62,323 nt of DNA from Candidatus Omnitrophota bacterium. GTDB lineage: Bacteria; Omnitrophota; Gorgyraeia; Zapsychrales; Zapsychraceae. The stretch lies in contig JACRHP010000052.1 in NCBI GenBank assembly GCA_016212005.1, positions 1 through 62,323 of the forward strand, given 5' to 3'. Of the stretch, positions 1 through 62,323 are shown piece after piece (the stretch's first letter is position 1; every line of letters starts with the position of its first letter). A model generated the notes under the pieces. That model did not search any database. It saw nothing but the letters and a program-made list of their open reading frames with translations, and was not told the DNA's origin. Made by a program: the position numbers and the translations under genes.

Positions 1-2
1 GC

Positions 3-287
3 CGCCTGCGGGATTATAACCGCAAAGACTGCGACTTTGCCTTCTGGCGCCACGGGAGGCAGGAAATAGACATATTGGTGATGCGGGGCGGAAAACCCGT
101 GATCGCTTTTGAGTGCAAGACGGGGCAAGAATCGCTTTCTTCGGATACTTCAAATAATTTCCGGAAGCATTTCCCCAGGATTCCGTTATTTATCGTTTCG
201 GCAAATAAAGAAGGCCATCGCCAGTTAGACAACGGGTTAGAGATTCTTCCATTTTTTATGGCTACGGACAAATTCTTGTCTGTTTGA
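3..287 (+). CDS. AAA+ ATPase/DUF4143 family protein, C-terminal fragment (5' end outside the window)
   Basis: Frame is open from nt 3 and reads RLRDYNRKDCDFAFWRHGRQEIDILVMRGGKPVIAFECK. The FWR..EID..ExK tail is the same as in 2429..3565. Confidence 0.75.
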   Translation, partial: RLRDYNRKDCDFAFWRHGRQEIDILVMRGGKPVIAFECKTGQESLSSDTSNNFRKHFPRIPLFIVSANKEGHRQLDNGLEILPFFMATDKFLSV

Positions 288-344
288 CATTTATCGTAAA
301 GAATGCTATATTTGTTTCTGTAAATAATCAATAATGATTATTTA
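284..344 (+). promoter_or_regulatory. sigma70 promoter and inverted-repeat operator of the abiE operon
   Basis: TTGACA(284-289)-N17-TATATT(307-312) with extended TG; perfect IR TAAATAATCA-ataa-TGATTATTTA at 321-344. AbiEi proteins are known to autorepress via promoter IRs. Confidence 0.65.
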
Positions 345-353
345 AGAATACGT

Positions 354-995
354 ATGAAATATTCCGATTTCAAACATCATTATCAGCATTTACCCGTTAT
401 ATTGAGCAAAGATATCCAGGAAATCCGTGGAAACCGGCAAATTATGCGTAACCAGCTCTCCCGTTGGCAGGCGCAAGGCCTCATTGTGAAGCTCAAACGG
501 GGGATGTATATGCTCAACAAAGACGACCGCCGCGCTGAACCTGGCCGGCCGTTTATCGCCAACCAATTGCACGCGCCGTCCTATGTGAGCCTGGAATACG
601 CGCTCAATTTTTATGGGTTGATCCCGGAACGGGTGGCGGACGTGACGTCCATCACGACCAAAAAAACGACGCGTTTCAATACCCCGGAAGGAACGTTTAT
701 TTATCAACATATCAAGCCGGCGGCCTTTCGCGGTTTCAAAACGTTTAAAGATGAGAAAGGGCTACCCTGCTTTATGGCGTTGCCGGAAAAAGCGGTGGCG
801 GATTTTATTTATCTGAATCTGGAAAAATTCAGGCCCGGCGACAGAACGGTTTTTGATCAGTCTTACCGCTTTCAGAATCTGGAGGACATCGACAAAAAGC
901 TTCTCATGGAACTGGCGTCTCTCTACGGCAGCCTCAAACTGGTCCGGATATTGGGCTTGTTCTGTTCCTTCATCGACAAGGAGAAAGTATTGTGA
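354..995 (+). CDS. abiEi: Type IV toxin-antitoxin antitoxin, AbiEi family
   Basis: N-terminal wHTH (QLSRWQAQGLIVKLKRGMY), PSYVSLEYALNFYGLIPE and ALPEKAVAD motifs; stop overlaps the next start (GTGA). Confidence 0.85.
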   Translation: MKYSDFKHHYQHLPVILSKDIQEIRGNRQIMRNQLSRWQAQGLIVKLKRGMYMLNKDDRRAEPGRPFIANQLHAPSYVSLEYALNFYGLIPERVADVTSITTKKTTRFNTPEGTFIYQHIKPAAFRGFKTFKDEKGLPCFMALPEKAVADFIYLNLEKFRPGDRTVFDQSYRFQNLEDIDKKLLMELASLYGSLKLVRILGLFCSFIDKEKVL

Positions 996-1798
996 TCGAG
1001 GTCCTCAAAGAACAATTCGCGGAGTCGATGTCCAAAGAAGAAAAGGAAAACCGTTTGCGCGAATTCCTGCAGGTCCTGACCCTGAAAATAGTGCATGATA
1101 AGGGATGGTTTGAAAACCTGACATTTGCCGGAGGAACGGCTTTAAGGATATTGTTCAACATGCGGCGTTTTTCGGAAGACCTGGATTTTTCACTGACCGG
1201 CCCTTCCGGGTATGATTTCAAAAAACTTTGCCGCGAGCTTCAGGCGCAGATGGAACTCCACGGGATCAGGATGGAAGGAATTCCGGACATGGAGAAAACC
1301 GTCCATGCGGTTATGCTGCGTTTCCCGGGGCTGCTCAACAACCTTGGGATCTCGCCGCTTCCCGGGCAAAAGTTATCCATTAAGCTGAAAATCGACACGC
1401 GCCCTCCGGAAGGCGGAAAGATCGAGAATAGCCTGGTGAACAAGACCTACGTATTTTATATCCGTCATTTTGATCTGTCCTCATTGTTTGCCGCGAAAAT
1501 TGCCGCCTGCTTTTATCGCAAATATGTTAAAGGGCGGGATTTTTATGACCTGATCTGGTATTTGTCCAAAAACGTCGAGCCCGACTATGAGCTGTTGAAC
1601 AACGCTATCCGTCAGACCCAGGGCAAGGCGCCGGGCATCAACGCGGGGAATATCGGACAATTCCTGCGCGATCATCTTGAAAAGATCGATCTAGACAAGG
1701 CCGCAAAAGACGTTGAAAGATTCCTGGATGATAAAAACGAATTGAAGCTGTTCAACCATGACCTTATCAAGGGAAGCATTGATTCGGTATTTCGATAA
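992..1798 (+). CDS. abiEii: Type IV TA toxin, AbiEii nucleotidyltransferase
   Basis: FAGGTALR, RFSEDLDF and KGRDFYDL motifs. Confidence 0.9.
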   Translation: MIEVLKEQFAESMSKEEKENRLREFLQVLTLKIVHDKGWFENLTFAGGTALRILFNMRRFSEDLDFSLTGPSGYDFKKLCRELQAQMELHGIRMEGIPDMEKTVHAVMLRFPGLLNNLGISPLPGQKLSIKLKIDTRPPEGGKIENSLVNKTYVFYIRHFDLSSLFAAKIAACFYRKYVKGRDFYDLIWYLSKNVEPDYELLNNAIRQTQGKAPGINAGNIGQFLRDHLEKIDLDKAAKDVERFLDDKNELKLFNHDLIKGSIDSVFR

Positions 1799-1817
1799 AA
1801 ACATGTGAGGCTGACCT

Positions 1818-2357
1818 ATGAAAAGAATTTTTTGTTACCTGTTATATTATTTCTTCGCTAAAAACCTGCCGCGGTCCTATGAACTGGGGCCTGTCGGCAA
1901 GATGTCCGGACGTCTGCGCCGGTTCGCCTGCCGCCGCCTTTTCCAAAAGACTGAAGGTATTTTCGGCGTCGAGCGCGGGGCGGACTTCGGCGGCGGACGC
2001 AACATCATTATGCGCGAATACGGATCGCTGGGAGAAAACCTCCGGGTCATGGGCGAAGGGACCGTTACCGTCGGGCGCCATGTCATGATGGGGCCTGATG
2101 TGCTGATCCTGACCAGCGACCATAAAGCGGACGAAGAAGGGTTTGACGGTTACGTCACCAAAGACGTCCTGATCGATGACCACGCATGGATCGGCGCCCG
2201 CGCCATCATCCTCAAAGGCGTGAGGGTCGGTAAACACGCGATCGTGGGGGCGGGGGCGGTGGTCGCCCGCCACGTGCAGGACCACGAGGTCGTCATCGGA
2301 AACCCCGCGAAAGTCCTCCGCGTGAGGGTCCCACCGCCGGATGACCGAAAATCATGA
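1818..2357 (+). CDS. O-acetyltransferase, hexapeptide (LbH) family
   Basis: Hexapeptide repeats WIGARAIILKGVRVGKHAIVGAGAVV and GNPAK. Confidence 0.85.
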   Translation: MKRIFCYLLYYFFAKNLPRSYELGPVGKMSGRLRRFACRRLFQKTEGIFGVERGADFGGGRNIIMREYGSLGENLRVMGEGTVTVGRHVMMGPDVLILTSDHKADEEGFDGYVTKDVLIDDHAWIGARAIILKGVRVGKHAIVGAGAVVARHVQDHEVVIGNPAKVLRVRVPPPDDRKS

Positions 2358-2363
2358 AAATCC

Positions 2364-2418
2364 TTGACATATCAATATATTGGCGTAATATAGTGAATTA
2401 GTTCCTCAAATTACGCCA
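2364..2418 (+). promoter_or_regulatory. Probable promoter with 9-bp inverted-repeat operator
   Basis: TTGACA at 2364-2369; IR TGGCGTAAT (2381-2389) / ATTACGCCA (2410-2418); -10 position ambiguous. Confidence 0.45.
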
Positions 2419-2428
2419 CTAAATAACC

Positions 2429-3565
2429 ATGTACACACGAATTCTTAAAAAACAAATTTACGAAAAATTCTTCTCCGGAAAAGCCATTATTATCGCGGGC
2501 GCCAGGCAGACCGGCAAAACCACGCTTTCCATGGACCTTCTTCGGGAATCGGGAGAAGGTCATTATAAAATTTTTAATTGCGATAATCCCTCCGACAGGG
2601 AGATGCTGACCGACAAAAACCTGGAGTTTTTAAAACAGCTTGTCGGGGACTCCCAAGTTGTCCTCATTGACGAGGGGCAGAAGGTAACGACGATCGGGCA
2701 GACGGTGAAGCTGCTGGTGGATTTTTATAAAAAGGAAAAACAGATCCTCGTGACCGGATCCTCGAGCCTGAACCTCCTGGACCAAACCCATGAACCCCTG
2801 ACCGGAAGAAAATATGTTTATACGCTTTATCCGTTATCGCTGGAAGAGATCTACCCGGACCGCGATGTGCTGACCATGACCAAAGAGCTGGAGGGACTGC
2901 TGGTTTTCGGTTCTTATCCCGAAGTCGTGACGCAAAAGTCTTTCGAAGCCAAGGCGGAACTCCTGCGGGAACTTCAATCGAGCTACCTCTATAAGGACAT
3001 CCTTGAATTCCAGGCGGTAAGGAATTCCGACAAGATCATGAAACTCGTCAGGGCGCTTGCCCTGCAGGTCGGGTCGGAGGTCTCCTGCACGGAACTTTCC
3101 AGCCTCATCGGCATCGACAAAAAAACCGTGGAACACTACATCGACGTCCTGGAAAAAAGTTTTGTGGTTTTCACTCTCACGCCCTACGCCAAAAACAAAC
3201 GCCGGGAGATCTCCAAACTGAAAAAAGTTTACTTCCATGATCTGGGCATACGCAACGCCGTGATCAACAATTTTAATTTTCTGGAAAAACGCGGCGACAC
3301 GGGGATTTTATGGGAAAATTTTCTAATGGCGGAACGCCTCAAATACCGGCAGCATCATCATCTCCACGCGAACTCCTATTTCTGGCGGACATATGACGGC
3401 AGCGAAGTTGACCTGGTGGAAGAGCTTGAGGGGAAACTGAACGGTTATGAATTCAAATGGAAAGAAAAAAGGAGGAAAACGGGGGGGCCGGCCAAATGGC
3501 TGGAATATCCCGGGAGCTCTTTTCAAATCGTAACGACTCAAAATTTACAAAATTTTCTTTTCTAA
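2429..3565 (+). CDS. AAA+ ATPase (AAA_14) with DUF4143 domain
   Basis: Walker A GARQTGKT, Walker B LIDEGQ, VTGSS, KVYFHDLG, FWRT..EVDLV..EFK. Confidence 0.85.
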   Translation: MYTRILKKQIYEKFFSGKAIIIAGARQTGKTTLSMDLLRESGEGHYKIFNCDNPSDREMLTDKNLEFLKQLVGDSQVVLIDEGQKVTTIGQTVKLLVDFYKKEKQILVTGSSSLNLLDQTHEPLTGRKYVYTLYPLSLEEIYPDRDVLTMTKELEGLLVFGSYPEVVTQKSFEAKAELLRELQSSYLYKDILEFQAVRNSDKIMKLVRALALQVGSEVSCTELSSLIGIDKKTVEHYIDVLEKSFVVFTLTPYAKNKRREISKLKKVYFHDLGIRNAVINNFNFLEKRGDTGILWENFLMAERLKYRQHHHLHANSYFWRTYDGSEVDLVEELEGKLNGYEFKWKEKRRKTGGPAKWLEYPGSSFQIVTTQNLQNFLF

Positions 3566-3608
3566 GGTCTATCCTGAATCCTTCTGTAATCCATAAAAAT
3601 ATGCCCCC

Positions 3609-5954
3609 ATGAAAATTCTTGTCTTTACAACGCTTTTCCCCAACAGCCGGATGCCGCACCATGGGCTTTTTATCAAGGCGCGCGTGGCCGCCCTCTCCAA
3701 AAACAACGAAGTGCGGGTCGTCGCGCCGGTGCCGTTTTTCCCGCCCTGGAATATCAATCCCAGGTGGTTTCTGTTCAGCCAAATACCCGTGGAAGAAGAG
3801 ATCGACGGCATTAAAGTTTATCATCCCCGGTATCTGGTTACTCCCAAGATCGGCCGCGCGCTCTACGGATTTCTGATGTATTTCAGCCTGTACGGCTTCA
3901 TCAAAAATCTACGCCGGTCATTTGATTTTGATCTGATCGACGCGCATTTCTTGTATCCGGACGGGGTGGCCGCCGTTTTACTCGGCCGCCGGCTGCGCAA
4001 AAAAACGATTTTAAACGCGCGGGGGACGGACCTCAACTGGTACCCGCAATTTCCGGTCATCCGCGCCCAGATCCGTTCGGCCCTGGAAAAAGCCGACGCG
4101 GTGACCGTCGTTACGGAAACTCTTCAGGAAAAAACCATCGAACTGGGCATCGACCGCGGCAAGGTCGCCGTCATCCCCAACGGCGTCGATACCGGCATGT
4201 TTTGCTTCAGACCGAAGGACGAAGCCAAACGGACGCTGGGCCTTCCTGACAATCGCCGCGTTATCCTTGCCGTCGGCCATCTGCTGGAAGCCAAAGGATT
4301 TCATTTTCTGATAGAAGCGTTGCGCCATGTCCGCCGGCAGGACATGGACCTCGTTATCATCGGTGAAGGGGAATATAAAGAAAAGTTACTGCAATTGGCC
4401 GCGGAATATCACCTGCAGGGACGCGTCAAGTTCCCGGGGGAAAGGCCGCAAGGCGAATTGGCCCTCTGGTACGCGGCCGCCGAGGTCTTTTGCCTGACCA
4501 GCCTGCGCGAAGGCCGGCCCAATGTCGTCCTGGAGGCCATGGCCTGCGGCACGCCGATCGTTTCTATGAACAAATGGGGGCTGTCACGGATCGTTGATCT
4601 GGACAAAGGGATCCTGCTCGACAGTTACGAACCGGCAGGCATCGCCCGCGCCATTGATGAAACGCTACAGCGGCACTGGGACCGCCGGGCCATCAGCGGC
4701 TCGATGAAAGAACATACCTGGGCCAGGACCGCGGAGCAGGTGGACCAACTTATGACATCGGTCATGGCGCGAAAGGATATCCTGTTTTTTTCTTCCGACG
4801 ACTGGAACAGCGGCCTGAAGACGAGCAAATACCATCTCTCCACGCGCCTCGCCCGCCAGAACCGGGTTTTCTTCATCAATTCCTTGAGTCTAAGGGCGCC
4901 GACCTTCTCAAAACGGGACGTTAATAAAATCCTGGCCAAATTGAAAGGATATTTTCGCGGCCTGCAAAAAGTTAGAGAAAATTTATATGTATACACACCG
5001 TTACTGATTCCATTTCAAAAGTTCGCGTTCATCCGCTGGCTCAATGAACGGTTTCTCCTGTGGCAATTCCGGGTTATGATCCGCCGGTATCAAATGCGGG
5101 ATCCCGCCATCTGGACGTTCCTGCCGAACACGGTCGACCTTGTGCGCAAATTACCGAAAAAATGCCTGATCTATTACAGCGTCGACGACATGAGCGCCTT
5201 TAAAGGCGTACCGCGGGAGACGGTCCGCCGGCAAGATGAAGAGCTGACAAAAGAGGCGGACCTGACGTTTTCCGTATCGGAGGAATTGTTCAACAGGAAG
5301 CGGCTGTTGAACCCCAACTCATTTTATTCCCCGCACGGCGTTGATTTCGACCTGTTCAACCGGGCCAATACCAACGGCGCCGTCAAAAAACCGGAAGATT
5401 TGGCCGGAATCCCGGAGCCGATCATCGGGTTCTACGGGCTGATCTCCGGCGACTGGGTCGATTACCGGCTGATGGAATATCTGGCCCAACAGCGGCCGCG
5501 ATGGTCATTTGTTCTCATCGGCAAGATCGACCGCAGGGAAGGCGAAACGCTCCCGCGGGCAAACAATATCCATTATCTGCCCGTAAAACCCTATGAAGAA
5601 CTCTACCGTTACAGTAAATTCTTTAACGTGGCGGTCCTGCCGTTTAATATCAATCCGCTCACGACGCACTCGCATCCTTTGAAGATCCTCGAATACCTCT
5701 CCGCCGGCAGGCCGGTTGTTTGCGTCGCTATCCCGGAGGCAAAAAAATACGCGCAAGTCATCACGGTCGCCTCCGACTACAAAGACTTCCTGGACAAGAT
5801 TGAAAATTACTTGAGTAACGATAACCCCGGGGCGAAAGAATCCCGCGTTAACTTCGCCTCGCGGCATTCCTGGGACAAACGGTTTGATGAGATACAAGAG
5901 ATTATTAGTCGTCATATGCGTCCTGATGCTGCTGGCGCTCGTCGTACGGCCTAA
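3609..5954 (+). CDS. Bifunctional glycosyltransferase, two fused GT4 (GT-B) modules (TuaC-like + TuaH-like)
   Basis: Module 1: TTLFPN, IPNGVD, EGRPNVVLEAMACG. Module 2 from ~4764: SSDDW, PHGVD, PLKILEYLSAGRPVV. Confidence 0.85.
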   Translation: MKILVFTTLFPNSRMPHHGLFIKARVAALSKNNEVRVVAPVPFFPPWNINPRWFLFSQIPVEEEIDGIKVYHPRYLVTPKIGRALYGFLMYFSLYGFIKNLRRSFDFDLIDAHFLYPDGVAAVLLGRRLRKKTILNARGTDLNWYPQFPVIRAQIRSALEKADAVTVVTETLQEKTIELGIDRGKVAVIPNGVDTGMFCFRPKDEAKRTLGLPDNRRVILAVGHLLEAKGFHFLIEALRHVRRQDMDLVIIGEGEYKEKLLQLAAEYHLQGRVKFPGERPQGELALWYAAAEVFCLTSLREGRPNVVLEAMACGTPIVSMNKWGLSRIVDLDKGILLDSYEPAGIARAIDETLQRHWDRRAISGSMKEHTWARTAEQVDQLMTSVMARKDILFFSSDDWNSGLKTSKYHLSTRLARQNRVFFINSLSLRAPTFSKRDVNKILAKLKGYFRGLQKVRENLYVYTPLLIPFQKFAFIRWLNERFLLWQFRVMIRRYQMRDPAIWTFLPNTVDLVRKLPKKCLIYYSVDDMSAFKGVPRETVRRQDEELTKEADLTFSVSEELFNRKRLLNPNSFYSPHGVDFDLFNRANTNGAVKKPEDLAGIPEPIIGFYGLISGDWVDYRLMEYLAQQRPRWSFVLIGKIDRREGETLPRANNIHYLPVKPYEELYRYSKFFNVAVLPFNINPLTTHSHPLKILEYLSAGRPVVCVAIPEAKKYAQVITVASDYKDFLDKIENYLSNDNPGAKESRVNFASRHSWDKRFDEIQEIISRHMRPDAAGARRTA

Positions 5955-8229
5955 AAATGCCGTGCTGGGGGGCGCGCCGGCGAAGGGGACACAAAAGCCC
6001 GCTTCGATCGCCATCGACGCGACCCAGGATGGGCCCGTATTCGGCGACCCTGAAGGGCTCCAGCGCGTTCAAAAGCTGGAAAGCCAGCTGCACCAGTTAA
6101 AAATCCGCGAGGACCATCCGCGGATGTTTATTACAAAAGAGAACATCCCGGAGATCCGGAAAAAACTCACCGCTTTTAATCCGAATTGGCAGGAGATATT
6201 GAAAAAGGCGGACTCCGGCGACCTCATCAACGCGGCTTTCGTTTACGCGGTCCTGGAAGATTCGGACCCGATGGCCGGACGACTGGCGTTAAGCACTGTT
6301 AAAAAAATACTTTTTGAAAAAAAGCCGGACATCAATAAAAATTGGGCGCAGGAAAAAGACGCGGCCGTGATGGCCTTGGCCTTTGATTGGGTCTATAATG
6401 GGCTCACCGAAAACGAGCGCGAACAACTGGTCCAAAAGCTCGCTCGTCTCAACCGTATCGATGAACGAGCCAAAAAGATCCGTTCCGGATACAAAGAAAT
6501 GCTTGAGACCTTCCATCGGGAAGAATGGGTATTCAATTCCTGGCGGGCGTGGCCGGAAATCGCCCTGGCCCATCACGTGCCGGACGCAGAATTTAATTAC
6601 AAAGCCCGCTGGGACCACACTTGGTACTACGGCGATGCCGCCCGGATGTACGCCTACGCGGCGGACGGCACGCCGTTCGAAGGTTATTACATGGGAGCCG
6701 ACGGCTGCGACTGGTTTCTCGCGCTCAAAAGCGCCACAGGTATCAACCTCATTGACGACCCGCAAATCGGCTGGTGCCGCAACGCTGCGTATTACGTGCT
6801 GTACCGGCTCGATTTCGGCCTGGGTCGAGAAATTTTGCATAAGGGCGCCTTTATCGGTAATGGCGGAATTCTTTCGTACTCGAAAGGGATCTCTACCTGG
6901 AAATTTATGGAATTCCTTGGGCGCACCATGGGATTGGCTTCCGACAACCCTTACTGCAAGTGGATTATTAATAATATATCCAAAGATGTATCTTCCTGGA
7001 TTATGACAACTACCGGATACGCCGGGCTTGAAGAACTGGAAAATATCGCGAATACGATATATGATCACCCGCTGCAACAGGCCCAAAATCCGCAGACGGC
7101 ATCGTATGAAGAGTTACCTTACGCGCGCTTTTTCCCGGGCGGCAAAGAAGCGGTCATGCGCACCAGTTTCCGTCCGGAAAGTACCTGCGTTGGATTTACG
7201 GCCAAAAACGCCTATACCATGACCAGTCACAGCGATTTTGACGTTAATACATTTATGATCTATAAAAAAGGAAATTTAGCGCCGGACTCGGGAGTATACG
7301 ACGCCTACCAAGGACAACACAATTATTTGAACTATCAGAAAAATACTACCGCCCATAACGATATCCTGATCATCGATCCGGCAAAACCTGATGATCCCCG
7401 CAAGCTTTCCAGAGCCGTTGATCCCGGAGGAGTGGAACTGGTCAGCAAACGGACGTTCGGCGCCGTGAACAACTGGGGATTCAAAGACGCCTTTCTACAC
7501 GACGCGCGGGCTCACTGGACGCAAATCCTCGATTTTAAAACGACCAAAGATTATGACTACATCATTGGTGAGGCCGCTAAAGCTTATTCCAGCCGGTTAA
7601 ACGAATTTATCCGGCATCTGGTTTTCATCCGCAAAGGTCCTACGGACAACGCTTATATTATTGTTTTTGATCGCATTGAAACCAAAAGCGGGAATTTCAT
7701 CAAGAAGTGGCTCTTGCACTTAGTGAGCGAACCACAGCTCAACGGCAAGCTTCTGCACGCCAAGATCCCGGGCCATTACGAGATATTCGACGGTGATTTC
7801 CTTGTTGCCACAAATGTGTTCAATACGGCAAAATTGTACAATAAGACCCTTTTACCAAAGCACAGGACGATCGCCAAAATCGGTGGGGATGGATTTGAGT
7901 TTTGGATGGAAGGCTCCAGACCGCGAAATATCGGCATCTCGAAAGAAGTCAAAGAATATATTGAGAAAAATACCGGCGGGCCGTGGCAGGAGGTCGGCAC
8001 GTGGCGCGTGGAGGTCACGGCGCTGGATAAAAAAGAACGCGATTATTTCTTGAATGTGCTCTACGCTGCCGATATAAAGGATACATTAGACCCTGAAAAT
8101 ATCTCCATGCGCGAGGACGACAAGAGCGTGGAAGTATTGATCAGGGACCAGGAACTCGGTACCGTCAGCGTCACCATGCCCAAGACAGGGAAACCGGCGG
8201 TAAAGGTAATGTTTGAAAAAAATAAATAA
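5887..8229 (+). CDS. Exported heparinase II/III-like (polysaccharide lyase-like) protein
   Basis: N-terminal signal/anchor; HPRMF, SHSDFDVNTF, LAPDSG, TTAHN, IVFDR, KKWLLH motifs. Confidence 0.7.
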   Translation: MRYKRLLVVICVLMLLALVVRPKNAVLGGAPAKGTQKPASIAIDATQDGPVFGDPEGLQRVQKLESQLHQLKIREDHPRMFITKENIPEIRKKLTAFNPNWQEILKKADSGDLINAAFVYAVLEDSDPMAGRLALSTVKKILFEKKPDINKNWAQEKDAAVMALAFDWVYNGLTENEREQLVQKLARLNRIDERAKKIRSGYKEMLETFHREEWVFNSWRAWPEIALAHHVPDAEFNYKARWDHTWYYGDAARMYAYAADGTPFEGYYMGADGCDWFLALKSATGINLIDDPQIGWCRNAAYYVLYRLDFGLGREILHKGAFIGNGGILSYSKGISTWKFMEFLGRTMGLASDNPYCKWIINNISKDVSSWIMTTTGYAGLEELENIANTIYDHPLQQAQNPQTASYEELPYARFFPGGKEAVMRTSFRPESTCVGFTAKNAYTMTSHSDFDVNTFMIYKKGNLAPDSGVYDAYQGQHNYLNYQKNTTAHNDILIIDPAKPDDPRKLSRAVDPGGVELVSKRTFGAVNNWGFKDAFLHDARAHWTQILDFKTTKDYDYIIGEAAKAYSSRLNEFIRHLVFIRKGPTDNAYIIVFDRIETKSGNFIKKWLLHLVSEPQLNGKLLHAKIPGHYEIFDGDFLVATNVFNTAKLYNKTLLPKHRTIAKIGGDGFEFWMEGSRPRNIGISKEVKEYIEKNTGGPWQEVGTWRVEVTALDKKERDYFLNVLYAADIKDTLDPENISMREDDKSVEVLIRDQELGTVSVTMPKTGKPAVKVMFEKNK

Positions 8230-8255
8230 AAATTGATGGGGAATTAATTGAACCC

Positions 8256-8283
8256 GTAGGGACACGGCATGCCGTGTCCCTAC
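8256..8283. repeat. REP-like perfect 28-bp palindrome (GTAG type)
   Basis: GTAGGGACACGGCATGCCGTGTCCCTAC, intergenic. Confidence 0.85.
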
Positions 8284-8306
8284 AAATGTCGTTGCAGGAT
8301 GACAAA

Positions 8307-9101
8307 ATGTCTTCTGGTCCAATAAAAAAGATTATCCGCAAGTTCCGGCACCTGTGCGGCCAATTCGACGCGCCCAAGGGGGTCATTATCTTGATGTACC
8401 ACCGCGTCAACGACGCCCTGCCGGCGCATAACCTGGTCACGCGCGCAAAGGCCTTTGAGGGCCAGATGCGGTTTTTGTACCGTCACGCGAATGTCTACCA
8501 GATGATCAGCCTCAAGGACTTCGAGACCGGACACCCGGCCGTATTCGAAAGCCCAAAAACAAAAGTCATCATCACCTTTGATGACGGCTACCGTGACAAT
8601 TATCAAAACGCCTTCCCGGTCCTGAAGCAATTCGGGTTCCCGGCGGCCGTATTTTTGACGACCAGCCTGGTCGGTACGGACAATAAATTGAACCGTTACG
8701 CGAAAATCTCCGGGCGTGACATGCTCAACTGGGAAGAAATCGCTGAAATGTACGCCCACCAGATCTCCTTCGGCGCCCACACGGCGTCGCATCCGCACCT
8801 GCCGCGGTTCAGCTACGAAACCCAATATCAGGAAATCGCGCAGAGCCGCGCCTGTGTTGATAGAAATTTGCCTCGGGGGGAACGGTTGGACACCTTTTGC
8901 TACCCCTATGGTGAATATAACGCGGATACGCTGAACATCGTCCAGAAACTGGGGTTCCGTTACGCTTTAAGCGTTATCCAGGGAGTCAACACGCCGGAAA
9001 CTCCCTTGTATGAACTCAAACGCGTCGAAATCAGCGGGTTCGATGACATCAAGAGCTTTGAATATAAGATGCTGGAAAAATATAAGCAGCAATTGATATG
9101 A
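8307..9101 (+). CDS. Polysaccharide deacetylase (NodB/CE4)
   Basis: LMYHRV, TFDDGY, HTASH, YPYG. Start moved to ATG 8307, after an AGGA RBS and past the REP. Confidence 0.9.
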   Translation: MSSGPIKKIIRKFRHLCGQFDAPKGVIILMYHRVNDALPAHNLVTRAKAFEGQMRFLYRHANVYQMISLKDFETGHPAVFESPKTKVIITFDDGYRDNYQNAFPVLKQFGFPAAVFLTTSLVGTDNKLNRYAKISGRDMLNWEEIAEMYAHQISFGAHTASHPHLPRFSYETQYQEIAQSRACVDRNLPRGERLDTFCYPYGEYNADTLNIVQKLGFRYALSVIQGVNTPETPLYELKRVEISGFDDIKSFEYKMLEKYKQQLI

Positions 9102-9922
9102 CAAATAAAATCACTCAACCAATCGTCCTCATGTATCACAGCATCCTGGCGCCCAATGCGCCGGCACCCGGGGAACGCGAAGCGGGAGCGGAGCTTTATG
9201 ACGTCAGCGCCGAAAAGTTCCGCGCCCAGTTGTCGTGGCTCAAGGAACACCAATACCGCAGCGTCACAGTCCATAAAAACCTGGACGTCTTCAGCCGCAG
9301 GGAAATCCTCATCACTTTTGACGACGGAGAAAAGAATAATTACACGGCGGCCCTGCCGTTACTGCAGGAGTTCGGCTTCACGGGACATTTTTTTCTGATC
9401 GCCAAGCGTGTCGGCAAGGAAGGATATATGGGCTGGGACGAGATCCGCCGGCTCCTCGCGGCCGGGATGGTGGTCGGTTCCCACGGCTTCAGCCACGAGA
9501 TATTGACCAACCTCCTGAATACCCAGATCGAGGAAGAACTCTCCGCTTCCAGAAAATACCTTGAACGCAACCTGGGCATCCCCGTTGAAAGCCTTTCGAT
9601 CCCCCGCGGGTTCTGCAATGATAAAATCCTGCGGATGGCGAAAGAGACCGGCTACAAATATATCTTCCTTTCGGAGAAACCCGCCGCGCCGCCGGCAGGA
9701 CATACCTCCCAGCCGGGTAGGTCCCGCGTAGCGGGGCAGGCAGGATGTTTTTCCCGCGTCGCCGTCAAATCGAACTGGACCATCGACCGTTTCGCCCAAG
9801 CCATGAGCGGGAACGCGCCTCTCAAGGAAAAAATCCTGGTGTCCTGCAAAAACAGCGTGAAAAAAATCCTGGGTGGAGGCGCGTACGACTGGGCACGGCG
9901 GATGATGCTCAAAATAAAATAA
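9098..9922 (+). CDS. Polysaccharide deacetylase (NodB/CE4)
   Basis: LMYH, TFDDG, HGFSH, IPRG. Confidence 0.9.
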   Translation: MTNKITQPIVLMYHSILAPNAPAPGEREAGAELYDVSAEKFRAQLSWLKEHQYRSVTVHKNLDVFSRREILITFDDGEKNNYTAALPLLQEFGFTGHFFLIAKRVGKEGYMGWDEIRRLLAAGMVVGSHGFSHEILTNLLNTQIEEELSASRKYLERNLGIPVESLSIPRGFCNDKILRMAKETGYKYIFLSEKPAAPPAGHTSQPGRSRVAGQAGCFSRVAVKSNWTIDRFAQAMSGNAPLKEKILVSCKNSVKKILGGGAYDWARRMMLKIK

Positions 9923-9953
9923 TAATGGAAAAGATGGATATTCGGCATACATC

Positions 9954-10000
9954 ATATATGCTGTATAATACTTGACAACACAATATATATGCTGTATATT
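9954..10000 (+). promoter_or_regulatory. sigma70 promoter with duplicated operator; probably a leaderless transcript
   Basis: TTGACA(9972-9977)-N17-TATATT(9995-10000), ATG at 10007; ATATATGCTGTATA at 9954-9967 and 9985-9998. Confidence 0.65.
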
Positions 10001-10006
10001 TAGGTC

Positions 10007-10723
10007 ATGAAGGTACCCGAGTTAAACTTCTCCATACAAAAACGGCTGTTAAAATGCTTGGCTGGCAAACTGGGCCATTATTACCTGGTTGGCGGGACTG
10101 CTTTGTCGCTTTATTATTTCCAACACAGAGAATCGCATGATCTGGATTTTTTTACGAAATCTTTCTCCGCGAAAGAAATCACTGAAGCCATTGGTTATCT
10201 TCAAGAAAAACACAACATAAAAACGGAATTGGTTGCTCAAAAAATGGGGAACAAATTCGCCAAAATCATGACGTATATGTTGACGGACAAAAAGGGAAAG
10301 GCCTGCAAAATCGATTTCGTGGAAGATTTTGTGGAGCTCGTTCAACCGATGAGGGAAATTGACGGCATCCGCGTTGTTTCTCTGGAAGATATCTACTTAA
10401 GGAAGCTTTATGCCGTGGCCGGCCATACAGCGTCACAAAACGATGTCGGCCAACATGTCACCATCGGAGGCCGCCAGGAAGCCAAAGATTTTTATGACCT
10501 CTATTGCCTCTCCAGTATCTCAACGCCTCTGTCCAAATTTGTCGCGCGCTACGGGACGGCAACCGTCAAGGAAGGCCTGGTCCGCTGGTATCGCACGTTT
10601 GACCGGATGGTCATAAAAACGGGCCTGCTGGATTTGGTCACGGAGAAAACCGTTGATTTCCGCCGGATGGACCAGCATTTTAAGAATGAAGTGGACGCCC
10701 TTTTGTCAGAGGAAGTCAGATGA
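10007..10723 (+). CDS. AbiEii-family nucleotidyltransferase
   Basis: LVGGTALS, HRESHDLDFF and KDFYDLY motifs. Confidence 0.8.
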   Translation: MKVPELNFSIQKRLLKCLAGKLGHYYLVGGTALSLYYFQHRESHDLDFFTKSFSAKEITEAIGYLQEKHNIKTELVAQKMGNKFAKIMTYMLTDKKGKACKIDFVEDFVELVQPMREIDGIRVVSLEDIYLRKLYAVAGHTASQNDVGQHVTIGGRQEAKDFYDLYCLSSISTPLSKFVARYGTATVKEGLVRWYRTFDRMVIKTGLLDLVTEKTVDFRRMDQHFKNEVDALLSEEVR

Positions 10724-11259
10724 CGAGAAAAACAACGGATTGGCTGTGGGACCGGAACATCCCCCCCCAAGAAATTAGGAATATCCTGACCGATGAGCGG
10801 CATCCGAAGTTTACCGAACTTGCCGCGCTTCTTTTGGCCAGAAAGAATGTGCCGAAAGAAGTTTTTGAAGACTACCTTTCCAGGGAGACCTTTGTCCGTA
10901 ACTGGCCGCGCGTCAAAAAAAGAATGCGGCAGGACAAATGGACTGAAGACAGGATTATCTTCTGGCAGGCCATCTATGAAAAAGTGACGGAAATATTCAA
11001 AAAAAAAGGCATCGCCGTCCGGCCCCTCAAAACAATTCCCCCGGGAGATGAACTGTTCCGGGATGTGGGAGATCAGATCAAAAACTTACGCAAACAAGCC
11101 GGTTTAACACAAAGCGGTCTGGCTCAAAAACTCGACGTGTCTCAACAGGTCATTTCACGCGTTGAGAGCGGCCGCGGTAATGTCAGCCTTTTGACCATTA
11201 AACAAATCGTTGGAGCGCTGGGCCATAAAGCGATGGTCCAGTTCGCGCCTCAATCATGA
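10720..11259 (+). CDS. Putative antitoxin with C-terminal XRE HTH
   Basis: N-terminal WLWD motif; LRKQAGLTQSGLAQKLDVSQQVISRVESG; ATGA-coupled to the toxin gene. Confidence 0.75.
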   Translation: MTRKTTDWLWDRNIPPQEIRNILTDERHPKFTELAALLLARKNVPKEVFEDYLSRETFVRNWPRVKKRMRQDKWTEDRIIFWQAIYEKVTEIFKKKGIAVRPLKTIPPGDELFRDVGDQIKNLRKQAGLTQSGLAQKLDVSQQVISRVESGRGNVSLLTIKQIVGALGHKAMVQFAPQS

Positions 11260-12416
11260 CCCTCACATTCTGGCTCCTGATATCGCTCACGCTTTACTGC
11301 TACTTCGTCTACCCGCTGCTGTTGTGGCTCGTCGCGCGGTTACGGCCAAACCCTGTCCGAAAGGGGAGTTATGAACCAAAGATCTCCGTCGTCCTCTCGG
11401 TCTGGAACGAAGCTGATGTTATAGAAGGGAAGCTCCGGAACCTTTTGTCCCTCGATTACCCAAAAGACAAGATGGAGGTCCTCATCGGTTCGGACGGTTC
11501 CACCGATCAAACGGCCTCGATCGTCCGCGGGTTCAACGACCCGCGGGTCCATTTGATCGAACGGCCGCAGCGCCGTGGCAAAATGGCGACCTTGAACGAA
11601 CTGGTCTTCACGGCCCAAAACGACATCGTCGTTTTTTGCGACGCGCGCCAAGCCTTCGCCTCTGACGCCATCAGGGAATTGGTGGCCAATTTCTTCGATC
11701 CCAAGGTCGGCTGCGTGAGCGGCGAACTTATCTTTCAAAAGGAGGAGGAAGAAGAGGGCGCTACGGCCAAAGGTGTTGGCCTGTACTGGAACTACGAAAA
11801 GTTTATCCGCAAACAGGAAAGCCGGGTCCATTCCATGCTCGGGGCAACCGGGGCCATTTATGCTATCCGCAGGGAATTATTTGTCTCGATCCCGACCCGC
11901 ATCGTACTGGATGACATGTATATACCTTTACAAATTATCCGCAAAGGCTATCGGGCGGTCTTTGATGGATCCGCCAAAGCCTGCGATCACGCCGCCGACA
12001 GCCCGCGCGAAGAGCACCGCCGCAAGACCCGCACGCTCTTCGGAAATTATCAAATATTTGGGCTCTTTCCGGATTTGTTTAATCCCTTGCACAGCCCGGT
12101 CGCTATCCAGTTATTCTCACATAAACTATTGCGGGTGCTGATACCGTTATTTTTAATTTTTCTATTCATCCTGAATCTGCTCTTATCCGGCAGACCGTTA
12201 TACCAAACCATGCTTTATCTGCAAATTACATTTTACGGTATGGCCGCAACAGGGGCCTTGTCAAGATACCAAAAGCATGGTATCTTTAACCTCATATCTA
12301 AAGTCTGTTATATACCGTATGTCTTTTGCTTACTAAACTTTTCAGCGCTGATAGGAACATTGCGGTTCTTTGGCTCAAAACAGGAAGTCACATGGCAAAA
12401 AGCTCGCGAGAAATAA
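11256..12416 (+). CDS. GT2 family membrane glycosyltransferase
   Basis: SDGSTD, RGK, FCDA, GAIYAIRR, LDD; N- and C-terminal TM helices. Confidence 0.9.
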   Translation: MTLTFWLLISLTLYCYFVYPLLLWLVARLRPNPVRKGSYEPKISVVLSVWNEADVIEGKLRNLLSLDYPKDKMEVLIGSDGSTDQTASIVRGFNDPRVHLIERPQRRGKMATLNELVFTAQNDIVVFCDARQAFASDAIRELVANFFDPKVGCVSGELIFQKEEEEEGATAKGVGLYWNYEKFIRKQESRVHSMLGATGAIYAIRRELFVSIPTRIVLDDMYIPLQIIRKGYRAVFDGSAKACDHAADSPREEHRRKTRTLFGNYQIFGLFPDLFNPLHSPVAIQLFSHKLLRVLIPLFLIFLFILNLLLSGRPLYQTMLYLQITFYGMAATGALSRYQKHGIFNLISKVCYIPYVFCLLNFSALIGTLRFFGSKQEVTWQKAREK

Positions 12417-13240
12417 AAGCAATCCGGAACCAAATAAAATCACACCCCCAGGAATTTTTGCTGGCAGGGATGTTCATCCTCACCTACATCCCGACCTTTT
12501 TGTGGATGTGGGACAGGTGGTTCGCCCGCGACTCCTACTACAGCCACGGGATCCTGGTCCCGTTTGTCAGCGGATATCTCATCTGGCAGATGCGCGATGA
12601 ACTCGCGCGGATCAAGCCAAAGCGTTCACCGCTGGGCATGCCGCTAATCGTTACAGGACTCTTTATCCACGTCATCAGCTCGCTTTTCCGCGTCTATTTT
12701 ACTTCCGGGTTTTCCATGATCATAGTCCTGGCGGGTGTCATCCTTTTTCTGTACGGCACAACCACATTCAAAAAAATCTTGTTTCCCCTGGGATTCCTCG
12801 TTTTTATGATGCCGGTCCCCCTGGTCGTCATTGCCAATATCAGCTTTAAAATGAAGATCCTTGCCGCGCAGATCGCCACCGCCCTTCTCAACAACATGGG
12901 GTTGCCCGCCCTGCGCGAAGGGAGCATCATCAAAATGCACCATGCCTATGTCATTGTCGACGATATCTGCAGCGGCCTGCGTTCCCTGATTTCCCTGATG
13001 GCCCTGGGCAGCATTTTCGCGTACTGGATGAAGGGGCCCATGCTCAAACGGGTCATCCTGTTCTGCGCGACGGTCCCCATCGCCGTCATCACCAATGTCT
13101 GCCGGATCATCTTTCTGTCGTTTATTTCCGAAGTCTGGGGGCCGCAATACGCGACAGGGTTTGTCCATGACTTCTCGGGATTTATGCTCTTCGCCATCGC
13201 GTTCGCACTTTTGTACGCGGTGGGAAAAATCCTTGAATAG
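12392..13240 (+). CDS. xrt: Exosortase (EpsH family)
   Basis: Multi-TM protein; YYSHG, catalytic-type C (DICSGLRS), R (NVCRI) and H (VHD); followed by EpsI. Start uncertain. Confidence 0.9.
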   Translation: MAKSSREIKAIRNQIKSHPQEFLLAGMFILTYIPTFLWMWDRWFARDSYYSHGILVPFVSGYLIWQMRDELARIKPKRSPLGMPLIVTGLFIHVISSLFRVYFTSGFSMIIVLAGVILFLYGTTTFKKILFPLGFLVFMMPVPLVVIANISFKMKILAAQIATALLNNMGLPALREGSIIKMHHAYVIVDDICSGLRSLISLMALGSIFAYWMKGPMLKRVILFCATVPIAVITNVCRIIFLSFISEVWGPQYATGFVHDFSGFMLFAIAFALLYAVGKILE

Positions 13241-13248
13241 GTACTAAA

Positions 13249-13266
13249 GGCACGGCATGCCGTGCC
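13249..13266. repeat. Second, degenerate REP-like palindrome
   Basis: GGCACGGCATGCCGTGCC; same core as 8256-8283. Confidence 0.75.
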
Positions 13267-13272
13267 CCTGCG

Positions 13273-13926
13273 ATGAAAAATATGCAAAACAAAATTTTCG
13301 ACAAATCTTCTCTTATGATAGCTTTTCTTTTCCTCGTATCCGCCGCGATTTCCTGGCAGCTCTACTTTAAAGTCTACAGCCAGAAAGATACCGTGAGCAT
13401 CCATACGTTCCCCAAAGAGATTGCAGGATGGACTGCCGAAGAATTACCCATTACTGACAGAGAAAAGGCTATCCTGGAAACAGACAACGTTTTTGCCAGA
13501 CGCTACACAAATGTGAAGGGAGAAGAAGTCGTCCTGTTCATTGTTTATTCCCAAAATAACCGCAAGGTTTCTCATCCGCCCGAGGTCTGTTACACCGGAA
13601 GCGGGGCGACCATTTTAAGCAATGTCCATGACTCCTTTCCGGCCGGATCAACGGCCGGTGACATCCGCGTTAACCGCGTAGCCGTGGAACAAGGCCGCCG
13701 AAACCAAATATTTTTTTACTGGTTCAAGGTAGGGGATACATTTACGTCTAACTACTGGAAACAACAAGGGCTTATCGCTCTGAAATCGTTCCGCGGCCAG
13801 CCCTCCAGCAGCGCGCTGGTCCGCATTTCCATAGACAGCGCCAACCCCGAAGACCCGCAGGCCATCAAACGCCTAAAAAAATTTGGCCAGTTAATCCTGC
13901 CGCTTCTTAATCAGTATCTTCCCTAA
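13273..13926 (+). CDS. epsI: Exosortase-associated EpsI family protein
   Basis: FPKEIAGW, HPPEVCYTGSG, YWF and ALVRIS motifs; directly after exosortase. Confidence 0.85.
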   Translation: MKNMQNKIFDKSSLMIAFLFLVSAAISWQLYFKVYSQKDTVSIHTFPKEIAGWTAEELPITDREKAILETDNVFARRYTNVKGEEVVLFIVYSQNNRKVSHPPEVCYTGSGATILSNVHDSFPAGSTAGDIRVNRVAVEQGRRNQIFFYWFKVGDTFTSNYWKQQGLIALKSFRGQPSSSALVRISIDSANPEDPQAIKRLKKFGQLILPLLNQYLP

Positions 13927-13935
13927 AACAACGCA

Positions 13936-14976
13936 ATGGAAAATCAAAAAGAAAATTTAGAAAAAGCCGCCTCAATTCTTGCAAAGGACTTATTGTGTCT
14001 TAAGGAAGGAGAGAAACTGTTTATTTATGTGGACCGGGGAAGTGATTTGGCGGTGGCACAAAGCGTTCAAAATTATGCCGGAAAAACAGGTGTCCAGACA
14101 GAGCTGTACAAATTAAATGACCGTCTGGAGTTTCCCGAGAAGTTAAATGAGCTTACCGCCAAAATTGAAAGTGAACATTATGATGCGATCTGTGAGCTTT
14201 CGGAAGAATATTTCTATCCGACAATCGCCTGGAAGAAAGCGTTGGAGCGAAAAGCCCGCATTTATTCTCTGGCGGGAATGGATGCGCAGAGTTTCATCCG
14301 CTGTATCGGAGAAGTCGATCATGAGTCAATGTTCCGGCTTGGAACAAAATTGAATCAACGGTTAAAGGCGGCCAAAACGATTCATATCCGCACGGCCAAA
14401 GGGACAGACATAAAGTTTCGCATACAGGCGCGGATGAACCGTATATTACGGTCGCTATTGAAATCCATGAAAAAAGAGCTGTCCTATGTCATGGCCCAAT
14501 CAGGAACACCGGTACAATCGGGGCAATGTACGTTTCTGGGGGGACAGGTTGCCTTTCAGGGAATTCCGGAAACCATCGAAGGGACGGCGGTTGTTGATGG
14601 ATATTTATGGCCACCCAAAGAGGTTGGGCTGATTCAGGACCCGATTATATTGACGGTTAAAAAAGGTTACGTTACGGACATAGGCGGCTGTCCTGTGAAA
14701 TCGAAAGTTTTAAGCCAGTGGTTAAATGGAAAAAGCAAGAAGGTCAAACATTTTTGCTTGGGATTTCATCCTAACGCAAAATTATCCGGAGGACTCACCG
14801 AGGCTGAAAGAGTCTACGGCAACATCACGATAGGGTTTGGTGATTATCCATTTCACACGGATGGAATCATGAATAATCCGACTATATTAGTGGATGATAA
14901 CATTATGGAACAAGACGGTTTCTTTACGCATGAAAATCTACCAGCCTTTGCAATAAAGAATCCGAATCGGGATTAG
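13936..14976 (+). CDS. M29/thermophilic metalloaminopeptidase-like protein
   Basis: GTDIKF, EGTAVVDG, LTVKKG, LGFHPNA, HTDG; several expected metal ligands look substituted. Confidence 0.6.
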   Translation: MENQKENLEKAASILAKDLLCLKEGEKLFIYVDRGSDLAVAQSVQNYAGKTGVQTELYKLNDRLEFPEKLNELTAKIESEHYDAICELSEEYFYPTIAWKKALERKARIYSLAGMDAQSFIRCIGEVDHESMFRLGTKLNQRLKAAKTIHIRTAKGTDIKFRIQARMNRILRSLLKSMKKELSYVMAQSGTPVQSGQCTFLGGQVAFQGIPETIEGTAVVDGYLWPPKEVGLIQDPIILTVKKGYVTDIGGCPVKSKVLSQWLNGKSKKVKHFCLGFHPNAKLSGGLTEAERVYGNITIGFGDYPFHTDGIMNNPTILVDDNIMEQDGFFTHENLPAFAIKNPNRD

Positions 14977-15175
14977 GTAAGCTTAATTGAAGCGTAACGA
15001 CGTGGATGCCGCACCATGGCTGGAAGATTTTGGCCGAATTATCCTTCCCTAACATATACAACAACATCTCCCCTGAATTACCATAAATTCTTTTTATACG
15101 CTAACGTATTGGGAATAAATATCTTAAGTTTATGAACAAACCACAACCGACTCATCTGAAACCGGTTGTGGAGAT

Positions 15176-15204
15176 TTGCTTTTTCGGAATTTATAGTTTA
15201 TACT
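15176..15204 (+). promoter_or_regulatory. sigma70-type promoter upstream of riboswitch 1
   Basis: TTGCTT-N17-TATACT. Confidence 0.5.
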
Positions 15205-15230
15205 TCCTTTTGGATTTGATTCAACCGCTC

Positions 15231-15385
15231 TTTTGGACGATAAAGGCAAACCCATCGTAAGGTGGGGACGCAAAGCTATCCCGACATTTCCTTCAGAAAA
15301 TATTTAGAAGGAAGTCGGGACCCCGACTGAGGCGCTGCCGAACGTCGGGGAAGGGTCCTTGAACAGGACAGCCTGGCCACCGAAA
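15231..15385 (+). ncRNA. c-di-GMP-I (GEMM) riboswitch, copy 1, with a ~72-nt insertion
   Basis: GGCAAACCCATC-GTAA-GGTGGGGACGCAAAGCTAT...AGGGTCC...CAGCCTGGCCACCGAAA. Confidence 0.8.
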
Positions 15386-15416
15386 CCAAAGTAAAATTAA
15401 AAGCACGTATAAAGTG

Positions 15417-15448
15417 GCCTGTCCGGCAGAGTGGACAGGCATTTTTTA
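15417..15448 (+). terminator. Intrinsic terminator after riboswitch 1
   Basis: GCCTGTCC/GGACAGGC stem followed by ATTTTTTA. Confidence 0.7.
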
Positions 15449-15461
15449 TGTGCGCGGCGAC

Positions 15462-15503
15462 TGCGCCCACTCTTACGAAAGCTAGAGTGGGCGCATTATT
15501 TTT
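15462..15503 (+). terminator. Second terminator-like hairpin
   Basis: TGCGCCCACTCT/AGAGTGGGCGCA 12-bp stem followed by TTATTTTT. Confidence 0.6.
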
Positions 15504-15646
15504 GAGTGAAAAATGAAAAGACGAACCAGAACAATTGACCTTAAAAACGAATTTGACGCAATGGATTCTCAAATGTTGAGCCCGTTGATCCAAATAACGG
15601 ACTCTTTTTATAGTCACATTTCGGAAAAAACCGAAATGGAAAATTC

Positions 15647-15735
15647 CCTTCAAAAAGGCAAACCCATCGCAAGATGGGGACGCAAAGCTATAGGACCCTG
15701 CACCATGCGGTACAGGGCAGCCTGGCTGCTGAAAG
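15647..15735 (+). ncRNA. c-di-GMP-I (GEMM) riboswitch, copy 2
   Basis: GGCAAACCCATC-GCAA-GATGGGGACGCAAAGCTATAGGACCC...CAGCCTGGCTGCTGAAA, running into the AAGGAG RBS of the 15745 ORF. Confidence 0.85.
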
Positions 15736-15744
15736 GAGTCTGCG

Positions 15745-18700
15745 ATGAACCGGATAAACACTCTTCGCAGTAAGATTGGTATTGTCGTTTGTTCGTTTGT
15801 GACTGCTTTGGTGATGGTCAACACTGCCCGTGCCGCCGATCTCTATGTAGAAACAGAAAGCGCGGCGACGTTAACGGCCCCGATGCAAATCGCTTCCGAT
15901 GCCACCGCCTCCGGTGGAAAATTTATTTATATCCCTAATGGCAATGGTGTGTCCTATAGCGTCCCGGGAAAAGGGACAGCTTCATATACGATCAATATCC
16001 CGCAAAACGGCACCTATGCCCTCTGGGGCAGAATTATTGCGCAATACCCAAATGATGATTCATTTTTTATTCAAGTGGATAGTGGAACCAACTACACCTG
16101 GCCCACGCCGGCTGGAAGCACCTGGCATTGGGCACGGGTGAAGGACATGTTTCATCATAGTTATGTAACGCTTTCACTTAGTGCAGGCGTACATACGATT
16201 AGCGTCAAGCACCGTGAAGACGGGGCAAAGATCGATAAATTATTTTTAACGGATGATATGGCTTTTGTGCCGAGCGGTTTAGGGGGAGACTCTGCTTCTG
16301 CCGAAGTTTGCGGCAACGGGACATTGGAGGGAACTGAACAATGCGATGATGGCAATGCCGTCAGTGGGGATGGTTGTACCGCATCCTGTACCCTTGAGAA
16401 GTGCGGGGATACGGTTGTGCAGAGCGGTTTGGGAGAAATCTGCGATGAGAACACGCAAAGTTGCACGACCTCCAATGGATACCGCGGTACGCAAACCTGC
16501 AATGCTCAATGTTCCGCCTTCAGTGCCTGTGTGAGCACCGAGTCCTGCGGGGACGGCACTGTCAACGGCAGTGAGCAATGCGACGACGCAAATACGCGCG
16601 GGGGAGATGGGTGCTCATCGGTGTGTTTGGCCGAAAGCGCACAAACCAATGATCCGGCGATATGGATTGAAACGGAAAACGCGGACAGCGTTGCCGCACC
16701 GATGGAAATTGTTGCGGACACCACGGCTTCCGGAGGGAAATTCGTCTATGTTCCCAATGGAAAGGGCACTTCCCTTAGCGTTCCGGCACCGGGCATGGCG
16801 AGTTATACAGTCACCATCCCCAAAGACGGTAACTATGTTTTATGGGGCAAGGTCATTGCGCAATATTCTAACGATGATTCCTTTTTTGTTCAGGTGGACA
16901 GCGGGACCAATTATACATGGAATACGCCGGATGGGAACACATGGCATTGGGCAAGAGTCAAGGATATGTTCCAAGGCAACATAACATTCCCATTGAGTGC
17001 CGGCGTTCATACAATCAAAGTGAAGCAACGGGAAGACGGCACTAAAATCGACCAGTTGTTTTTAACGGACGACCTGAACAGGATACCGGAGGATAATACC
17101 CCTCCACCGGCTCCGATAGTCACGGCCGCATGCGGCAACGGTGTCGTAGAATCACCCGAAGGCTGTGATGACGGTAATCTGAGTTCCGGGGATGGATGCT
17201 CAACGACCTGTACGCTGGAATCTTGCGGGGACGGCATCGTCCAGACCGGCGAGCAATGCGACGACCACAATACGATTGCCGGCGATGGATGCTCGGAAAC
17301 CTGCAAAACAGAATTCTGCGGGGACGGTATCCTGCAGACCGGCTTGGGAGAACAATGCGACAAAGCCGGCACGAGCCTGGTGTCCTGCACGACAACGACA
17401 GGATATACGGGCACGAAAACCTGCTCTGCCACCTGCACGTTTGGAACATGTGTTTCCAACGAAACTTGCGGGGACGGCATCGTCCAGTCCGTTGAGGAAT
17501 GTGACGATCATAACACGGTCAACCTTGATGGATGTTCAGCTCAATGCCTGCTGGAAAAAACAAAGGCCTCGCTCGATCAGGAAGGCATGGCGCGGGTCCA
17601 GGCATTGGAGGCGAAATTAAATAACATGACGATTGTCCCGACCCATCCGAGGATTTTCCTGAACCAGGAAAACCTCGCGGAGTTGAGATCAAAAACGGGA
17701 CAGGCGGCCTGGAACGCGGTTCTTTCCAAGGCCACCCAGAGCGACCTGATCAGCTCGGCATTGGGATATCTGATGCTGGAGCAGAGCAATCCCGGGCAGG
17801 CGCTTATTTATGCCAATAACGTATTTAATAACATCAACAATGCCACCTATGTTAACTGGTGCGCCACGGGGCAGTATGATCTAACACCTCGTATCAACGT
17901 GGCGATAGCCTCGTTGGCCTTTGACTGGGCCTATAACGGCCTGACGGAGGCCCAACGGAGTATCATCATCAATAAGCTGGCTGCCGCGGCCGATATCGTG
18001 GCCAAAAAAAAGGAAATCGATGATGGGGTGGTTCCCCAAATTGGTTCTTCCGCCTGCTATAAGAATGCGACCAAAGGCGAGACATTCCACCGGGAAGAAT
18101 GGGCATTCTACGCTTTTGAGGTTTGGCCGGAGATCGCGTTGGCCGGACATCATCCGGATGCCGAAGCGGTGTATAAAACCCGCTGGGATTATAGGTGGTA
18201 TTGGGGCGATGCCGCCCGGATGGAAGCCTATGTCAATGATGGGACTCCCTTTGAAGGGTATTATTTCGGCAATGACGGTGTATCGTGGTTCCTGCCGCTC
18301 AAGACCGCCACAGGCATCAACCTTGTTGACGGATCGGATTCGACCTGGAACAGGGACGCGGCTTATTACATGTTGTACCGTTTTGATATCGCCAACAGCC
18401 GGGAGACCATGCATAAGGGAGTAGCGACATCCAACCTGGCAACAAATTCGTTCCTGAAATCTGTTACCGATACCTGGAAATTACGTGAACATATTTCCAG
18501 AACGTTTTCCATCGGAGCGAAGAAAGACCCTTATCTGCAATGGTTTATCAACAACAAAATCGACCGGTTCTCTTCATGGTTAATGACCAACAATTATTTC
18601 GGCAGCGTCACGGCACTGTATGATGTATCAAAATTGCTGTTTTACGATGCGGCCGCCCCACAGAAAGACCCGACAACGGCGACCTATGCGGAATTGCCGT

Positions 18701-20214
18701 TCGACCGTCATTTCGCGGGAGGCAATGAAGCCTACATGAGGACCGGATGGGGCCCCAAAGCGACCATTGTGGGTTTTCGCAGCAAACCGGCCTTTACCAT
18801 GACCTCTCACAGTGACTTCGACGTCAATACCTTCGTCATCCATCGCGACGGCGGGCCGCTGGCGCCGGATTCCGGTGTCTATGACGCCTATGAACAGCAA
18901 AGAAATTATATGCAATATCAAAAAAATACGATTGCCCATAACAATCTACTAATTATCAACCCCGCAGATCCAGATGGCCCCAAAAAATTATCACTTGCGC
19001 CGGATCCGGGTGGTGTTGATTTACGTTCCACAAGAACTTTTTCAGCGCCAAATTCATTTTTACATTCTGTATTTGTAGAAAACGATCCGACACCGAACTG
19101 GGCGGATATTGCCAAGTTCGAAACCCAGCCAGGATACGCCTATCTGGTCGGCGACGGGAAGGAAGCCTATGGCAGCCGTTTGAGCAAATACGACCGCAAC
19201 CTGGCTTTCTTGCGTAAAGGCAATGACGAGGGGTATTTGATTATCTTCGACCGCGTCACCGCCGCCAGTTCAACGTATAAGAAAAAATGGCTGCTTCACA
19301 CCGTTAACGAACCTGTCTTAAACGGTAAAATCATCGGCACGCAAGTGCCTGGACATATCGAGACCTACGATGGTGATTCTATAACGACGACCAGCTATGA
19401 AGGGACTTCGAAGCTGCACGCGAAAGTGCTCCTGCCGGCCGGCCACAGTATCCGGCGTATCGGTGGAGAAATACTCCATACCAACGGAACTGTCAATGTC
19501 GACTACGGCAGTGATAAAGTGGTCGGCAATGGAACGACGTTCGCCCAAGTCATGGTGGGGCATTATTTCCACGTCAATAAGGACAAGACATCGACTGTGC
19601 CATCCGGTTATGATGGCTTTTACGATTGGTATCAAATTAAAAGCGTGGAGGATGCCGCACACCTGACGTTGAGCCGGGCATATACAAAGACAGCTCTCAA
19701 CGAACCCTACACGATCAATCAAGGTTATCAGTACTGGGTCGATGGAACAACACCCAAAAACATCTTCGTAACGGGCTCCACGAAAGCCACAGTAGACAGC
19801 GCATTGACCGGCAAGGCCTGGCAGCACATGGGGCAGGGAAGGATCGAACTGATGCCGCCCGACGGCAATAAAACTGATTATTTCCTTGTGGCTATGTCCA
19901 TTGGTGATATCAATTCAATCATGCCGGCGAACACATCACTCGTGGAAAACAAAACCGGCGACGCGATGGAAGGCGTTCTCATCGACAATAAGGTCGTTAT
20001 GTTTGGGCAGACAGGGAATGCGATCTCCCAGACATCGTTCAAAGTTAACTACAATGGCCCGGTGGATTTTATGATTGCGGATTTAAATCCCGGCCAAACA
20101 TACAGCGTACGCAAGGAGGGGGCCTTACTTTTTACCAGGACGGCTTCCAGCCAGGGGACCATCAGTTTCAGTGATAACCCCGGCTCAAGCGGCGCGACAT
20201 ATTCGCTCTTATAA
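15745..20214 (+). CDS. Large secreted modular protein: two CBM6/35-like domains, Myxococcus-type Cys-rich repeats (DUF4215-like), heparinase II/III-like lyase region
   Basis: Signal peptide ending ARA; duplicated ASGGKF..NDDSF..REDG.KID domain; many CGDG..EQCDD.N...GDGCS repeats; C-terminal region paralogous to 5887..8229. Confidence 0.8.
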   Translation: MNRINTLRSKIGIVVCSFVTALVMVNTARAADLYVETESAATLTAPMQIASDATASGGKFIYIPNGNGVSYSVPGKGTASYTINIPQNGTYALWGRIIAQYPNDDSFFIQVDSGTNYTWPTPAGSTWHWARVKDMFHHSYVTLSLSAGVHTISVKHREDGAKIDKLFLTDDMAFVPSGLGGDSASAEVCGNGTLEGTEQCDDGNAVSGDGCTASCTLEKCGDTVVQSGLGEICDENTQSCTTSNGYRGTQTCNAQCSAFSACVSTESCGDGTVNGSEQCDDANTRGGDGCSSVCLAESAQTNDPAIWIETENADSVAAPMEIVADTTASGGKFVYVPNGKGTSLSVPAPGMASYTVTIPKDGNYVLWGKVIAQYSNDDSFFVQVDSGTNYTWNTPDGNTWHWARVKDMFQGNITFPLSAGVHTIKVKQREDGTKIDQLFLTDDLNRIPEDNTPPPAPIVTAACGNGVVESPEGCDDGNLSSGDGCSTTCTLESCGDGIVQTGEQCDDHNTIAGDGCSETCKTEFCGDGILQTGLGEQCDKAGTSLVSCTTTTGYTGTKTCSATCTFGTCVSNETCGDGIVQSVEECDDHNTVNLDGCSAQCLLEKTKASLDQEGMARVQALEAKLNNMTIVPTHPRIFLNQENLAELRSKTGQAAWNAVLSKATQSDLISSALGYLMLEQSNPGQALIYANNVFNNINNATYVNWCATGQYDLTPRINVAIASLAFDWAYNGLTEAQRSIIINKLAAAADIVAKKKEIDDGVVPQIGSSACYKNATKGETFHREEWAFYAFEVWPEIALAGHHPDAEAVYKTRWDYRWYWGDAARMEAYVNDGTPFEGYYFGNDGVSWFLPLKTATGINLVDGSDSTWNRDAAYYMLYRFDIANSRETMHKGVATSNLATNSFLKSVTDTWKLREHISRTFSIGAKKDPYLQWFINNKIDRFSSWLMTNNYFGSVTALYDVSKLLFYDAAAPQKDPTTATYAELPFDRHFAGGNEAYMRTGWGPKATIVGFRSKPAFTMTSHSDFDVNTFVIHRDGGPLAPDSGVYDAYEQQRNYMQYQKNTIAHNNLLIINPADPDGPKKLSLAPDPGGVDLRSTRTFSAPNSFLHSVFVENDPTPNWADIAKFETQPGYAYLVGDGKEAYGSRLSKYDRNLAFLRKGNDEGYLIIFDRVTAASSTYKKKWLLHTVNEPVLNGKIIGTQVPGHIETYDGDSITTTSYEGTSKLHAKVLLPAGHSIRRIGGEILHTNGTVNVDYGSDKVVGNGTTFAQVMVGHYFHVNKDKTSTVPSGYDGFYDWYQIKSVEDAAHLTLSRAYTKTALNEPYTINQGYQYWVDGTTPKNIFVTGSTKATVDSALTGKAWQHMGQGRIELMPPDGNKTDYFLVAMSIGDINSIMPANTSLVENKTGDAMEGVLIDNKVVMFGQTGNAISQTSFKVNYNGPVDFMIADLNPGQTYSVRKEGALLFTRTASSQGTISFSDNPGSSGATYSLL

Positions 20215-20222
20215 CATATATA

Positions 20223-20260
20223 TGTCGTATCACCGCAACAAGTGTTGAGTTATTTAAACA
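20223..20260. promoter_or_regulatory. Putative tandem enhancer (UAS) for a sigma-54 activator
   Basis: Two TGT-N12-ACA sites at 20223-20240 and 20243-20260. Confidence 0.5.
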
Positions 20261-20268
20261 GCTAAAAG

Positions 20269-20306
20269 ATAGGACAGTCCAAGACAAACCAGGACTGTCC
20301 TATTTT
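20269..20306 (+). terminator. Intrinsic terminator
   Basis: ATAGGACAGTCC/GGACTGTCCTAT stem followed by a T run. Confidence 0.7.
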
Positions 20307-20395
20307 CATTATTTATTCCTCCGTATAACATATCCTATCTCACAATATCCCAATATGTTATAAAACATAGAAAATCACTCATAAACAACATAACC

Positions 20396-20412
20396 TTGGC
20401 ACGCAATTTGCT
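20396..20412 (+). promoter_or_regulatory. sigma-54 (-24/-12) promoter
   Basis: TTGGCACGCAATTTGCT, an exact match to TGGCAC-N5-TTGC. Confidence 0.85.
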
Positions 20413-20443
20413 CTTACCAAAGGTACATGGAGTATCAGAACCT

Positions 20444-21304
20444 ATGAAACTGGTAAGAGAAAAAATTGCGAACGCGGCCTTCATGATGACGATGATCATC
20501 GCGGCCGTTCTTTTTGTCAGCACCGCCTGGGCCACGTTATCTTTTATTGCACCCCACGACGCCACGCCGGCCGCGGGCGCCGGCCAATCTATCCAGCAAA
20601 CAACAGCCGCTTCACTCGACCAGACGGAAAAGCCCAGATCACGCGCGCCGGAACCATCCACCATAATGCTTTTCGGAAGCGGTATTTTGGGCATGGTCGC
20701 CGGTTTTGTCCGCAGGACCTATCACGCGGTTAAACGCGTCTTTGACATCGCCGCCTCAATTTGCGGAATTATTTTGCTGTCTCCGCTTTTTCTGGTTACG
20801 GCTCTTCTCATTAAATGCACATCCAGAGGACCGGTCTTGTTCACGCAAACCCGCGTGGGCAAGGATGGAGAGCTGTTCAACATTTATAAATTCCGTACCA
20901 TGCGCGTGGATGCCGAAAAGCAAACCGGTCCCGTGTGGGCCGCCGATAATGATCCCCGACTTATCCCGGTCGGAAGATTTTTGCGCAAAGCGCACATTGA
21001 CGAGATCCCGCAATTCATCAACATCCTCAAAGGGGACATGAGCTTGATCGGCCCGCGGCCGGAACGTCCCATATTTGTTGAAAAATTCATGGAAGAGATC
21101 TCAGATTACGAAAAGCGTCTGGCGGTTAAACCGGGCCTCACCGGACTGGCCCAGGTGTGGCACAAGTACGATGAAACCGTGGAAGACGTCCGGAAAAAGA
21201 TCAAATACGATCTTCTCTATATTAAGAAGCTCTGCCTGTGGACGGATATGCGCATTCTTTTCCGCACCATTCGTGTCGTTTTTACGGGCGAAGGAGCAAG
21301 GTAA
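20444..21304 (+). CDS. Priming sugar (phosphoglycosyl) transferase with N-terminal signal peptide and internal PEP-CTERM motif
   Basis: KRVFD, YKFRTM, DPR, IDEIPQ, GPRPERP and KPGLTGLAQV; preceded by APEPSTIMLFGSGILGMVAGFVRR. Start ATG 20444 after a GGAG RBS. Confidence 0.9.
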   Translation: MKLVREKIANAAFMMTMIIAAVLFVSTAWATLSFIAPHDATPAAGAGQSIQQTTAASLDQTEKPRSRAPEPSTIMLFGSGILGMVAGFVRRTYHAVKRVFDIAASICGIILLSPLFLVTALLIKCTSRGPVLFTQTRVGKDGELFNIYKFRTMRVDAEKQTGPVWAADNDPRLIPVGRFLRKAHIDEIPQFINILKGDMSLIGPRPERPIFVEKFMEEISDYEKRLAVKPGLTGLAQVWHKYDETVEDVRKKIKYDLLYIKKLCLWTDMRILFRTIRVVFTGEGAR

Positions 21305-21357
21305 CACAGTCATTTTATTTTAATTAAAACCAGATGTGGAACGAAGGGGGGAGAGAA

Positions 21358-22221
21358 ATGAAAAAGGTTCTATCATTTATTGCAGCAATGGTAATTGGGC
21401 TGTTTACGTCTCAATCGGCAAGTGCCTTTCCCATGTTCGCAAACAGCGCAACGTGAGGACCGGATTTGGTTCACGAATTGAACATCACTGGAGGTAGCGG
21501 CTCATTGGTTCAGAACTACAATGTATCCACCGGGAACGGCCGTGGCGTGGTTCTTGTGGGCAACACCATCTATTCGACCGAATCCGGACCCGGCGGCAAT
21601 ATTTTCGGGGGAAGTAATCTGATCTATAAGACAGACAGAACGACAGGATTACCATTGGGTACGATTACTGTGTCTGCTCTTCCGGCCGGTGCAGCCATGT
21701 CCACCCTCGCGTGGGATGGAACTCACTTCTGGACATCGGAGTACCTCGGCGGGAATCACGGCTATAGAATCGACACTTCCGGCAACATTGTTAAGACTAT
21801 TACCCTTGGTTTGGCGGGTTCCAACATGGATGGAATGGAATACTTCAATGGCAAATTGATTGTCAACCGTGGCGATACGGTCGGGCCGTATGATGTTTAC
21901 GATCTCGACGGCACTGTGCTCCAAGCGGCATTTATTACTCCTGGTTATGCTACTACCGGCATCGCTTTCGACGGAACAGACTTCTTTACATCCAACATCT
22001 TCGGGAGTGCTTTGTCTCAGTGGGATGGGACGACCGGGGCATTCAAGAATAATATCCCTCTGACTGGCGGCTCCTTCCTTATCGAGGACTTATCCGTTGA
22101 CTATGCCTTGCGTGAGGATACCGGTGGCAACGGCGGTCCCGTGATCCCGGAACCGGCAAGCATGTTGCTTTTAAGCAGCGGATTGTTAGGTATGGCCGGC
22201 GTTCGCAGAAAGAATACGTAA
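21358..22221 (+). pseudogene. PEP-CTERM protein (beta-rich) interrupted by an in-frame TGA at 21454-21456
   Basis: RBS + MKKVLSFIAAMVIGLFTSQSASA-FPMFANSAT*GPDLVHEL, in frame with ORF 21466..22221, which ends IPEPASMLLLSSGLLGMAGVRRKNT. Confidence 0.75.
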
Positions 22222-22261
22222 TTTAGATACACTAGTTTAGCCGAAAGAGGAAAGGAAAAAA

Positions 22262-22990
22262 ATGAAAAAAGTATTCGCGATCTTGGTTTTGGGCGTAACC
22301 ATCCTTGGGGTCAACTTGAAAAGTGCCGATGCCTTTACGGCAATTAGCGGCACATTCGCCGATCCCAGTGGGTTAACTTTTGGGACATATTCATCCGGCG
22401 CGGAAGGGTACGGCTGGACGCCGCCAACTTATTATGGATGGAACGGTGCTTGTAACCCGGCGGGGTCGGGAGATTGCTTCTCTAAAAATGGCAATGCCCG
22501 GGACTGGTATTGGATCCAGGACACTAGCGGCCCGAACAACGCGGCTTCGACCGGCCTCATTTATGACCTGGGCGGACAAGCGAACAAAGTGGTTGTTTTC
22601 CCTTTAATTGATCATGACCCCGTAGGGCCGGAAAGCTGGGAATACAATGTCTATCTTTCCAATGATCTGTCAACCTGGACACCGGCCACATTGATTGAAT
22701 ACTACACGGAAGGCTGGTCTCCCAATCCGGATATTTCTGATGGATATACGACTGTTTGGGAATTAGGCTCAAGCTTGACAGCCAGATACGCTTCTATTAC
22801 TGCGGGTAATAACGGAAACCCTGATTCATCTTTTTATTATGATAGTTTCGATAATGAAATTGACGCGGTGGCAGGTCTCACCGAACAAGGGGGAGGCCTT
22901 GGCAACAACGCCGTTCCCGAACCGGCAAGCATGTTGCTTTTTGGCAGCGGCTTGGTTGGTTTTGTCGTTAACCGCAGGAGAAAAAGCTAA
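22262..22990 (+). CDS. PEP-CTERM surface protein
   Basis: Signal peptide; ends VPEPASMLLFGSGLVGFVVNRRRKS. Confidence 0.9.
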   Translation: MKKVFAILVLGVTILGVNLKSADAFTAISGTFADPSGLTFGTYSSGAEGYGWTPPTYYGWNGACNPAGSGDCFSKNGNARDWYWIQDTSGPNNAASTGLIYDLGGQANKVVVFPLIDHDPVGPESWEYNVYLSNDLSTWTPATLIEYYTEGWSPNPDISDGYTTVWELGSSLTARYASITAGNNGNPDSSFYYDSFDNEIDAVAGLTEQGGGLGNNAVPEPASMLLFGSGLVGFVVNRRRKS

Positions 22991-23070
22991 CAACAGTTTT
23001 CAACATCTTCGGATGTTTCATATAAATCAGGTAAAAAATAACAAACGTTAAGAAATCAATGGGGGAGAAG

Positions 23071-23931
23071 ATGAAAAAATTAAACTTAATCCTGGGCATC
23101 ATGGCTGCCGTTGTTCTTACGGCCACCTGCGCCTCGGCACAACCGTTTTCGCCAGGCATGGCCGCGGACACATACGGCATTGCCCAGGGCGGTAGCAACC
23201 TGTTGGGGGTTCCGACGCCAAATGACAATAATGATAACCTGTTGGGATCACCGAATCCTGCGGATATCAACGATGCCATCAATTTATTGCTTGGCACAAG
23301 CTATACCCGCAACTCCGATGTGGATTTCTTACAATGGACATCGGGCGATAATTCTTGGATCGATTTAAGCACCACAGAGGCCAAGGCTACCTATGCCATT
23401 ATCAGCCTTACGGCGTCCAATTCAAACACCCTCGGTGTTTATAAAGTTTCTGATCCAATCGGCACAAAGGCAGAAGTCCTTGGGCCATACCACGGATTTG
23501 GCTTTAAGGGTTTCGGAACTGCTGTGAGTCCCTTCCCGGCAGGTCTATCTCCTTATACGGGGGGAGAAAATTTCGGGTGGTATCTAAAATCTGTTGGTTT
23601 CCCAACCGTAAATTACTGGTACTCTCAGCCTACGCTCAACGTGGATGCGATGGATCACATGTTGACCTATCACCTCGGAGATCTAGCAGGACAGAGCGTC
23701 TGGATCAAGGTCGGATCCGGGGATCCTTACGAATACACGTTTTACGACCCCTTCTTAATTGCTTTTGAAGATATTAAGAAGCTGGGGAATGGCAAACTTG
23801 GCGATGAAGATTTCGATGATACGATTTTCTTAGTTGATCGTGTTCATCCAGTCCCGGAGCCAGCAACTATGGCGCTTTTGGGCAGTGGGTTGATGGGATT
23901 AGGCGGGTTGCGCAGAAGGAAATTGAGCTAA
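23071..23931 (+). CDS. PEP-CTERM surface protein (DUF4114-like C-terminal region)
   Basis: Signal peptide; IAFED...DEDFDD; ends VPEPATMALLGSGLMGLGGLRRRKLS. Confidence 0.9.
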   Translation: MKKLNLILGIMAAVVLTATCASAQPFSPGMAADTYGIAQGGSNLLGVPTPNDNNDNLLGSPNPADINDAINLLLGTSYTRNSDVDFLQWTSGDNSWIDLSTTEAKATYAIISLTASNSNTLGVYKVSDPIGTKAEVLGPYHGFGFKGFGTAVSPFPAGLSPYTGGENFGWYLKSVGFPTVNYWYSQPTLNVDAMDHMLTYHLGDLAGQSVWIKVGSGDPYEYTFYDPFLIAFEDIKKLGNGKLGDEDFDDTIFLVDRVHPVPEPATMALLGSGLMGLGGLRRRKLS

Positions 23932-24039
23932 TACAAATTCGGGTTTGAGCGGGGTCATGATTCTTCATCCCCCGGAGATTCAGCGGCCCGGTAAACTCGC
24001 GAGCAATATGACGGTAAGATAACGGAAAAACGATACCGG

Positions 24040-24080
24040 CAAAAAAGGCAGATTATTCAAAAGATAATCTGCCTTTTTTG
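24040..24080. terminator. Bidirectional intrinsic terminator
   Basis: CAAAAAAGGCAGATTAT/ATAATCTGCCTTTTTTG. Confidence 0.85.
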
Positions 24081-24121
24081 TGGGCGCGCGATTCCAGCAT
24101 CCGTTTTCCCAGCATCCGTTG

Positions 24122-24150
24122 TTGACAGGGCATGGAAGCTGTGTTAGAAT
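24122..24150 (+). promoter_or_regulatory. sigma70 promoter of the regulatory operon
   Basis: TTGACA-N17-TAGAAT with extended TG. Confidence 0.75.
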
Positions 24151-24205
24151 TTACCCAATTCACAATTCATTTAATGACAAGTAGTTATTAAACGTTAGGT
24201 CAGGC

Positions 24206-25075
24206 ATGGACAAAAAATCATCAAAGCAGATCGGCAAGATCCTCAAGGAATCCGTCAACGCTTTTGTAGCCAACCCCGTTATCCTTTTTCCATTTATAAC
24301 AACGGCCTTTATCCAGTTACTTGTTCTGGAGGTCCTTTACTTCTCGGCACAGTTTCCTCTGGTCTATTTCTTCGGCCCTGTCATCAGCCGTTTCTATGGG
24401 GAAACGTATCTCCATTACCCGCAGCACTTGTTAATACTGCCCCAATGGCTGCAGACGTCCCAATACCTCATTTTCATCTTTATCAACGGTTTCCTGATCG
24501 CCGTCGCCATCGAGATCATTAAAAATATCAACCTCGGCAAGAAAACATCCTTCCCCGACGCCTTGCGCGTGACACTGCCGCAATACGTCCATGTGTGTAT
24601 CGCCGCCATCCTTTCGTTTGTTTTGTATTTCGGACTCGCGAACCTCCATGGCGCGGTCATCGCCAGGGCATTGCATATCCGCTCCCAGGGGGGGGTCTTT
24701 TACTGGATCAAGGCAGCCGTTGTCTACAGCGCCCCGTATATCAACCTCCTGATCGGGGTCCTGGTCACGGCCATTTTCGCCTTTGTCCTGCCAATCATCG
24801 TCATTGAACGAAAAAAGGTCTTTGCCGCCATTATTGAAAACTTCAAGCACATGAAAAGTTCTTTCGGGTTTATCTTTCCGATCGTTTTGGTGCCGACGCT
24901 TTTTTATATACCCATATTGCTTCTGCAGACCAATTTATCCGCGGTCGCCAGCCTGACATTTGAAGGGATAAGGCTTCTGTGCCTCGTCCTGGGGATATTC
25001 GTCATGGCACTGATTGACGCGACGGTTTATACCGCGGTCACAACCCATTACTTGTTAAAGAAAGAAAACTCATGA
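24206..25075 (+). CDS. Polytopic membrane protein of unknown function
   Basis: About six hydrophobic helices; ATGA-coupled to the next gene. Confidence 0.7.
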   Translation: MDKKSSKQIGKILKESVNAFVANPVILFPFITTAFIQLLVLEVLYFSAQFPLVYFFGPVISRFYGETYLHYPQHLLILPQWLQTSQYLIFIFINGFLIAVAIEIIKNINLGKKTSFPDALRVTLPQYVHVCIAAILSFVLYFGLANLHGAVIARALHIRSQGGVFYWIKAAVVYSAPYINLLIGVLVTAIFAFVLPIIVIERKKVFAAIIENFKHMKSSFGFIFPIVLVPTLFYIPILLLQTNLSAVASLTFEGIRLLCLVLGIFVMALIDATVYTAVTTHYLLKKENS

Positions 25076-25971
25076 AGAAACTTCTTCTGACATATCTGGC
25101 CGTTCTCAGCGGAGTTTTTATTGTCTTGTCCCTTTGGGGGTTAAACAGCGATTACGCGATCGAGCAGATGGCGTGGAAGACCCAGAAAGAATATTTTGAC
25201 ATCCTCAAAGACCCCAAGGTCATCCCCGAGCAGACCTTTAATAAAGTCATCGCTGGTTACGAGAAGGTCATCCAGCGTCACCCCGATTCCAGGATGGTCC
25301 CGGGGCTACGCTTCCTGGCCGCGCATGTTTATTACCTGAAGAAAGATTACGCGACCGCCCGCCAGAAGTTTGAGGAGATCATCAAGCTTTACCCCTCCAA
25401 CAATGAGCTCCATGCCGAATCTCTGGCCGCCATCGCGCACACCTATGAAGCTGAAAACAACTGGCCGCAGGCCCAAAAGGTCTATAACGGCATCTTCACG
25501 GAATTCCCCAAAACCCAAACAGGTATGGGTGTTCCTATTTATCTGGCCAGTTATTATAAGGGAAAAAATGATTATCAAAAAACCATGGAGGCTTACGAGC
25601 GCGCCATCCAGCACTACGCGCAACTGGCTTCACAGAACCCGGATTCGCCGGTTGAATTCAACGCCCTGCGGTATCTTTCCAATTGCTACCTGGAGCAAAA
25701 ACGCTGGAGGGAGGCCGTGGAGACGCTGGGCAAAGTCATGGTCAAATACGGCCGGGGCAATTACATGAACCTGCGCACGGCGGAAACGATCATCAAAACG
25801 ATCAACGCGGTTTCCATCTATCAAATCAAAGACTATGACCTTCCCATCCAGATATACCAAAATATCATCCAGCAAAACCCGGATCACCCTTTGAACGCTT
25901 ATTTCCAGAAAGTGATCGGCGCCCTGAACACTTTAAAAGCCAAGGCCGTTCAAGTTACACCGGTAAAATAA
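25072..25971 (+). CDS. Membrane-anchored TPR protein
   Basis: N-terminal TM; repeated A..Y..(Y/H/F/N)P TPR-like units. Confidence 0.8.
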   Translation: MKKLLLTYLAVLSGVFIVLSLWGLNSDYAIEQMAWKTQKEYFDILKDPKVIPEQTFNKVIAGYEKVIQRHPDSRMVPGLRFLAAHVYYLKKDYATARQKFEEIIKLYPSNNELHAESLAAIAHTYEAENNWPQAQKVYNGIFTEFPKTQTGMGVPIYLASYYKGKNDYQKTMEAYERAIQHYAQLASQNPDSPVEFNALRYLSNCYLEQKRWREAVETLGKVMVKYGRGNYMNLRTAETIIKTINAVSIYQIKDYDLPIQIYQNIIQQNPDHPLNAYFQKVIGALNTLKAKAVQVTPVK

Positions 25972-25990
25972 GAAGCGGGGTGGAAGCATC

Positions 25991-27286
25991 ATGGGCTTGT
26001 TCACCAAGACAGAGCAGGATGAAAACACGCAAGTTGAGGCGCTTCAGAAAGTTAATGAAATCTGCGCGCTTGTCACTACCGTCCTTAACGAACAGGATCT
26101 CCTCGAACAATCTCTCCAGCAGACCATGCGCCTTTTTGGGGCAACCCGGGCGTCCGTTTTTATCCTTGGCGAAAATGGTAAAGATCTGATCATGCGCTGC
26201 GCTTCAGGCATGCAGCGCGCCGAACAGGAAAAAATGGTCAAAAAAATGGGGGAGGGGATCGTCGGCCATGTCGCCAGACGCAAGCTTCCCATCGTGGTAG
26301 ACGACATCGAAAACGACGCCCGTTTCCACGATTTCAAGGCGCGTAAAAGCTACCGGACGCCTTCTTTCATATGCGCGCCTCTTATGATCAAAGACAAGCT
26401 GCTCGGTGTCGTCAATATCGCGGACAAAGGGTCGGGGTTATGTTTTACCCAAAACGAGATGCAGCTGCTCGATTTTCTTTCCACCCAGATCGCCCTCAAT
26501 TACCGCCGCATCGAACTTTATCAAAAGTTCAAGATCATGGTCCGGGAAACCCGGACACTCAAGGACCGTCTCGGCCAAAGCGACCAGGAGGCCAAAACCC
26601 TCAAAAAACAGGTCCACATCAATGAACGCCTCGCCACGATCGGTAAGTTGGCCGGAGGGATCGCCCATGAATTCAACAATCCGCTTGACGGCGTCATCCG
26701 CTACACGAACCTTTGTCTGGAACACACCAAAGATGACGAGGTTGTCCGCGGGTATCTTCTGGAAATCAAGCACGGCCTTAACCGCATGGCCAATATCGTG
26801 AAAAACCTGCTGGCGTGCTCGCGCAACGAATTCCAGCCGGGAGAACGTGTCAGTTTCCAACAAATACTGGAGCGTTCTCTGGCAAGCGTACATACCGAAG
26901 TTGAACATAAGAATATCAAAATCGAAAGAAAAATTGAAGAAAATATCCCGCCTCTCCGGGACCTGGGACTGGAACATATCCTGACGAATATACTCCGCAA
27001 CGCCGTCGAAGCCACCGGCCCCAGCGGAGGCAAAATTACTATTGAAGCTCAATGCCAGGAGAAACAACTTCAGATCAAGATCCGCGATACGGGTGCGGGT
27101 ATCCCCTCCGCGGAGATCGAAAAAATCTTTGAACCGTTTTACACAACCAAGGCCATGGACAAGGGCTGCGGCCTCGGCTTGACCATCGTCGCTGAAATCA
27201 TCAAAAGTTACGGCGGGAAAATCCGGGTCGAAAGCGAACCGGGCGACGGGACGCTGTTTCTGATTGCCTTACCTTTACAACAATGA
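25991..27286 (+). CDS. GAF-domain sensor histidine kinase (cytoplasmic)
   Basis: GAF (GEGIVGHV); H-box IAHEFNNPL; N, G1 (DTGAGI), F (FEPFYTTK) and G2 (GCGLGL) boxes. Confidence 0.9.
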   Translation: MGLFTKTEQDENTQVEALQKVNEICALVTTVLNEQDLLEQSLQQTMRLFGATRASVFILGENGKDLIMRCASGMQRAEQEKMVKKMGEGIVGHVARRKLPIVVDDIENDARFHDFKARKSYRTPSFICAPLMIKDKLLGVVNIADKGSGLCFTQNEMQLLDFLSTQIALNYRRIELYQKFKIMVRETRTLKDRLGQSDQEAKTLKKQVHINERLATIGKLAGGIAHEFNNPLDGVIRYTNLCLEHTKDDEVVRGYLLEIKHGLNRMANIVKNLLACSRNEFQPGERVSFQQILERSLASVHTEVEHKNIKIERKIEENIPPLRDLGLEHILTNILRNAVEATGPSGGKITIEAQCQEKQLQIKIRDTGAGIPSAEIEKIFEPFYTTKAMDKGCGLGLTIVAEIIKSYGGKIRVESEPGDGTLFLIALPLQQ

Positions 27287-28680
27287 TCATGTCCCAGGAA
27301 TCCGAAAAAGCCGTACAGATCCTCATCGTGGATGATGAACCGCTCATCCGCAAATCCCTCTATGAGATTCTGCGCATCGAGGGCTACCGGGTCCAGATGG
27401 CCGGAAGCGGGGAGGAGGCCTCTGGTATTCTCTCCAAAAACGACATCAATATTGTCGTCACTGACATGCAACTCCCTAAAATGAACGGGATTGAACTCCT
27501 GGAAACCATCAAAAAAAGGTCACCGCACACCGAAGTCATCCTGGTGACTGGTTACGGCACCATTGAATCCGCTGTCGCGGCCATGAAAAAAGGGGCGTTT
27601 GACTACATCACCAAGCCCATCAACGACAACGAAATCAAAATTATTATCCAGAAACTCATTGAAAAAAAGAAACTCCTGGACGAAAACGCGCAGCTCAAAC
27701 AGATCATCGCCAAAGAACGGCGCAGCCGTTTCTGCGACCTCATTGGCGCCAGCTCCCGTATCCAGGAGGTTTATCACATCATCGATTCGGTCGCCAGCAG
27801 CAACGCCACGATTCTGGTCACAGGGGAAAGCGGGACAGGCAAGGGGCTTGTCGCGCGTGCCATCCACCAAGCGGACCAGACCCGCAAGGATAAACCTTTT
27901 GTGGAGATCAGCTGCGGGGCCCTGACCGAAACGCTCCTGGAGAGCGAACTGTTCGGCCATGTCAAAGGGGCTTTTACCGGCGCCATCAAAGACAAGGAGG
28001 GCCGGTTTGAATATGCCCAGGGCGGCACTATTTTTCTGGATGAAATCGACGCGTTTTCACCGGCCCTGCAGGTCAAACTACTGCGTGTTCTGCAAGAAGG
28101 ATTGTTTGAGCGGGTGGGGGACAACACGCCTCGACGGGCGAATACGCGGATCATCGTCGCCACCAATCAGAATCTTACTGATCTTGTTGAAAATGGAAAA
28201 TTCCGGGAAGACCTTTATTACCGTATCAATGTCATCTGTATCCATGTCCCGCCGCTACGCGAACGTAAAGACGACATCCCGCTTCTGACGGATCATTTCC
28301 TCAAAAAACACTGTGGGACCAACGGCAAAAAAAATACCGGGTTTTCCAACGAAGTGGAAAAGATGTTCCTGGATTACGACTGGCCGGGGAATATCCGGGA
28401 ACTGGAAAATGCCGTCGAAGGCGCCATTATCATGGCCAGGACGGCCGTCATCAACAAATCAGACGTGCCTAATTTCGCGAAATTCTCGTCCCTTTCCGCC
28501 AAAAAGTCCCAAGAACGGAATCTCAAAAAAGCCGTAGAAGAGCCGGAGAAGGAACATATCATCGCCATCTTGAAAGACTGCAGCTGGAACCGCAATAAAG
28601 CGGCCGCGTCTCTGGGGGTCAACCGGACGACCTTGTATAATAAAATGAAGAAATACAATATCAACGAGGAAACGATCTAA
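27283..28680 (+). CDS. sigma-54-dependent response regulator (NtrC family)
   Basis: Receiver domain, GESGTGK, ESELFGHVKGAFTGA, WPGNIREL and Fis-type HTH. Confidence 0.95.
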   Translation: MIMSQESEKAVQILIVDDEPLIRKSLYEILRIEGYRVQMAGSGEEASGILSKNDINIVVTDMQLPKMNGIELLETIKKRSPHTEVILVTGYGTIESAVAAMKKGAFDYITKPINDNEIKIIIQKLIEKKKLLDENAQLKQIIAKERRSRFCDLIGASSRIQEVYHIIDSVASSNATILVTGESGTGKGLVARAIHQADQTRKDKPFVEISCGALTETLLESELFGHVKGAFTGAIKDKEGRFEYAQGGTIFLDEIDAFSPALQVKLLRVLQEGLFERVGDNTPRRANTRIIVATNQNLTDLVENGKFREDLYYRINVICIHVPPLRERKDDIPLLTDHFLKKHCGTNGKKNTGFSNEVEKMFLDYDWPGNIRELENAVEGAIIMARTAVINKSDVPNFAKFSSLSAKKSQERNLKKAVEEPEKEHIIAILKDCSWNRNKAAASLGVNRTTLYNKMKKYNINEETI

Positions 28681-28707
28681 ACTCCAGCCAACCGGACACC
28701 CCGCGAC

Positions 28708-29751
28708 ATGAACACGGAAAATTCAAGACAAATTGCGCTTAAGCTCATCAATAAAGAAAAGTGGTGGGATATTTTGTCGCGCTTTATTGATGTGCTGCGT
28801 ATCAACATATTTATCGTGGATAACAAAGGGGTGATCATCTTGCCTCCGGAGGAGGGAAAATACGGTGGCCGGCTTTTAACAGACCCCTCATTAGGGTTCC
28901 AGGCCCAGCAAGACAGTTCCGAATTCCTCAAAAAATTCGATCCTTACGGCGGCGGCTTGTACCTGGAATACGTCAGCCCTTTAAAACTCCACCAGTTTGC
29001 CATACCGCTTAATGTCCATAATAACGGCGGCCAGCCCATCGGGTACATGATTGTCGGACCAGTCATTCTCAACAAACGCCCGGAAACCGCCGAATACGAA
29101 ACCATCGCCCGCGGCCACAAGATCCCCTTGGAACAGGTCACAAACGAAATCAACGACCTGCGGATCGTTTCCAACGTCATGATGAATTCCATCCTGGACC
29201 TTTTATATGAAATCGTTAAAAATAACATTGAATTAAGCGGTATCAAGCTGGCCATCTATGAACGCGCGGAAGGTAAAGACAGTTTCCCGTTCCCGGCCTC
29301 GATTAAACATGCGGCGAAAGACCTTTTCTCAACCGTTTGTCTGGATGAGTTACTGGTGACCCTCCTGGATGTGGCCTTAAAAATGACCAATACAGAGTGC
29401 GGGTCAATTTTAATCGTTGACCCGGAAAAACAGGGTGATCTCACCATTAAAGTCTCCCGCGGATTACCCCAGGAAAGGGTCAAGGACACACGAATAAGGG
29501 TCGGAGAGGGGATTGCCGGCCTGGCGGCCCTCGAACAAAGGCCATTTATTATCCATGGTCAAGAAGGAGACAACCGGATTAAACATCTCTTAAAACGCCC
29601 TGAAATCCAGCATTCACTGGTCATGCCTTTGAAAGGCAAACGTCGCGTTCTAGGCGTCCTAAGTCTGCATACCCGCCAACCCCAATGCAGCATTGAAAAT
29701 AACCTGGAAAATCTGGAGTATCTTTCCAATTTACTTTCATCCGTTGTTTAA
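28708..29751 (+). CDS. PocR-like sensor + GAF domain protein with no output domain
   Basis: N-terminal PocR-like region (FAIPL..IGYMIVGPV); C-terminal GAF (GEGIAG, LVMPL, LGVLSL). Confidence 0.6.
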   Translation: MNTENSRQIALKLINKEKWWDILSRFIDVLRINIFIVDNKGVIILPPEEGKYGGRLLTDPSLGFQAQQDSSEFLKKFDPYGGGLYLEYVSPLKLHQFAIPLNVHNNGGQPIGYMIVGPVILNKRPETAEYETIARGHKIPLEQVTNEINDLRIVSNVMMNSILDLLYEIVKNNIELSGIKLAIYERAEGKDSFPFPASIKHAAKDLFSTVCLDELLVTLLDVALKMTNTECGSILIVDPEKQGDLTIKVSRGLPQERVKDTRIRVGEGIAGLAALEQRPFIIHGQEGDNRIKHLLKRPEIQHSLVMPLKGKRRVLGVLSLHTRQPQCSIENNLENLEYLSNLLSSVV

Positions 29752-29764
29752 TCCCAGAAAAATC

Positions 29765-29841
29765 TTTACATCAAAGGTTTAGCAATTTATAATGAGCATA
29801 TGCTCATAGCAATAGTCATGTTATTGTGAGCATATGCTCAT
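29765..29841 (+). promoter_or_regulatory. sigma70 promoter with two palindromic operators
   Basis: TTTACA-N17-TATAAT; ATGAGCATATGCTCAT at 29792-29807 and TGAGCATATGCTCA at 29827-29840. Confidence 0.75.
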
Positions 29842-29870
29842 TAAATCATGACGTTTCAATTTTTCCCGAT

Positions 29871-30311
29871 ATGCGTAAAGGCCGCCGAAAAAAAGTCCGA
29901 TACATCCAAAAAATGCCCAAAACGGCCCAATTTAGCCCGCGCGGAAACCCGGGACGACCGGACGAAGCCGAGCTGAACATTGACCATTATGAAGCTATCA
30001 AACTGGCTGACCACCAGGGCTACAATCAAACCGAAGGTGCCAACGCCATGGGCGTATCAAGGCCGACATTTGGCCGGATATTGCGCGAAGGCCGTAAAAT
30101 CGTGGCTGACGCCCTAGCAAACGGCAAAATAATCCGCATCCGCACTGGAGATGTACAGGTGGGGATCCACCACAAAATCCTGCCGCATAAAAATACACTT
30201 ACAGCCCAAAATGTAATCACAAAACAAAAAGAAGAGGCCGTTCGCGGCAAAATGTTTAAATTCCGGCACAATGCAGCTGGAACCCAAACAACCCCGCTCA
30301 ATCACTCCTGA
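29871..30311 (+). CDS. DUF134 family HTH DNA-binding protein
   Basis: EAIKLADHQGYNQTEGANAMGVSRPTFGRILREGRKIVADAL; start at ATG 29871. Confidence 0.85.
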   Translation: MRKGRRKKVRYIQKMPKTAQFSPRGNPGRPDEAELNIDHYEAIKLADHQGYNQTEGANAMGVSRPTFGRILREGRKIVADALANGKIIRIRTGDVQVGIHHKILPHKNTLTAQNVITKQKEEAVRGKMFKFRHNAAGTQTTPLNHS

Positions 30312-30612
30312 TTTTCCTTCTTTCATACGACTTCCTATAATACATATTATGTTAACTACTACAATACAAGAAAACAACATTTAACACATTAATATGCTTA
30401 TGGTTAGCATAAACATGGGAAGCCCTGTTAAAAACAGTGCGTAATCTTACTCAAAACATTGTGAAATATTAAAAAGTGGCAGGTTTTGGCCATAATCTGG
30501 CATTTAAATGAATATTCCGCCAAATTATACCCAAAATGGGGTATTAGACAAGACATGCAAGAAAAAGGCATCGAAAGATTCGGAACGCATCGGCATTGAG
30601 CCTCTCTTCTTT

Positions 30613-31023
30613 CTAAAACTGAATTTTCTCCGGGGTTTTCTGGTGGGGTGTCATGGCCTCAACCGCATCAATCTTAATCTCAGCCAAGATAAAATTAGGA
30701 TCCTGGGGAGCACCGAAATACTGCTTTAACATGGGGATATTTTCCCAAAGGATTGTTTTTTTCTCAATATCCGTGGTAATTTGGGCTTGGCCGGCGATGC
30801 GGCAATACCACATTTTCCGGTCTACAAAACATAATTCAACCCTGGGGTTCTTCCGGATATGTTCAATGCTGCGGGATCGTGCCAACAGAGCCACAAGGAT
30901 TTCCCCAGTATCTTCCACTAAATAAGGCATCATGGGCCGCACGCGGGGCTGATTCCCCTCCACCGTAGCCAAATACCCAAACCCGGCATCCCGGATCAAA
31001 TCAATCGCTTCCTCTTTGTTCAT
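30613..31023 (-). CDS. Pyridoxamine 5'-phosphate oxidase-like FMN-binding protein
   Basis: LATVEGNQPRVRPM and NPRVELCF. Confidence 0.8.
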   Translation of the reverse strand: MNKEEAIDLIRDAGFGYLATVEGNQPRVRPMMPYLVEDTGEILVALLARSRSIEHIRKNPRVELCFVDRKMWYCRIAGQAQITTDIEKKTILWENIPMLKQYFGAPQDPNFILAEIKIDAVEAMTPHQKTPEKIQF

Positions 31024-31056
31024 GTAATCCCCTTTCTACTGACTATGACCAACCTC

Positions 31057-31866
31057 TTATTCAGCCTTTTCCCTAAAAAATTTATCCGTCCCCAAGAAAT
31101 TCTGGTTTCGCACCGCCACCATCTCTGCCGCGATAGAAACGGCAATTTCTTCCGGTGTCTGGGCTCCGATATCTACACCGGCCGGAATTCTCACCAAATT
31201 AAGTCTATGTTGAGGAACTCCCATCTTCCTTAAGCGGCCAAAAAACTTAACCCGTTTGGCCTTGCTGGAAATGACCCCCAGATAACCCGTATCCTTGCCA
31301 ATAGCCACCTTTAAACACTCAAAATCAAATTCGTTCCCCTGCGTCACGATCATGACATATGTATCCCCATCAATCTTTATCTTGGATAGTTGGGCAGCGT
31401 GCGGGCCGACCATAATCCTGTCCACATAAGGAAACCGCCTGGGGTTCGCGAACTCTTTGCGGTTGTCAATAATGGTCACTCTGAAATTAAGTATCTTGGC
31501 AATGGCAGAGAGCGGCAAAGCGATATGCCCGGCTCCGCAGATAACCATATGCTTGGCCTTCTTGATCGGATCTATAAAAACCTTGATCTGGCCGCCGCAA
31601 ACCGATTGGCCCTCCCTGCCAAAATAATCATAAATTACCAAAGAAGGCTTGCCTGACTTGAGCGCCTTCAGACACTCTGCCTGCACGGCCTTTTCGTTAC
31701 GCCCCCCTCCAATCGAGCCCCAAATGGTACCATCCTTCAAGACAATCATTTTAGCCCCGGCCTTACGAGGAGTCCCCTTGACGGTCGACTCGACAATGGT
31801 GGCCAGCACATACCCATGCCCTTGATCGGTCGCCGCCAAGGCTTTTATTAATAATTCATGGTCCAT
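31057..31866 (-). CDS. xdhC: XdhC/CoxI family Moco maturation factor
   Basis: GTPRKAGAKM, GSIGGG, CGG, GAGHIA, GAQTPEEIAVSIAAE. Confidence 0.9.
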   Translation of the reverse strand: MDHELLIKALAATDQGHGYVLATIVESTVKGTPRKAGAKMIVLKDGTIWGSIGGGRNEKAVQAECLKALKSGKPSLVIYDYFGREGQSVCGGQIKVFIDPIKKAKHMVICGAGHIALPLSAIAKILNFRVTIIDNRKEFANPRRFPYVDRIMVGPHAAQLSKIKIDGDTYVMIVTQGNEFDFECLKVAIGKDTGYLGVISSKAKRVKFFGRLRKMGVPQHRLNLVRIPAGVDIGAQTPEEIAVSIAAEMVAVRNQNFLGTDKFFREKAE

Positions 31867-31868
31867 CT

Positions 31869-32435
31869 TTATTTAATATACGCGCGAAGGATTTTCTGGT
31901 CTTCGACAGGGCGGTCGCCGGCCCTGGTTTTTGTGGCCTCAATTTTTTGTACCACATCATAACCGCTTATGACTTTACCGAAAATAGTATGGTGCCCGTT
32001 AAGCCACGGGGTCGGGACGGTTGTAATAAAGAATTGACTGCCGTTGGTGTTCGGCCCGGCGTTAGCCATGGCCAGAAGCCCTGGCGTATCAAAGCTCACG
32101 CTTTTTGAAATCTCATCATTGAATTTACCGCCCCAGAAACTCTCCCCGCCCCTTCCTGTTGCGGTTGGGTCCCCTCCCTGGAGCATAAACCCTTTGATAA
32201 CCCTGTGAAAAACGGTGCCGTCGTAATATCCTTTTCTCACGAGACCAATCATATTTTCACATGTTTTGGGAGCCACCGCAGGCCAGAGCTCCAGCTCAAT
32301 GTTCCCCTGGTTTGTCTCTAATACAATGATCGCAGAGACGGATGGCTCATCCGCGTGAGAAGCACGGACGAAAGAAACTACAAAAGGGCAAAAAACCACC
32401 GCCCCCATGACGCTCCCTAAAACCCATTTATCCAT
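31869..32435 (-). CDS. ppiA: Cyclophilin-type peptidyl-prolyl isomerase (exported)
   Basis: FHRVIKGFMLQGGDP, MANAGPNTNGSQFFIT; start 32435 after an AGGAGGAG RBS. Confidence 0.9.
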   Translation of the reverse strand: MDKWVLGSVMGAVVFCPFVVSFVRASHADEPSVSAIIVLETNQGNIELELWPAVAPKTCENMIGLVRKGYYDGTVFHRVIKGFMLQGGDPTATGRGGESFWGGKFNDEISKSVSFDTPGLLAMANAGPNTNGSQFFITTVPTPWLNGHHTIFGKVISGYDVVQKIEATKTRAGDRPVEDQKILRAYIK

Positions 32436-33426
32436 TAGTTTCTCCTCCTTTTTGTTCATCTTTATTGGTTGCCGGGGGATCAATTGTCTCTGGCACAGGC
32501 GGCGCGGTCGTATCAGAAATTTTGGGCTCTTCGACTTTAGATTCCACCGGGGTGGCAAGCGGCGGCAAGATCGGATCAGGTGCTTTAACTTGCGAATCGT
32601 GCGCCGCAGGCGGAGCGTCAACCGCCGGACCCGGCTTGGCTTCCAAACGTTTTACCAGACCGGCAAGCTCATCATCCTTGACCAATAAGGCCTTCTCCAT
32701 CTTTGTTATTTTTTCTTCCAGCTGGTCGACCCGCTTTTTATAACTTTCCGCCTCCGCGCGGGCACCGTTTAATTCGACCTGTATGATGCGAGACTTATCC
32801 TTGGTATCTTTAAGCTCCTTCTCCAGGATGTCTTTGAGTTTATTAAACTCCTTACGGTTATTCAATTCGGTCTGAAGGAGCTCTTCATTCTTTGCAAGTA
32901 CCGCACTTTTCTCCTGAAAGATTTTGTCCAGCCGTGCATACTTTTCTTTCCACTCCTCCAGGCGTGCGGTCAAATCGATTTCCTGTTCAATGCGTTCTTC
33001 TTCTTCGGCCGGCAATTGAGCTTGTTGCGCAGCTGATTTCTCAACGGGTGTTGCTGCGGCCAGGCTTTGGCGGGTTTGCTCGTCCAAGAAATTCTTTAAA
33101 GTAGCTAAAGGTACCCCTTCACGCACCTGCGTTCCTGCGCCCTGCAGGGACGCAGGATCCTTCTTTCGCGGCATCAAACGGGCAAAAAAATTCTTTGAAA
33201 CGGGGGGCTTGGCGACTTCCTCCCTGGAAACAACCTGGGCTTTCTTCTCTTTCTTTTTTGTCGGTAATGGAAAAGCTGGCGGGCTGCCTTCAACGGGTTG
33301 CGCCTCCGGTTCAAATCCCAGGTCACGCAAAGGAAGGCCGGCGGAGTGTTCTTCACGCCGAAGCAGAAAAAAAACAGCGATAACCCCTGCCACAGAAACC
33401 CCGACTAATACCAAAAATACTGACAC
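32428..33426 (-). CDS. Membrane-anchored coiled-coil protein of unknown function
   Basis: N-terminal TM, long K/E-rich heptads, Pro-rich tail. Confidence 0.65.
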   Translation of the reverse strand: MSVFLVLVGVSVAGVIAVFFLLRREEHSAGLPLRDLGFEPEAQPVEGSPPAFPLPTKKKEKKAQVVSREEVAKPPVSKNFFARLMPRKKDPASLQGAGTQVREGVPLATLKNFLDEQTRQSLAAATPVEKSAAQQAQLPAEEEERIEQEIDLTARLEEWKEKYARLDKIFQEKSAVLAKNEELLQTELNNRKEFNKLKDILEKELKDTKDKSRIIQVELNGARAEAESYKKRVDQLEEKITKMEKALLVKDDELAGLVKRLEAKPGPAVDAPPAAHDSQVKAPDPILPPLATPVESKVEEPKISDTTAPPVPETIDPPATNKDEQKGGETNG

Positions 33427-33495
33427 GATACTCCTATTCTAGGGAACAGTTAAATATTCGTTGGTGACATCACCGTAATTGCGCTATAATCGCAA

Positions 33496-34098
33496 ATGAT
33501 GGTCACGGGTATTCTCTTATCTGCGGGCTTAAGCAGCCGGTTCGGATCTCCCAAAGCGTTGGCCAAACTCGGCCAGGAAACGGTCATTGAGCGCCTGGAG
33601 AAACTGCTTCTTTCCACCGAAACCGCAGAACTGATTATCGTCTTGGGACATGGCGCCGAACAAATAAAACCTGTTCTATTTAAGCATAAAAAGGTCAAGA
33701 TTGTCTATAACAAAGATTATAAATTAGGCCAAACGTCTTCACTTAAAACTGCTTTGGCCCATATCGCCCTCGACGCTAATGGCATCCTCCTTCTACCCGT
33801 TGACTATCCTCTGATCAAGCAAGAAACCCTGCAGACGCTCATAGGTTTTTTTCAAAAGCGCAACCCGCTCATTCTTATTCCCAGCTATCATGGCGATAAA
33901 GGGCACCCCCCCATCTTCGACATCCGGCTTAAAAAAGAGTTTCTTGATCTCGACAATGCCGTGGGGATCAATACGGTCATTCATCGGCACGCGGCGGAAA
34001 CGTGTGTTTTACCCGTCGAAGATGAAGGCGTCATCCGCAGTTTCAACACACCGGAGGAATTTGAAAAGTTAAAAATGAAATTATCGGGAAGCGTGTGA
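33496..34098 (+). CDS. mocA: Moco cytidylyltransferase-like NTP transferase (MocA family)
   Basis: LSAGLSSRFGSPK, PVDYP and GHPPIF; next to XDH-family genes. Confidence 0.75.
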   Translation: MMVTGILLSAGLSSRFGSPKALAKLGQETVIERLEKLLLSTETAELIIVLGHGAEQIKPVLFKHKKVKIVYNKDYKLGQTSSLKTALAHIALDANGILLLPVDYPLIKQETLQTLIGFFQKRNPLILIPSYHGDKGHPPIFDIRLKKEFLDLDNAVGINTVIHRHAAETCVLPVEDEGVIRSFNTPEEFEKLKMKLSGSV

Positions 34099-36441
34099 AC
34101 CAGCTGTGGTCTCAAGGTGTTCCTTCTCCTTGAGGGCTTGGATGATCTTATCCGGAGTGAAAGGAAGTTCCTTGAGACGGATTCCCACCGCGTCATAGAT
34201 GGCGTTAGCGATCGCCGCGGCGGTCGGCAGCAGGGCGGCCTCCCCCATACCCTTGGCGCCGAACGGACCATTAGGGTCGTCGGTTTCCACCATAATGCAT
34301 TCTATGGGAGGCGTTCCGATGGATCTGGGAAGCCGATAGTTCGCGAAGTTACCATTGGCCGGCCGGCCTTTATTGTCAAAACGAAGGTTTTCCATAAATG
34401 TATACCCTAGCCCCATGGCCAAAGACCCTTCTATCTGGCCTTCAACGGATTGGGGGTTGATGGCCTTGCCGATATCGTGGGCGTCCCATAATTTCAGGAT
34501 ATTGACTTCTCCCGTTTCTTTGTTGACTTCCACCTCGGCGATCTGCGCTTCAAATCCGTAACTTCCCGAAACATTCCCTTCGCCGGTCCTGAAGTCGATC
34601 GGCGTCGTCTTGGGGTTATAACTTCCCCGTCCAATAATTTGCTTCCCGTAATTGAACGCGTAGCATAATTCCAACGCTTTATCAAAACTCATCAGGACGG
34701 ATCTGTCCTTGAGACAAATGACTTCTTCAGCCTGAATATCCAGATCGTCGGCATTAAGTTTTAATTCTTCTGCAACAATAGCCAGAATCTGCTTTTTGGC
34801 GTCGCGCGCCGCCAAAAGGGTCGCGTTGCCGGAAATAAATGTCACGCGGCTGGCAAAGCTGCCTGTGTCAAAAGGCGTGATCTCCGTATCTCCGGACTTG
34901 CAGCGGATCCGGCTGTAACTGACGCCCAGTTCCTGTGCGGTGATCTGGGAAAGCACCGTGTTCGACCCCTGGCCCGTATCAGCGGCGCCGGTGAACAAAT
35001 ACACCGATCCATCTTCTTCCACTTTGACGATCGACCCGGCGGATTCATGTGATTTATACATCTTTGAACCCATGACATCGGCCGCGATCCCGATGCCGAT
35101 CCCGCGGCACAAATGCTTTTGCTTGCCGCGCTTGTTATACCAGTCGCTGGCGGCAATCGCCTTGTCAATACATTCGCGCAGACCGTTTGTCGTCAAGACC
35201 ATCTTGTTGATGGTCACCATATTCGGGGTCGTGATATTCTTCAGGCGAAACGCGATCGGGTCCATACCGATCCCTTCCGCGAGCATGTCCATATGCGATT
35301 CGACGGCAAACCCGGCCTGGACACCCCCAAATCCGCGCATGGCGCCGCTGATGGGGGTATTGGTGTACACCCTGTAGCCGGTCATGCGGAAATGCTGGAT
35401 TTTGTAGACCATAAAGATGCGCATGATCGCGGCCGCCAGAACGGTCGGCCCGTAACTGCAATAGGCCCCGCCGTCGGCGATGACTTCACCGGTGATGGCC
35501 ACCAGCGTCCCGTCTTTTTTGACGCCGGATTTAAGTTTATAAATCATGCCGTGCTTTCTTCGGGTCGCCAGAAATTCCTCTTCCCGGTTACAGCAGATCT
35601 TGACCGGCAACCCTCCGGCTTTTTTGGACAACAAACAGGCGGCAAAATCCATCGGGAGCATCTCCAGCTTCCCGCCGAACCCCCCTCCCACCGCCATTTT
35701 AATAACGCGCACATCGTTAAGATCCAATTTAAGAGTTTTGGCCAACGCTTCACGGCATTTAAAGGGCGCCTGGCTGGAGGCCCACAAGGTCACCTTGTTG
35801 GAAAAAGTCTCCCATTGCCCGACACAGACATGAGGTTCCAGGGCGGCCATGTGCGCGGCTGGCGCGAAAAATAAATCTTCACGGACGTAATCGGCTTCTT
35901 TCAAGGCCCTGTCAGGGTTGCCGAAATTGACCGGTAAAATGACCGCGATATTATTCAGAGATTCATGGATCTGCGGCGCGCCCGGCTTCATCGCTTCCTG
36001 GACATCAACGACAGCGGGAAGAATTTCATACTGGACATCGATCAGGTTCAGCGCTTCCAGGGCGGTTTCCTCATCAACGGCGGCGACCGCGCCCAGTTCA
36101 TCGCCCACGTAACGCACCTTTTCGGACTCTATGGCCATCTGATCAACGGTGTGCGGGAAAAAATACTCATTGGAACCGAACTTAATGCCGTCCGTATCTT
36201 TGGCCGTGATGATGGCGCGCACACCGTGGAACTTCTCGGCCCGGGAGGTGTCGATGCTGATGATACGGGCATGCGGATGCGGACTGCGGATCATCTTGCC
36301 AACCAGCATATTCGGGAAACCGACGTCAAAGGCGTATTTGGTCTGGCCTGTGACGATGCCTTTGCCGTCAATGCGCGGGACGCTTTTCCCAACGGGATTT
36401 ACATATTTCTTGGAAAATGTTTTCTTGATGGAAGTGACCAT
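34081..36441 (-). CDS. Xanthine dehydrogenase-family molybdopterin subunit (HcrA-like)
   Basis: GGGFGGK, AMRGFG, GQG, GSFASR, GAKGMGE. Confidence 0.9.
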   Translation of the reverse strand: MVTSIKKTFSKKYVNPVGKSVPRIDGKGIVTGQTKYAFDVGFPNMLVGKMIRSPHPHARIISIDTSRAEKFHGVRAIITAKDTDGIKFGSNEYFFPHTVDQMAIESEKVRYVGDELGAVAAVDEETALEALNLIDVQYEILPAVVDVQEAMKPGAPQIHESLNNIAVILPVNFGNPDRALKEADYVREDLFFAPAAHMAALEPHVCVGQWETFSNKVTLWASSQAPFKCREALAKTLKLDLNDVRVIKMAVGGGFGGKLEMLPMDFAACLLSKKAGGLPVKICCNREEEFLATRRKHGMIYKLKSGVKKDGTLVAITGEVIADGGAYCSYGPTVLAAAIMRIFMVYKIQHFRMTGYRVYTNTPISGAMRGFGGVQAGFAVESHMDMLAEGIGMDPIAFRLKNITTPNMVTINKMVLTTNGLRECIDKAIAASDWYNKRGKQKHLCRGIGIGIAADVMGSKMYKSHESAGSIVKVEEDGSVYLFTGAADTGQGSNTVLSQITAQELGVSYSRIRCKSGDTEITPFDTGSFASRVTFISGNATLLAARDAKKQILAIVAEELKLNADDLDIQAEEVICLKDRSVLMSFDKALELCYAFNYGKQIIGRGSYNPKTTPIDFRTGEGNVSGSYGFEAQIAEVEVNKETGEVNILKLWDAHDIGKAINPQSVEGQIEGSLAMGLGYTFMENLRFDNKGRPANGNFANYRLPRSIGTPPIECIMVETDDPNGPFGAKGMGEAALLPTAAAIANAIYDAVGIRLKELPFTPDKIIQALKEKEHLETTAGSHASR

Positions 36442-36444
36442 AAT

Positions 36445-36918
36445 TTATAAGCTCTTTGCCGCTTTCATTTCTTTTCCCGCGGCGCGGATTGCGTCAAAAA
36501 TCTTTAGATAACAAGCACAACGGCAAAGATTGCCATCCAGGGCATATTCCATCTCTTCTTGGGTCGGCTCAGGATTTTTGTCAAGCAAGGCCTTGGAAGA
36601 CATGATCATGCCCGGGATACAAAATCCGCACTGCACCGCGCCGTGATCTATGAAAGCCTGTTGAACGGGATGCAGCTGTTCGCCGTCGGCCAGCCCTTCT
36701 ATCGTCGTGATTTCTCTTCCCGCGCAATTGGCCGCCAATGTAATGCACGAAAGGACGGCTTTGCCCTTAACCAGGACGGTGCAGGTCCCGCACTCCGATT
36801 CCTCGCAGGCCGTCTTGGTCCCGGTCAGCCCAAGCTGGTCGCGCAAAACTTCCAGGAGGGTTTCATGCCCCTTCAAATCCAGCTGGTATTCTTTCTTGTT
36901 GATATTCAATGGGATCAT
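36445..36918 (-). CDS. XDH-family 2x[2Fe-2S] subunit
   Basis: CEESECGTC, QCGFC and CRC. Confidence 0.9.
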   Translation of the reverse strand: MIPLNINKKEYQLDLKGHETLLEVLRDQLGLTGTKTACEESECGTCTVLVKGKAVLSCITLAANCAGREITTIEGLADGEQLHPVQQAFIDHGAVQCGFCIPGMIMSSKALLDKNPEPTQEEMEYALDGNLCRCACYLKIFDAIRAAGKEMKAAKSL

Positions 36919-37766
36919 GCGTGCTTTCCTGTCAAATCCCGCAGGGCTTGCCGGATACCAATACGGAACATATGTTTTTTGTAATCTGTACTTCGTGCGT
37001 CATAAATTGTCGCGTCTAAATGCTCCAAGGCCGCCTCCGGGACACTTTGATCGATACGGCTTTTATTGAGAAACTCTTCCAGAATACGATCTCTTTGGAC
37101 GAAGGCCACACAATTGTTCACCGCGACAATCGTTTCCGTGAATTTCCCCTGGACAAACCGCGTTTTGATGCCTAACGACAGAAGCGGGATATCGACATAG
37201 GGTGACTTTTTCGCGCGGAAGTAGGCGGCCGAAATGCCGTTGTCCCTGAGAATCGTCACGTGAGTGAAAATTTTGTCCGTTTTCGCGGCATTCTTAAAAA
37301 AGTCTTCAGCGCCGATTACTTCATCTTCTCCTTTAGTGCCCTTAAAATGCATTTGGGCTTCCAGCGCGACCATAACCGCCGGCATCTCGGTCCAGGTATA
37401 CCGGCACGTTAAATTCCCCCCGATCGTGGCCATATTACGGATAAGCTGCGAAGAGATATTATGGGCGACAACCTTCAATAAATTCAAATTGCCTGTCAAA
37501 AAGGGCGAATCATAAATTTCATCGATATTTGTCATAGCTCCGACAACCAACTGATCGCCTTTCATCCTGATCCCCTTGAGCGCATCGATGTGAGCAAGGC
37601 TGATGACGTTTTGCGGCGTCTTCGCCCCCCGTCTTTTGAGCATCTTCAGGCTATTGAGAAGAAAGGTCCCCCCTGCCTGCAACCTCACATCCGGAAGGCT
37701 GCCATAGAGTTCCAAGGCCGATTCTAACGTCTTGGGGGCATGGAAGTTAAACTGTTTTAAAAGCAT
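36915..37766 (-). CDS. XDH-family FAD-binding subunit
   Basis: AGGT and IRNMATIGGN. Confidence 0.9.
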   Translation of the reverse strand: MLLKQFNFHAPKTLESALELYGSLPDVRLQAGGTFLLNSLKMLKRRGAKTPQNVISLAHIDALKGIRMKGDQLVVGAMTNIDEIYDSPFLTGNLNLLKVVAHNISSQLIRNMATIGGNLTCRYTWTEMPAVMVALEAQMHFKGTKGEDEVIGAEDFFKNAAKTDKIFTHVTILRDNGISAAYFRAKKSPYVDIPLLSLGIKTRFVQGKFTETIVAVNNCVAFVQRDRILEEFLNKSRIDQSVPEAALEHLDATIYDARSTDYKKHMFRIGIRQALRDLTGKHA

Positions 37767-37852
37767 AATACGTCTAATCCTCGAATATAGTAAAATTTTA
37801 CTATTTGTCGTAGTATACCAGAGAATTTCTTTTCCGCAAGGAAATTATCCGT

Positions 37853-39715
37853 TCATTCCCTGGCCAAGGGAATCCCCAGATCCTCCAGCGCTACCTCCAC
37901 GACAGCCACATCCCAGCCGTGCGCGGCAATATCTTCCCGGATCCTGGCTGGAGTCTTGTCCCGCAGTTCTTGCGGATTTTGCCGCAGAAAGGTCTTCAAC
38001 ACTTCAAGATTATACCGCTGGTGGACAGTCAAATGCCAGCGCAGCGGCCGCGCTTCCACCTTCCTGTTCAGCACATAAGCAATGACGGCCAACGCCAGCG
38101 GCAGACAAAGGACCGACAGGGAACTCACAAGATAAAACGGCGTGGAAACACCGAACAGGTATTCGGCGCAATGCCAGAACACGTCAAAAAGATAATGGCC
38201 GACAATGGCGGGAATGATCCCGTACCGCAAATAGATCCAGGACAGGAATATCCCCAGACAGGTCACCTCAACCCCGCGGAACCACATCGGGAAAACCGGA
38301 TAATGACTATGGCTGAAGCCCCAGACAAGTGATGAGAGCAGGACGGCGATGAAAGTATTCTTCAAGATTTTTTTGAAAAAATTGATACCGAACAGCCGGA
38401 ACATCAATTCTTCAGAGAAACTCGCCTGGAACCCCAGCGTAAACGCCGCCAGGAAAGGCCAGTAAGCGGTTGAAAAATTGGCCATCCACTCATGCCCCAG
38501 CCACACCCCCCAGTAACGCTGGCCGATATGGATAACGACCGCCTGGATGCCCAGCATGACGACACATACCGCATACCCCAAGAGAATCGCCCCGGCCATT
38601 TCCCTCGAAAGAAATGTCGAACGCAAATAATGAAGAAGAGCGCCCGCGGAGTTTTTGCGGGATACCTCGTAATGCAGGGCCTCCCCCGCCAGACTGGGCA
38701 TAAAAATGATCACGCTCACAAACAAGGCGTTGACCAGAGTCTGAATGGCTAGGTGCCACAAATACATCCGAAACGCCCCTATCGCGCTGTAACCGAACAA
38801 GACATTCTCCCACTGGTTAAATACGGAAAGACTCGACAGAAAAAACGAAAAAATCATCAGCCCGAAATAAAACCTCTTTGTCGTGTGCATGGCCAGGTGA
38901 TTGCGCCTGACGATCATGAAAAAAATGGCCGAGACGAACAAACCCAGGGAGAGAAGATGCACAACCCCCGACAGAATCTTACCTATATCCCTGCTCTTCG
39001 CCAAATGCCGGTTAAACTGGTCCGGGACGGAAAAGGAGTTCTTGTGAAAGGAAAGGATTTCATCGCCGGATATCGTGGCGCCGATAACCAGCTTTCCGGT
39101 TCCGGCGTTTTCGTCGTTGCTCCACTGGATCCGCACGTCCTTTTTCTGCCAGTTGAACCCGAAATCGGAACGGTTGTCCAGAACAGTGACGACGTCCCCC
39201 TTGACCGTGTATTGATCCGGGTCGAACCGGAATCTCTCCTTCAAAAAATCAACGGCCCGGCGTCTCGCTTCCTCGCGCTCGACGGATTTACGGGCGGCAT
39301 CGTCATCGAGGATATGCTGAAAACCGATGATCTCGCCGGTCGAAGAGCTGACGGAAACGTTGTACCCTTCTTTATCCTCTTCCCTGAAAAAACGTATCGT
39401 CCAGTAAAACAGGTCAAAGTCCTGGTCGCGTAAAAAACGGATCAGCCCCTTGAAGCCCACGCTCTCCTGCAAATAACGGTCAGCCTCTCCATCCGAAGAG
39501 AAAATGACGGCCGTCTTGAAACGCTCCGGGGGTTCCTGACGGTCACGCAGATAATCCCGCGCGATCGCCATGGCCAGGTTGCGATCCACGGAAAAATCGG
39601 CGAATTCCAGGTAGGGATAGCTAAACCGCCACCAGACAATGATACTCACAAACGATAAAACGGTAAGAAAAAACCATTGGCGCTTTATTTTGGGCATGGA
39701 CATGTGGGGGATCAA
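37853..39715 (-). CDS. CPBP (CAAX/Abi) intramembrane metalloprotease with large extracytoplasmic N-domain
   Basis: EELMFR, WGFSH and HYLFD motifs in a multi-TM C-terminal half. Confidence 0.8.
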   Translation of the reverse strand: MIPHMSMPKIKRQWFFLTVLSFVSIIVWWRFSYPYLEFADFSVDRNLAMAIARDYLRDRQEPPERFKTAVIFSSDGEADRYLQESVGFKGLIRFLRDQDFDLFYWTIRFFREEDKEGYNVSVSSSTGEIIGFQHILDDDAARKSVEREEARRRAVDFLKERFRFDPDQYTVKGDVVTVLDNRSDFGFNWQKKDVRIQWSNDENAGTGKLVIGATISGDEILSFHKNSFSVPDQFNRHLAKSRDIGKILSGVVHLLSLGLFVSAIFFMIVRRNHLAMHTTKRFYFGLMIFSFFLSSLSVFNQWENVLFGYSAIGAFRMYLWHLAIQTLVNALFVSVIIFMPSLAGEALHYEVSRKNSAGALLHYLRSTFLSREMAGAILLGYAVCVVMLGIQAVVIHIGQRYWGVWLGHEWMANFSTAYWPFLAAFTLGFQASFSEELMFRLFGINFFKKILKNTFIAVLLSSLVWGFSHSHYPVFPMWFRGVEVTCLGIFLSWIYLRYGIIPAIVGHYLFDVFWHCAEYLFGVSTPFYLVSSLSVLCLPLALAVIAYVLNRKVEARPLRWHLTVHQRYNLEVLKTFLRQNPQELRDKTPARIREDIAAHGWDVAVVEVALEDLGIPLARE

Positions 39716-39719
39716 CGCA

Positions 39720-40409
39720 TTAAAGCAAACTAATAACTTCTTTAGGGAGTTTGTTCAATTCCTGGCTTCCCAGCACCTTGACGGACCAGCGCAGCAACTT
39801 TAATTTCTTCGCCAGTTTCGGGTCCGGTTCGGCGACATTGACCAAACGGTTGCGCGAGAGGAACAACATCTTGCGTAACGTATTAAAAACCAACCTCGCC
39901 TCCCGGGTACGCTTGTTCCCCTGCCCGATAATATCGTTGAGGCTGTCAAAGGCCATTGCATTGACGGCCGCATTATAATGATTCAATTTCTGGATAAGGG
40001 CCGGGACCATGGCATCAAAATAGCGGTACCGGTCCAGAAGGCAGAGGGTATGCAAAATTTCCACTTCCACAAACGGCGAATCGGTCAACTTCAGCCGGCG
40101 GATCAATATCTTTTCCATCTGGACTTTTTCGCGCGCGACAGCTTCGTTGCTGTATTTCTCCTTATAAACACGGATAACGGCGGCGGTTTGATATGAATTC
40201 AACGTGTCATCCTTAAGCATTTCCACAATGACTTCCTTGGGAAGTTCCGCGTATTTTTGTGCGTAGCCGTCTAAAAGTTGCTTATCATCAAAAATGACTT
40301 GGTCAAAAACGCCTTCCTGCCCTTGGGCACCCTGGGCGAAAACGCTGGAGACATAGCTCAAGGCGACCAACAGCAAAATCACGATAACCAGAAGTTTCAC
40401 GCGTTTCAT
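39720..40409 (-). CDS. Exported helical protein of unknown function
   Basis: Signal peptide ending VFA; tight operon spacing. Confidence 0.65.
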   Translation of the reverse strand: MKRVKLLVIVILLLVALSYVSSVFAQGAQGQEGVFDQVIFDDKQLLDGYAQKYAELPKEVIVEMLKDDTLNSYQTAAVIRVYKEKYSNEAVAREKVQMEKILIRRLKLTDSPFVEVEILHTLCLLDRYRYFDAMVPALIQKLNHYNAAVNAMAFDSLNDIIGQGNKRTREARLVFNTLRKMLFLSRNRLVNVAEPDPKLAKKLKLLRWSVKVLGSQELNKLPKEVISLL

Positions 40410-40417
40410 AAGTGTTA

Positions 40418-41269
40418 TTAATCCATAAATTCCATCGACACATCCACGGAACGACGAGAATGCGTGAGAGCCCCGACCGAGACGCGATCCACCCCGGTTC
40501 GCGCGATGCGCCGGACATTTTTAAAAGTAATTCCGCCCGAAGCTTCCAACAACGGGCGTTTGCCAACTCTCATTCTGTTTCTCAAGGCGACCGCCTGGCC
40601 TAACTGCCGGCCGTTCATATTATCCAGCAAGATAATATCCGGGCCGGCCGCGAGCGCTTCCTTGAATTCCTGGAGATCATCCACTTCAAATGCGATCTTT
40701 TGGCGGGTCGACCGGCGAAGATGCCCGATCATCGCCCCGACACTCATCCGCCGGCGGCAAATCCAGCGGTGATTATCCTTGACCAAAACCATATCAGTTA
40801 AACTCTGCCGATGATTAAAAGCCCCGCCGCAGCGGACCGCGTATTTCTCCAGTTCCCGCAAGCCCGGCGTCGTTTTACGCGTATCTAGAATCCTGACCTT
40901 GTAAGGACGAACCGCCTGGACATAACTATGTGCATTGGTGGCAACACCGGAAAGATAACCCAAAAAATTAAGCGCCGTCCGCTCTCCTGAAAGAAGCGCT
41001 CTTGCCTTGCCTTTCAGCGACAAAATACTTGTGCCTTTGGCAACCTCTTTCCCATCGGAACACAAAGCCGCGCACTGGACGTCCTTGTCCAGCATCTGAA
41101 AAACCCTGAGGGCAATCCCCAGTCCGCAGACAACCGCTTTTTCTTTGACAATAATCCGCGCCCGGGCCATCACCGATGGACCGACCAAAAGCCGGGTTGT
41201 CACGTCCTGCCAAACCCGGTCTTCCCGCAAGGCCTCCCGAATGACGGGTTCAAAATTTTTCATACGCAT
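40418..41269 (-). CDS. nadC: Nicotinate-nucleotide diphosphorylase (carboxylating)
   Basis: ERTALN, DTRKTTPG, KDNH, LLDN and EASGG; start at 41269 or 41263. Confidence 0.95.
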   Translation of the reverse strand: MRMKNFEPVIREALREDRVWQDVTTRLLVGPSVMARARIIVKEKAVVCGLGIALRVFQMLDKDVQCAALCSDGKEVAKGTSILSLKGKARALLSGERTALNFLGYLSGVATNAHSYVQAVRPYKVRILDTRKTTPGLRELEKYAVRCGGAFNHRQSLTDMVLVKDNHRWICRRRMSVGAMIGHLRRSTRQKIAFEVDDLQEFKEALAAGPDIILLDNMNGRQLGQAVALRNRMRVGKRPLLEASGGITFKNVRRIARTGVDRVSVGALTHSRRSVDVSMEFMD

Positions 41270-41270
41270 A

Positions 41271-41392
41271 AGTGGAGCCCCGCGGACTGAAGTCCGCGGC
41301 ACCTTTCACTGCGAGATTCCGCCCCGCGGAATCCCGACCGGAACGCCTTCCATCCCCCACCTGAAGATGGGGACGTTCCGGCGTCGGGGTAG
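41271..41392. mobile_element. Multi-hairpin non-autonomous element resembling IS200/IS605 ends
   Basis: Hairpins CCGCGGACT-GA-AGTCCGCGG, GATTCCGC-CCC-GCGGAATC and CCGACCGGAACG..CCCCA-CCTGAAGA-TGGGG..CGTTCCGGCGTCGG; no ORF. Confidence 0.5.
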
Positions 41393-41393
41393 A

Positions 41394-44057
41394 TTATTCC
41401 AGACTCGCGATGACTTGCTTTAATTCCCTGACTTTCGCCTGCAGGGCCGCCGAGCGTTCTTTTTCTTTGGCGACGACCTCCGCGGGCGCTTTCTTGACGA
41501 ATTCCTTGTTGCCCAAACGCTTCTCTAATCCTTCCAGCAGCCGCTGCTGTTCGCCGGCCTGATCCAAAATCCTTTTCTTTTCCTTATCCACGTCGATGAC
41601 CCCGCCCAAGGGGATCACGCATTTGATCCCGCCGACCAACGCCGTTGCCGCATTCTTGACTTTAGCGAGCGTTTGCCCCACGGTGACACTTTCAAGGCGC
41701 GCCATATTCTTTATCATGACAAGGTTGGCCTCAAGAAGCGCCGCGTCTTTCCTGGTGCGAACAATGAAACAGCACGAAATCGTCTGCCCCGAAGTGATGT
41801 TCCATTGCGTGCGCACGGTACGGACCGCCGAAACAACCCCCCGCAACGCTTCCATATCTTTCTCCGCCTCTTTATCCAGCAACTTCCTGGAAAATGCCGG
41901 CCACCCCTGGATACACAAAGCTCCCTTGCCTTTTGAGATCTTGTCCCATAATTCTTCAGTCACGAAAGGCATAAATGGATGCATCATTTTAAAGGAATTC
42001 TCCAAAACGCCTAAAGCCACTTTTGGAACGTTCTCATCCGCCCAGCGGTCTTTGATAGTTTCGAGATACCAGTCGCAAAAATTGCTCCAGAAAAATTCAT
42101 AAATAAGCGACTCCGCCTCGGAGAAACGATAACGATCAACGGCGGCACCGACCTTCTCCAGCGTTACATAAAAACGCGAGATGATCCAGCGGGAAGGAAG
42201 GTCCAGCGCCCGCCTGTCCACTTTGGCCAAATCAAAATCTGCGGAAGAATGGGAAACGCGCATCAAAATCAGGCGCGAGGCGTTCCATACTTTATTGGCG
42301 AAATTACGGCCGATCTCAAATTTTTCTTTGGAAATAAAAAGGTCCTGCCCGGAATTGATAATAAGACTAAATCGTAGCGCATCCGCCCCGTACTCGCGGA
42401 TGATCTCCAGCGGGTCAATGGCGTTACCCAAGGATTTCGACATCTTGCGTCCCTTGGCGTCACGCACCGTGCCGTGGATATACACATCCGAAAACGGGAT
42501 ATCGCCCATGAATTCGAATCCGGCCATGATCATGCGCGCCACCCAGAAAAAGATGATTTCCGGCGCCGTAAACAAAGACGCCGTCGGATAAAAATACGCC
42601 AGTTCTTCCCGGGCCGGCTTGTTTGCCTTATCTTCGAACGGCCAGCCGAAGGTGGCGAACGGCCAAAGCCACGAGGAAAACCAGGTGTCCAGGACATCCT
42701 CATCCTGTTTCAGATTGCCTGACCCGCAATGCGGGCATTTCTCCGGAACCGTCGCGGAAACAATCGGTTCTTTGCATGCCAATTTGCATTGACCATCTCC
42801 CACGCAATACCAGACCGGGATCCGGTGCCCCCACCAGATCTGACGGGAAATACACCAGTCACGGATATTTTCCATCCAGTTAAGATAAACCTTGGTCCAA
42901 AGGGACGGATAAAATTTAATTTTGCCCTTACGCACCGCTTCCAAAGCAGGTTTGGCCAGCGGTTCCATCCGGACGAACCACTGTTTGGAGAGATACGGCT
43001 CAACGACCGTATGACACCGGTAGCAATGCCCGACGGCATGCGTATGCGGCTCGATCTTCTCAAGCAGCTTGAGTTCGCTTAATTCTTCGATGACCGCTTC
43101 GCGTGCTTCGAAACGGTCCATCCCCTCGAAATCGCCGGCCCGTTCGTTCAAGACACCATTGGGATGCATGATGTTGACAAATTCCAGTTTATGGCGCTTA
43201 CCCATCGCGAAGTCATTCGGATCGTGCGCCGGGGTGACCTTGACCGCCCCCGTGCCGAATTTGGAATCAACGAATTCATCGGCGATCACTTTGATCTCAC
43301 GATCAACAAGCGGAAGCGTCAAGGTCTTGTCAATGTACTTCTTATACCGCTTGTCCTTGGGGTTCACCGCGACCGCCGTATCTCCCAGCATGGTCTCCGG
43401 CCGGGTGGTAGCGACGGTAATAAAAGCGTTCTCTTCGCCTTTGATCGGATAACGCAGGTAATAAAGGTTCCCCTGCAAATCCCGGTGCTCGGCTTCTTCG
43501 TCGGAAAGGGCTGTCTGGCAACGCGGGCACCAGTTGATGATATATTCCCCCTGGTAGATGAGTCCTTTCTCATACAAGCGGACAAAGACGCTGCGCACGG
43601 CCTTGCTGTATTCCTCGTCCATCGTAAAACGCGTGCGCTCCCAGTCACAGGAGGCGCCGAGTTTTTTTAACTGGTTAATGATCGTATCGCCATACTGTTT
43701 TTTCCAATCCCACAACCGGCGCAGCATCTCGTCCCGACCGACGTCATGCCGGGTCTTACCTTCTTTGGATAACTGGCGCTCAACGACGTTCTGGGTGGCG
43801 ATCCCGGCGTGGTCCGTGCCCGGCATCCAGAGAGTCTCAAAACCGCGCATCCGTTTATAGCGGATCATGATATCCTGCAAGGTATTATTAAGCGCGTGGC
43901 CCATGTGCAGGATGCCCGTGACATTGGGCGGCGGAATGACAACCGCATACGGCTTTTTAGCGGGGTCGACATGGGCGTGAAAAAAATTATTCTCGACCCA
44001 GAACTTGCTCCACTTTTCATCGACTTCGTTAAAATTAAACCGCGGGGATAATTCCAT
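41394..44057 (-). CDS. valS: Valine-tRNA ligase
   Basis: PPPNVTG.LHMGH, DWCISRQIWWGH, KMSKS and C-terminal coiled coil. Confidence 0.97.
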   Translation of the reverse strand: MELSPRFNFNEVDEKWSKFWVENNFFHAHVDPAKKPYAVVIPPPNVTGILHMGHALNNTLQDIMIRYKRMRGFETLWMPGTDHAGIATQNVVERQLSKEGKTRHDVGRDEMLRRLWDWKKQYGDTIINQLKKLGASCDWERTRFTMDEEYSKAVRSVFVRLYEKGLIYQGEYIINWCPRCQTALSDEEAEHRDLQGNLYYLRYPIKGEENAFITVATTRPETMLGDTAVAVNPKDKRYKKYIDKTLTLPLVDREIKVIADEFVDSKFGTGAVKVTPAHDPNDFAMGKRHKLEFVNIMHPNGVLNERAGDFEGMDRFEAREAVIEELSELKLLEKIEPHTHAVGHCYRCHTVVEPYLSKQWFVRMEPLAKPALEAVRKGKIKFYPSLWTKVYLNWMENIRDWCISRQIWWGHRIPVWYCVGDGQCKLACKEPIVSATVPEKCPHCGSGNLKQDEDVLDTWFSSWLWPFATFGWPFEDKANKPAREELAYFYPTASLFTAPEIIFFWVARMIMAGFEFMGDIPFSDVYIHGTVRDAKGRKMSKSLGNAIDPLEIIREYGADALRFSLIINSGQDLFISKEKFEIGRNFANKVWNASRLILMRVSHSSADFDLAKVDRRALDLPSRWIISRFYVTLEKVGAAVDRYRFSEAESLIYEFFWSNFCDWYLETIKDRWADENVPKVALGVLENSFKMMHPFMPFVTEELWDKISKGKGALCIQGWPAFSRKLLDKEAEKDMEALRGVVSAVRTVRTQWNITSGQTISCCFIVRTRKDAALLEANLVMIKNMARLESVTVGQTLAKVKNAATALVGGIKCVIPLGGVIDVDKEKKRILDQAGEQQRLLEGLEKRLGNKEFVKKAPAEVVAKEKERSAALQAKVRELKQVIASLE

Positions 44058-44065
44058 TAAAAAAT

Positions 44066-44130
44066 CGCAAAAAAACGCGAAAACTTACGCATTAGAATTA
44101 TTTTGCGTTAAATTTCGCGTTATTTTTGCG
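44066..44130. repeat. Long imperfect inverted repeat between cimA and valS
   Basis: CGCAAAAAAACGCGAAA..ACGCA / TGCGT..TTTCGCGTTATTTTTGCG. Confidence 0.6.
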
Positions 44131-45694
44131 CCTTTTGGTCTTTCAATAATTTATACTCGATACTGTCCGTCAGCGCTTCCCATGATGCTTCAATGATATT
44201 TTCATGAACGCCGACCGTCGTCCAGGAATCAGTGTCATCCTGGGATTCGATCAAAACGCGCACCTTGGCAGCGGTGCCTTCTTTAGTGTCCAAAACGCGC
44301 ACCTTGTAATCGGTCAGATGCATTTGCGCAAGGCGCGGATAAAATTTCGTCAACGCCTGCCGCAGGGCTTTATCCAGCGCTTCCACCGGACCGCCCCCCT
44401 CGGCGGCATTATACCGGCTTTCGCCGTTGACGTTAACGCGCACCGATGCCTCGGCGAAGACCTGACCGTCAAAACGCTTCTCGGAAACGGTACGGAATCC
44501 CTCCAGCGTAAAAAACGGCTTGTATTTCTTGAGCGACCGCTTGAGGAACAATTCGAAAGAAGCGTCAGCCGCCTCAAACTGGTAACCGCCATGTTCTTTG
44601 TCCTGAAGGGCCTTCAAAAGTTCCTGGGCCTCCGGCGATTTCTTGTCCAGATCGACGTCCATCTGTTTGGCTTTCAGGATAATAGGCATTTTGCCGGCCA
44701 GTTCGGAAGTGATAAACCGCCGGTGATTGCCAACTTTGGCCGGATCGATGTGTTCATAGGCCAGCGGATTCTTGAGCATGGCGTCGATATGGACGCCCCC
44801 TTTGTGAGCAAACGCCGAGTGCCCGACGAATGCCGCGTTATCCGCCAGCTTAAAATTGCTGATCTCGCTGATGAAATAAGAGGTTTCCGTCAACTTCGGC
44901 ACGTTTTTCTCCGGGATCGAGGACTTATCAAACTTCGTGGACAAAATACCGATAATCGTGCACAAATCGGCGTTGCCGCAGCGTTCGCCAAGGCCGTTAA
45001 ACGTCCCCTGTACATGCACGCAGCCCGCCTCTACCGCCGCGATGCTGTTAGCCACCCCCATCCCCAAATCGTTATGGGTATGGATCCCCAAAGGACATTT
45101 GATGTCTTTTTTTACCTTCGTGACTATGTCCTTGACTTGCGCGGGGAGCGTGCCGCCGTTGGTATCGCACAGCACGATACAATCCGCCCCCGCGTCCTGG
45201 GCCGCCGCTATAGCCCTGAGGGCATAGTCAGGATTATGTTTATATCCGTCAAAAAAATGTTCCGCGTCGTAAATCACTTCCTTTTTGTGTTGTTTAAGAT
45301 ACTCCACCGAGTCGGCAATCATCTGCAGGTTTTCTTCCAATGTCGTGCGCAAGACATCCGTAACGTGCAGATCCCAGCTCTTGCCGAAAATCGTAACCGC
45401 GGGCGTCCCGGAAGCAACCAGCGCGCGCAGATTCAGGTCATCGGCGGGCTTTGTCTTCGGCCGGCGGGTCGAGCCGAACGCGGCGATCCTGGCGTGTTTC
45501 CATTTGCGTTTGTGCACGCTCTGGAAGTATTCCTGGTCCTTGGGGTTGGACCCCGGCCAGCCGCCTTCCACATAATGGACACCCAGTTCATCGAGCTTTT
45601 CGGTGATCTTGATCTTATCGTTGACCGTAAAAGAAACCCCCTCGGTTTGGGAACCGTCCCTTAAGGTCGTGTCATAAATGGTTATCCGTGTCAT
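44120..45694 (-). CDS. cimA: Citramalate synthase
   Basis: DTTLRDG, GGWPGSNPKD, GKSWDLHV, DAEHFFDG, HKGGVH; start MTRITIYD at 45694. Confidence 0.9.
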   Translation of the reverse strand: MTRITIYDTTLRDGSQTEGVSFTVNDKIKITEKLDELGVHYVEGGWPGSNPKDQEYFQSVHKRKWKHARIAAFGSTRRPKTKPADDLNLRALVASGTPAVTIFGKSWDLHVTDVLRTTLEENLQMIADSVEYLKQHKKEVIYDAEHFFDGYKHNPDYALRAIAAAQDAGADCIVLCDTNGGTLPAQVKDIVTKVKKDIKCPLGIHTHNDLGMGVANSIAAVEAGCVHVQGTFNGLGERCGNADLCTIIGILSTKFDKSSIPEKNVPKLTETSYFISEISNFKLADNAAFVGHSAFAHKGGVHIDAMLKNPLAYEHIDPAKVGNHRRFITSELAGKMPIILKAKQMDVDLDKKSPEAQELLKALQDKEHGGYQFEAADASFELFLKRSLKKYKPFFTLEGFRTVSEKRFDGQVFAEASVRVNVNGESRYNAAEGGGPVEALDKALRQALTKFYPRLAQMHLTDYKVRVLDTKEGTAAKVRVLIESQDDTDSWTTVGVHENIIEASWEALTDSIEYKLLKDQKAQK

Positions 45695-45701
45695 AGGATC
45701 T

Positions 45702-46922
45702 TTACGCCTCCAGCTCGAATCTTTGATGTAAGCACCGGACCGCTTTTTCCGCATACCGCTGGCTGATGATACACGAAATGCTGATCTCGGAAGTGGAGAT
45801 CATATCGATGTTGATCTTGTTTTCCGCGAGCGTCTGGAACATCCTGGCCGCGATCCCGTGATGCGAACGCATGCCGGAGCCGACGATGGAAATACGGGCG
45901 ATTTTCTTGTCAAAAAGAACTTCTCCGGCATTGATTTTCTGCGCCACCGCCTTGGCCGCCCGCAACGCCCTGGGCAAATCAGCCTTCGAAACAGTAAAAG
46001 AAATATCCGTATGTTTGGTATGGCTCACGTTCTGGACGATCATATCGACGCTGACGTCCATTTTGGATATTTCCGTAAAGATCGTGGCCGCGATTCCCGT
46101 GCGGTCGGGGACCGAACGGATAGTGATCTTGGCCTCCGACTTGTTGCAGGTGATGCCGCGAACGGACACTTCTTCCATCTTATCGTCTTTTTTAACAATC
46201 ATGGTGCCTTCCTCCTTCGAGAAGCTTGAACGCACGTGCATGGGGATATTATATTTTTTGGCCACTTCAATCGAGCGTGCCTGCATGACCTGGGCCCCCA
46301 GCGCGGCCATTTCCAGCATCTCCTCAAAAGTGATTGCTTTAATTTTCTTCGCCTGCGGCACGATGCGCGGATCCGTCGTATAGATGCCCTGGACGTCCGT
46401 GTAAATTTCGCAAACCTTGGCCCTTAGCGCATGGGCCAGCGCAACGGCGGTCAGATCAGACCCCCCGCGGCCCAACGTCGTGATCTCATTTTCAGAGGTA
46501 ACGCCCTGATAACCGGCCACAATGACGATCTTGTTATCGGCGATAGCCTTGCGGATCCGGCGGCCGCTGATCGTCTCAATGCGGGCCCTGGTGTGCCGCT
46601 TGTCGGTCTTGATCCCGACCTGGGGCCCCGTAAACGAAATGGCCTCATGCCCGCACGCCTTGACCGCCATGGCCAAAAGCGCGCAGGAGATCTGTTCGCC
46701 CGTCGACATGAGCATATCCATCTCCCGTTCCGAAGGAGATTTAGAAAGTTGATACGCCATCGCCTCCAGATCATCGGTCGTATCCCCCAGGGCCGAGACA
46801 ACGACAACCACATGATTATAATTATTTTTCGTCGCCACAATTCTGCGCGCGACCGCCTTGATCCGTTCGATATTCGCCACCGATGACCCGCCGTATTTCT
46901 GAACCACGATATACTTTTTCAT
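45702..46922 (-). CDS. lysC: Aspartate kinase
   Basis: QKYGGSSV, TTLGRGGSD, two ACT domains, STSEISIS. Confidence 0.95.
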   Translation of the reverse strand: MKKYIVVQKYGGSSVANIERIKAVARRIVATKNNYNHVVVVVSALGDTTDDLEAMAYQLSKSPSEREMDMLMSTGEQISCALLAMAVKACGHEAISFTGPQVGIKTDKRHTRARIETISGRRIRKAIADNKIVIVAGYQGVTSENEITTLGRGGSDLTAVALAHALRAKVCEIYTDVQGIYTTDPRIVPQAKKIKAITFEEMLEMAALGAQVMQARSIEVAKKYNIPMHVRSSFSKEEGTMIVKKDDKMEEVSVRGITCNKSEAKITIRSVPDRTGIAATIFTEISKMDVSVDMIVQNVSHTKHTDISFTVSKADLPRALRAAKAVAQKINAGEVLFDKKIARISIVGSGMRSHHGIAARMFQTLAENKINIDMISTSEISISCIISQRYAEKAVRCLHQRFELEA

Positions 46923-46932
46923 TACCGTCCCT

Positions 46933-48138
46933 TCAGGAATTACGTTTACCCAGAAATTTCATCATCAGGGCTTCCCCGCTTGCGAATTTAAGCCCCTTTT
47001 CCCGGGCGGCGGTCTCCGTAAACTGCCCGGCGCCATCGGGGACAACGCCTTTGCCGTACATCACAAAACAAACCGGGTCCGAAGAGTGCGTGCGCAATTC
47101 CACCGGCGTGGGATGGTCCGGCAGGAGTAAAACCCGCACGTCGTCACGCTTGTCGAAATAATTTAAAATCGTCCCCACGACATGCTGGTCGATCTTCTCG
47201 ATGCAATCGACCTTGGCCTGCGCGTCGCCGTTGTGGCCGGCCTCATCGGTCGCTTCAATATGGATATAGACCAAATCATGTTTTTTCAAAGCGGCCAGGG
47301 CGTATTCGGCCTTGCCCGAATAATTCGTATCATAATACCCGGTTATGCCGGGGACGTCAATAATTTCCAGCCCGGCGAGACGCCCGATCCCGTTGACCAG
47401 ATCAACGGCGGAAATAATCGCGCCGCTTACCCCGAACTTCTGGTCAAAAGAAGGCAAATTGGGCCGCACGCCCTGGCCCCACAACCAGATCATGTTCGCC
47501 TGGTTTTCCTTGAGATCGCCGCGCACCTGATTGACCGGGTGGCTCTCAAAGATTTTCCGGGATTTTTCCATCAGCATCAACAACATCTCGGCCCCGCGGC
47601 CTTTGGGCAGATGCTGTTGAACTTCCTTGTTCAGGATATCATGCGGCGGATAAGTCTTGAGCGCCAGGTAGTCCTGGATTTTATTCGTTTTCATCACCAG
47701 TAAATGGCGATAACTTTTCCCGGGATAAAATTTGATCCCTTCCTGGACGATCTCCTTGTTCAAAGCGTCAATTAAAATGCCCGCTTCTTTCGTGGGGATA
47801 TGCCCGGCGCTGTAGTCAACCATCTTCCCGCTGCCAATTGTAACCAGATTGCAGCGGAAGGCCACCTCATCGTCTTGAAGAATGATATTCTGGTTGGCCG
47901 CCTCCAGCGGGGCCCGCCCGGTGTGACAAATTTTGGGATCATACCCCAGGATCGCCATGTTGCCGATGTCAGAGCCCGGGTTCATCCCGTCAGGAATCGT
48001 TTGCACGAGCCCCACCGTGCCGTGTTGGGCCATAAAATCCATATTCGGCCGCCGGGCCACTTCCAAAGGCGTTTTATTGCCCAATTTCTTGACGGGGTAA
48101 TCCGCCATGCCATCGGGGACGATAACGATGTATTTCAT
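46933..48138 (-). CDS. apgM: Cofactor-independent phosphoglycerate mutase-like protein (proposed homoserine kinase family)
   Basis: DGMAD, PGSD, DEAGH and DHPTP; lies in the thr cluster. Confidence 0.85.
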   Translation of the reverse strand: MKYIVIVPDGMADYPVKKLGNKTPLEVARRPNMDFMAQHGTVGLVQTIPDGMNPGSDIGNMAILGYDPKICHTGRAPLEAANQNIILQDDEVAFRCNLVTIGSGKMVDYSAGHIPTKEAGILIDALNKEIVQEGIKFYPGKSYRHLLVMKTNKIQDYLALKTYPPHDILNKEVQQHLPKGRGAEMLLMLMEKSRKIFESHPVNQVRGDLKENQANMIWLWGQGVRPNLPSFDQKFGVSGAIISAVDLVNGIGRLAGLEIIDVPGITGYYDTNYSGKAEYALAALKKHDLVYIHIEATDEAGHNGDAQAKVDCIEKIDQHVVGTILNYFDKRDDVRVLLLPDHPTPVELRTHSSDPVCFVMYGKGVVPDGAGQFTETAAREKGLKFASGEALMMKFLGKRNS

Positions 48139-48782
48139 AATCTCTCGCGAAGGATACGCACCAGAGCCGCCGACATTTCCCTGCGGCTGGCGGCGTATGC
48201 CAATTCTTTTTTATTTTGATCCAGAATATATCCCCGGTACCCCCGCGCGGTCAACTGGTTGGCGACGACCAGATCACAACCGGCATTACGGAAAAGGTCG
48301 CGCGTTTTTACGACCGCCGACCGCCGCGAAATTTTCGGTTCAAGTTTAAACCCTACCAACAATGCTTTCGGATTAAGCCGCTTGACGCTGCGAATGATCT
48401 TCGGGGTGGCCGTCAACTCCAGTTTCAACGTTTTCCGTCCAGAGGGGATCTTCCCCCTCACCGGTCTTTTTAATTGATAGTCCGCGACCGCCGCCGCGTG
48501 AACCACAACAGCCGTGTCTTTACGCAATTCCTTCTTTACCAGTCCTTCCAATTCCGCCAAAAAAGAAAACTTCAATGTCCGGATCCCCTCCGAGGATAGT
48601 GGCCGCTGAACCGGTCCTTCCAGAAGCACAACCCGCGCCCCGGCACGTGCGCAATCGAGAGCAATCTGCTGGCCCAGCGCACCCGTGGATTGGTTGCTTA
48701 AAACACGTACGTCATCGATAGGCACCCAGGTCGGCCCGCAGGTGATGAGAATTTTTTTGTTTTTCAGGGAATGTCCCGCCAC
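48135..48782 (-). CDS. coaB: Stand-alone phosphopantothenate-cysteine ligase domain (CoaB-like)
   Basis: ITCGPT..IDDVR..SNQSTG, HAAAVAD, VGFKLE, VVAN. Confidence 0.8.
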   Translation of the reverse strand: MAGHSLKNKKILITCGPTWVPIDDVRVLSNQSTGALGQQIALDCARAGARVVLLEGPVQRPLSSEGIRTLKFSFLAELEGLVKKELRKDTAVVVHAAAVADYQLKRPVRGKIPSGRKTLKLELTATPKIIRSVKRLNPKALLVGFKLEPKISRRSAVVKTRDLFRNAGCDLVVANQLTARGYRGYILDQNKKELAYAASRREMSAALVRILRERL

Positions 48783-48789
48783 GTCGACC

Positions 48790-49848
48790 TTATAACCCGA
48801 TTTCCTTGAGGATCGCCTTGACGTCCGGCTTTAGTGAAACAGGCGGCTGAACGTTTTTGATAGCGATGTCCGGATCTTTAAGCCCGTGGCCCGTAAGAGT
48901 GCAGACGATGCGGGTGCCTCGATGCTTTTTAAAATACCCGGCCTGATGCAATTTGAGCATACCGGCCACCGAAGCGGCTGAAGCCGGTTCAACGAAAACC
49001 CCGCTTTGTGAAGCCAAACGTTTGTAGGCATCAAGAATTTCGAGGTCGGTGACAGCCTCGATCAACCCCCTGGATTCATCCCGGGCCGCCTCGGCGCTTT
49101 TCCAGCTGGCCGGGTTACCGATCTTAATGGCGGTCGCGATCGTCTGCGGATGTTCGACGATTTTTTTCAAGACAATAGGTGCCGCGCCCGCGGCCTGGAA
49201 CCCGAGCATCTTCGGCAACTGTTTTGACTTCCCGGCTTTTTTATATTCTCCGTAACCTTTCCAATACGCGGTGATATTCCCGGCGTTGCCGACGGGGATC
49301 GAGTGAAACTCCGGCGCATCGCCGAGCGCGTCACAGATCTCGAAAGCCGCCGACTTCTGCCCTTCGATGCGGAAGGGATTGATCGAATTGACCAGTTCAA
49401 CGGGATATTTTTCGGTGATCTCACGGACAAGCGTCAACGCCTCGTCAAAATTCCCCTTGATAGCGACCACCTTGGCCCGGTGGATCATCGCCTGGGCGAG
49501 CTTGCCCAACGCGATATTGCCTTCGGGGATCAGGACCGCGCAACGCATGCCGCAGCGCGCCGCATAGGCCGCCGCCGAAGCCGAGGTATTTCCCGTTGAG
49601 GCGCACATGACGATCGTGCAGCCTTTCTCTTTCGCCTTGGAGATGGCCATCGTCATGCCCCGATCCTTGAATGAACCCGTCGGGTTAAGTCCTTCGTATT
49701 TCAAATAAACTTCCAGACCGGTTTCTGCAGACAGATCGCGGGAAGGAACCAGCGGAGTATTTCCCTCAAGCAACGTAACAACAGGGGTTTTCTTGGTAAC
49801 AGGCAGGAAATCCCGGTACTCTTCAATGACGCCTCTCCAGCTCACCAC
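48790..49848 (-). CDS. thrC: Threonine synthase
   Basis: NPTGSFKDRG, ASTGNTS, PVGNAGN and TGHGLKD. Confidence 0.95.
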   Translation of the reverse strand: MVSWRGVIEEYRDFLPVTKKTPVVTLLEGNTPLVPSRDLSAETGLEVYLKYEGLNPTGSFKDRGMTMAISKAKEKGCTIVMCASTGNTSASAAAYAARCGMRCAVLIPEGNIALGKLAQAMIHRAKVVAIKGNFDEALTLVREITEKYPVELVNSINPFRIEGQKSAAFEICDALGDAPEFHSIPVGNAGNITAYWKGYGEYKKAGKSKQLPKMLGFQAAGAAPIVLKKIVEHPQTIATAIKIGNPASWKSAEAARDESRGLIEAVTDLEILDAYKRLASQSGVFVEPASAASVAGMLKLHQAGYFKKHRGTRIVCTLTGHGLKDPDIAIKNVQPPVSLKPDVKAILKEIGL

Positions 49849-51134
49849 AATTTCTCCATGCGGATGGCAACGGGTTTGCTTTTGACGATCGGCAGCTTCC
49901 AGATCTTTTCAAGAGCTAGACGCAAGTTCTTTTCCATCGTATAATCCGTCAGCATGACAACCGGCACCGCCCACGCCGCGGTGTGCGCCGGCTGGGTGAC
50001 GGAATTAAGCCCGATCCCGTAACGGCCCAAAACGCTGGTGATCTTGCCCAGGACCCCGGGTTTGTCGGTCGCCATAAAACGGATATAGAACCGTGTCTTG
50101 ATCTGGTCGATCTTGCGGATACTGAAATTGGGCGCTTCGCTGTAAAGGTTGCAGAGCAAATTCGCGTCCGCGCCGCGGGATGCCAGGTTCAACAAGTCGC
50201 TTACCACACCCGAGGCGGCCGCCATCTGCCCCGCCCCCTCGCCGGAGAGAAGCACGTCCCCCAGTGGATTGGCATTAAGATAAAACGCGTTGTAAATACC
50301 GCTGATCGAAGCCAATGGATGTCCTTTGGAAATGAGCGTAGGATGCACGCGGGCTTCCACAACGTTCTCGTAGCGTTTGGCGATTGCCAGAAGTTTGATG
50401 GTCAAATTCAGGCTCTCGGCATAGGCGATATCGTCATGCGAAATATGCGTGATTCCTTCGGTATAAATGTCGCTGACCTTCACAAACTTTCCAAAGGCCA
50501 AATACGCCAGGATCGCCAGTTTGTGGGTGGAGTCCATCCCGTTGATATCCAGCGTCGGATTGCTTTCCGCGAACCCTTTTTCCTGCGCCAGCTTCAAAGC
50601 CTTGGTAAACGAAAGGTTGTTTTTGGTCATCTCGGTCAGGATAAAATTGCACGTCCCGTTAATGATCCCGTAAATACGGTTGTACGTGTTGCCCACCATA
50701 CCTTCGGTGATGGTCTTGATGATCGGGATCCCGGCACCGACCGATGATTCAAAATATAACTGGCGGTTCTGCTTTTTAGCTAACTGGAACAATTCCTTGC
50801 CGTAATGGGCGATCAGGACTTTATTGGCCGTGACCACGTGCTTGCCGCGGCGCAACGCCGTTGTCACGATCTCCTTGGCCGGATGCAAACCGCCGATAAG
50901 TTCGATAACAACTTCAGTACTTCTATCGTCCAGGACATCGGATATCTTTTTGGTCAGCCGGGTGGCGCCCAATCCGCGGGTGTCTTTTCTGTGGATGCTC
51001 CGGTCGCAGATCGTTCGCGCAACGAATTCAACCCGGTATTTATCATGGATATAATTTTGCCGCTTCTGCAGGAATTTGATAACGCCTGCGCCGACGACAC
51101 CATAACCGATAAGCCCGACATTAATCTTGCGCAT
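49842..51134 (-). CDS. hom: Homoserine dehydrogenase with ACT domain
   Basis: GYGVVG, VTANK, GIINGT and GEGAG; start MRKINV at 51134. Confidence 0.95.
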   Translation of the reverse strand: MRKINVGLIGYGVVGAGVIKFLQKRQNYIHDKYRVEFVARTICDRSIHRKDTRGLGATRLTKKISDVLDDRSTEVVIELIGGLHPAKEIVTTALRRGKHVVTANKVLIAHYGKELFQLAKKQNRQLYFESSVGAGIPIIKTITEGMVGNTYNRIYGIINGTCNFILTEMTKNNLSFTKALKLAQEKGFAESNPTLDINGMDSTHKLAILAYLAFGKFVKVSDIYTEGITHISHDDIAYAESLNLTIKLLAIAKRYENVVEARVHPTLISKGHPLASISGIYNAFYLNANPLGDVLLSGEGAGQMAAASGVVSDLLNLASRGADANLLCNLYSEAPNFSIRKIDQIKTRFYIRFMATDKPGVLGKITSVLGRYGIGLNSVTQPAHTAAWAVPVVMLTDYTMEKNLRLALEKIWKLPIVKSKPVAIRMEKLW

Positions 51135-51489
51135 GATTCTTGTTTTCTCCGTTCTTGAAAAATTCAATCAGCTTTGCCAGCAAGAATTCTCCTTCGGGAT
51201 CGAGGAACTCGAATGCCAGCCTCGTCTCATAAATCAAACTTTTTACTTTCTCATGGGATTCCAGGACATTCCCTTCCAGATAAGTTGTTTCAGCCAGATA
51301 AGGGGTCTTCAGCTCAATACCGATTTTCGTTCCGACCGCGAATTGCCTGGAGGTCACAAAACACATCCCCCCATGTCCGATATTCTTCAGTTGGGTCAAC
51401 TCGTAGCGATGTTCAGGGTGGTCTTTTTCGAAATACGACAATATAAAATGTTTGTGGATACGTTTGCCTTTACGCCGTTCTTGTACCAT
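51121..51489 (-). CDS. Stand-alone PilZ domain protein
   Basis: RRKGKR (RxxxR) and NIGHGG motifs. Confidence 0.75.
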   Translation of the reverse strand: MVQERRKGKRIHKHFILSYFEKDHPEHRYELTQLKNIGHGGMCFVTSRQFAVGTKIGIELKTPYLAETTYLEGNVLESHEKVKSLIYETRLAFEFLDPEGEFLLAKLIEFFKNGENKNHAQD

Positions 51490-51556
51490 TTTGCCTTCTC
51501 CACTTGCGGGTTAGCAGCCTGGCAGGAGAAAACCCGAACATCTCCCAATAATTTGA

Positions 51557-51630
51557 TCGGAGCGGACGGGCTTGAACCGTCGACCTCTTGAACCCCATTC
51601 AAGTGCGCTAGCCAACTGCGCTACGCTCCG
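51557..51630 (-). tRNA. tRNA-Pro(GGG)
   Basis: CGGAGCGTAGCGCAGTTGGCTAGCGCACTTGAATGGGGTTCAAGAGGTCGACGGTTCAAGCCCGTCCGCTCCGA folds as a cloverleaf; CCA not encoded. Confidence 0.95.
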
Positions 51631-51633
51631 TTA

Positions 51634-52728
51634 TTATTTAACTAATTCTATATCAACAGTTTGTGAAATGTTACTATTTTCAGACTTTTGCGATTCTGGC
51701 GAAAGTGTCCAAAAAGTGTCCATTCTCCGACCCAAAACGTCAACCGCATGCTTCTTATGACTTGGTGACAAATGGCTATATCGCAGCGTCATTCGAATAT
51801 CCTTATGCCCTAACAATTCCCGCACCGTATTAATATCTATCCCAGACATGACCAGTTGACTGGCAAAAGTATGCCTTAAGTCGTGGAAATGAAAATCTTT
51901 TATACCAGACTTTTTCAGGGCTGTAAAGAAGGATTTCCGGATATCGTGACATGGTTTACCAAGTGAATTACAGAAAATATATGGGCTTTCGGGGTGCTTT
52001 CGAACCCGGATCAGAGCAGTCTTGACTTGCTCATTTATGTAGACTTCGCGCTTTTCCCCGTTCTTGGTATCAAGCAAAGTAATGATATTGTTCTTAAAAT
52101 CCACATCATGCCATTTAAGGCCGAAGAGTTCGCCTCTACGCATGCCGGTATTGAGCGCCAGGACAACGACCGGTCTCAACCTCTTGTTACAATTGGCCAG
52201 GACCTTGACGATTTCCTCCCTTTCGAGGAAACGCAAACGGCCCGCAGGTTCCTTAAGAAATTTGACGTTTCGGGCCGTGCTCTCATGCAGCTTGTCCCAG
52301 ATTACGGCTTTCGAGAACATTGTTTTCAGAGTGGCCAGCTCACGGTTGACCGTTGCAGGGCCGACCTGCCCGGAGCGTTCGAGCTTAAATTTCTCAATGT
52401 CTTTGATAGCGATCGTGTAGAGGTATTTACCCCCGAAATATCCCTTGAGGGTTTCGAGATTATAAAAATCGGACTTCCAGCTTTTCTTGTTGGCTTTGCA
52501 GTGGATATTCAGAAATTCCGCTGCGAAGTCCTCGAACTTAATCTTTTCCTTCTTGCAAACATCGAGGAATCTGCCCTCGGCAATCTCGACCTTCCGTTTC
52601 GCCAGAACAGCTTCAGCCAATTTCCTGCTGTAACCAATAGTTTCCCGACGACGCTTACCGTTCGGGGAACGATAATCAATCATCCACATCCCGTTTTTCT
52701 TTTGTTTTAAACCCTTTAATTTTTTCAT
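51634..52728 (-). CDS. int: Tyrosine integrase
   Basis: TGMRRGE, TKNG, HDLRHTFAS, LLGH and RYSH. Confidence 0.95.
   Translation of the reverse strand: MKKLKGLKQKKNGMWMIDYRSPNGKRRRETIGYSRKLAEAVLAKRKVEIAEGRFLDVCKKEKIKFEDFAAEFLNIHCKANKKSWKSDFYNLETLKGYFGGKYLYTIAIKDIEKFKLERSGQVGPATVNRELATLKTMFSKAVIWDKLHESTARNVKFLKEPAGRLRFLEREEIVKVLANCNKRLRPVVVLALNTGMRRGELFGLKWHDVDFKNNIITLLDTKNGEKREVYINEQVKTALIRVRKHPESPYIFCNSLGKPCHDIRKSFFTALKKSGIKDFHFHDLRHTFASQLVMSGIDINTVRELLGHKDIRMTLRYSHLSPSHKKHAVDVLGRRMDTFWTLSPESQKSENSNISQTVDIELVK
51705..51722. repeat. Putative integrase arm-type sites (left)
   Basis: GTGTCCAAAAAGTGTCCA, identical to 60337-60354. Confidence 0.7.
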
Positions 52729-52754
52729 AATAACTAGTATAAATATTAATGGAT

Positions 52755-52937
52755 TTAATTATACACCTTGACCGACTTTTCCTCTAGCCATTTTTCAATC
52801 TCTGAGAGTTCAAATCTAACCAGCCGGCCAATCTTATAATGCGGGATCTGTTTTGTGTGAACCCACGCATAAATGGTTCCGGCTTTGATCGCCAAATAAT
52901 CAGATAATTCTTTTATGTCAATACGTCTATTACTCAA
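52755..52937 (-). CDS. Excisionase-like HTH (HTH_17)
   Basis: IKELSDYL..GTIYAWV..IPHYKIGRLVRF. Confidence 0.85.
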   Translation of the reverse strand: MSNRRIDIKELSDYLAIKAGTIYAWVHTKQIPHYKIGRLVRFELSEIEKWLEEKSVKVYN

Positions 52938-53290
52938 TTCGAGTCCTTTTTAAAGACATCATCCACCTGTTTGGAGAGCTCCAGAAGCTCGGCGATTTCT
53001 CCCTTCGTGGCCGGCCAGTCCTGATCGACGTTAACCCGGGCAGCTTCAATCAAAGCCTTGAAATCAATTTTCAATCCATAGGTACTTTCCAGCTGGTCGC
53101 AAAGCAATCTTTGAAACTCTAGAATCTGCGCATACAATCGGATATCGTTTTCAAAGAATTTCTTGAAGACAACCTGGAGACTGTTTCTGTCCTTATTCAT
53201 CAGATCAACAAGGAAGCTGATGGCCTCCTGCGGGTCATTGAATTCCATTTTAGGGCCTTTCTCAAAGATATCAGGAGAAAGTTCTGCCAT
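52934..53290 (-). CDS. Hypothetical protein
   Basis: GGAGGTG RBS; stop overlaps the next start. Confidence 0.65.
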   Translation of the reverse strand: MAELSPDIFEKGPKMEFNDPQEAISFLVDLMNKDRNSLQVVFKKFFENDIRLYAQILEFQRLLCDQLESTYGLKIDFKALIEAARVNVDQDWPATKGEIAELLELSKQVDDVFKKDSN

Positions 53291-53325
53291 ATATCACCTC
53301 CGTTTAAATAGCGGGTTAATCTGCA

Positions 53326-54900
53326 CTATGTATGCCTTCTTATGGTATTACGCAAACTGGAATTCCGGTAAAGCGCTTCTTCAATCACACCCGTTATAGC
53401 AGCGCGATTCCGATAAACATCTTGGGCATCCCACGCCTGGATCACAATAACCGGCTGGTTAGTCACGTACTGGTTGCCGAGGGACCGCCCCCGGTTCAAA
53501 AGGTTGATATTGTCCTCCCCCAATGCGCCAACGGCGCGGCGGGAAAGCACGGCTTCCCCGCTTTGCGCGATAATAGGAACCTCATCCCTGGCCATAAAAC
53601 CGTTGTGCGCCCTAATCATCCCGCCGGCGTGGAATTCCTTAAGACCAAGCAAATTAAAAGGTGATGTTATTCCGAACATCCGGCCAAGCGTCATGGTTAT
53701 CAGCCATTTCCCGGCCACGTCCGCGAGGATCCGCATAATCGACCGGCCGAAATCAGCGAACATTTCTCTCGCGCCTTTTATTTGTTCAGAAAACGGATTG
53801 AAGAAAAAGTCCCCCATTGACTTGGCCATGGCCTGCGCGGCCTGGGCAGAGGTGTCTTTCATGACGTCAGCCATTGTCTTGGTCTGCGTTATGACATCCC
53901 CGATCTGTTCTTTCAATTTTGCATAATCAAGACCGGCGCCACCCGAAAGCCATTTTATTAAACCCCCAAACGTTTTCCTTATCTGTTCGACAGATTTATC
54001 CACTCTATCGGCCAGACCGCCGGGCACTGTTCCAGACATCCCGGCTTCAAGAATCTTCCGTATTTCTCCTTCGATCTGAGCGACCATCTTGTGCTGTTCG
54101 ATCGAATCTGCACGCAAGCTGCCGGAGAATTTATCAAGGGCATCAGAAGCCGCCAGGAAAGCCTCTTGCTGCGCCCCAGGGACCCGGGCAAGGACCTTCA
54201 TAAAACCAGACAAGTGAACGGATGCGGTGATTAACCCATCGACCAAGCCCCCCATCATCTTATTAAAACCCAGTTGTACCATTTTGATGCCAATTTCGAT
54301 CGCGTTCAGAATCGGGATGACTACTTTTTTGACCTTATCCCAGTGGACAATCATAAGAACGATACCGCCTACAAGCAGCATGATGCTACCCACAATCCCA
54401 ATGATGATCCACTGGGCCGGGGTTAATGCCAAAACGAACGCGACGATCGCTGCCCTGGCTCTAAGTAAATTTACAACCAATTTCCCGATGACCGCTACCG
54501 CCGTAAGAGCAATACCAACCCAAAGCCCGATCTGGACGATATTTGTTTGCACCACGGGCCCGAGGCTATTCCATGCCTGGTAGAGCCTCCCAATGGCATT
54601 CGTGAGCGTTTGGACGGTAGGGATCATGGCTGTGGCCACGCTCAATTGAAAGGCTGCTGTAACCGTTTTGACCTTTTCCAACTCATCACTGACCGCCCGG
54701 CTATACCGGGCCGCGCCATGAAAGGCTAACGCCATAGGACCAGTGATCGCGGCGCCCAACATCAAGGCGGCGTTACTGATGTCATTTATCTGCCTCGCCA
54801 TGTAGCGGGAATCGGATATAAACTTTTTGGCCATGGTGTTGAAATTCTTCGTTACTTCGTCTTTCAAACGGAAAATAATTTCCAGGACCCTATTTGTCAT
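53326..54900 (-). CDS. Short tail tape-measure-like protein
   Basis: Helical Ala/Gly-rich body, central hydrophobic segment ending HWDKVK, C-terminal FHAGG..DEVP..QSGEAV. Confidence 0.75.
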   Translation of the reverse strand: MTNRVLEIIFRLKDEVTKNFNTMAKKFISDSRYMARQINDISNAALMLGAAITGPMALAFHGAARYSRAVSDELEKVKTVTAAFQLSVATAMIPTVQTLTNAIGRLYQAWNSLGPVVQTNIVQIGLWVGIALTAVAVIGKLVVNLLRARAAIVAFVLALTPAQWIIIGIVGSIMLLVGGIVLMIVHWDKVKKVVIPILNAIEIGIKMVQLGFNKMMGGLVDGLITASVHLSGFMKVLARVPGAQQEAFLAASDALDKFSGSLRADSIEQHKMVAQIEGEIRKILEAGMSGTVPGGLADRVDKSVEQIRKTFGGLIKWLSGGAGLDYAKLKEQIGDVITQTKTMADVMKDTSAQAAQAMAKSMGDFFFNPFSEQIKGAREMFADFGRSIMRILADVAGKWLITMTLGRMFGITSPFNLLGLKEFHAGGMIRAHNGFMARDEVPIIAQSGEAVLSRRAVGALGEDNINLLNRGRSLGNQYVTNQPVIVIQAWDAQDVYRNRAAITGVIEEALYRNSSLRNTIRRHT

Positions 54901-54903
54901 TGT

Positions 54904-55371
54904 TCACTCTCTTTCCGGCAGATCAATCTGCCCGTAACGCTTTACTGCTTCTTTGAAAAATACGATCGCTTTATGTTCACAATCCAAGGTCCTCTCTCGA
55001 ATAACCCGAGCGAGTTCCTCAACATCCGCCTTCTTAATAAGCGCTGGCAAGTCGACGTATAAAAATTGCCTTAATGATACAGCTTCCGATTCAGCAATTT
55101 CACACCGCAGGATATCCACAATATTTCTCGGCAGATCCAATACGTTCCTTTCCAGTAACCAACTGTTAATGTCTCTAAGGGGATAAACATACTGCTTTGT
55201 CCCGATCTTCTCACGCGGCAACCCTGACCTGATCCAGTACTCGATTGTCTTGAAACTCTTTCCGTAAAATTCTGCCACTTCCGAAATAGATTCCAGAGCA
55301 TAGCCAAGATTACCCTCGTCGATATATTTTAATGCTTGTTTGTCATTCTCAGTCGTCATATTGTAACTCAT
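54904..55371 (-). CDS. Nu1-like terminase small subunit / wHTH DNA-packaging protein
   Basis: EVAEFYGKSFKTIEYWIRSGLP..YVYPLRDINSWLLER resembles the lambda gpNu1 N-terminus; start 55371 after a GGAG RBS. Confidence 0.65.
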   Translation of the reverse strand: MSYNMTTENDKQALKYIDEGNLGYALESISEVAEFYGKSFKTIEYWIRSGLPREKIGTKQYVYPLRDINSWLLERNVLDLPRNIVDILRCEIAESEAVSLRQFLYVDLPALIKKADVEELARVIRERTLDCEHKAIVFFKEAVKRYGQIDLPERE

Positions 55372-55414
55372 TGCATCTCCTTCCCTTATAGAAAAAAATA
55401 TTTCCTCGACGCTG

Positions 55415-55465
55415 GCCGCGCGCCCCGCGCGCGACCCGCAATGGGCACCGGCAATAGAAGGACCC
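55415..55465 (-). other. cosQ/cosN-like packaging site
   Basis: Minus strand GGGTCCT-N17-TTGCG-GGTCGCGCGCGG, just upstream of the Nu1-like gene. Confidence 0.5.
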
Positions 55466-55700
55466 AAATAATTCCCGGGCATCTTTGATACGGCGCACAT
55501 CAACCAGGCTGGCAGCCTCTCCACATAACTACCGGTCCCGAGTGTTACACATTGCCCTTTTAAATCGTGTGCGGAGAAGGGAGAAGGATGGGCTCCCTCT
55601 GTCATGCACTCATCGCACCGTTTTCATAACAAAGCCTCGAGACAGAGAGGAAGTATAGCAAGGATCTATCCCAAAGCTCCTCCGCATATTGTTCACCGGC

Positions 55701-56366
55701 CTACACACTTTCCTTGAGAGGTACTTCCATTTTCCTGCGGCATTTATCCAGGACACGTGGAACCTCTTCATCGACTCTAAGCGCACTGGCCCAAGTAGCA
55801 TCACTCTGAATCTCCGTAATCTTTTCGTAATAAGTCGGGTACTTCACGGATGCCCTTAGCTTCTCTTCCTCTTCCTTCATCAAAGGATCGGTGTCTGGGT
55901 CGGATTCAAAAATAGTCCCGCGTCTTAGACGCTCTTCAGCCTTAACTCTTCCAAAAAGCTGTTCAGCTACGATCAAAAGCCTGGCTTTTGCCTTCGCTAA
56001 TTCTCCGACCAGCTTGTTACGTTCCGGCAATAGAGCGTTTTGTTTTTTACCGGCAACATCATTTGCATTCTGGGCAATGGCTTCGTAAGTCTCGCGTAAT
56101 CTCTCTTCCAGCTTAACGATGCCTTCCGCGACCGCTTCCGAATCAAGACGGACATTTTCCACCCGTCGATCAGCTTCCCTGACCTGGTCATCGGAAATAG
56201 GCTCACCGCATAATTTTCTTTGCCGTAACTCCTTGGCTTGGGCTCGCAACAAGTCTTGCTGTTTCGCATATTCGCTCCGCTCTTGCTCCAAGGCCACGAT
56301 CTGCTCGGCAATTTCCTCCGGGTTATTACTTTTACTGTTGAGAATCTTTAAAAAATTGAATTTCAT
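55701..56366 (-). CDS. Coiled-coil hypothetical protein
   Basis: 221 aa, E/K/R-rich heptads, with an RBS. Confidence 0.7.
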   Translation of the reverse strand: MKFNFLKILNSKSNNPEEIAEQIVALEQERSEYAKQQDLLRAQAKELRQRKLCGEPISDDQVREADRRVENVRLDSEAVAEGIVKLEERLRETYEAIAQNANDVAGKKQNALLPERNKLVGELAKAKARLLIVAEQLFGRVKAEERLRRGTIFESDPDTDPLMKEEEEKLRASVKYPTYYEKITEIQSDATWASALRVDEEVPRVLDKCRRKMEVPLKESV

Positions 56367-56403
56367 TTCGACGCCCCTTTCCTATTTTGTTGATGATTTC
56401 TAT

Positions 56404-57315
56404 TTACGGAGCCGCAACGGTTGCGGCCTCCGTTTTTCCCTCACAAATTGCTGAATTGAGATTGCCTGCGTCCTGCTTTTCCCTTATCAATTCGGATTCA
56501 ATTCTTAGGAATGCTGTCCCATTGCTCCCCCGGTACCTCTTCTTCAAAAATTGTTCGATTTTCCACCAAAGTATCTGCGGCATTTCCCGCATCATGGCCT
56601 TTATCATACCGTCCGTGGCAATTTTCCCGAGACGGTCTTCAATAAGGCGGTCCCAATTGACAACCTTCCCATTGCCACCAGCTGGACGCCCCTGGTCCTT
56701 ATTTCTGCGCTCCCACGTGCGTACAGCGGCCCGCCAGTCCTTCATTTTGTTATTGCCTACCCGCCAGCCCTGTGATTGGTAAAAATCAAAAAACGTCTCG
56801 GGATCTATCTGGTTCTTACGGTCAATGCAGAAAGCCTTGATCTCCTCTAATGCAGGCGGTAGGAATATACCCTTTCCCGTCTTTCCACTCCTTTCAGTAC
56901 CGTCATCCTTTTTTACCTTTACCTTACCATTACCTTTACCTGGACCCCTGCTAAGCCCCTTGTCAGGGGCTGGCAAGCCCCTTAATATTCCTTCTTTTTG
57001 AAGGATATTTATAATGGCACGATGAGCGTTGTTTTCCGGATTAAGCTCATCGAGGGATAATATCTTCTGTTGAAAAAGCACAAACTTTTTTATAAACCAT
57101 TTTTCCGTAGAGATAACAACGACGCGATCAGTAAAAATTTTCAAATCAAAGGATTCTTGCCCGCAATGGAATTTTACTAGAGGCCAATTCACATTCCAAA
57201 TACCGGCATGATTGCAAGTATCACAAAGATAAACCCAAAAAAGTTTATAGGGTGGGGGTAATCCGCAGAACCACGGGTCATTCCATTTTTCGGTTGCAGT
57301 GAATCTATTCGTCAT
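56404..57315 (-). CDS. Phage-type replication initiator
   Basis: N-terminal W.DPWF..L....KL...YL; C-terminal FFDFYQSQGW..MKDWRAAVRTWE; low-complexity linker with DNA repeats. Confidence 0.75.
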   Translation of the reverse strand: MTNRFTATEKWNDPWFCGLPPPYKLFWVYLCDTCNHAGIWNVNWPLVKFHCGQESFDLKIFTDRVVVISTEKWFIKKFVLFQQKILSLDELNPENNAHRAIINILQKEGILRGLPAPDKGLSRGPGKGNGKVKVKKDDGTERSGKTGKGIFLPPALEEIKAFCIDRKNQIDPETFFDFYQSQGWRVGNNKMKDWRAAVRTWERRNKDQGRPAGGNGKVVNWDRLIEDRLGKIATDGMIKAMMREMPQILWWKIEQFLKKRYRGSNGTAFLRIESELIREKQDAGNLNSAICEGKTEAATVAAP

Positions 57316-57323
57316 TCCAACAC

Positions 57324-57635
57324 CTATCCTCCGCTATAAATTCCATGTCTCGCGCTGAACTTATCGATAATTCGCAGATATTCCGCTATGATTGGTTTAT
57401 GAAGCGCATCTCCGGCCTTCTTCGTAAGCGGCCGGAAGCAATAAAATTGGTTCCCCGTAGAAGAAAACTTCGTCGGGTAGACTAAACGAAAGCCATCAGG
57501 AGAGTTTAAAGAGGTGAAAATAGCAATACCACCAACGGCAAAATCGCCGTTGATAGTCGCGGAGGCGAAAGCGACAAGACCGTCTTTGGGAGAGATCGGA
57601 ACAATCTGAATTTGAGAAATCGATAGACAATCCAT
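57324..57635 (-). CDS. SpoVG-family nucleic acid-binding protein
   Basis: LVAFAS..I...FAV.GIAI..RLVYP..FRPL. Confidence 0.75.
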   Translation of the reverse strand: MDCLSISQIQIVPISPKDGLVAFASATINGDFAVGGIAIFTSLNSPDGFRLVYPTKFSSTGNQFYCFRPLTKKAGDALHKPIIAEYLRIIDKFSARHGIYSGG

Positions 57636-57779
57636 GTTCTTACTTTTTTAAATAATTCTTAACTCTATTATCCAGAACACCAAAAAGATTGCCATGCTAA
57701 AAATCGGATACGAATTTAACAGAAGGGGGGCTAGTATTTCGAATATTGGGCAGATGTGACCAGATTGGTCAGGAACATC

Positions 57780-58523
57780 CTAACACGAAGAACAGGGCGG
57801 CTTGAATTTTAAATAAGTACCGCGGCCTATTTTCTCTCTATCGACATTGTTTTCTTTGGGATCTGTGCACCGGCCTTCGGTGGCCGCGCGCGTGGCCGCC
57901 AGTATTTTTTTCTCAAGACAACGACATTTCGAAATGATATGTTCAATAGTGGAGGTGGATAGACTGTTGCTTTGCGCAAGTGACTCGTATATTTTCCCAG
58001 GCGATTCTTTTACGTTGTGACGTTTGAGGTAATCTTCATAGATGCGGCGGTTTCGTTTTTCGGCACGTTTGGGCCATGGGTTAACACCACTCCCGAAATC
58101 TTCTTTTAAATAATACCTGATCAGCGGCCAAAAAGCGTCATATTCTGTGCGCGAAACCGCACGCTTAAAAATAATTGTACCTTTCTTATCGGGATCAGGA
58201 AAATAACGTCCATCCACTACTTTAAATTGAACAGGAGATTCCACCGGTAAACGAGGACAAATTTTTCCCCCTTTAATGTTTACATGCCATTCATTACAAA
58301 AATCTATCCATTTTTTAATAAGCTGGGCTCTCTCTGCACCCTCTAGGGATTTTTCAATAGTACTTTTCTTTAAATCCTTAAGGGATTTTTTAAAATCCGG
58401 TCTTTTCTGAATTTTCTTTGTTTCTCTCAAAAACCATTTCTTATAAAAAGAAGTTTTATAAAAAGCACCCAAAACTTCTTTTTCGGACTCATTTTTCCAT
58501 TTTGTTTTTTGGGGAGGACACAT
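57780..58523 (-). CDS. Hypothetical protein with possible C-terminal HTH
   Basis: RNRRIYEDY..YESLAQSNSLSTSTIEHII; start uncertain. Confidence 0.55.
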   Translation of the reverse strand: MCPPQKTKWKNESEKEVLGAFYKTSFYKKWFLRETKKIQKRPDFKKSLKDLKKSTIEKSLEGAERAQLIKKWIDFCNEWHVNIKGGKICPRLPVESPVQFKVVDGRYFPDPDKKGTIIFKRAVSRTEYDAFWPLIRYYLKEDFGSGVNPWPKRAEKRNRRIYEDYLKRHNVKESPGKIYESLAQSNSLSTSTIEHIISKCRCLEKKILAATRAATEGRCTDPKENNVDREKIGRGTYLKFKPPCSSC

Positions 58524-58666
58524 CTTTATTACCTTTTCACTGCAACGGCCGTGGCCCGGCCGTATTGATTTCAATGGCTGCCTTTAGGCCGTAAATGCCC
58601 CCTTAAATGACTTTCAGGTGGCCAGGAAGACACCGGCCAGCGGGAACCGGCGCGCGAAGCTCCTTC

Positions 58667-58885
58667 TTAGACCTTAACGACCTTAAGACTTTCAATCATC
58701 CGGTCCAGATCAGACCGCTTGAACCGCAATGTCCTGGCGGGAAAGCGCGCCGGAACCACGCCATAGCGCTGCCATGACGGCCAGATCCGCTTTGTGTGCC
58801 CTTCACTGATGCCCAGATATTCGGCTGATTGTTTCAAGTTCAGATAGGCTGGCGTTATTACAGCTGGAGCTCGTGTCTTTCCCAT
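58667..58885 (-). CDS. Second Xis/AlpA-like HTH protein
   Basis: YLNLKQSAEYLGIS..LRFKRSDLD. Confidence 0.75.
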   Translation of the reverse strand: MGKTRAPAVITPAYLNLKQSAEYLGISEGHTKRIWPSWQRYGVVPARFPARTLRFKRSDLDRMIESLKVVKV

Positions 58886-58972
58886 TTTCCCTCTCCACAT
58901 TTAAGCTGGTTTTTTCTTGAGTCTTTCCCACGGCATAAGCATGTTACCATAACTTGCCACCCCGGGCTATGG

Positions 58973-59167
58973 TCAGTTGCGCTTGGCTGTCGAACGGGTA
59001 GCCCCGACTAATTCTTGCTTAACGACAACACCGGAAAAATACTTCTTTAAGGTTGCCGAATATTTACCGATAGAGAAATGACATCTTTTATCAAGTAAGA
59101 CCAGATCTCCTGCTTTGGGCTTTCTCATAAGATCAACGGTAATTTGAAATAGCAATTTGTTCATCAT
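58973..59167 (-). CDS. Small hypothetical protein
   Basis: Strong AGGAGGGG RBS. Confidence 0.5.
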   Translation of the reverse strand: MMNKLLFQITVDLMRKPKAGDLVLLDKRCHFSIGKYSATLKKYFSGVVVKQELVGATRSTAKRN

Positions 59168-59384
59168 CCCCTCCTGTTTTGTTGAACATTGTTGCAGTTG
59201 GAGCGCTTGTCTTTTTCATTACAGCTCTTTTAGTTTTGTTGATTCGATTTACCGACAGCATAACAAAACGAGCAAAAGGATCCTTTAAGGCATCCTTGAC
59301 CTCGGGAATTTTAAGCAATTCTCTGACTTCTGATTCTGTGTATCTGCGGCCGTTGGCAGGTTCGGGTAAATGCGATGTTCTCAT
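59133..59384 (-). CDS. Small hypothetical protein
   Basis: GAGGGG RBS before MRTSHLPEP. Confidence 0.5.
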   Translation of the reverse strand: MRTSHLPEPANGRRYTESEVRELLKIPEVKDALKDPFARFVMLSVNRINKTKRAVMKKTSAPTATMFNKTGGDDEQIAISNYR

Positions 59385-59440
59385 AATCCCCTCTTCTTTT
59401 GTTGAACATTGTTTATACGTTTCTGGACAAAAAAATATCG

Positions 59441-59590
59441 CTATACTTTTTTGCCGTATTTCTTGACGAGCCAAATAAAAAATTGGGCAACGCTGTGGAA
59501 CCCGTTGGATTGGGCGGCCTCTTCGACCATTTGTTTTTCTTCGTCTGTCACCCGGATAGCGATAACCTTGTCTTTGAGATCTTTTTTCAT
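59441..59590 (-). CDS. 49-aa ribbon-helix-helix regulator (absent from the ORF track)
   Basis: MKKDLKDKVIAIRVTDEEKQMVEEAAQSNGFHSVAQFFIWLVKKYGKKV. Confidence 0.7.
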   Translation of the reverse strand: MKKDLKDKVIAIRVTDEEKQMVEEAAQSNGFHSVAQFFIWLVKKYGKKV

Positions 59591-59596
59591 GTTAAT

Positions 59597-59866
59597 TCAG
59601 ATATTTCGGTAAGCAGAGGGGCGTTGAGAGATAAGAGTGACTATGACTTTTTTTGGGTTCTTGTCAATGCTATAAATTACGCGATAATCACCCACACGAT
59701 ATCTATATCGTTTCTCTTCGCCCCGAAGCCGTTTTATGTTCGGACCGTAAAAGGGATTTGTCTCCAAGGATTCAAAGCACTTGTTGAGTCTTCCCGAGAG
59801 TTCCAGAGAACAGTTTTTGTAGAATTTCAAGGCATGGGATACCAGGATTACTTCAAACCTATCCAC
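59597..59866 (-). CDS. relE: RelE/ParE family toxin
   Basis: IKRLRG..YRYRVGDYRVIY..RPSAYR. Confidence 0.9.
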   Translation of the reverse strand: MDRFEVILVSHALKFYKNCSLELSGRLNKCFESLETNPFYGPNIKRLRGEEKRYRYRVGDYRVIYSIDKNPKKVIVTLISQRPSAYRNI

Positions 59867-60092
59867 GTTTTACTGTTCTCCAATTGATGCCTTTCCCTTT
59901 GAGATATTCCCTTTCGCCTTCGGCTATTTCTTTCAGCTCTTTGGCTGTCAGAGAATCCTCGAGACGCTCAACCAGCAATTCCCTTACGAAAGAAGAAAGA
60001 GATTTGTAGTTGCTTTCGCATAGCTTTTTTACCTGGTTGTAAAGCGGGGCAGGCATTCTTATGAGTAATTCCTTGTTCATCGTTACAGCCAT
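59859..60092 (-). CDS. RHH antitoxin
   Basis: LLIRMP..SLSSFVRELL, acidic tail; GGAGGTG RBS; overlaps the toxin start. Confidence 0.8.
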   Translation of the reverse strand: MAVTMNKELLIRMPAPLYNQVKKLCESNYKSLSSFVRELLVERLEDSLTAKELKEIAEGEREYLKGKGINWRTVKRG

Positions 60093-60111
60093 ATTTATCA
60101 CCTCCATAGAA

Positions 60112-60140
60112 AATATATCATAGTGATATACTTTTGTCAA
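60112..60140 (-). promoter_or_regulatory. TA promoter with palindromic operator
   Basis: TTGACA-N17-TATATT on the minus strand; TATATCA-tag-TGATATA at 60114-60130. Confidence 0.75.
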
Positions 60141-60336
60141 GGTTAAAAGAACGGTGCACGGCCAGTCTCCAGTGGGCTTTGCCTGCGACCGGGATCGAAC
60201 TCCCCATGACGCGGCCGTGGGCGCCGCGATACGAGGCGCTTGGGACCCGGGCTGCGCGCCAAGATGGCAAAAAAGGTTGGCGGATTCTCAATTATGATAA
60301 AGATGTTTTTTACAGCGACACTGACCCGCGGGGCCG

Positions 60337-60373
60337 GTGTCCAAAAAGTGTCCAAAATTGGACAAAATGGACA
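60337..60373. repeat. Putative integrase arm-type sites (right)
   Basis: GTGTCCAAAAAGTGTCCA followed by inverted TGGACA copies. Confidence 0.7.
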
Positions 60374-60408
60374 AGATTTTTTGCAGTCTTTTGAGTCAGT
60401 TTAAAAAC

Positions 60409-60446
60409 GAAAAAGCACATTTTCTCATCGAGAAATGTGCTTTTTC
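60409..60446. terminator. Bidirectional terminator just inside the element boundary
   Basis: GAAAAAGCACATTT..CTC-ATC-GAG..AAATGTGCTTTTTC. Confidence 0.8.
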
Positions 60447-60483
60447 AATTAAATCAATCAGTTATGAAAAACAGCAGGAATCG

Positions 60484-60524
60484 GAACCCCATTCAAGTGC
60501 GCTAGCCAACTGCGCTACGCTCCG
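60484..60524 (-). repeat. att repeat: 5' 41 nt of tRNA-Pro
   Basis: Identical to 51590-51630. Confidence 0.95.
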
Positions 60525-60631
60525 GATATGCAATAAATTTAAGATAAGTAATTATACTATAACCGCTTGGGCATGCAAATGGAAAAGCATGGTCTTTTCA
60601 GGGCAGTCTAAACTAAAGCTCGGGGTTGGAA

Positions 60632-61756
60632 CTAATAAGATCGGGGGCCTTTGTTAAGTAACGCAATCACCTTTTGACATTCTGCGGGGTCATTGACATT
60701 GTCGAGCAGGAATTCCGCATCCAGCTCAAGCAGATGGACATCTGAATGAGAAAGAATACGCCGCGGACAATCCGTCCCGGCCCCAAGGAATTCCAGCAAA
60801 CGAAATCGTGCTTTAGGCTCATAAATGACACACAAGGGCTCGGGCTGGCCGTTTTTTCGCGCGCTGCGGTAAGCGGTCGCCATCTTAAAAGGGTTACGGT
60901 TATGCACCAGCTTTTCGATGACACGGCTATCCACAAACGGGAGATCGCACGCCAGCACCAGCCATGCCGCTTCCGGGAACTTCGTTGCAGCCGTCAAGAT
61001 CCCGCCTAATGGCCCAATGTCAAGAAACGTGTCGTGGAGCTGGGGCAATATTTTATGCCCCGATAAATAGGATTGCCCGGCCCGGCTGGAGACATAAACC
61101 TGATCACAATACCCCGAAAGAAGATCAAAACAATAAGCGGCCTGGCTTTTCCCGTGATATTCCAGCAGAGATTTATCCTTATTCATACGCGTACTCCTGC
61201 CGCCGGCCAAAACAAGGCCGTATAAGGGAATTTCCTTCACGCGACTTTCAAAAAATGAAAGCACATGCCGCTCTATCCCATCCGTGTCTTCATGCCGGAA
61301 ATGCGGTTTTCCCGTCGGAATATTACCTTTAAGATCACCAATATAAGCGATGACGTTGCCTCTCTGAAAACCACCGGGATTGTCAAGAATATCCACATGT
61401 TCGTCAAGGACAACAATAGTTGGGACATCCCGGCCGGAATATCCCTCCAGAAGAAAAAAATTACTTTCCAGAATCGATGGAGGATGCATCAGCTCACTGG
61501 AGCTGTCCGTATAAATTAAGATATTCCCTCGCGGATCGTTTACAAAAACCATCCACGCGCCGCTTTGTCGCAATTGTTCAATATCCCGTGCACGGGCGTC
61601 CTCTTTTTGCTGAATAAAATATCCGATTTTATAGCGTTTCGAAAGCCGCTGGAGGAGCCGCTCGATCAAAACCGTTTTCCCGGCCGCCCCGTAAAAAGCA
61701 ACCTCAAACGGATGAAAAAAGAATGATTGGTTCAAAGCCGATGATCTATGAGACAT
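60632..61756 (-). CDS. mobA: MobB-like/MobA fusion (Moco guanylyltransferase)
   Basis: N-terminal degenerate P-loop GAAGKT; C-terminal LAGGRSTRM..DK, GPLGG, ACDLP, EPLC, NVN. Confidence 0.8.
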   Translation of the reverse strand: MSHRSSALNQSFFFHPFEVAFYGAAGKTVLIERLLQRLSKRYKIGYFIQQKEDARARDIEQLRQSGAWMVFVNDPRGNILIYTDSSSELMHPPSILESNFFLLEGYSGRDVPTIVVLDEHVDILDNPGGFQRGNVIAYIGDLKGNIPTGKPHFRHEDTDGIERHVLSFFESRVKEIPLYGLVLAGGRSTRMNKDKSLLEYHGKSQAAYCFDLLSGYCDQVYVSSRAGQSYLSGHKILPQLHDTFLDIGPLGGILTAATKFPEAAWLVLACDLPFVDSRVIEKLVHNRNPFKMATAYRSARKNGQPEPLCVIYEPKARFRLLEFLGAGTDCPRRILSHSDVHLLELDAEFLLDNVNDPAECQKVIALLNKGPRSY

Positions 61757-61793
61757 GTGATATATATTAACAAATTTTCCGTCGGTATGCCTT

Positions 61794-61837
61794 AAAAAAA
61801 ACCCGCTGTTTCTATTCAATTATTTAGAAACAGCGGG
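61794..61837 (-). terminator. rRNA operon terminator
   Basis: CCCGCTGTTTCTA/TAGAAACAGCGGG stem with a T run on the minus strand. Confidence 0.85.
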
Positions 61838-61846
61838 GTAAATTAA

Positions 61847-61963
61847 CCCGGTAACGTTCTACTCTCCCATAGCCTTGCGACTAAAGTACCATCGACCTCG
61901 AAGGGCTTAACTTCCGTATTCGGAATGGGAACGGGTGTGGCCCCTTCAGTAAAGTCACCGGAA
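61847..61963 (-). rRNA. rrf: 5S rRNA
   Basis: Complement of the conserved CCCATTCCGAA..GAAGTTAAG and GGGAGAGTAG motifs. Confidence 0.95.
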
Positions 61964-62061
61964 TATCAAAGGGTCAGAGGTCAAAGATCTCTGACCAAAT
62001 AAAACAATTATGTAAGGAAAGACGCAAAAACAATCCACTTTGAAACATTTACAACTTAATA

Positions 62062-62323
62062 GAAGGCCAAGCTGTCGGCTTATTAGTACTGCTTAGCTGA
62101 ACCCCTTACGGGGCTTACACTCGCAGCCTATCAACCTGGTAGTCTACCAGGAGCCTCTCCTCCCTTGCGGGAGATCGATACCTAATCTTGGGGTTGGCTT
62201 CGCACTTAGATGCATTCAGCGCTTATCTTTTCCAGACTTGGCTACCCAGCCATTACCCTTGGCAGGATAACTGGAACACCAGAGGTCTGTATCTCCCGGT
62301 CCTCTCGTACTGAGGAGATCTCC
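62062..62323 (-). rRNA. rrl: 23S rRNA, 3' end (partial)
   Basis: Sarcin-ricin loop AGTACGAGAGG and GCTGAATGCATCTAAG on the minus strand. Confidence 0.95.

What the first reader, a model, noticed from the sequence alone, without database searches (positions are those of the whole stretch)
20444..21304. Priming sugar transferase with a signal peptide and an internal PEP-CTERM sorting signal
Seen: signal peptide (..STAWA), a ~38-aa Thr/Ser/Ala-rich linker, then APEPSTIMLFGSGILGMVAGFVRR (20645-20716). This closely matches the C-termini of the three downstream PEP-CTERM proteins, but the frame continues into an intact phosphoglycosyl transferase (KRVFD, DEIPQ, GPRPE). Known: PEP-CTERM is normally the last ~25 residues and is processed by exosortase, which is encoded at 12392. 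The topology is coherent, with the catalytic domain on the cytoplasmic side after RR. Inference: exosortase may cleave or recruit the enzyme that starts EPS synthesis, coupling glycan initiation to surface-protein sorting and releasing a small surface peptide. I do not know of a description of this architecture.
Basis: partly seen in the sequence, partly recalled or inferred. Interest (0 to 1): 0.88.

Follow-up and report, generated by a model that had tools for sequence, protein, structure and literature searches.

The report
Sugar-priming enzyme carrying an exosortase tag
The enzyme that starts exopolysaccharide synthesis in this uncultured groundwater bacterium carries, ahead of its catalytic part, the sorting tag that normally ends surface proteins handled by exosortase, and this build is conserved beside the exosortase gene in many relatives, which suggests sugar-chain initiation and surface-protein sorting are physically linked.

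Summary
The ORF at 20444-21304 (286 aa) encodes a signal-peptide-like helix ending AWA, a 38-aa spacer, a PEP-CTERM module (APEPS..RR, 20645-20716) that scores above the Pfam and TIGRFAM cut-offs, and an intact PglC-type phosphoglycosyl transferase.

It is not an assembly artefact. 119 of the 120 closest homologues keep the same build, and PE of the PEP motif is invariant in 119 aligned sequences.

In a sample of 401 genomes of the phylum (Omnitrophota by the names on homologues), 54 carry this build. All 54 have an exosortase, against 68 of the other 347. In 48 of the 54 the exosortase lies within 3.5 kb, in the order exosortase, EpsI, PEP-PGT, PEP-CTERM cargo genes. A sigma-54 promoter sits just upstream of the gene and is conserved.

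Longer relatives are whole canonical PEP-CTERM proteins fused in frame to the transferase. Chains with several PEP-CTERM modules also exist.

The best reading is that the enzyme is a client of exosortase. Cleavage or docking is not shown. The spacer varies in length and sequence, so a functional released peptide is unlikely. I found no published description. I rate it a new variant of a known kind.

The parts
20397..20411 (+). Sigma-54-type -24/-12 promoter element, TGGCAC-N5-TTGC, 33 nt upstream of the ATG
   Evidence: It is the only exact match in the 62,323-nt window. Across 82 related loci there are 51 exact sites, against about 0.75 expected. By position, 50 of them lie no more than about 205 nt upstream of a PEP-PGT start on the gene's strand. 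An element with up to 2 mismatches occurs in 57 of 64 distinct upstream regions, against 20 of 128 control windows.
20444..21304 (+). Coding sequence of the PEP-CTERM-bearing phosphoglycosyl transferase (286 aa plus stop)
   Evidence: It is the only PF02397 match in the 1.81-Mb, 86%-complete genome.
20444..20533 (+). Signal-peptide-like segment (residues 1-30): basic n-region, hydrophobic helix, AWA
   Evidence: Read from the sequence. The position-30 Ala is A in 50 of 52 and in 112 of 119 aligned sequences. Position 28 is A, S, C or T in 45 of 52. The AF2 model has a helix over 2-34 with pLDDT above 90. No signal-peptide predictor was available.
20534..20644 (+). Predicted periplasmic spacer (residues 31-67), variable
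   Evidence: In relatives, 10 to 64 residues (median 34) separate the conserved Ala from the PEP motif, and most alignment columns there have no consensus. The AF2 pLDDT is about 46-56.
20645..20716 (+). Internal PEP-CTERM module (residues 68-91): A-PEP, a glycine-patterned transmembrane helix, RR
   Evidence: PF07589 24.5 against 20.7 and TIGR02595 17.4 against 16; 27.7 bits in the genome scan. P69 and E70 are invariant and P71 is kept in at least 90%. The L, G, G, G pattern matches canonical tails of the same loci.
20732..21283 (+). Monotopic PGT catalytic domain (PF02397), including the re-entrant helix with its Ser-Pro break and the DE dyad
   Evidence: K97, D101, P114, D186, E187 and G203-P209 (GPRPERP) are invariant. 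Foldseek matches PglC 8e37 (E 1.9e-12) and WbaP 8t53.
12392..13240 (+). Exosortase, the only one found in the genome
   Evidence: TIGR02602 185.9 against 105.55; no subtype model passes its cut-off. It is the single match in the genome. C193, R238 and H259 are invariant across 49 sequences.
13273..13926 (+). EpsI, the exosortase-associated protein
   Evidence: TIGR02914 107.6 against 42.8. In relatives it lies between the exosortase and the PEP-PGT.
21358..23931 (+). Three canonical PEP-CTERM protein genes directly downstream (21358/21466-22221, 22262-22990, 23059-23931), probably co-transcribed with the PGT
   Evidence: PEP-CTERM matches at 22144-22212, 22910-22981 and 23848-23919. The intergenic gaps are short. 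Co-transcription is an inference.
25991..28680 (+). Histidine kinase and sigma-54-dependent response regulator (PrsK/PrsR-like)
   Evidence: TIGR02915 409.7, below its cut-off of 502.6; TIGR02916 102.7, below 300. These are likenesses, not memberships.

Best explanation
The gene encodes a working PglC-type initiating phosphoglycosyl transferase that is built as a PEP-CTERM protein and acts as a client of the neighbouring exosortase.

Proposed course of events:
1. The N-terminal signal peptide drives Sec insertion and is probably removed after AWA.
2. This leaves a short periplasmic stub, the PEP motif at the outer face of the inner membrane, one transmembrane helix, an RR anchor, and the catalytic domain on the cytoplasmic side with its own re-entrant helix.
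3. Exosortase, together with EpsI, recognises the PEP-helix-RR module as it does for cargo tails, and most likely cuts at PEP.
4. The stub is discarded or transferred, and the helix-anchored transferase stays at the exosortase site.

The effect is that polysaccharide initiation happens next to, and in step with, the sorting of PEP-CTERM cargo. The gene is transcribed from its own sigma-54 promoter, probably together with the cargo genes downstream.

Shown here: the architecture, its conservation, the co-occurrence and synteny with exosortase, the promoter element, and the descent of the module from real sorting signals.

Inferred: signal-peptide cleavage, recognition by exosortase, cleavage at PEP, and any effect on enzyme activity.
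For: 1. The module is a genuine PEP-CTERM by curated HMM cut-offs.

2. The motif is under selection. P69 and E70 are invariant and P71 is kept in at least 90% of 52 N-termini from different genomes that are only 20-62% identical to the window's sequence there. The same holds in 119 full-length sequences. This equals the conservation of the catalytic motifs.

3. Co-occurrence. Of 401 sampled genomes of the phylum, 54 have the PE[P/F/V]-helix-PGT build, checked by sequence. All 54 have an exosortase, against 68 of the other 347.

4. Synteny. The exosortase is on the same contig in 52 of 54 and within 3.5 kb in 48 of 54. The order exosortase, EpsI, PEP-PGT on one strand holds in 47 of 51 loci with enough flank, usually followed by PEP-CTERM protein genes.

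5. The -1 Ala of the AxA site is kept in 50 of 52 and 112 of 119 sequences, as expected for a signal-peptidase site.

6. Long forms. P0160 (485 aa) is 48% identical over residues 6-268 to the stand-alone PEP-CTERM protein P0295 (266 aa; E 2e-74). Of 67 homologues of its first 300 residues, 13 continue into a PGT and 54 end 23-31 residues after PEP. Such a cargo domain can only leave if the internal signal is cut.

7. 46 of the 149 best representative hits checked carry two or more PEP-CTERM modules in one chain, each followed by a new signal peptide. Internal modules are therefore a recurring design.

8. In 10 of the 54 genomes, the window's included, this is the only PF02397 match. The catalytic residues are invariant and the model has the PglC fold. 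The enzyme is therefore probably active.

9. A sigma-54 promoter element is conserved upstream, and a sigma-54 activator is encoded in the locus.
Against: - No experiment shows exosortase acting on any internal PEP-CTERM. By definition the domain is C-terminal, 'virtually without exception' (PMC1569441, passages read). Here 195 residues follow it.
- The PGT's module does not co-vary with the canonical tails of the same locus. Mean identity is 0.342 within loci against 0.334 across loci (permutation p about 0.17, 37 loci).
- Its flank ([KR]-x-[RH]-A-PEP-S-T) differs from the local canonical flank (V-[VI]-PEP-A-[ST]). That difference could mean a different fate.
- Two sampled genomes (G320, G398) keep a two-helix N-terminus on a related PGT without any PEP. 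Two others have PEF or PEV. The hairpin can therefore persist as a plain anchor.
- The 54 genomes were found with a query that contained the motif, so the conservation figures are somewhat biased.
- Related genomes are not independent, so the co-occurrence count overstates the number of separate events.
Confidence: 0.45

Rival explanations
1. Tether without cleavage. The PEP-helix-RR module binds the exosortase substrate groove as an uncut pseudo-substrate, and possibly regulates it. It serves only to hold the initiating transferase in an exosortase-EpsI-EPS assembly complex.
For: It rests on the same co-occurrence, synteny and motif conservation as the main reading. In addition, the PGT modules are more conserved among themselves than canonical tails are (61% against 42% identity). 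They also carry a distinct basic flank before PEP that canonical tails lack. Both fit a specialised, non-turnover interaction.
Against: Long-form relatives carry full cargo domains that are homologous to stand-alone sorted proteins. These would be trapped if the signal were never cut. Exosortases are held to be Cys proteases or transpeptidases (bioRxiv 10.1101/2023.06.07.544157, passages read), and the Cys, Arg and His residues are intact here.
Confidence: 0.25
2. Anchor only. The N-terminal hairpin descends from a PEP-CTERM protein but now serves only as a two-helix membrane anchor or topology device for a small PGT. Exosortase plays no part. The synteny reflects shared EPS-locus membership.
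For: - PGT genes are known neighbours of exosortase genes without any fusion (PF02397 near EpsH in PMC1569441).
- Variants without PEP exist in G320 and G398, and decayed motifs (PEF, PEV) exist in G394 and G368.
- There is no locus-specific co-variation with canonical tails.
Against: - A plain anchor does not need an invariant Pro-Glu, 117 of 119 Pro at the third position, and a kept Gly pattern across sequences whose neighbouring spacer is unalignable.
- The build was found only in exosortase-bearing genomes (54 of 54), although 316 of 401 genomes have some PF02397 gene.
Confidence: 0.2
3. The peptide is the product. The short N-terminal piece released at PEP is a functional surface or signalling peptide, and the transferase is merely its carrier.
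For: The first residues after the AWA site (TLSF[VI]) are moderately conserved in the closest subfamily. The long forms do deliver a real domain.
Against: In the short forms the spacer ranges from 10 to 64 residues with no consensus over most columns. In some members only about 10 residues lie between the signal-peptide end and PEP.
Confidence: 0.05
4. Artefact. A frameshift, a missed stop or a chimeric assembly joins a small PEP-CTERM gene to a PGT gene.
For: None was found. Only contigs, not raw reads, could be laid on the region.
Against: - The same continuous frame occurs in 119 of 120 closest homologues from many assemblies.
- It occurs in 54 genomes.
- It occurs in 27 loci of named MAGs.
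- A Logan contig matches 20300-21067 exactly.
Confidence: 0.01

Closest known systems
PEP-CTERM / exosortase (EpsH) protein-sorting system (Haft et al. 2006, PMC1569441)
   Same: A signal peptide, a PEP motif abutting a Gly-rich transmembrane helix, and a basic cluster. Strict co-occurrence with exosortase. Location in an EPS locus with EpsI and a PrsK/PrsR-like sigma-54 two-component pair.
   Different: The tag is not C-terminal: a 195-residue cytoplasmic enzyme follows it. The 'cargo' ahead of it is reduced to a variable 10-64-aa stub.
PglC-type small monotopic phosphoglycosyl transferases (PDB 8e37, 8g1n)
   Same: A PF02397 domain, a re-entrant helix with a Ser-Pro break, an invariant DE dyad, and 37-38% identity with the same fold.
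   Different: PglC begins with the re-entrant helix. Here about 96 residues are added in front: a signal peptide, a spacer and a membrane-spanning PEP-CTERM helix.
Large WbaP/WcaJ/TIGR03025 and TIGR03013 (XrtA-associated EpsB_2) sugar transferases
   Same: The same catalytic domain. TIGR03025 scores above its cut-off. TIGR03013 members are known neighbours of exosortase systems by the NCBIfam name.
   Different: Those have a four-helix bundle plus a cytoplasmic domain at the N-terminus. Here only profile positions 250-445 are matched. TIGR03013 scores 271.9, below its cut-off of 393.35.
Archaeosortase ArtA / PGF-CTERM and sortase / LPXTG
   Same: A tripartite signal (motif, helix, basic tail) cut by a Cys-Arg-His enzyme (bioRxiv 10.1101/2023.06.07.544157, passages read).
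   Different: In those systems the part after the helix is a few residues that are thrown away. Here it would be the enzyme that is kept.

Membership tests
PEP-CTERM sorting domain (PF07589 / TIGR02595) | HMM score at or above the curated cut-off | tested here: met
   PF07589 24.5 against 20.7 and TIGR02595 17.4 against 16; 27.7 bits in the six-frame scan.
PEP-CTERM sorting domain (PF07589 / TIGR02595) | A near-invariant Pro-Glu-Pro, then a hydrophobic helix, then a basic cluster | tested here: met
   PEP at residues 69-71, 18 hydrophobic or small residues, then RR. P69 and E70 are invariant and P71 is kept in 117 of 119.
PEP-CTERM sorting domain (PF07589 / TIGR02595) | Location at the extreme C-terminus of the protein | tested here: not met
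   195 residues, a whole PF02397 domain, follow the RR. The 2006 paper says the region lies near the C-terminus 'virtually without exception'.
PEP-CTERM sorting domain (PF07589 / TIGR02595) | An N-terminal signal peptide on the same protein | tested here: inconclusive
   The n-region, h-region and AxA are present, and the -1 Ala is kept in 112 of 119. No signal-peptide predictor or experiment was available.
PEP-CTERM sorting domain (PF07589 / TIGR02595) | Occurs only in genomes that have an exosortase | tested here: met
   54 of 54 genomes with the build have a TIGR02602 match, against 68 of the other 347.
PEP-CTERM sorting domain (PF07589 / TIGR02595) | Processed by exosortase | not testable with these tools
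   This needs expression with and without exosortase.
Monotopic phosphoglycosyl transferase (PF02397, PglC-like) | Domain HMM, catalytic Asp-Glu dyad, and a re-entrant helix with a Ser-Pro break | tested here: met
   PF02397 234 bits. D186, E187 and P114 are invariant in 119 sequences. The AF2 helix breaks at residue 112. The roles assigned to these residues are recalled from work on PglC.
Monotopic phosphoglycosyl transferase (PF02397, PglC-like) | The PglC/WbaP catalytic fold | tested here: met
   Foldseek: 8e37_A at E 1.9e-12 with TM-score (target) 0.76; 8t53_A at E 2.9e-11. The model has mean pLDDT 85.
Monotopic phosphoglycosyl transferase (PF02397, PglC-like) | Transfers a sugar-1-phosphate to a polyprenyl phosphate | not testable with these tools
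   This needs an enzyme assay. The sugar substrate is unknown.
TIGR03025 exopolysaccharide polyprenyl glycosylphosphotransferase (full-length, large form) | Score above the cut-off and the full-length architecture | tested here: inconclusive
   The score of 315.1 passes 295.55, but only profile positions 250-445 of 445 are matched. The N-terminal half of the family is missing.
TIGR03013 XrtA/PEP-CTERM system glycosyltransferase (EpsB_2) | Score above the curated cut-off | tested here: not met
   271.9 against 393.35.

The most novel reading that the evidence does not exclude
PEP-CTERM is not only an end tag. It is a modular internal 'cut here' junction in membrane-threaded polyproteins. Exosortase and signal peptidase together dissect chains that carry several cargo units, and in one class they release or license the enzyme that starts the exopolysaccharide. 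Each round of exosortase action would then commit one initiating transferase at the same site. That would give a stoichiometric, spatial coupling of glycan initiation to protein anchoring, and a first handle on what exosortase attaches its cargo to.
Probability: 0.25. Interest if true: 0.85.

Novelty: new variant of a known kind. Interest (0 to 1): 0.7.

Why it matters
What exosortase does with its cargo, and why it always sits in polysaccharide loci, has been open since 2006. As far as the texts I read go, the link to EPS rests on co-occurrence, floc phenotypes, and one recent report that an epsH knock-out alters EPS structure (PMC13751637, passages read).

A conserved protein in which the sorting signal is welded to the EPS-initiating enzyme gives a direct, testable physical link between the two processes. 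It has a simple read-out: size, N-terminus and PGT activity, with and without exosortase, and with and without PEP.

It also shows that the rule 'C-terminal only' for this class of signals has systematic exceptions. Automatic annotation now labels these proteins simply as glycosylphosphotransferase or sugar transferase.

Tried and rejected
- **Complex prediction.** Exosortase (alignment A4) with residues 50-100 of the PGT (alignment A3) scored 0.20 and 0.26, below the mark of 0.32. The controls were not run and there is no verdict.
- **RNA evidence.** No RNA holder was listed among the sequencing runs. Only Logan contigs, not raw reads, could be laid.
- **Co-evolution test.** The PGT module compared with canonical tails of the same locus showed no excess similarity (0.342 against 0.334, p about 0.17).
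- **Genome-collection scan, first try.** I repeated it with the narrower alignment A2.
- **Genome-collection scan, second try.** Its patterns were strict, so finding only Omnitrophota-type MAGs says little about other phyla. Some of those MAGs are titled 'uncultured Planctomycetales' and one 'Lysobacterales'.
- **Metagenome scan.** The scan with long-form P0179 returned 34 loci that match only the catalytic domain. Of the 26 PGT frames read, none has a PEP before the domain. No exosortase or EpsI was found in these loci. The genomic context of the long forms therefore remains unknown.
- **False or different hits in the phylum search.** These were dropped before counting: G145 (an unrelated enzyme), G357 (a canonical PEP-CTERM protein), and G320 and G398 (hairpin PGTs without PEP).
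- **Solved structures.** No relative of the exosortase was found by sequence.
- **Literature.** Ten searches found no description of a PEP-CTERM inside a PGT. The J Bacteriol 2012 exosortase/archaeosortase paper was not held under the id I tried, and supplements are closed, so a mention there cannot be excluded.
- **Tree.** The tree of catalytic domains is unrooted, built with the quick method, and contains one aberrant row (L139). I take from it only that one origin of the short forms is not excluded.

Full report
**What is there.** The + strand ORF ends at 21304 and can start at TTG 20396 or ATG 20444. The ATG form (286 aa) is the one present in the protein collection (P0001). An exact sigma-54 -24/-12 element, TGGCAC-N5-TTGC, occupies 20397-20411, overlapping the TTG, so I take ATG 20444 as the start.

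The protein reads as follows:
- a basic n-region, a hydrophobic stretch and AWA (residues 1-30);
- a 38-residue spacer rich in T, S and A;
- APEPSTIMLFGSGILGMVAGFVRR (residues 68-91, nt 20645-20716);
- ten connecting residues;
- a complete sugar-phosphate transferase domain with KRVFD, DEIPQ and GPRPE.

**Family scores.** PF02397 scores 234 bits. PF07589 (PEP-CTERM) scores 24.5 against a cut-off of 20.7. TIGR02595 scores 17.4 against 16. TIGR03025 scores 315.1 against 295.55, but only over profile positions 250-445. TIGR03013, the XrtA-associated transferase family, fails at 271.9 against 393.35.

A six-frame scan of the whole 1.81-Mb, 86%-complete genome gives ten PEP-CTERM matches. They include 20645-20716 (27.7 bits) and the three tails just downstream. 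The genome has one exosortase and one PF02397 gene, this one.

An AlphaFold2 model built on 119 sequences has mean pLDDT 85. It shows a helix over 2-34, a disordered stretch over 35-70, a helix over 71-111, a break at the conserved Ser-Pro, and a helix over 113-126. The rest matches PglC (8e37, E 1.9e-12) and WbaP (8t53).

**The surroundings.** The window holds an EPS locus:
- a GT4 glycosyltransferase;
- a heparinase-like protein;
- two polysaccharide deacetylases;
- a GT2 glycosyltransferase;
- the exosortase (12392-13240) and EpsI (13273-13926);
- two further genes, of 346 aa and 1489 aa;
- the PGT and three PEP-CTERM proteins;
- a TPR protein, a histidine kinase and a sigma-54 response regulator that resembles PrsR but scores below its cut-off.

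**Not an artefact.** 119 of the 120 closest homologues (61-100% identity, many assemblies) have PEP about 28 residues before KRxFD in one frame. The exception is truncated at its N-terminus. A Logan contig of run X1 matches 20300-21067 without a difference. X1 may be the source sample.

**How conserved is the motif.** In 52 N-terminal regions taken from different genomes, only 20-62% identical to the window's, the invariant columns are P69, E70, K97, D101 and P114. P71 and A30 are kept in at least 90%. The same holds in 119 full-length sequences. By column counts, PEP is P 119, E 119, P 117 of 119, and the Ala before the presumed signal-peptidase site is A in 112 of 119. The stretch between them varies from 10 to 64 residues.

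The module shares the L, G, G, G pattern of canonical tails from the same loci. It is more uniform than they are (61% against 42% identity) and has its own flank, [KR]-x-[RH]-A before PEP.

**Link to exosortase.** I searched 401 genomes sampled from the phylum with the first 114 residues. 66 had a match. In 58 the match ran into the transferase without a stop.

I read the sequences and dropped four:
- G145 is an unrelated enzyme.
- G357 is a canonical PEP-CTERM protein.
- G320 and G398 have the two-helix N-terminus but no PEP.

That leaves 54 genomes: 52 with PEP, one with PEF and one with PEV. All 54 have an exosortase match. The figure for the sample as a whole is 122 of 401, which is 68 of the other 347. 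PF02397 genes of any kind occur in 316 of 401.

The exosortase is on the same contig in 52 of 54 and within 3.5 kb in 48 of 54. In 47 of 51 loci with enough flank, the order is exosortase, EpsI, PEP-PGT on one strand. A GT2 gene often lies upstream and PEP-CTERM protein genes downstream. The window is unusual only in having two genes inserted between EpsI and the PGT.

Caveats apply. Related genomes are not independent. Some named loci may duplicate sampled species. The query contained the motif.

**Regulation.** The sigma-54 element is the only exact one in the window. In 82 related loci there are 51 exact sites, where about 0.75 would be expected from length alone. By position, 50 of them lie within about 205 nt upstream of a PEP-PGT start on its strand. 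With up to two mismatches, 57 of 64 distinct upstream regions have one, against 20 of 128 control windows inside the gene.

The PGT therefore heads its own sigma-54 unit. In the window this unit probably runs on into the three cargo genes, because the gaps between them are short. That last step is an inference.

**Wider picture.** A profile of the N-terminal region found 276 representative proteins at E up to 0.001 among 1.84 billion. Many are short fragments of the same family.

Some are longer: P0142, P0157, P0160, P0168, P0179 and P0181, of 372-485 aa. They have a signal peptide, a domain of 100-250 residues (PKD in P0179), PEP-helix-basic, and then PF02397. PF07589 scores above its cut-off in four of the ten proteins scanned. 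P0181 is named 'sugar transferase [Elusimicrobiota bacterium]', so the design is not confined to one phylum.

The first 300 residues of P0160 have 67 homologues. 13 are long and continue into the transferase. 54 are stand-alone proteins of 266-314 aa that end 23-31 residues after PEP. Several of these are named PEP-CTERM sorting domain proteins of Omnitrophica, Thermodesulfobacteriota or the PVC group. P0160 and the stand-alone P0295 are 48% identical from the signal peptide through the tail.

The long forms are therefore ordinary exosortase cargo proteins fused, tail first, to the transferase. The window's short form looks like the same design with the cargo shrunk to a spacer.

In an unrooted quick tree of catalytic domains, the 52 short forms lie on one side of a branch with SH-aLRT support of 98. 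With them are P0151, P0261 and the aberrant long-branch row L139. The long forms lie in two neighbouring groups, apart from the large PGTs of the same genomes. One origin is not excluded, and no more than that can be said.

**Mechanism.** The catalytic domain of this enzyme class works on the cytoplasmic face; this is recalled knowledge of PglC and WbaP. The only coherent topology is then: N-terminus in, helix 1 out, spacer in the periplasm, PEP at the outer face, helix 2 in, RR and enzyme inside. That is exactly the topology of a PEP-CTERM cargo tail. The conserved small residues at -3 and -1 suggest that helix 1 is a cleaved signal peptide.

I think exosortase most likely recognises the module and cuts it, for four reasons:
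- The module descends from real signals.
- The long forms carry cargo that must leave.
- Chains with several modules exist.
- The exosortase keeps its Cys, Arg and His residues.

The transferase would stay anchored by helix 2 at the site of processing.

An uncut tether is the main rival, and a mere anchor is the next. Evidence against the main reading:
- There is no locus-specific co-variation.
- The flank is distinct.
- Variants without PEP exist.
- There is no experiment at all.

The complex prediction gave no verdict and is not used.

**Speculation.** The two deacetylases in the locus could expose sugar amines as acceptors for a transpeptidation. This is an untested idea.

**Novelty.** Ten full-text searches found no description of this build. 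The founding paper states that the domain is C-terminal 'virtually without exception' and lists PF02397 genes only as neighbours (PMC1569441, passages read). A 2023 preprint by the same author does not mention internal signals (passages read). The 2012 exosortase/archaeosortase paper could not be read, and supplements are closed.

Databases already show both Pfam domains on these proteins, but the names they give are generic. I rate this a new variant of a known kind. It is real, conserved and testable.

Noticed in passing
Proteins P0123, P0158, P0162, P0180 and others; locus L058 (G357:C59) about 2200-2400: 46 of the 149 best representative hits checked carry two or more PEP-CTERM modules in one open frame; the largest has 10 modules in 2500 aa (P0123, named a PEP-CTERM protein of a Planctomycetales MAG). 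Each unit is PEP-helix-RRRR, a loop of a few residues, a new signal peptide with AxA, and about 200-280 aa of cargo. This is a topologically coherent polyprotein that signal peptidase and exosortase could cut into pieces. I did not check gene-calling or genetic-code artefacts at the DNA level, except at L058, where one tail runs in frame into the next signal peptide.
   Followed up: partly
window 21358-22221 (+), stop at 21454-21456: The first PEP-CTERM gene downstream of the PGT has its signal peptide (MKKVLS...SASA) in the same frame as the body of the protein. An in-frame TGA separates the two, 32 codons after the ATG. This could be a pseudogene, an error or a read-through. A local BLAST against the related loci found no close homologue to compare with.
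   Followed up: partly
window 13936-14976 and 15745-20214 (+): Two genes lie between EpsI and the PGT where relatives have only an intergenic gap. One encodes a 346-aa protein with no NCBIfam match. The other encodes a 1489-aa secreted protein with five Cys-rich acidic repeats (TIGR02232) and a heparinase-like part.
   Followed up: no
Loci L051 (G320:C7) and L056 (G398:C12): Related small PGTs keep a signal-peptide-like helix and a second Gly-rich helix with a basic end, but have no PEP motif. They lie 3-4 kb from an exosortase in a different gene order.
   Followed up: partly
Locus L038 (G123:C1:155600-162300): One genome has two PEP-PGT genes 3.3 kb apart downstream of one exosortase-EpsI pair. 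Their catalytic parts are identical over the columns kept in the tree, but their N-terminal spacers differ.
   Followed up: no
window 12392-13240: The exosortase passes the general model TIGR02602 but none of the 14 subtype models listed. XrtA comes closest, at 185.6 against 208. It may belong to an unnamed subtype.
   Followed up: no

What the first reader, a model, noticed from the sequence alone, without database searches (positions are those of the whole stretch)
51590..60524. Candidate new phage-satellite type: small terminase, cos-like site and a lone tape-measure protein
Seen: an intact ~8.9 kb att-bounded element with all genes on one strand (int, two Xis/AlpA-like HTHs, Rep, SpoVG, RHH, RelBE, Nu1-like TerS, 524-aa TMP-like protein). 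No recognisable capsid, portal, large terminase or tail-tube gene is present, and no gene looks broken. Known: PICIs redirect packaging with their own TerS, and tape-measure proteins set tail length and assist DNA injection. Inference: the element hijacks a cos-type helper for packaging and substitutes its own short TMP, giving satellite-specific tails or poisoning helper tail assembly. The unknown 118-aa and 221-aa proteins nearby are candidate chaperone or interference factors.
Basis: partly seen in the sequence, partly recalled or inferred. Interest (0 to 1): 0.85.

Follow-up and report, generated by a model that had tools for sequence, protein, structure and literature searches.

The report
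Omnitrophota phage satellite carrying tape measure
This is an intact 8.9-kb mobile island in an uncultivated Omnitrophota bacterium that keeps just two phage particle genes, a small terminase and a full-length tail tape measure, and it most likely parasitises lambda-like phages in a way recently shown for Vibrio satellites.

Summary
The island is real. It is bounded by an exact 41-nt repeat at tRNA-Pro. Two same-genus genomes have the empty site.

[quoted passage not shown] In 171 of 184 related loci, that TMP sits in a full head-tail module. Here it stands alone.

The gene beside it has a Nu1-type DNA-binding domain. It is homologous to the gene just upstream of the GpA-type large terminase in those phages.

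Three other small elements share four families with the island: small terminase (TerS), p221, TMP and p118. A C-terminal segment of the 303-aa protein also matches one of them. A fourth, truncated element adds a further case. A second type of island in another genome pairs a different TerS with a TMP. p221 also marks mini-elements that have only a recombinase and a primase.

The best reading is a phage satellite that redirects packaging and supplies its own TMP.

- The TMP is not short compared with the helper family.
- No cos site could be shown.
- "Rep" is weakly supported.

Satellite-encoded TMPs were published in 2025-26 (PLE, EPIP). This is therefore a new variant of a known kind, not a new kind.

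The parts
51557..51630 (-). tRNA-Pro(GGG). Its first 41 nt (51590-51630) are the left copy of the att repeat.
   Evidence: ARAGORN; repeat D1.
51634..52728 (-). Tyrosine integrase, 364 aa. It ends 3 nt before the tRNA.
   Evidence: PF00589 5.4e-37; phrog_1 4.2e-78. 88% aa identity to the L116 copy; dN/dS 0.09.
51705..51722 (.). An 18-nt exact repeat, itself a tandem GTGTCCA motif. The second copy is at 60337-60354. Candidate integrase arm-type sites flanking the core in attP.
   Evidence: Repeat D14. The function is inferred.
52755..52937 (-). Xis/AlpA-like HTH protein, 60 aa.
   Evidence: HTH_17 1.6e-14; Phage_AlpA 0.003, below its cut-off; phrog_66 1.5e-9.
52934..53290 (-). p118, an all-helical protein of unknown family. 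Its relatives lie immediately downstream of the TMP in the related small elements.
   Evidence: Homologues next to the TMP in L116, L034, L208 and L033. Found in none of the phage-context loci. AF2 model poor, pLDDT 63. dN/dS 0.29.
53326..54900 (-). Tail tape measure protein orthologue, 524 aa, full length.
   Evidence: Seven PHROG TMP families. 147 homologues. Occupies the gpH position in 171 of 184 loci. Agrees at 37 of 40 columns that are at least 90% conserved; hydrophobic segments at about 119-190. dN/dS 0.18.
54904..55371 (-). Nu1-type small-terminase homologue, 155 aa. The upstream extension of the ORF to 55605 is probably not coding.
   Evidence: Profile against the PDB: the six best hits are five Nu1-type TerS DNA-binding domains and RppC, 5.9e-8 to 3.1e-4. 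AF2 pLDDT 82.8: winged HTH plus two long helices. Homologous to the gene just upstream of GpA TerL in phage loci, 2.9e-10 and 9.7e-10. Homologous to L034_16 and L208_11; L034_16 and the related L224_12 are phrog_57 TerS at about 1e-20.
55411..55439 (.). GC-rich inverted repeat in the 330-nt gap upstream of the TerS gene. Candidate terminator or packaging site; unresolved.
   Evidence: Inverted repeats I2-I4. Not found in the other loci.
55701..56366 (-). p221, a coiled-coil protein and the hallmark of a wider family of small integrative elements. Candidate assembly-redirecting factor.
   Evidence: Homologues in 20 of 401 phylum genomes, in elements with a recombinase and a primase or a TerS/TMP. 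No Pfam or PDB family.
56404..57315 (-). 303-aa protein, a possible replication or replisome-organiser protein. Weakly supported.
   Evidence: phrog_15768, function unknown, 2.7e-24. Atlas nearest named clusters DnaD / Phg_2220_C at 0.91, a lead only. Only the C-terminal 90 aa match L208_6.
57324..57635 (-). SpoVG-like protein, 103 aa.
   Evidence: PF04026, 26.1 bits, below the 29.6-bit cut-off. A relative lies beside p221 in L211.
57780..58574 (-). 264-aa protein of unknown function.
   Evidence: No family in Pfam, PHROGs or NCBIfam; only a marginal PADLOC match at E 0.0085 with no passing stretch.
58667..58900 (-). Second HTH_17-like protein, 77 aa.
   Evidence: HTH_17, 24.9 bits, below its cut-off. 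Weak relative L208_7.
59441..60140 (-). Ribbon-helix-helix protein (49 aa), ParE/RelE-family toxin (89 aa) and RelB-like antitoxin (93 aa).
   Evidence: PF05016, 34.2 bits, above its cut-off; NikA-like/TacA1, DUF6290/Arc; NF046040 3.5e-5, below its cut-off.
60484..60524 (.). Right copy of the att repeat, a displaced 5' tRNA fragment.
   Evidence: Repeat D1. Empty attB in G002 and G003.

Best explanation
The 8.9-kb island is a phage satellite of lambda-like siphoviruses that are common as prophages in Omnitrophota.

Shown:
- It is a precise, recently mobile insertion with its own tyrosine integrase and an Xis-like gene.
- It carries homologues of exactly two genes of that phage family: the Nu1-type small terminase and the tape measure protein.
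- It carries none of the other head, tail or large-terminase genes.
- The TMP is full length and under purifying selection.
- The set TerS + p221 + TMP + p118 recurs in other small elements that use different recombinases.

Inferred:
- After induction or infection by a helper, the island excises and replicates.
- Its TerS, or an Rpp-like complex with the helper's TerS, directs the helper's GpA-type large terminase to island DNA.
- Its TMP, possibly helped by p118, is built into helper tails in place of the helper's TMP. This would give chimeric tails of normal length, as shown experimentally for Vibrio PLEs.
- Because the length is unchanged, the likely benefit lies in DNA entry or in escaping factors that target the helper's TMP, not in tail length.
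- p221 is a candidate capsid or assembly redirector.
For: 1. Mobility.
- Exact 41-nt att repeat at tRNA-Pro.
- In same-genus genomes G002 and G003 the tRNA runs directly into the right flank, with the two alignments overlapping at the att core.
- A related strain (L116, about 81% nt identity) has the same island at the same tRNA.

2. TMP identity.
- PHROG TMP families and 147 homologues.
- In 171 of 184 loci with a TMP match, at least 3 of 7 tail-module families flank it, in the order tail protein, F5, F6, TMP, DUF2460 protein, gpL, NlpC/P60, gpJ-like.
- The window protein agrees at 37 of 40 strongly conserved columns.
- dN/dS is 0.18 against L116.

3. TerS.
- The six best PDB profile hits are five Nu1-type TerS domains and RppC.
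- It is homologous (2.9e-10, 9.7e-10) to the 204-aa gene immediately upstream of GpA TerL (PF05876, 8.3e-82) in phage loci L009 and L004.

4. Absence of the rest.
- No match to the 18 other phage-module HMMs in the island.
- No other module gene in the 1.81-Mb assembly by tblastn.

5. Recurrence.
- L033, L034 and L208 share TerS, p221, TMP and p118 with the island. L208_6 also matches the C-terminal 90 aa of the 303-aa protein.
- These elements lack MCP, portal, TerL, major tail, gpL and gpJ.
- L224 has TerS, p221, F7 and a TMP cut by the contig end.
- L016 is a 7.7-kb island bounded by a 17-nt repeat at tRNA-Tyr, with an integrase, a different TerS (phrog_309, 3.4e-13) and a TMP.
- p118 and p221 were found only in these elements, not in phage-context loci.

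6. Independent captures. On the TMP tree the lone-TMP elements fall in at least three separate places, each beside phage TMPs.

7. Possible helpers. Same-genus genome G002 holds short contigs with a TMP C-terminus plus F2 and F1, and an MCP fragment of this phage family.

8. Precedent. PLE-encoded TMP is incorporated into chimeric tails (PMC12987554, passages read).
Against: - No helper prophage is present in this assembly, which is 86% complete.
- There is no evidence of excision, circular form or packaging. Only assembled contigs of public runs were available. They show no attP or attB joint among the rows shown, and island depth (38.8) is not above the flanks (42-49).
- No cos or pac site was identified.
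- Beyond the winged HTH, the TerS similarity is modest. The hhalign match covers 53-63 columns, and that fold is shared with excisionases.
- The island lacks a recognisable tail assembly chaperone, which the PLEs and elements L034 and L208 carry alongside their TMP.
- The replication function is not established.
- No p221 relative was found in the viral contig collection.
Confidence: 0.6

Rival explanations
1. The island is a decayed prophage remnant. Two internal deletions removed everything in the structural region except the TMP and TerS, and these two genes are inert leftovers.
For: - The TMP and TerS both derive from one phage family.
- No helper phage is in the genome.
- There is no direct sign of mobility as a particle.
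Against: - The TMP's dN/dS is 0.18 and it agrees at 37 of 40 conserved columns.
- The retained set TerS + p221 + TMP + p118 recurs in L033, L034 and L208, which use other recombinases and sites.
- p118 and p221 occur in none of the phage-context loci. The island is therefore not a subset of such a phage.
- The att repeats are exact, and relatives have the empty site.
Confidence: 0.1
2. The island is an integrative defence or interference island. The TMP copy, with p118, acts as a dominant-negative decoy that poisons tail assembly of infecting phages of this family. The HTH protein is a regulator or excisionase, and the island is not itself packaged.
For: - The TMP has the same length as the phage TMPs and comes without a chaperone or tail-tip partner.
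- The HTH fold is shared with excisionases.
- Satellites and islands are known to interfere with tail assembly (PMC12987554 on Rta; the abstract of PMC11364771 in the listing).
- A toxin-antitoxin pair is present.
Against: - The profile ranks five TerS domains and RppC far above Xis proteins: 5.9e-8 to 3.1e-4 against 0.28.
- The same TerS family sits next to GpA TerL in the phages.
- A TerS is paired with a TMP in three further elements and in L016, where the TerS is of another type.
- No PADLOC defence family scored better than E 0.002.
Confidence: 0.15
3. The island is a satellite, but the 155-aa protein works like PICI Rpp and not as a true TerS. It binds the helper's TerS and retargets the complex to the island's packaging site.
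For: - RppC (6hlk_A, 153 aa) is among the top PDB profile hits, at 3.6e-6.
- The island protein is 155 aa and lacks the roughly 45-aa N-terminal extension of the 204-aa phage TerS.
Against: - The Nu1-type TerS domains score better than RppC.
- The related elements L034 and L224 carry clear phrog_57 TerS proteins at about 1e-20.
Confidence: 0.15

Closest known systems
PLEs of Vibrio cholerae (helper phage ICP1), as described in PMC12987554 (Nature 2026; passages read)
   Same: A small integrative satellite that encodes its own TMP while taking the tube, tip and capsid from the helper. The published mechanism of chimeric tails containing the satellite TMP is the model proposed here.
   Different: - PLEs also carry a tail assembly chaperone and a baseplate hub, and their TMP is 95 aa shorter than the helper's. 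This island has only the TMP, of unchanged length, plus the unknown p118.
- The helper here is a lambda-like siphovirus, not a myovirus.
- This island has a tyrosine integrase at a tRNA and a Nu1-type TerS.
- Sequence homology to PLE proteins was not tested.
PICIs, including Gram-negative cos-type PICIs with Rpp (PDB 6hlk/6hn7, seen; the definition is recalled)
   Same: - Size about 9 kb and a site-specific integrase.
- An AlpA/Xis-like HTH.
- A packaging-redirection gene of the Nu1/Rpp type.
- No capsid or lysis genes.
   Different: It carries a tail gene, the TMP. No primase-replicase was recognised and no known capsid-morphogenesis gene is present. Helper induction is untested.
EPIPs of Mycolicibacterium (PMC12822802, preprint; passages read)
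   Same: Satellites that encode a TerS and a TMP. The authors link the TMP to altered tails.
   Different: EPIPs also encode head-to-tail adaptor and stopper proteins, a scaffold and a serine integrase. They were isolated as particles. The phylum is unrelated.
The 7.7-kb tRNA-Tyr island of another Omnitrophota genome (locus L016; earlier scan note e1-1324719)
   Same: A tRNA-integrated island with an integrase of the same family (3e-42), whose only virion-related genes are a TerS and a TMP of the same TMP family.
   Different: - The TerS is of another type (phrog_309).
- There is no p118, p221 or 303-aa homologue.
- The TMP is 26% identical and groups with other phage TMPs.
- The att repeat is at the 3' end of its tRNA.

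Membership tests
Phage tail tape measure protein (the TMP family of Omnitrophota lambda-like siphoviruses) | Sequence homology over the full length to proteins in the gpH position, between the chaperone-like genes and the gpM/gpL/gpK/gpJ-like genes. | tested here: met
   40-42% identity over residues 1-523 to L036 and L037, which have full modules. Module genes identified: PF05100 gpL, PF00877, PF24801 GpJ, portal phrog_21, MCP phrog_1005.
Phage tail tape measure protein (the TMP family of Omnitrophota lambda-like siphoviruses) | Conserved residues and hydrophobic central segments are retained, and the reading frame is intact. | tested here: met
   Agrees at 37 of 40 columns that are at least 90% conserved; hydrophobic windows at about 119-190; no stop codons.
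Phage tail tape measure protein (the TMP family of Omnitrophota lambda-like siphoviruses) | Incorporated into a tail and sets its length. | not testable with these tools
   Needs particles.
Nu1-type small terminase | N-terminal winged-HTH DNA-binding domain of the Nu1 type. | tested here: met
   Profile hits to 6hn7_B, 1j9i_A, 7lw0_A, 7lwr_A and 7lxs_A, from 5.9e-8 to 3.1e-4. Foldseek 7lw0_A: TM 0.73 on the target, but E 0.057.
Nu1-type small terminase | Homology to the gene that sits directly upstream of a GpA-type large terminase. | tested here: met
   Hits at 2.9e-10 and 9.7e-10 to the 204-aa ORFs next to PF05876/PF20454 TerL. hhalign supports only the HTH region, at 96% probability over 53 columns.
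Nu1-type small terminase | Binds a cos/cosB site and recruits TerL. | not testable with these tools
   No cos site was identified.
PICI (criteria recalled, not taken from a call) | An integrase with specific att sites, small size, and no capsid, tail or lysis genes. | tested here: not met
   The integrase, att sites and 8.9-kb size are met. The island nevertheless carries a tail gene, the TMP.
PICI (criteria recalled, not taken from a call) | A primase-replicase (pri-rep) module. | tested here: not met
   No primase or helicase hit in the island. Related p221 mini-elements do have a 787-aa primase.
PICI (criteria recalled, not taken from a call) | Induced and packaged by a helper phage. | not testable with these tools
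   The public runs were available only as contigs.
PLE | Sequence homology to PLE core genes, and ICP1 as helper. | not tested
   No PLE sequences were compared. The resemblance is functional only.
p221-marked small integrative elements of Omnitrophota (a family defined here) | A p221 homologue on a small element that has a recombinase and lacks capsid, portal and TerL genes. | tested here: met
   p221 hits in 20 of 401 genomes. All 14 fetched loci have p221; 12 of these also have a recombinase within 10 kb, and the only phage-module matches in them are small F12-, F22- and F7-like ORFs and one truncated TMP. The island's p221 matches L033_10 at 7.6e-14 and L208_16 at 6.2e-13.

The most novel reading that the evidence does not exclude
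The island belongs to a phylum-wide, undescribed lineage of satellites marked by the coiled-coil protein p221. The simplest members have only a recombinase, a primase and p221. This lineage has repeatedly captured cassettes from local helper phages: TerS, TMP with the satellite-specific p118, a chaperone, and a protease. In the window's member the hijack is reduced to two points, packaging recognition and the tape measure. The TMP is replaced not to change tail length but to control DNA entry, for example by escaping helper-encoded exclusion or a satellite-encoded inhibitor of the helper's TMP.
Probability: 0.3. Interest if true: 0.8.

Novelty: new variant of a known kind. Interest (0 to 1): 0.6.

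Why it matters
Satellite-encoded tape measures were shown to work only in 2026, and only in Vibrio PLEs. This island and its relatives indicate that the same strategy arose independently in an uncultivated phylum, and in a much more minimal form: the TMP with no chaperone or hub, next to a TerS.

The TMP has the same length as the helper family's, which points to a role other than setting tail length. Such a role is hard to separate out in PLEs.

The family also offers a natural series for asking which helper functions a satellite must replace. It runs from mini-elements with only a recombinase, a primase and p221, up to elements that also carry a TerS, TMP, chaperone and protease. p221 and p118 are two protein families of unknown function that become candidates for assembly redirection.

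Tried and rejected
- **p118 as a known phage protein.** hhalign of p118, p221, the 303-aa, 264-aa, SpoVG-like, 113-aa and 64-aa proteins against alignments of the phage-module families gave nothing above 9% probability. p118 is therefore not a diverged copy of the 112-aa gene that follows the TMP in the phages.
- **p118 structure.** The AF2 model was poor (pLDDT 63, pTM 0.37). I ran no fold search on it.
- **TMP-p118 complex.** The prediction returned 'no answer'. It is not evidence either way.
- **p221 as Psu-like.** The Atlas gave Psu as the nearest named cluster, at 0.90. None of the 13 family members matched Psu in Pfam, and the PDB profile search returned only coiled-coil noise. I dropped this lead.
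- **A link from the 303-aa protein to DnaD-like initiators through L208_6.** The two similarities lie in different domains, so the link is rejected.
- **Public sequencing runs.** Five runs were listed, all kept as contigs, and no RNA holder was listed. After laying four of them, the joints shown included no attP or attB junction (32 further joints were not shown). Island depth was not raised.
- **p221 and p118 in viral contigs.** Two scans for p221 found no relative. The p118 alignment was too variable to scan with.
- **Defence families.** PADLOC gave only marginal scores, E 0.002 or weaker.
- **Earlier notes.** Nothing was on record for this place or for the TMP sequence.
- **Unclassified locus.** L207 carries an integrase 46% identical to the island's and a distant TMP. 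I left it unclassified.
- **Irrelevant papers.** The reference-list hit in PMC11364771 and the abstract of 10.64898/2026.09.15.751708 did not bear on the question.

Full report
**1. The observation**

The window has an exact 41-nt direct repeat at 51590-51630 and 60484-60524. The left copy lies inside tRNA-Pro(GGG), 51557-51630, minus strand. Read on the tRNA strand, the repeat is nucleotides 1-41 of the tRNA, so the island sits on the 5' side of the gene and the integrase gene ends 3 nt before it.

G+C inside the island is 0.37-0.53, against 0.51-0.57 in windows 46000-50999 of the left flank. All plausible genes are on the minus strand.

Family scans gave the following:
- A tyrosine integrase (PF00589, 5.4e-37).
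- A 60-aa HTH_17/Xis-like protein.
- A second, weaker HTH_17 protein of 77 aa.
- A SpoVG-like protein, below the Pfam cut-off.
- A ParE/RelE toxin with ribbon-helix-helix partners.
- For the 524-aa protein, seven PHROG tape-measure families (best 1.6e-8) and no Pfam family.

**2. What the 524-aa protein is**

It has 147 homologues of about 500-600 aa. Where a source names them, most are from Omnitrophota.

I fetched 186 loci around relatives:
- 35 from species genomes.
- 80 from viral contigs.
- 67 from metagenomes.
- 4 from relatives of the window's genome.

Some records are the same contig filed in two collections, so these loci are not all independent.

Clustering the flanking ORFs shows one strongly conserved module. 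Its order and the evidence for each gene:
- GpA-type large terminase: PF05876, 8.3e-82; PF20454, 1.4e-43.
- Portal: phrog_21, 9e-119.
- A protease-related protein.
- Major capsid protein: phrog_1005, 6.5e-53.
- Tail terminator.
- A 380-aa tail protein.
- Two small chaperone-position genes (F5, F6).
- The TMP.
- A 112-aa DUF2460 protein.
- gpL: PF05100.
- An NlpC/P60 gpK-like protein.
- A 1,200-1,700-aa gpJ-like protein.

Of 184 loci with a TMP match, 171 have at least 3 of the 7 tail families beside it. The rest are mostly short contigs.

The protein is therefore a true orthologue of the TMP of a lambda-like siphovirus group:
- It is 40-42% identical over its full length to TMPs in full modules (L036, L037).
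- It agrees at 37 of 40 columns that are at least 90% conserved in the other 29 aligned sequences, and it has the central hydrophobic segments.
- Its length, 524 aa, equals the family norm: median 516 aa over 115 loci. It is not 'short' relative to likely helpers.

**3. The neighbouring 'TerS'**

The ORF is best read from the ATG at 55371, giving 155 aa. Homologues start there.

- A profile of this protein and 12 homologues finds five Nu1-type small-terminase DNA-binding domains and the PICI protein RppC as its six best PDB matches, at 5.9e-8 to 3.1e-4. Excisionases score far weaker.
- The AF2 model (pLDDT 82.8) is a winged HTH followed by two long helices.
- Foldseek's best local match is a TerS domain, but no match reaches significance, and the fold is shared with Xis-type proteins.
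- The same profile hits, at 2.9e-10 and 9.7e-10, the 204-aa gene that lies directly between a ParB-like gene and the GpA terminase in the genomes of phage loci L009 and L004.
- hhalign supports only the HTH part of that match.

The island therefore carries homologues of two genes of this phage family, TerS and TMP. HMMs of the 18 other module families find nothing else in it, while a control phage locus matched 16 of the 18. A tblastn search of the whole 1.81-Mb assembly, which is 86% complete, finds no other module gene.

**4. A real, recently mobile insertion under selection**

- In same-genus genomes G002 and G003, tRNA-Pro runs straight into the sequence that flanks the island's right end. 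The left-flank and right-flank alignments overlap at the att core.
- A metagenome contig from a related strain (L116, about 81% nt identity over 11.8 kb) has the same island at the same tRNA. Amino-acid identities are TMP 93%, integrase 88%, p118 77% and Xis 57%. That contig ends inside the TerS gene.
- dN/dS is 0.18 for the TMP, 0.29 for p118 and 0.09 for the integrase.
- The TMP's dS (0.21) is well below that of the integrase (0.77) and the host genes (0.54-0.81). The TMP segment has therefore been exchanged more recently than its surroundings.
- More diverged relatives of the TMP (68%), the TerS-like protein (about 60%) and p118 (58-69%) exist on short contigs.

**5. A recurring class of small elements**

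I searched 401 genomes sampled across the phylum.
- 32 have the TMP family.
- 22 of those 32 also have gpL next to it.
- I examined the 10 without gpL:
 - Five carry reduced elements: the window, L016, L033, L034 and L208.
 - Two are full phages with another tail tip: L206 and L209.
 - One is unclear: L207.
 - Two sit on short contigs.

By phmmer, the window shares four families with L033, L034 and L208: TerS, p221, TMP and p118. The p118 relative lies immediately downstream of the TMP in each. L208_6 also matches the C-terminal 90 aa of the 303-aa protein. These elements use serine or tyrosine recombinases and lack MCP, portal, TerL, major tail, gpL and gpJ. Some add the chaperone-position genes F5/F6, F7, or a protease-related gene.

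In L034 and L224 the TerS is unambiguous: phrog_57, 2.5e-20 and 3.5e-21.

L016 is a separate type. It is a 7.7-kb island bounded by a 17-nt repeat at tRNA-Tyr. It has an integrase of the same family, a different TerS (phrog_309, 3.4e-13) and a TMP.

On a FastTree of 145 TMPs, the lone-TMP elements fall in at least three places. L016 is 59% identical to a phage TMP, and L033 is 66% identical to another. This fits repeated capture, or co-evolution with different helpers. The tree is quick and has long branches, so only this coarse statement is made.

p118 and p221 were found only in these elements among the ORFs of the 186 loci.

**6. p221 marks a wider family**

- p221 homologues occur in 20 of 401 genomes, at 26 places.
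- I fetched 14 of those places. Thirteen are compact elements with no TMP within 10 kb. Eleven of the 13 have a serine recombinase in view, and most of the 13 also show small HTH genes and a protein of about 766-804 aa next to p221.
- One such 787-aa protein is a DNA primase (phrog_1829, 3e-84). A small protease-related ORF sometimes lies next to p221.
- The fourteenth place, L224, has TerS, p221, F7 and a TMP cut by the contig end.
- p221 has no Pfam or PDB family. I treat it as a candidate assembly-redirecting factor by position only.

**7. Mechanism and rivals**

The best reading is a satellite of lambda-like phages, at confidence 0.6.
- Integration and excision use the integrase and Xis.
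- The Nu1-type protein retargets the helper's GpA terminase.
- The island's own TMP is incorporated into helper tails.

Incorporation of a satellite's own TMP was shown for PLEs. There the satellite TMP replaces ICP1's in chimeric tails, and the satellite's Rta blocks the phage TMP (PMC12987554, passages read). Because the length here is unchanged, I favour a role in DNA entry or in escape from TMP-targeted interference. This is inference.

Rivals:
- **Prophage remnant (0.1).** Contradicted by selection, by recurrence, and by genes that are specific to these elements.
- **Non-packaged interference island using the TMP as a decoy (0.15).**
- **Rpp-like action of the 155-aa protein within the satellite model (0.15).**

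Points against the satellite reading:
- No resident helper was found.
- There is no junction or packaging evidence. Only contigs of public runs were available, and island depth (38.8) is not above the flanks (42-49).
- No cos site was shown.
- The island has no chaperone gene.

One same-genus genome, G002, holds short contigs with TMP/F2/F1 and an MCP fragment of this phage family. The genus is therefore plausibly a host, subject to binning error.

**8. Novelty**

Three literature searches were run.
- Satellite-encoded TMPs are in print for PLEs, for PLE-like elements and for cf-PICIs (the legend of Extended Data Fig. 10 of PMC12987554, read).
- They are also in print for EPIPs (PMC12822802, passages read).
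- The search for Omnitrophota + satellite + phage returned 4 papers. By title, and for one by abstract, none describes such elements. I did not read the other three.

The finding is therefore a new variant of a known kind. It is a minimal TerS + TMP satellite in an uncultivated phylum, and a member of a broader family of p221-marked elements. Other notes of this scan report TMP-bearing satellite candidates in several phyla. Those notes are unchecked leads.

Noticed in passing
window 51557-51630 and 60484-60524: The att repeat is the 5' 41 nt of tRNA-Pro, through the anticodon loop, not the usual 3' part. The intact tRNA lies 3 nt downstream of the integrase stop codon, so it may depend on read-through or on an island promoter.
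   Followed up: partly
window 51705-51722 and 60337-60354: An exact 18-nt repeat, two GTGTCCA units separated by AAAA, lies about 75 nt inside the left att copy and about 130 nt inside the right one. In a circular form the two copies would flank the core like integrase arm-type sites. A short ORF at 60143-60355 begins MDTFWT, like the integrase C-terminus.
   Followed up: no
window 53326-54900 compared with L116: Synonymous divergence of the TMP (0.21) is much lower than that of the adjacent integrase (0.77), the Xis gene (2.5) and the host genes (0.54-0.81). The island is mosaic, and the TMP segment was exchanged recently.
   Followed up: partly
L211-L223 (for example L217:5967-12851): Compact elements that carry p221, most of them also showing a serine recombinase, small HTH genes and a protein of about 766-804 aa (one of which is a primase). 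They recur across Omnitrophota genomes, and some have a roughly 140-aa protease-related ORF next to p221. They look like minimal satellites.
   Followed up: partly
L034:5384-5458: ARAGORN calls a tRNA with anticodon TTA (a suppressor-like 'tRNA-Stop') inside the L034 element.
   Followed up: no
window 59152-59193 and 59372-59413: A 42-nt direct repeat (83% identity), 220 nt apart, lies across the starts of two small overlapping ORFs (64 and 113 aa) of unknown function.
   Followed up: no
L187:2-1363 and L190:3-1334: In the helper-type phages, a ParB-like gene of about 450 aa sits directly upstream of TerS and TerL.
   Followed up: no
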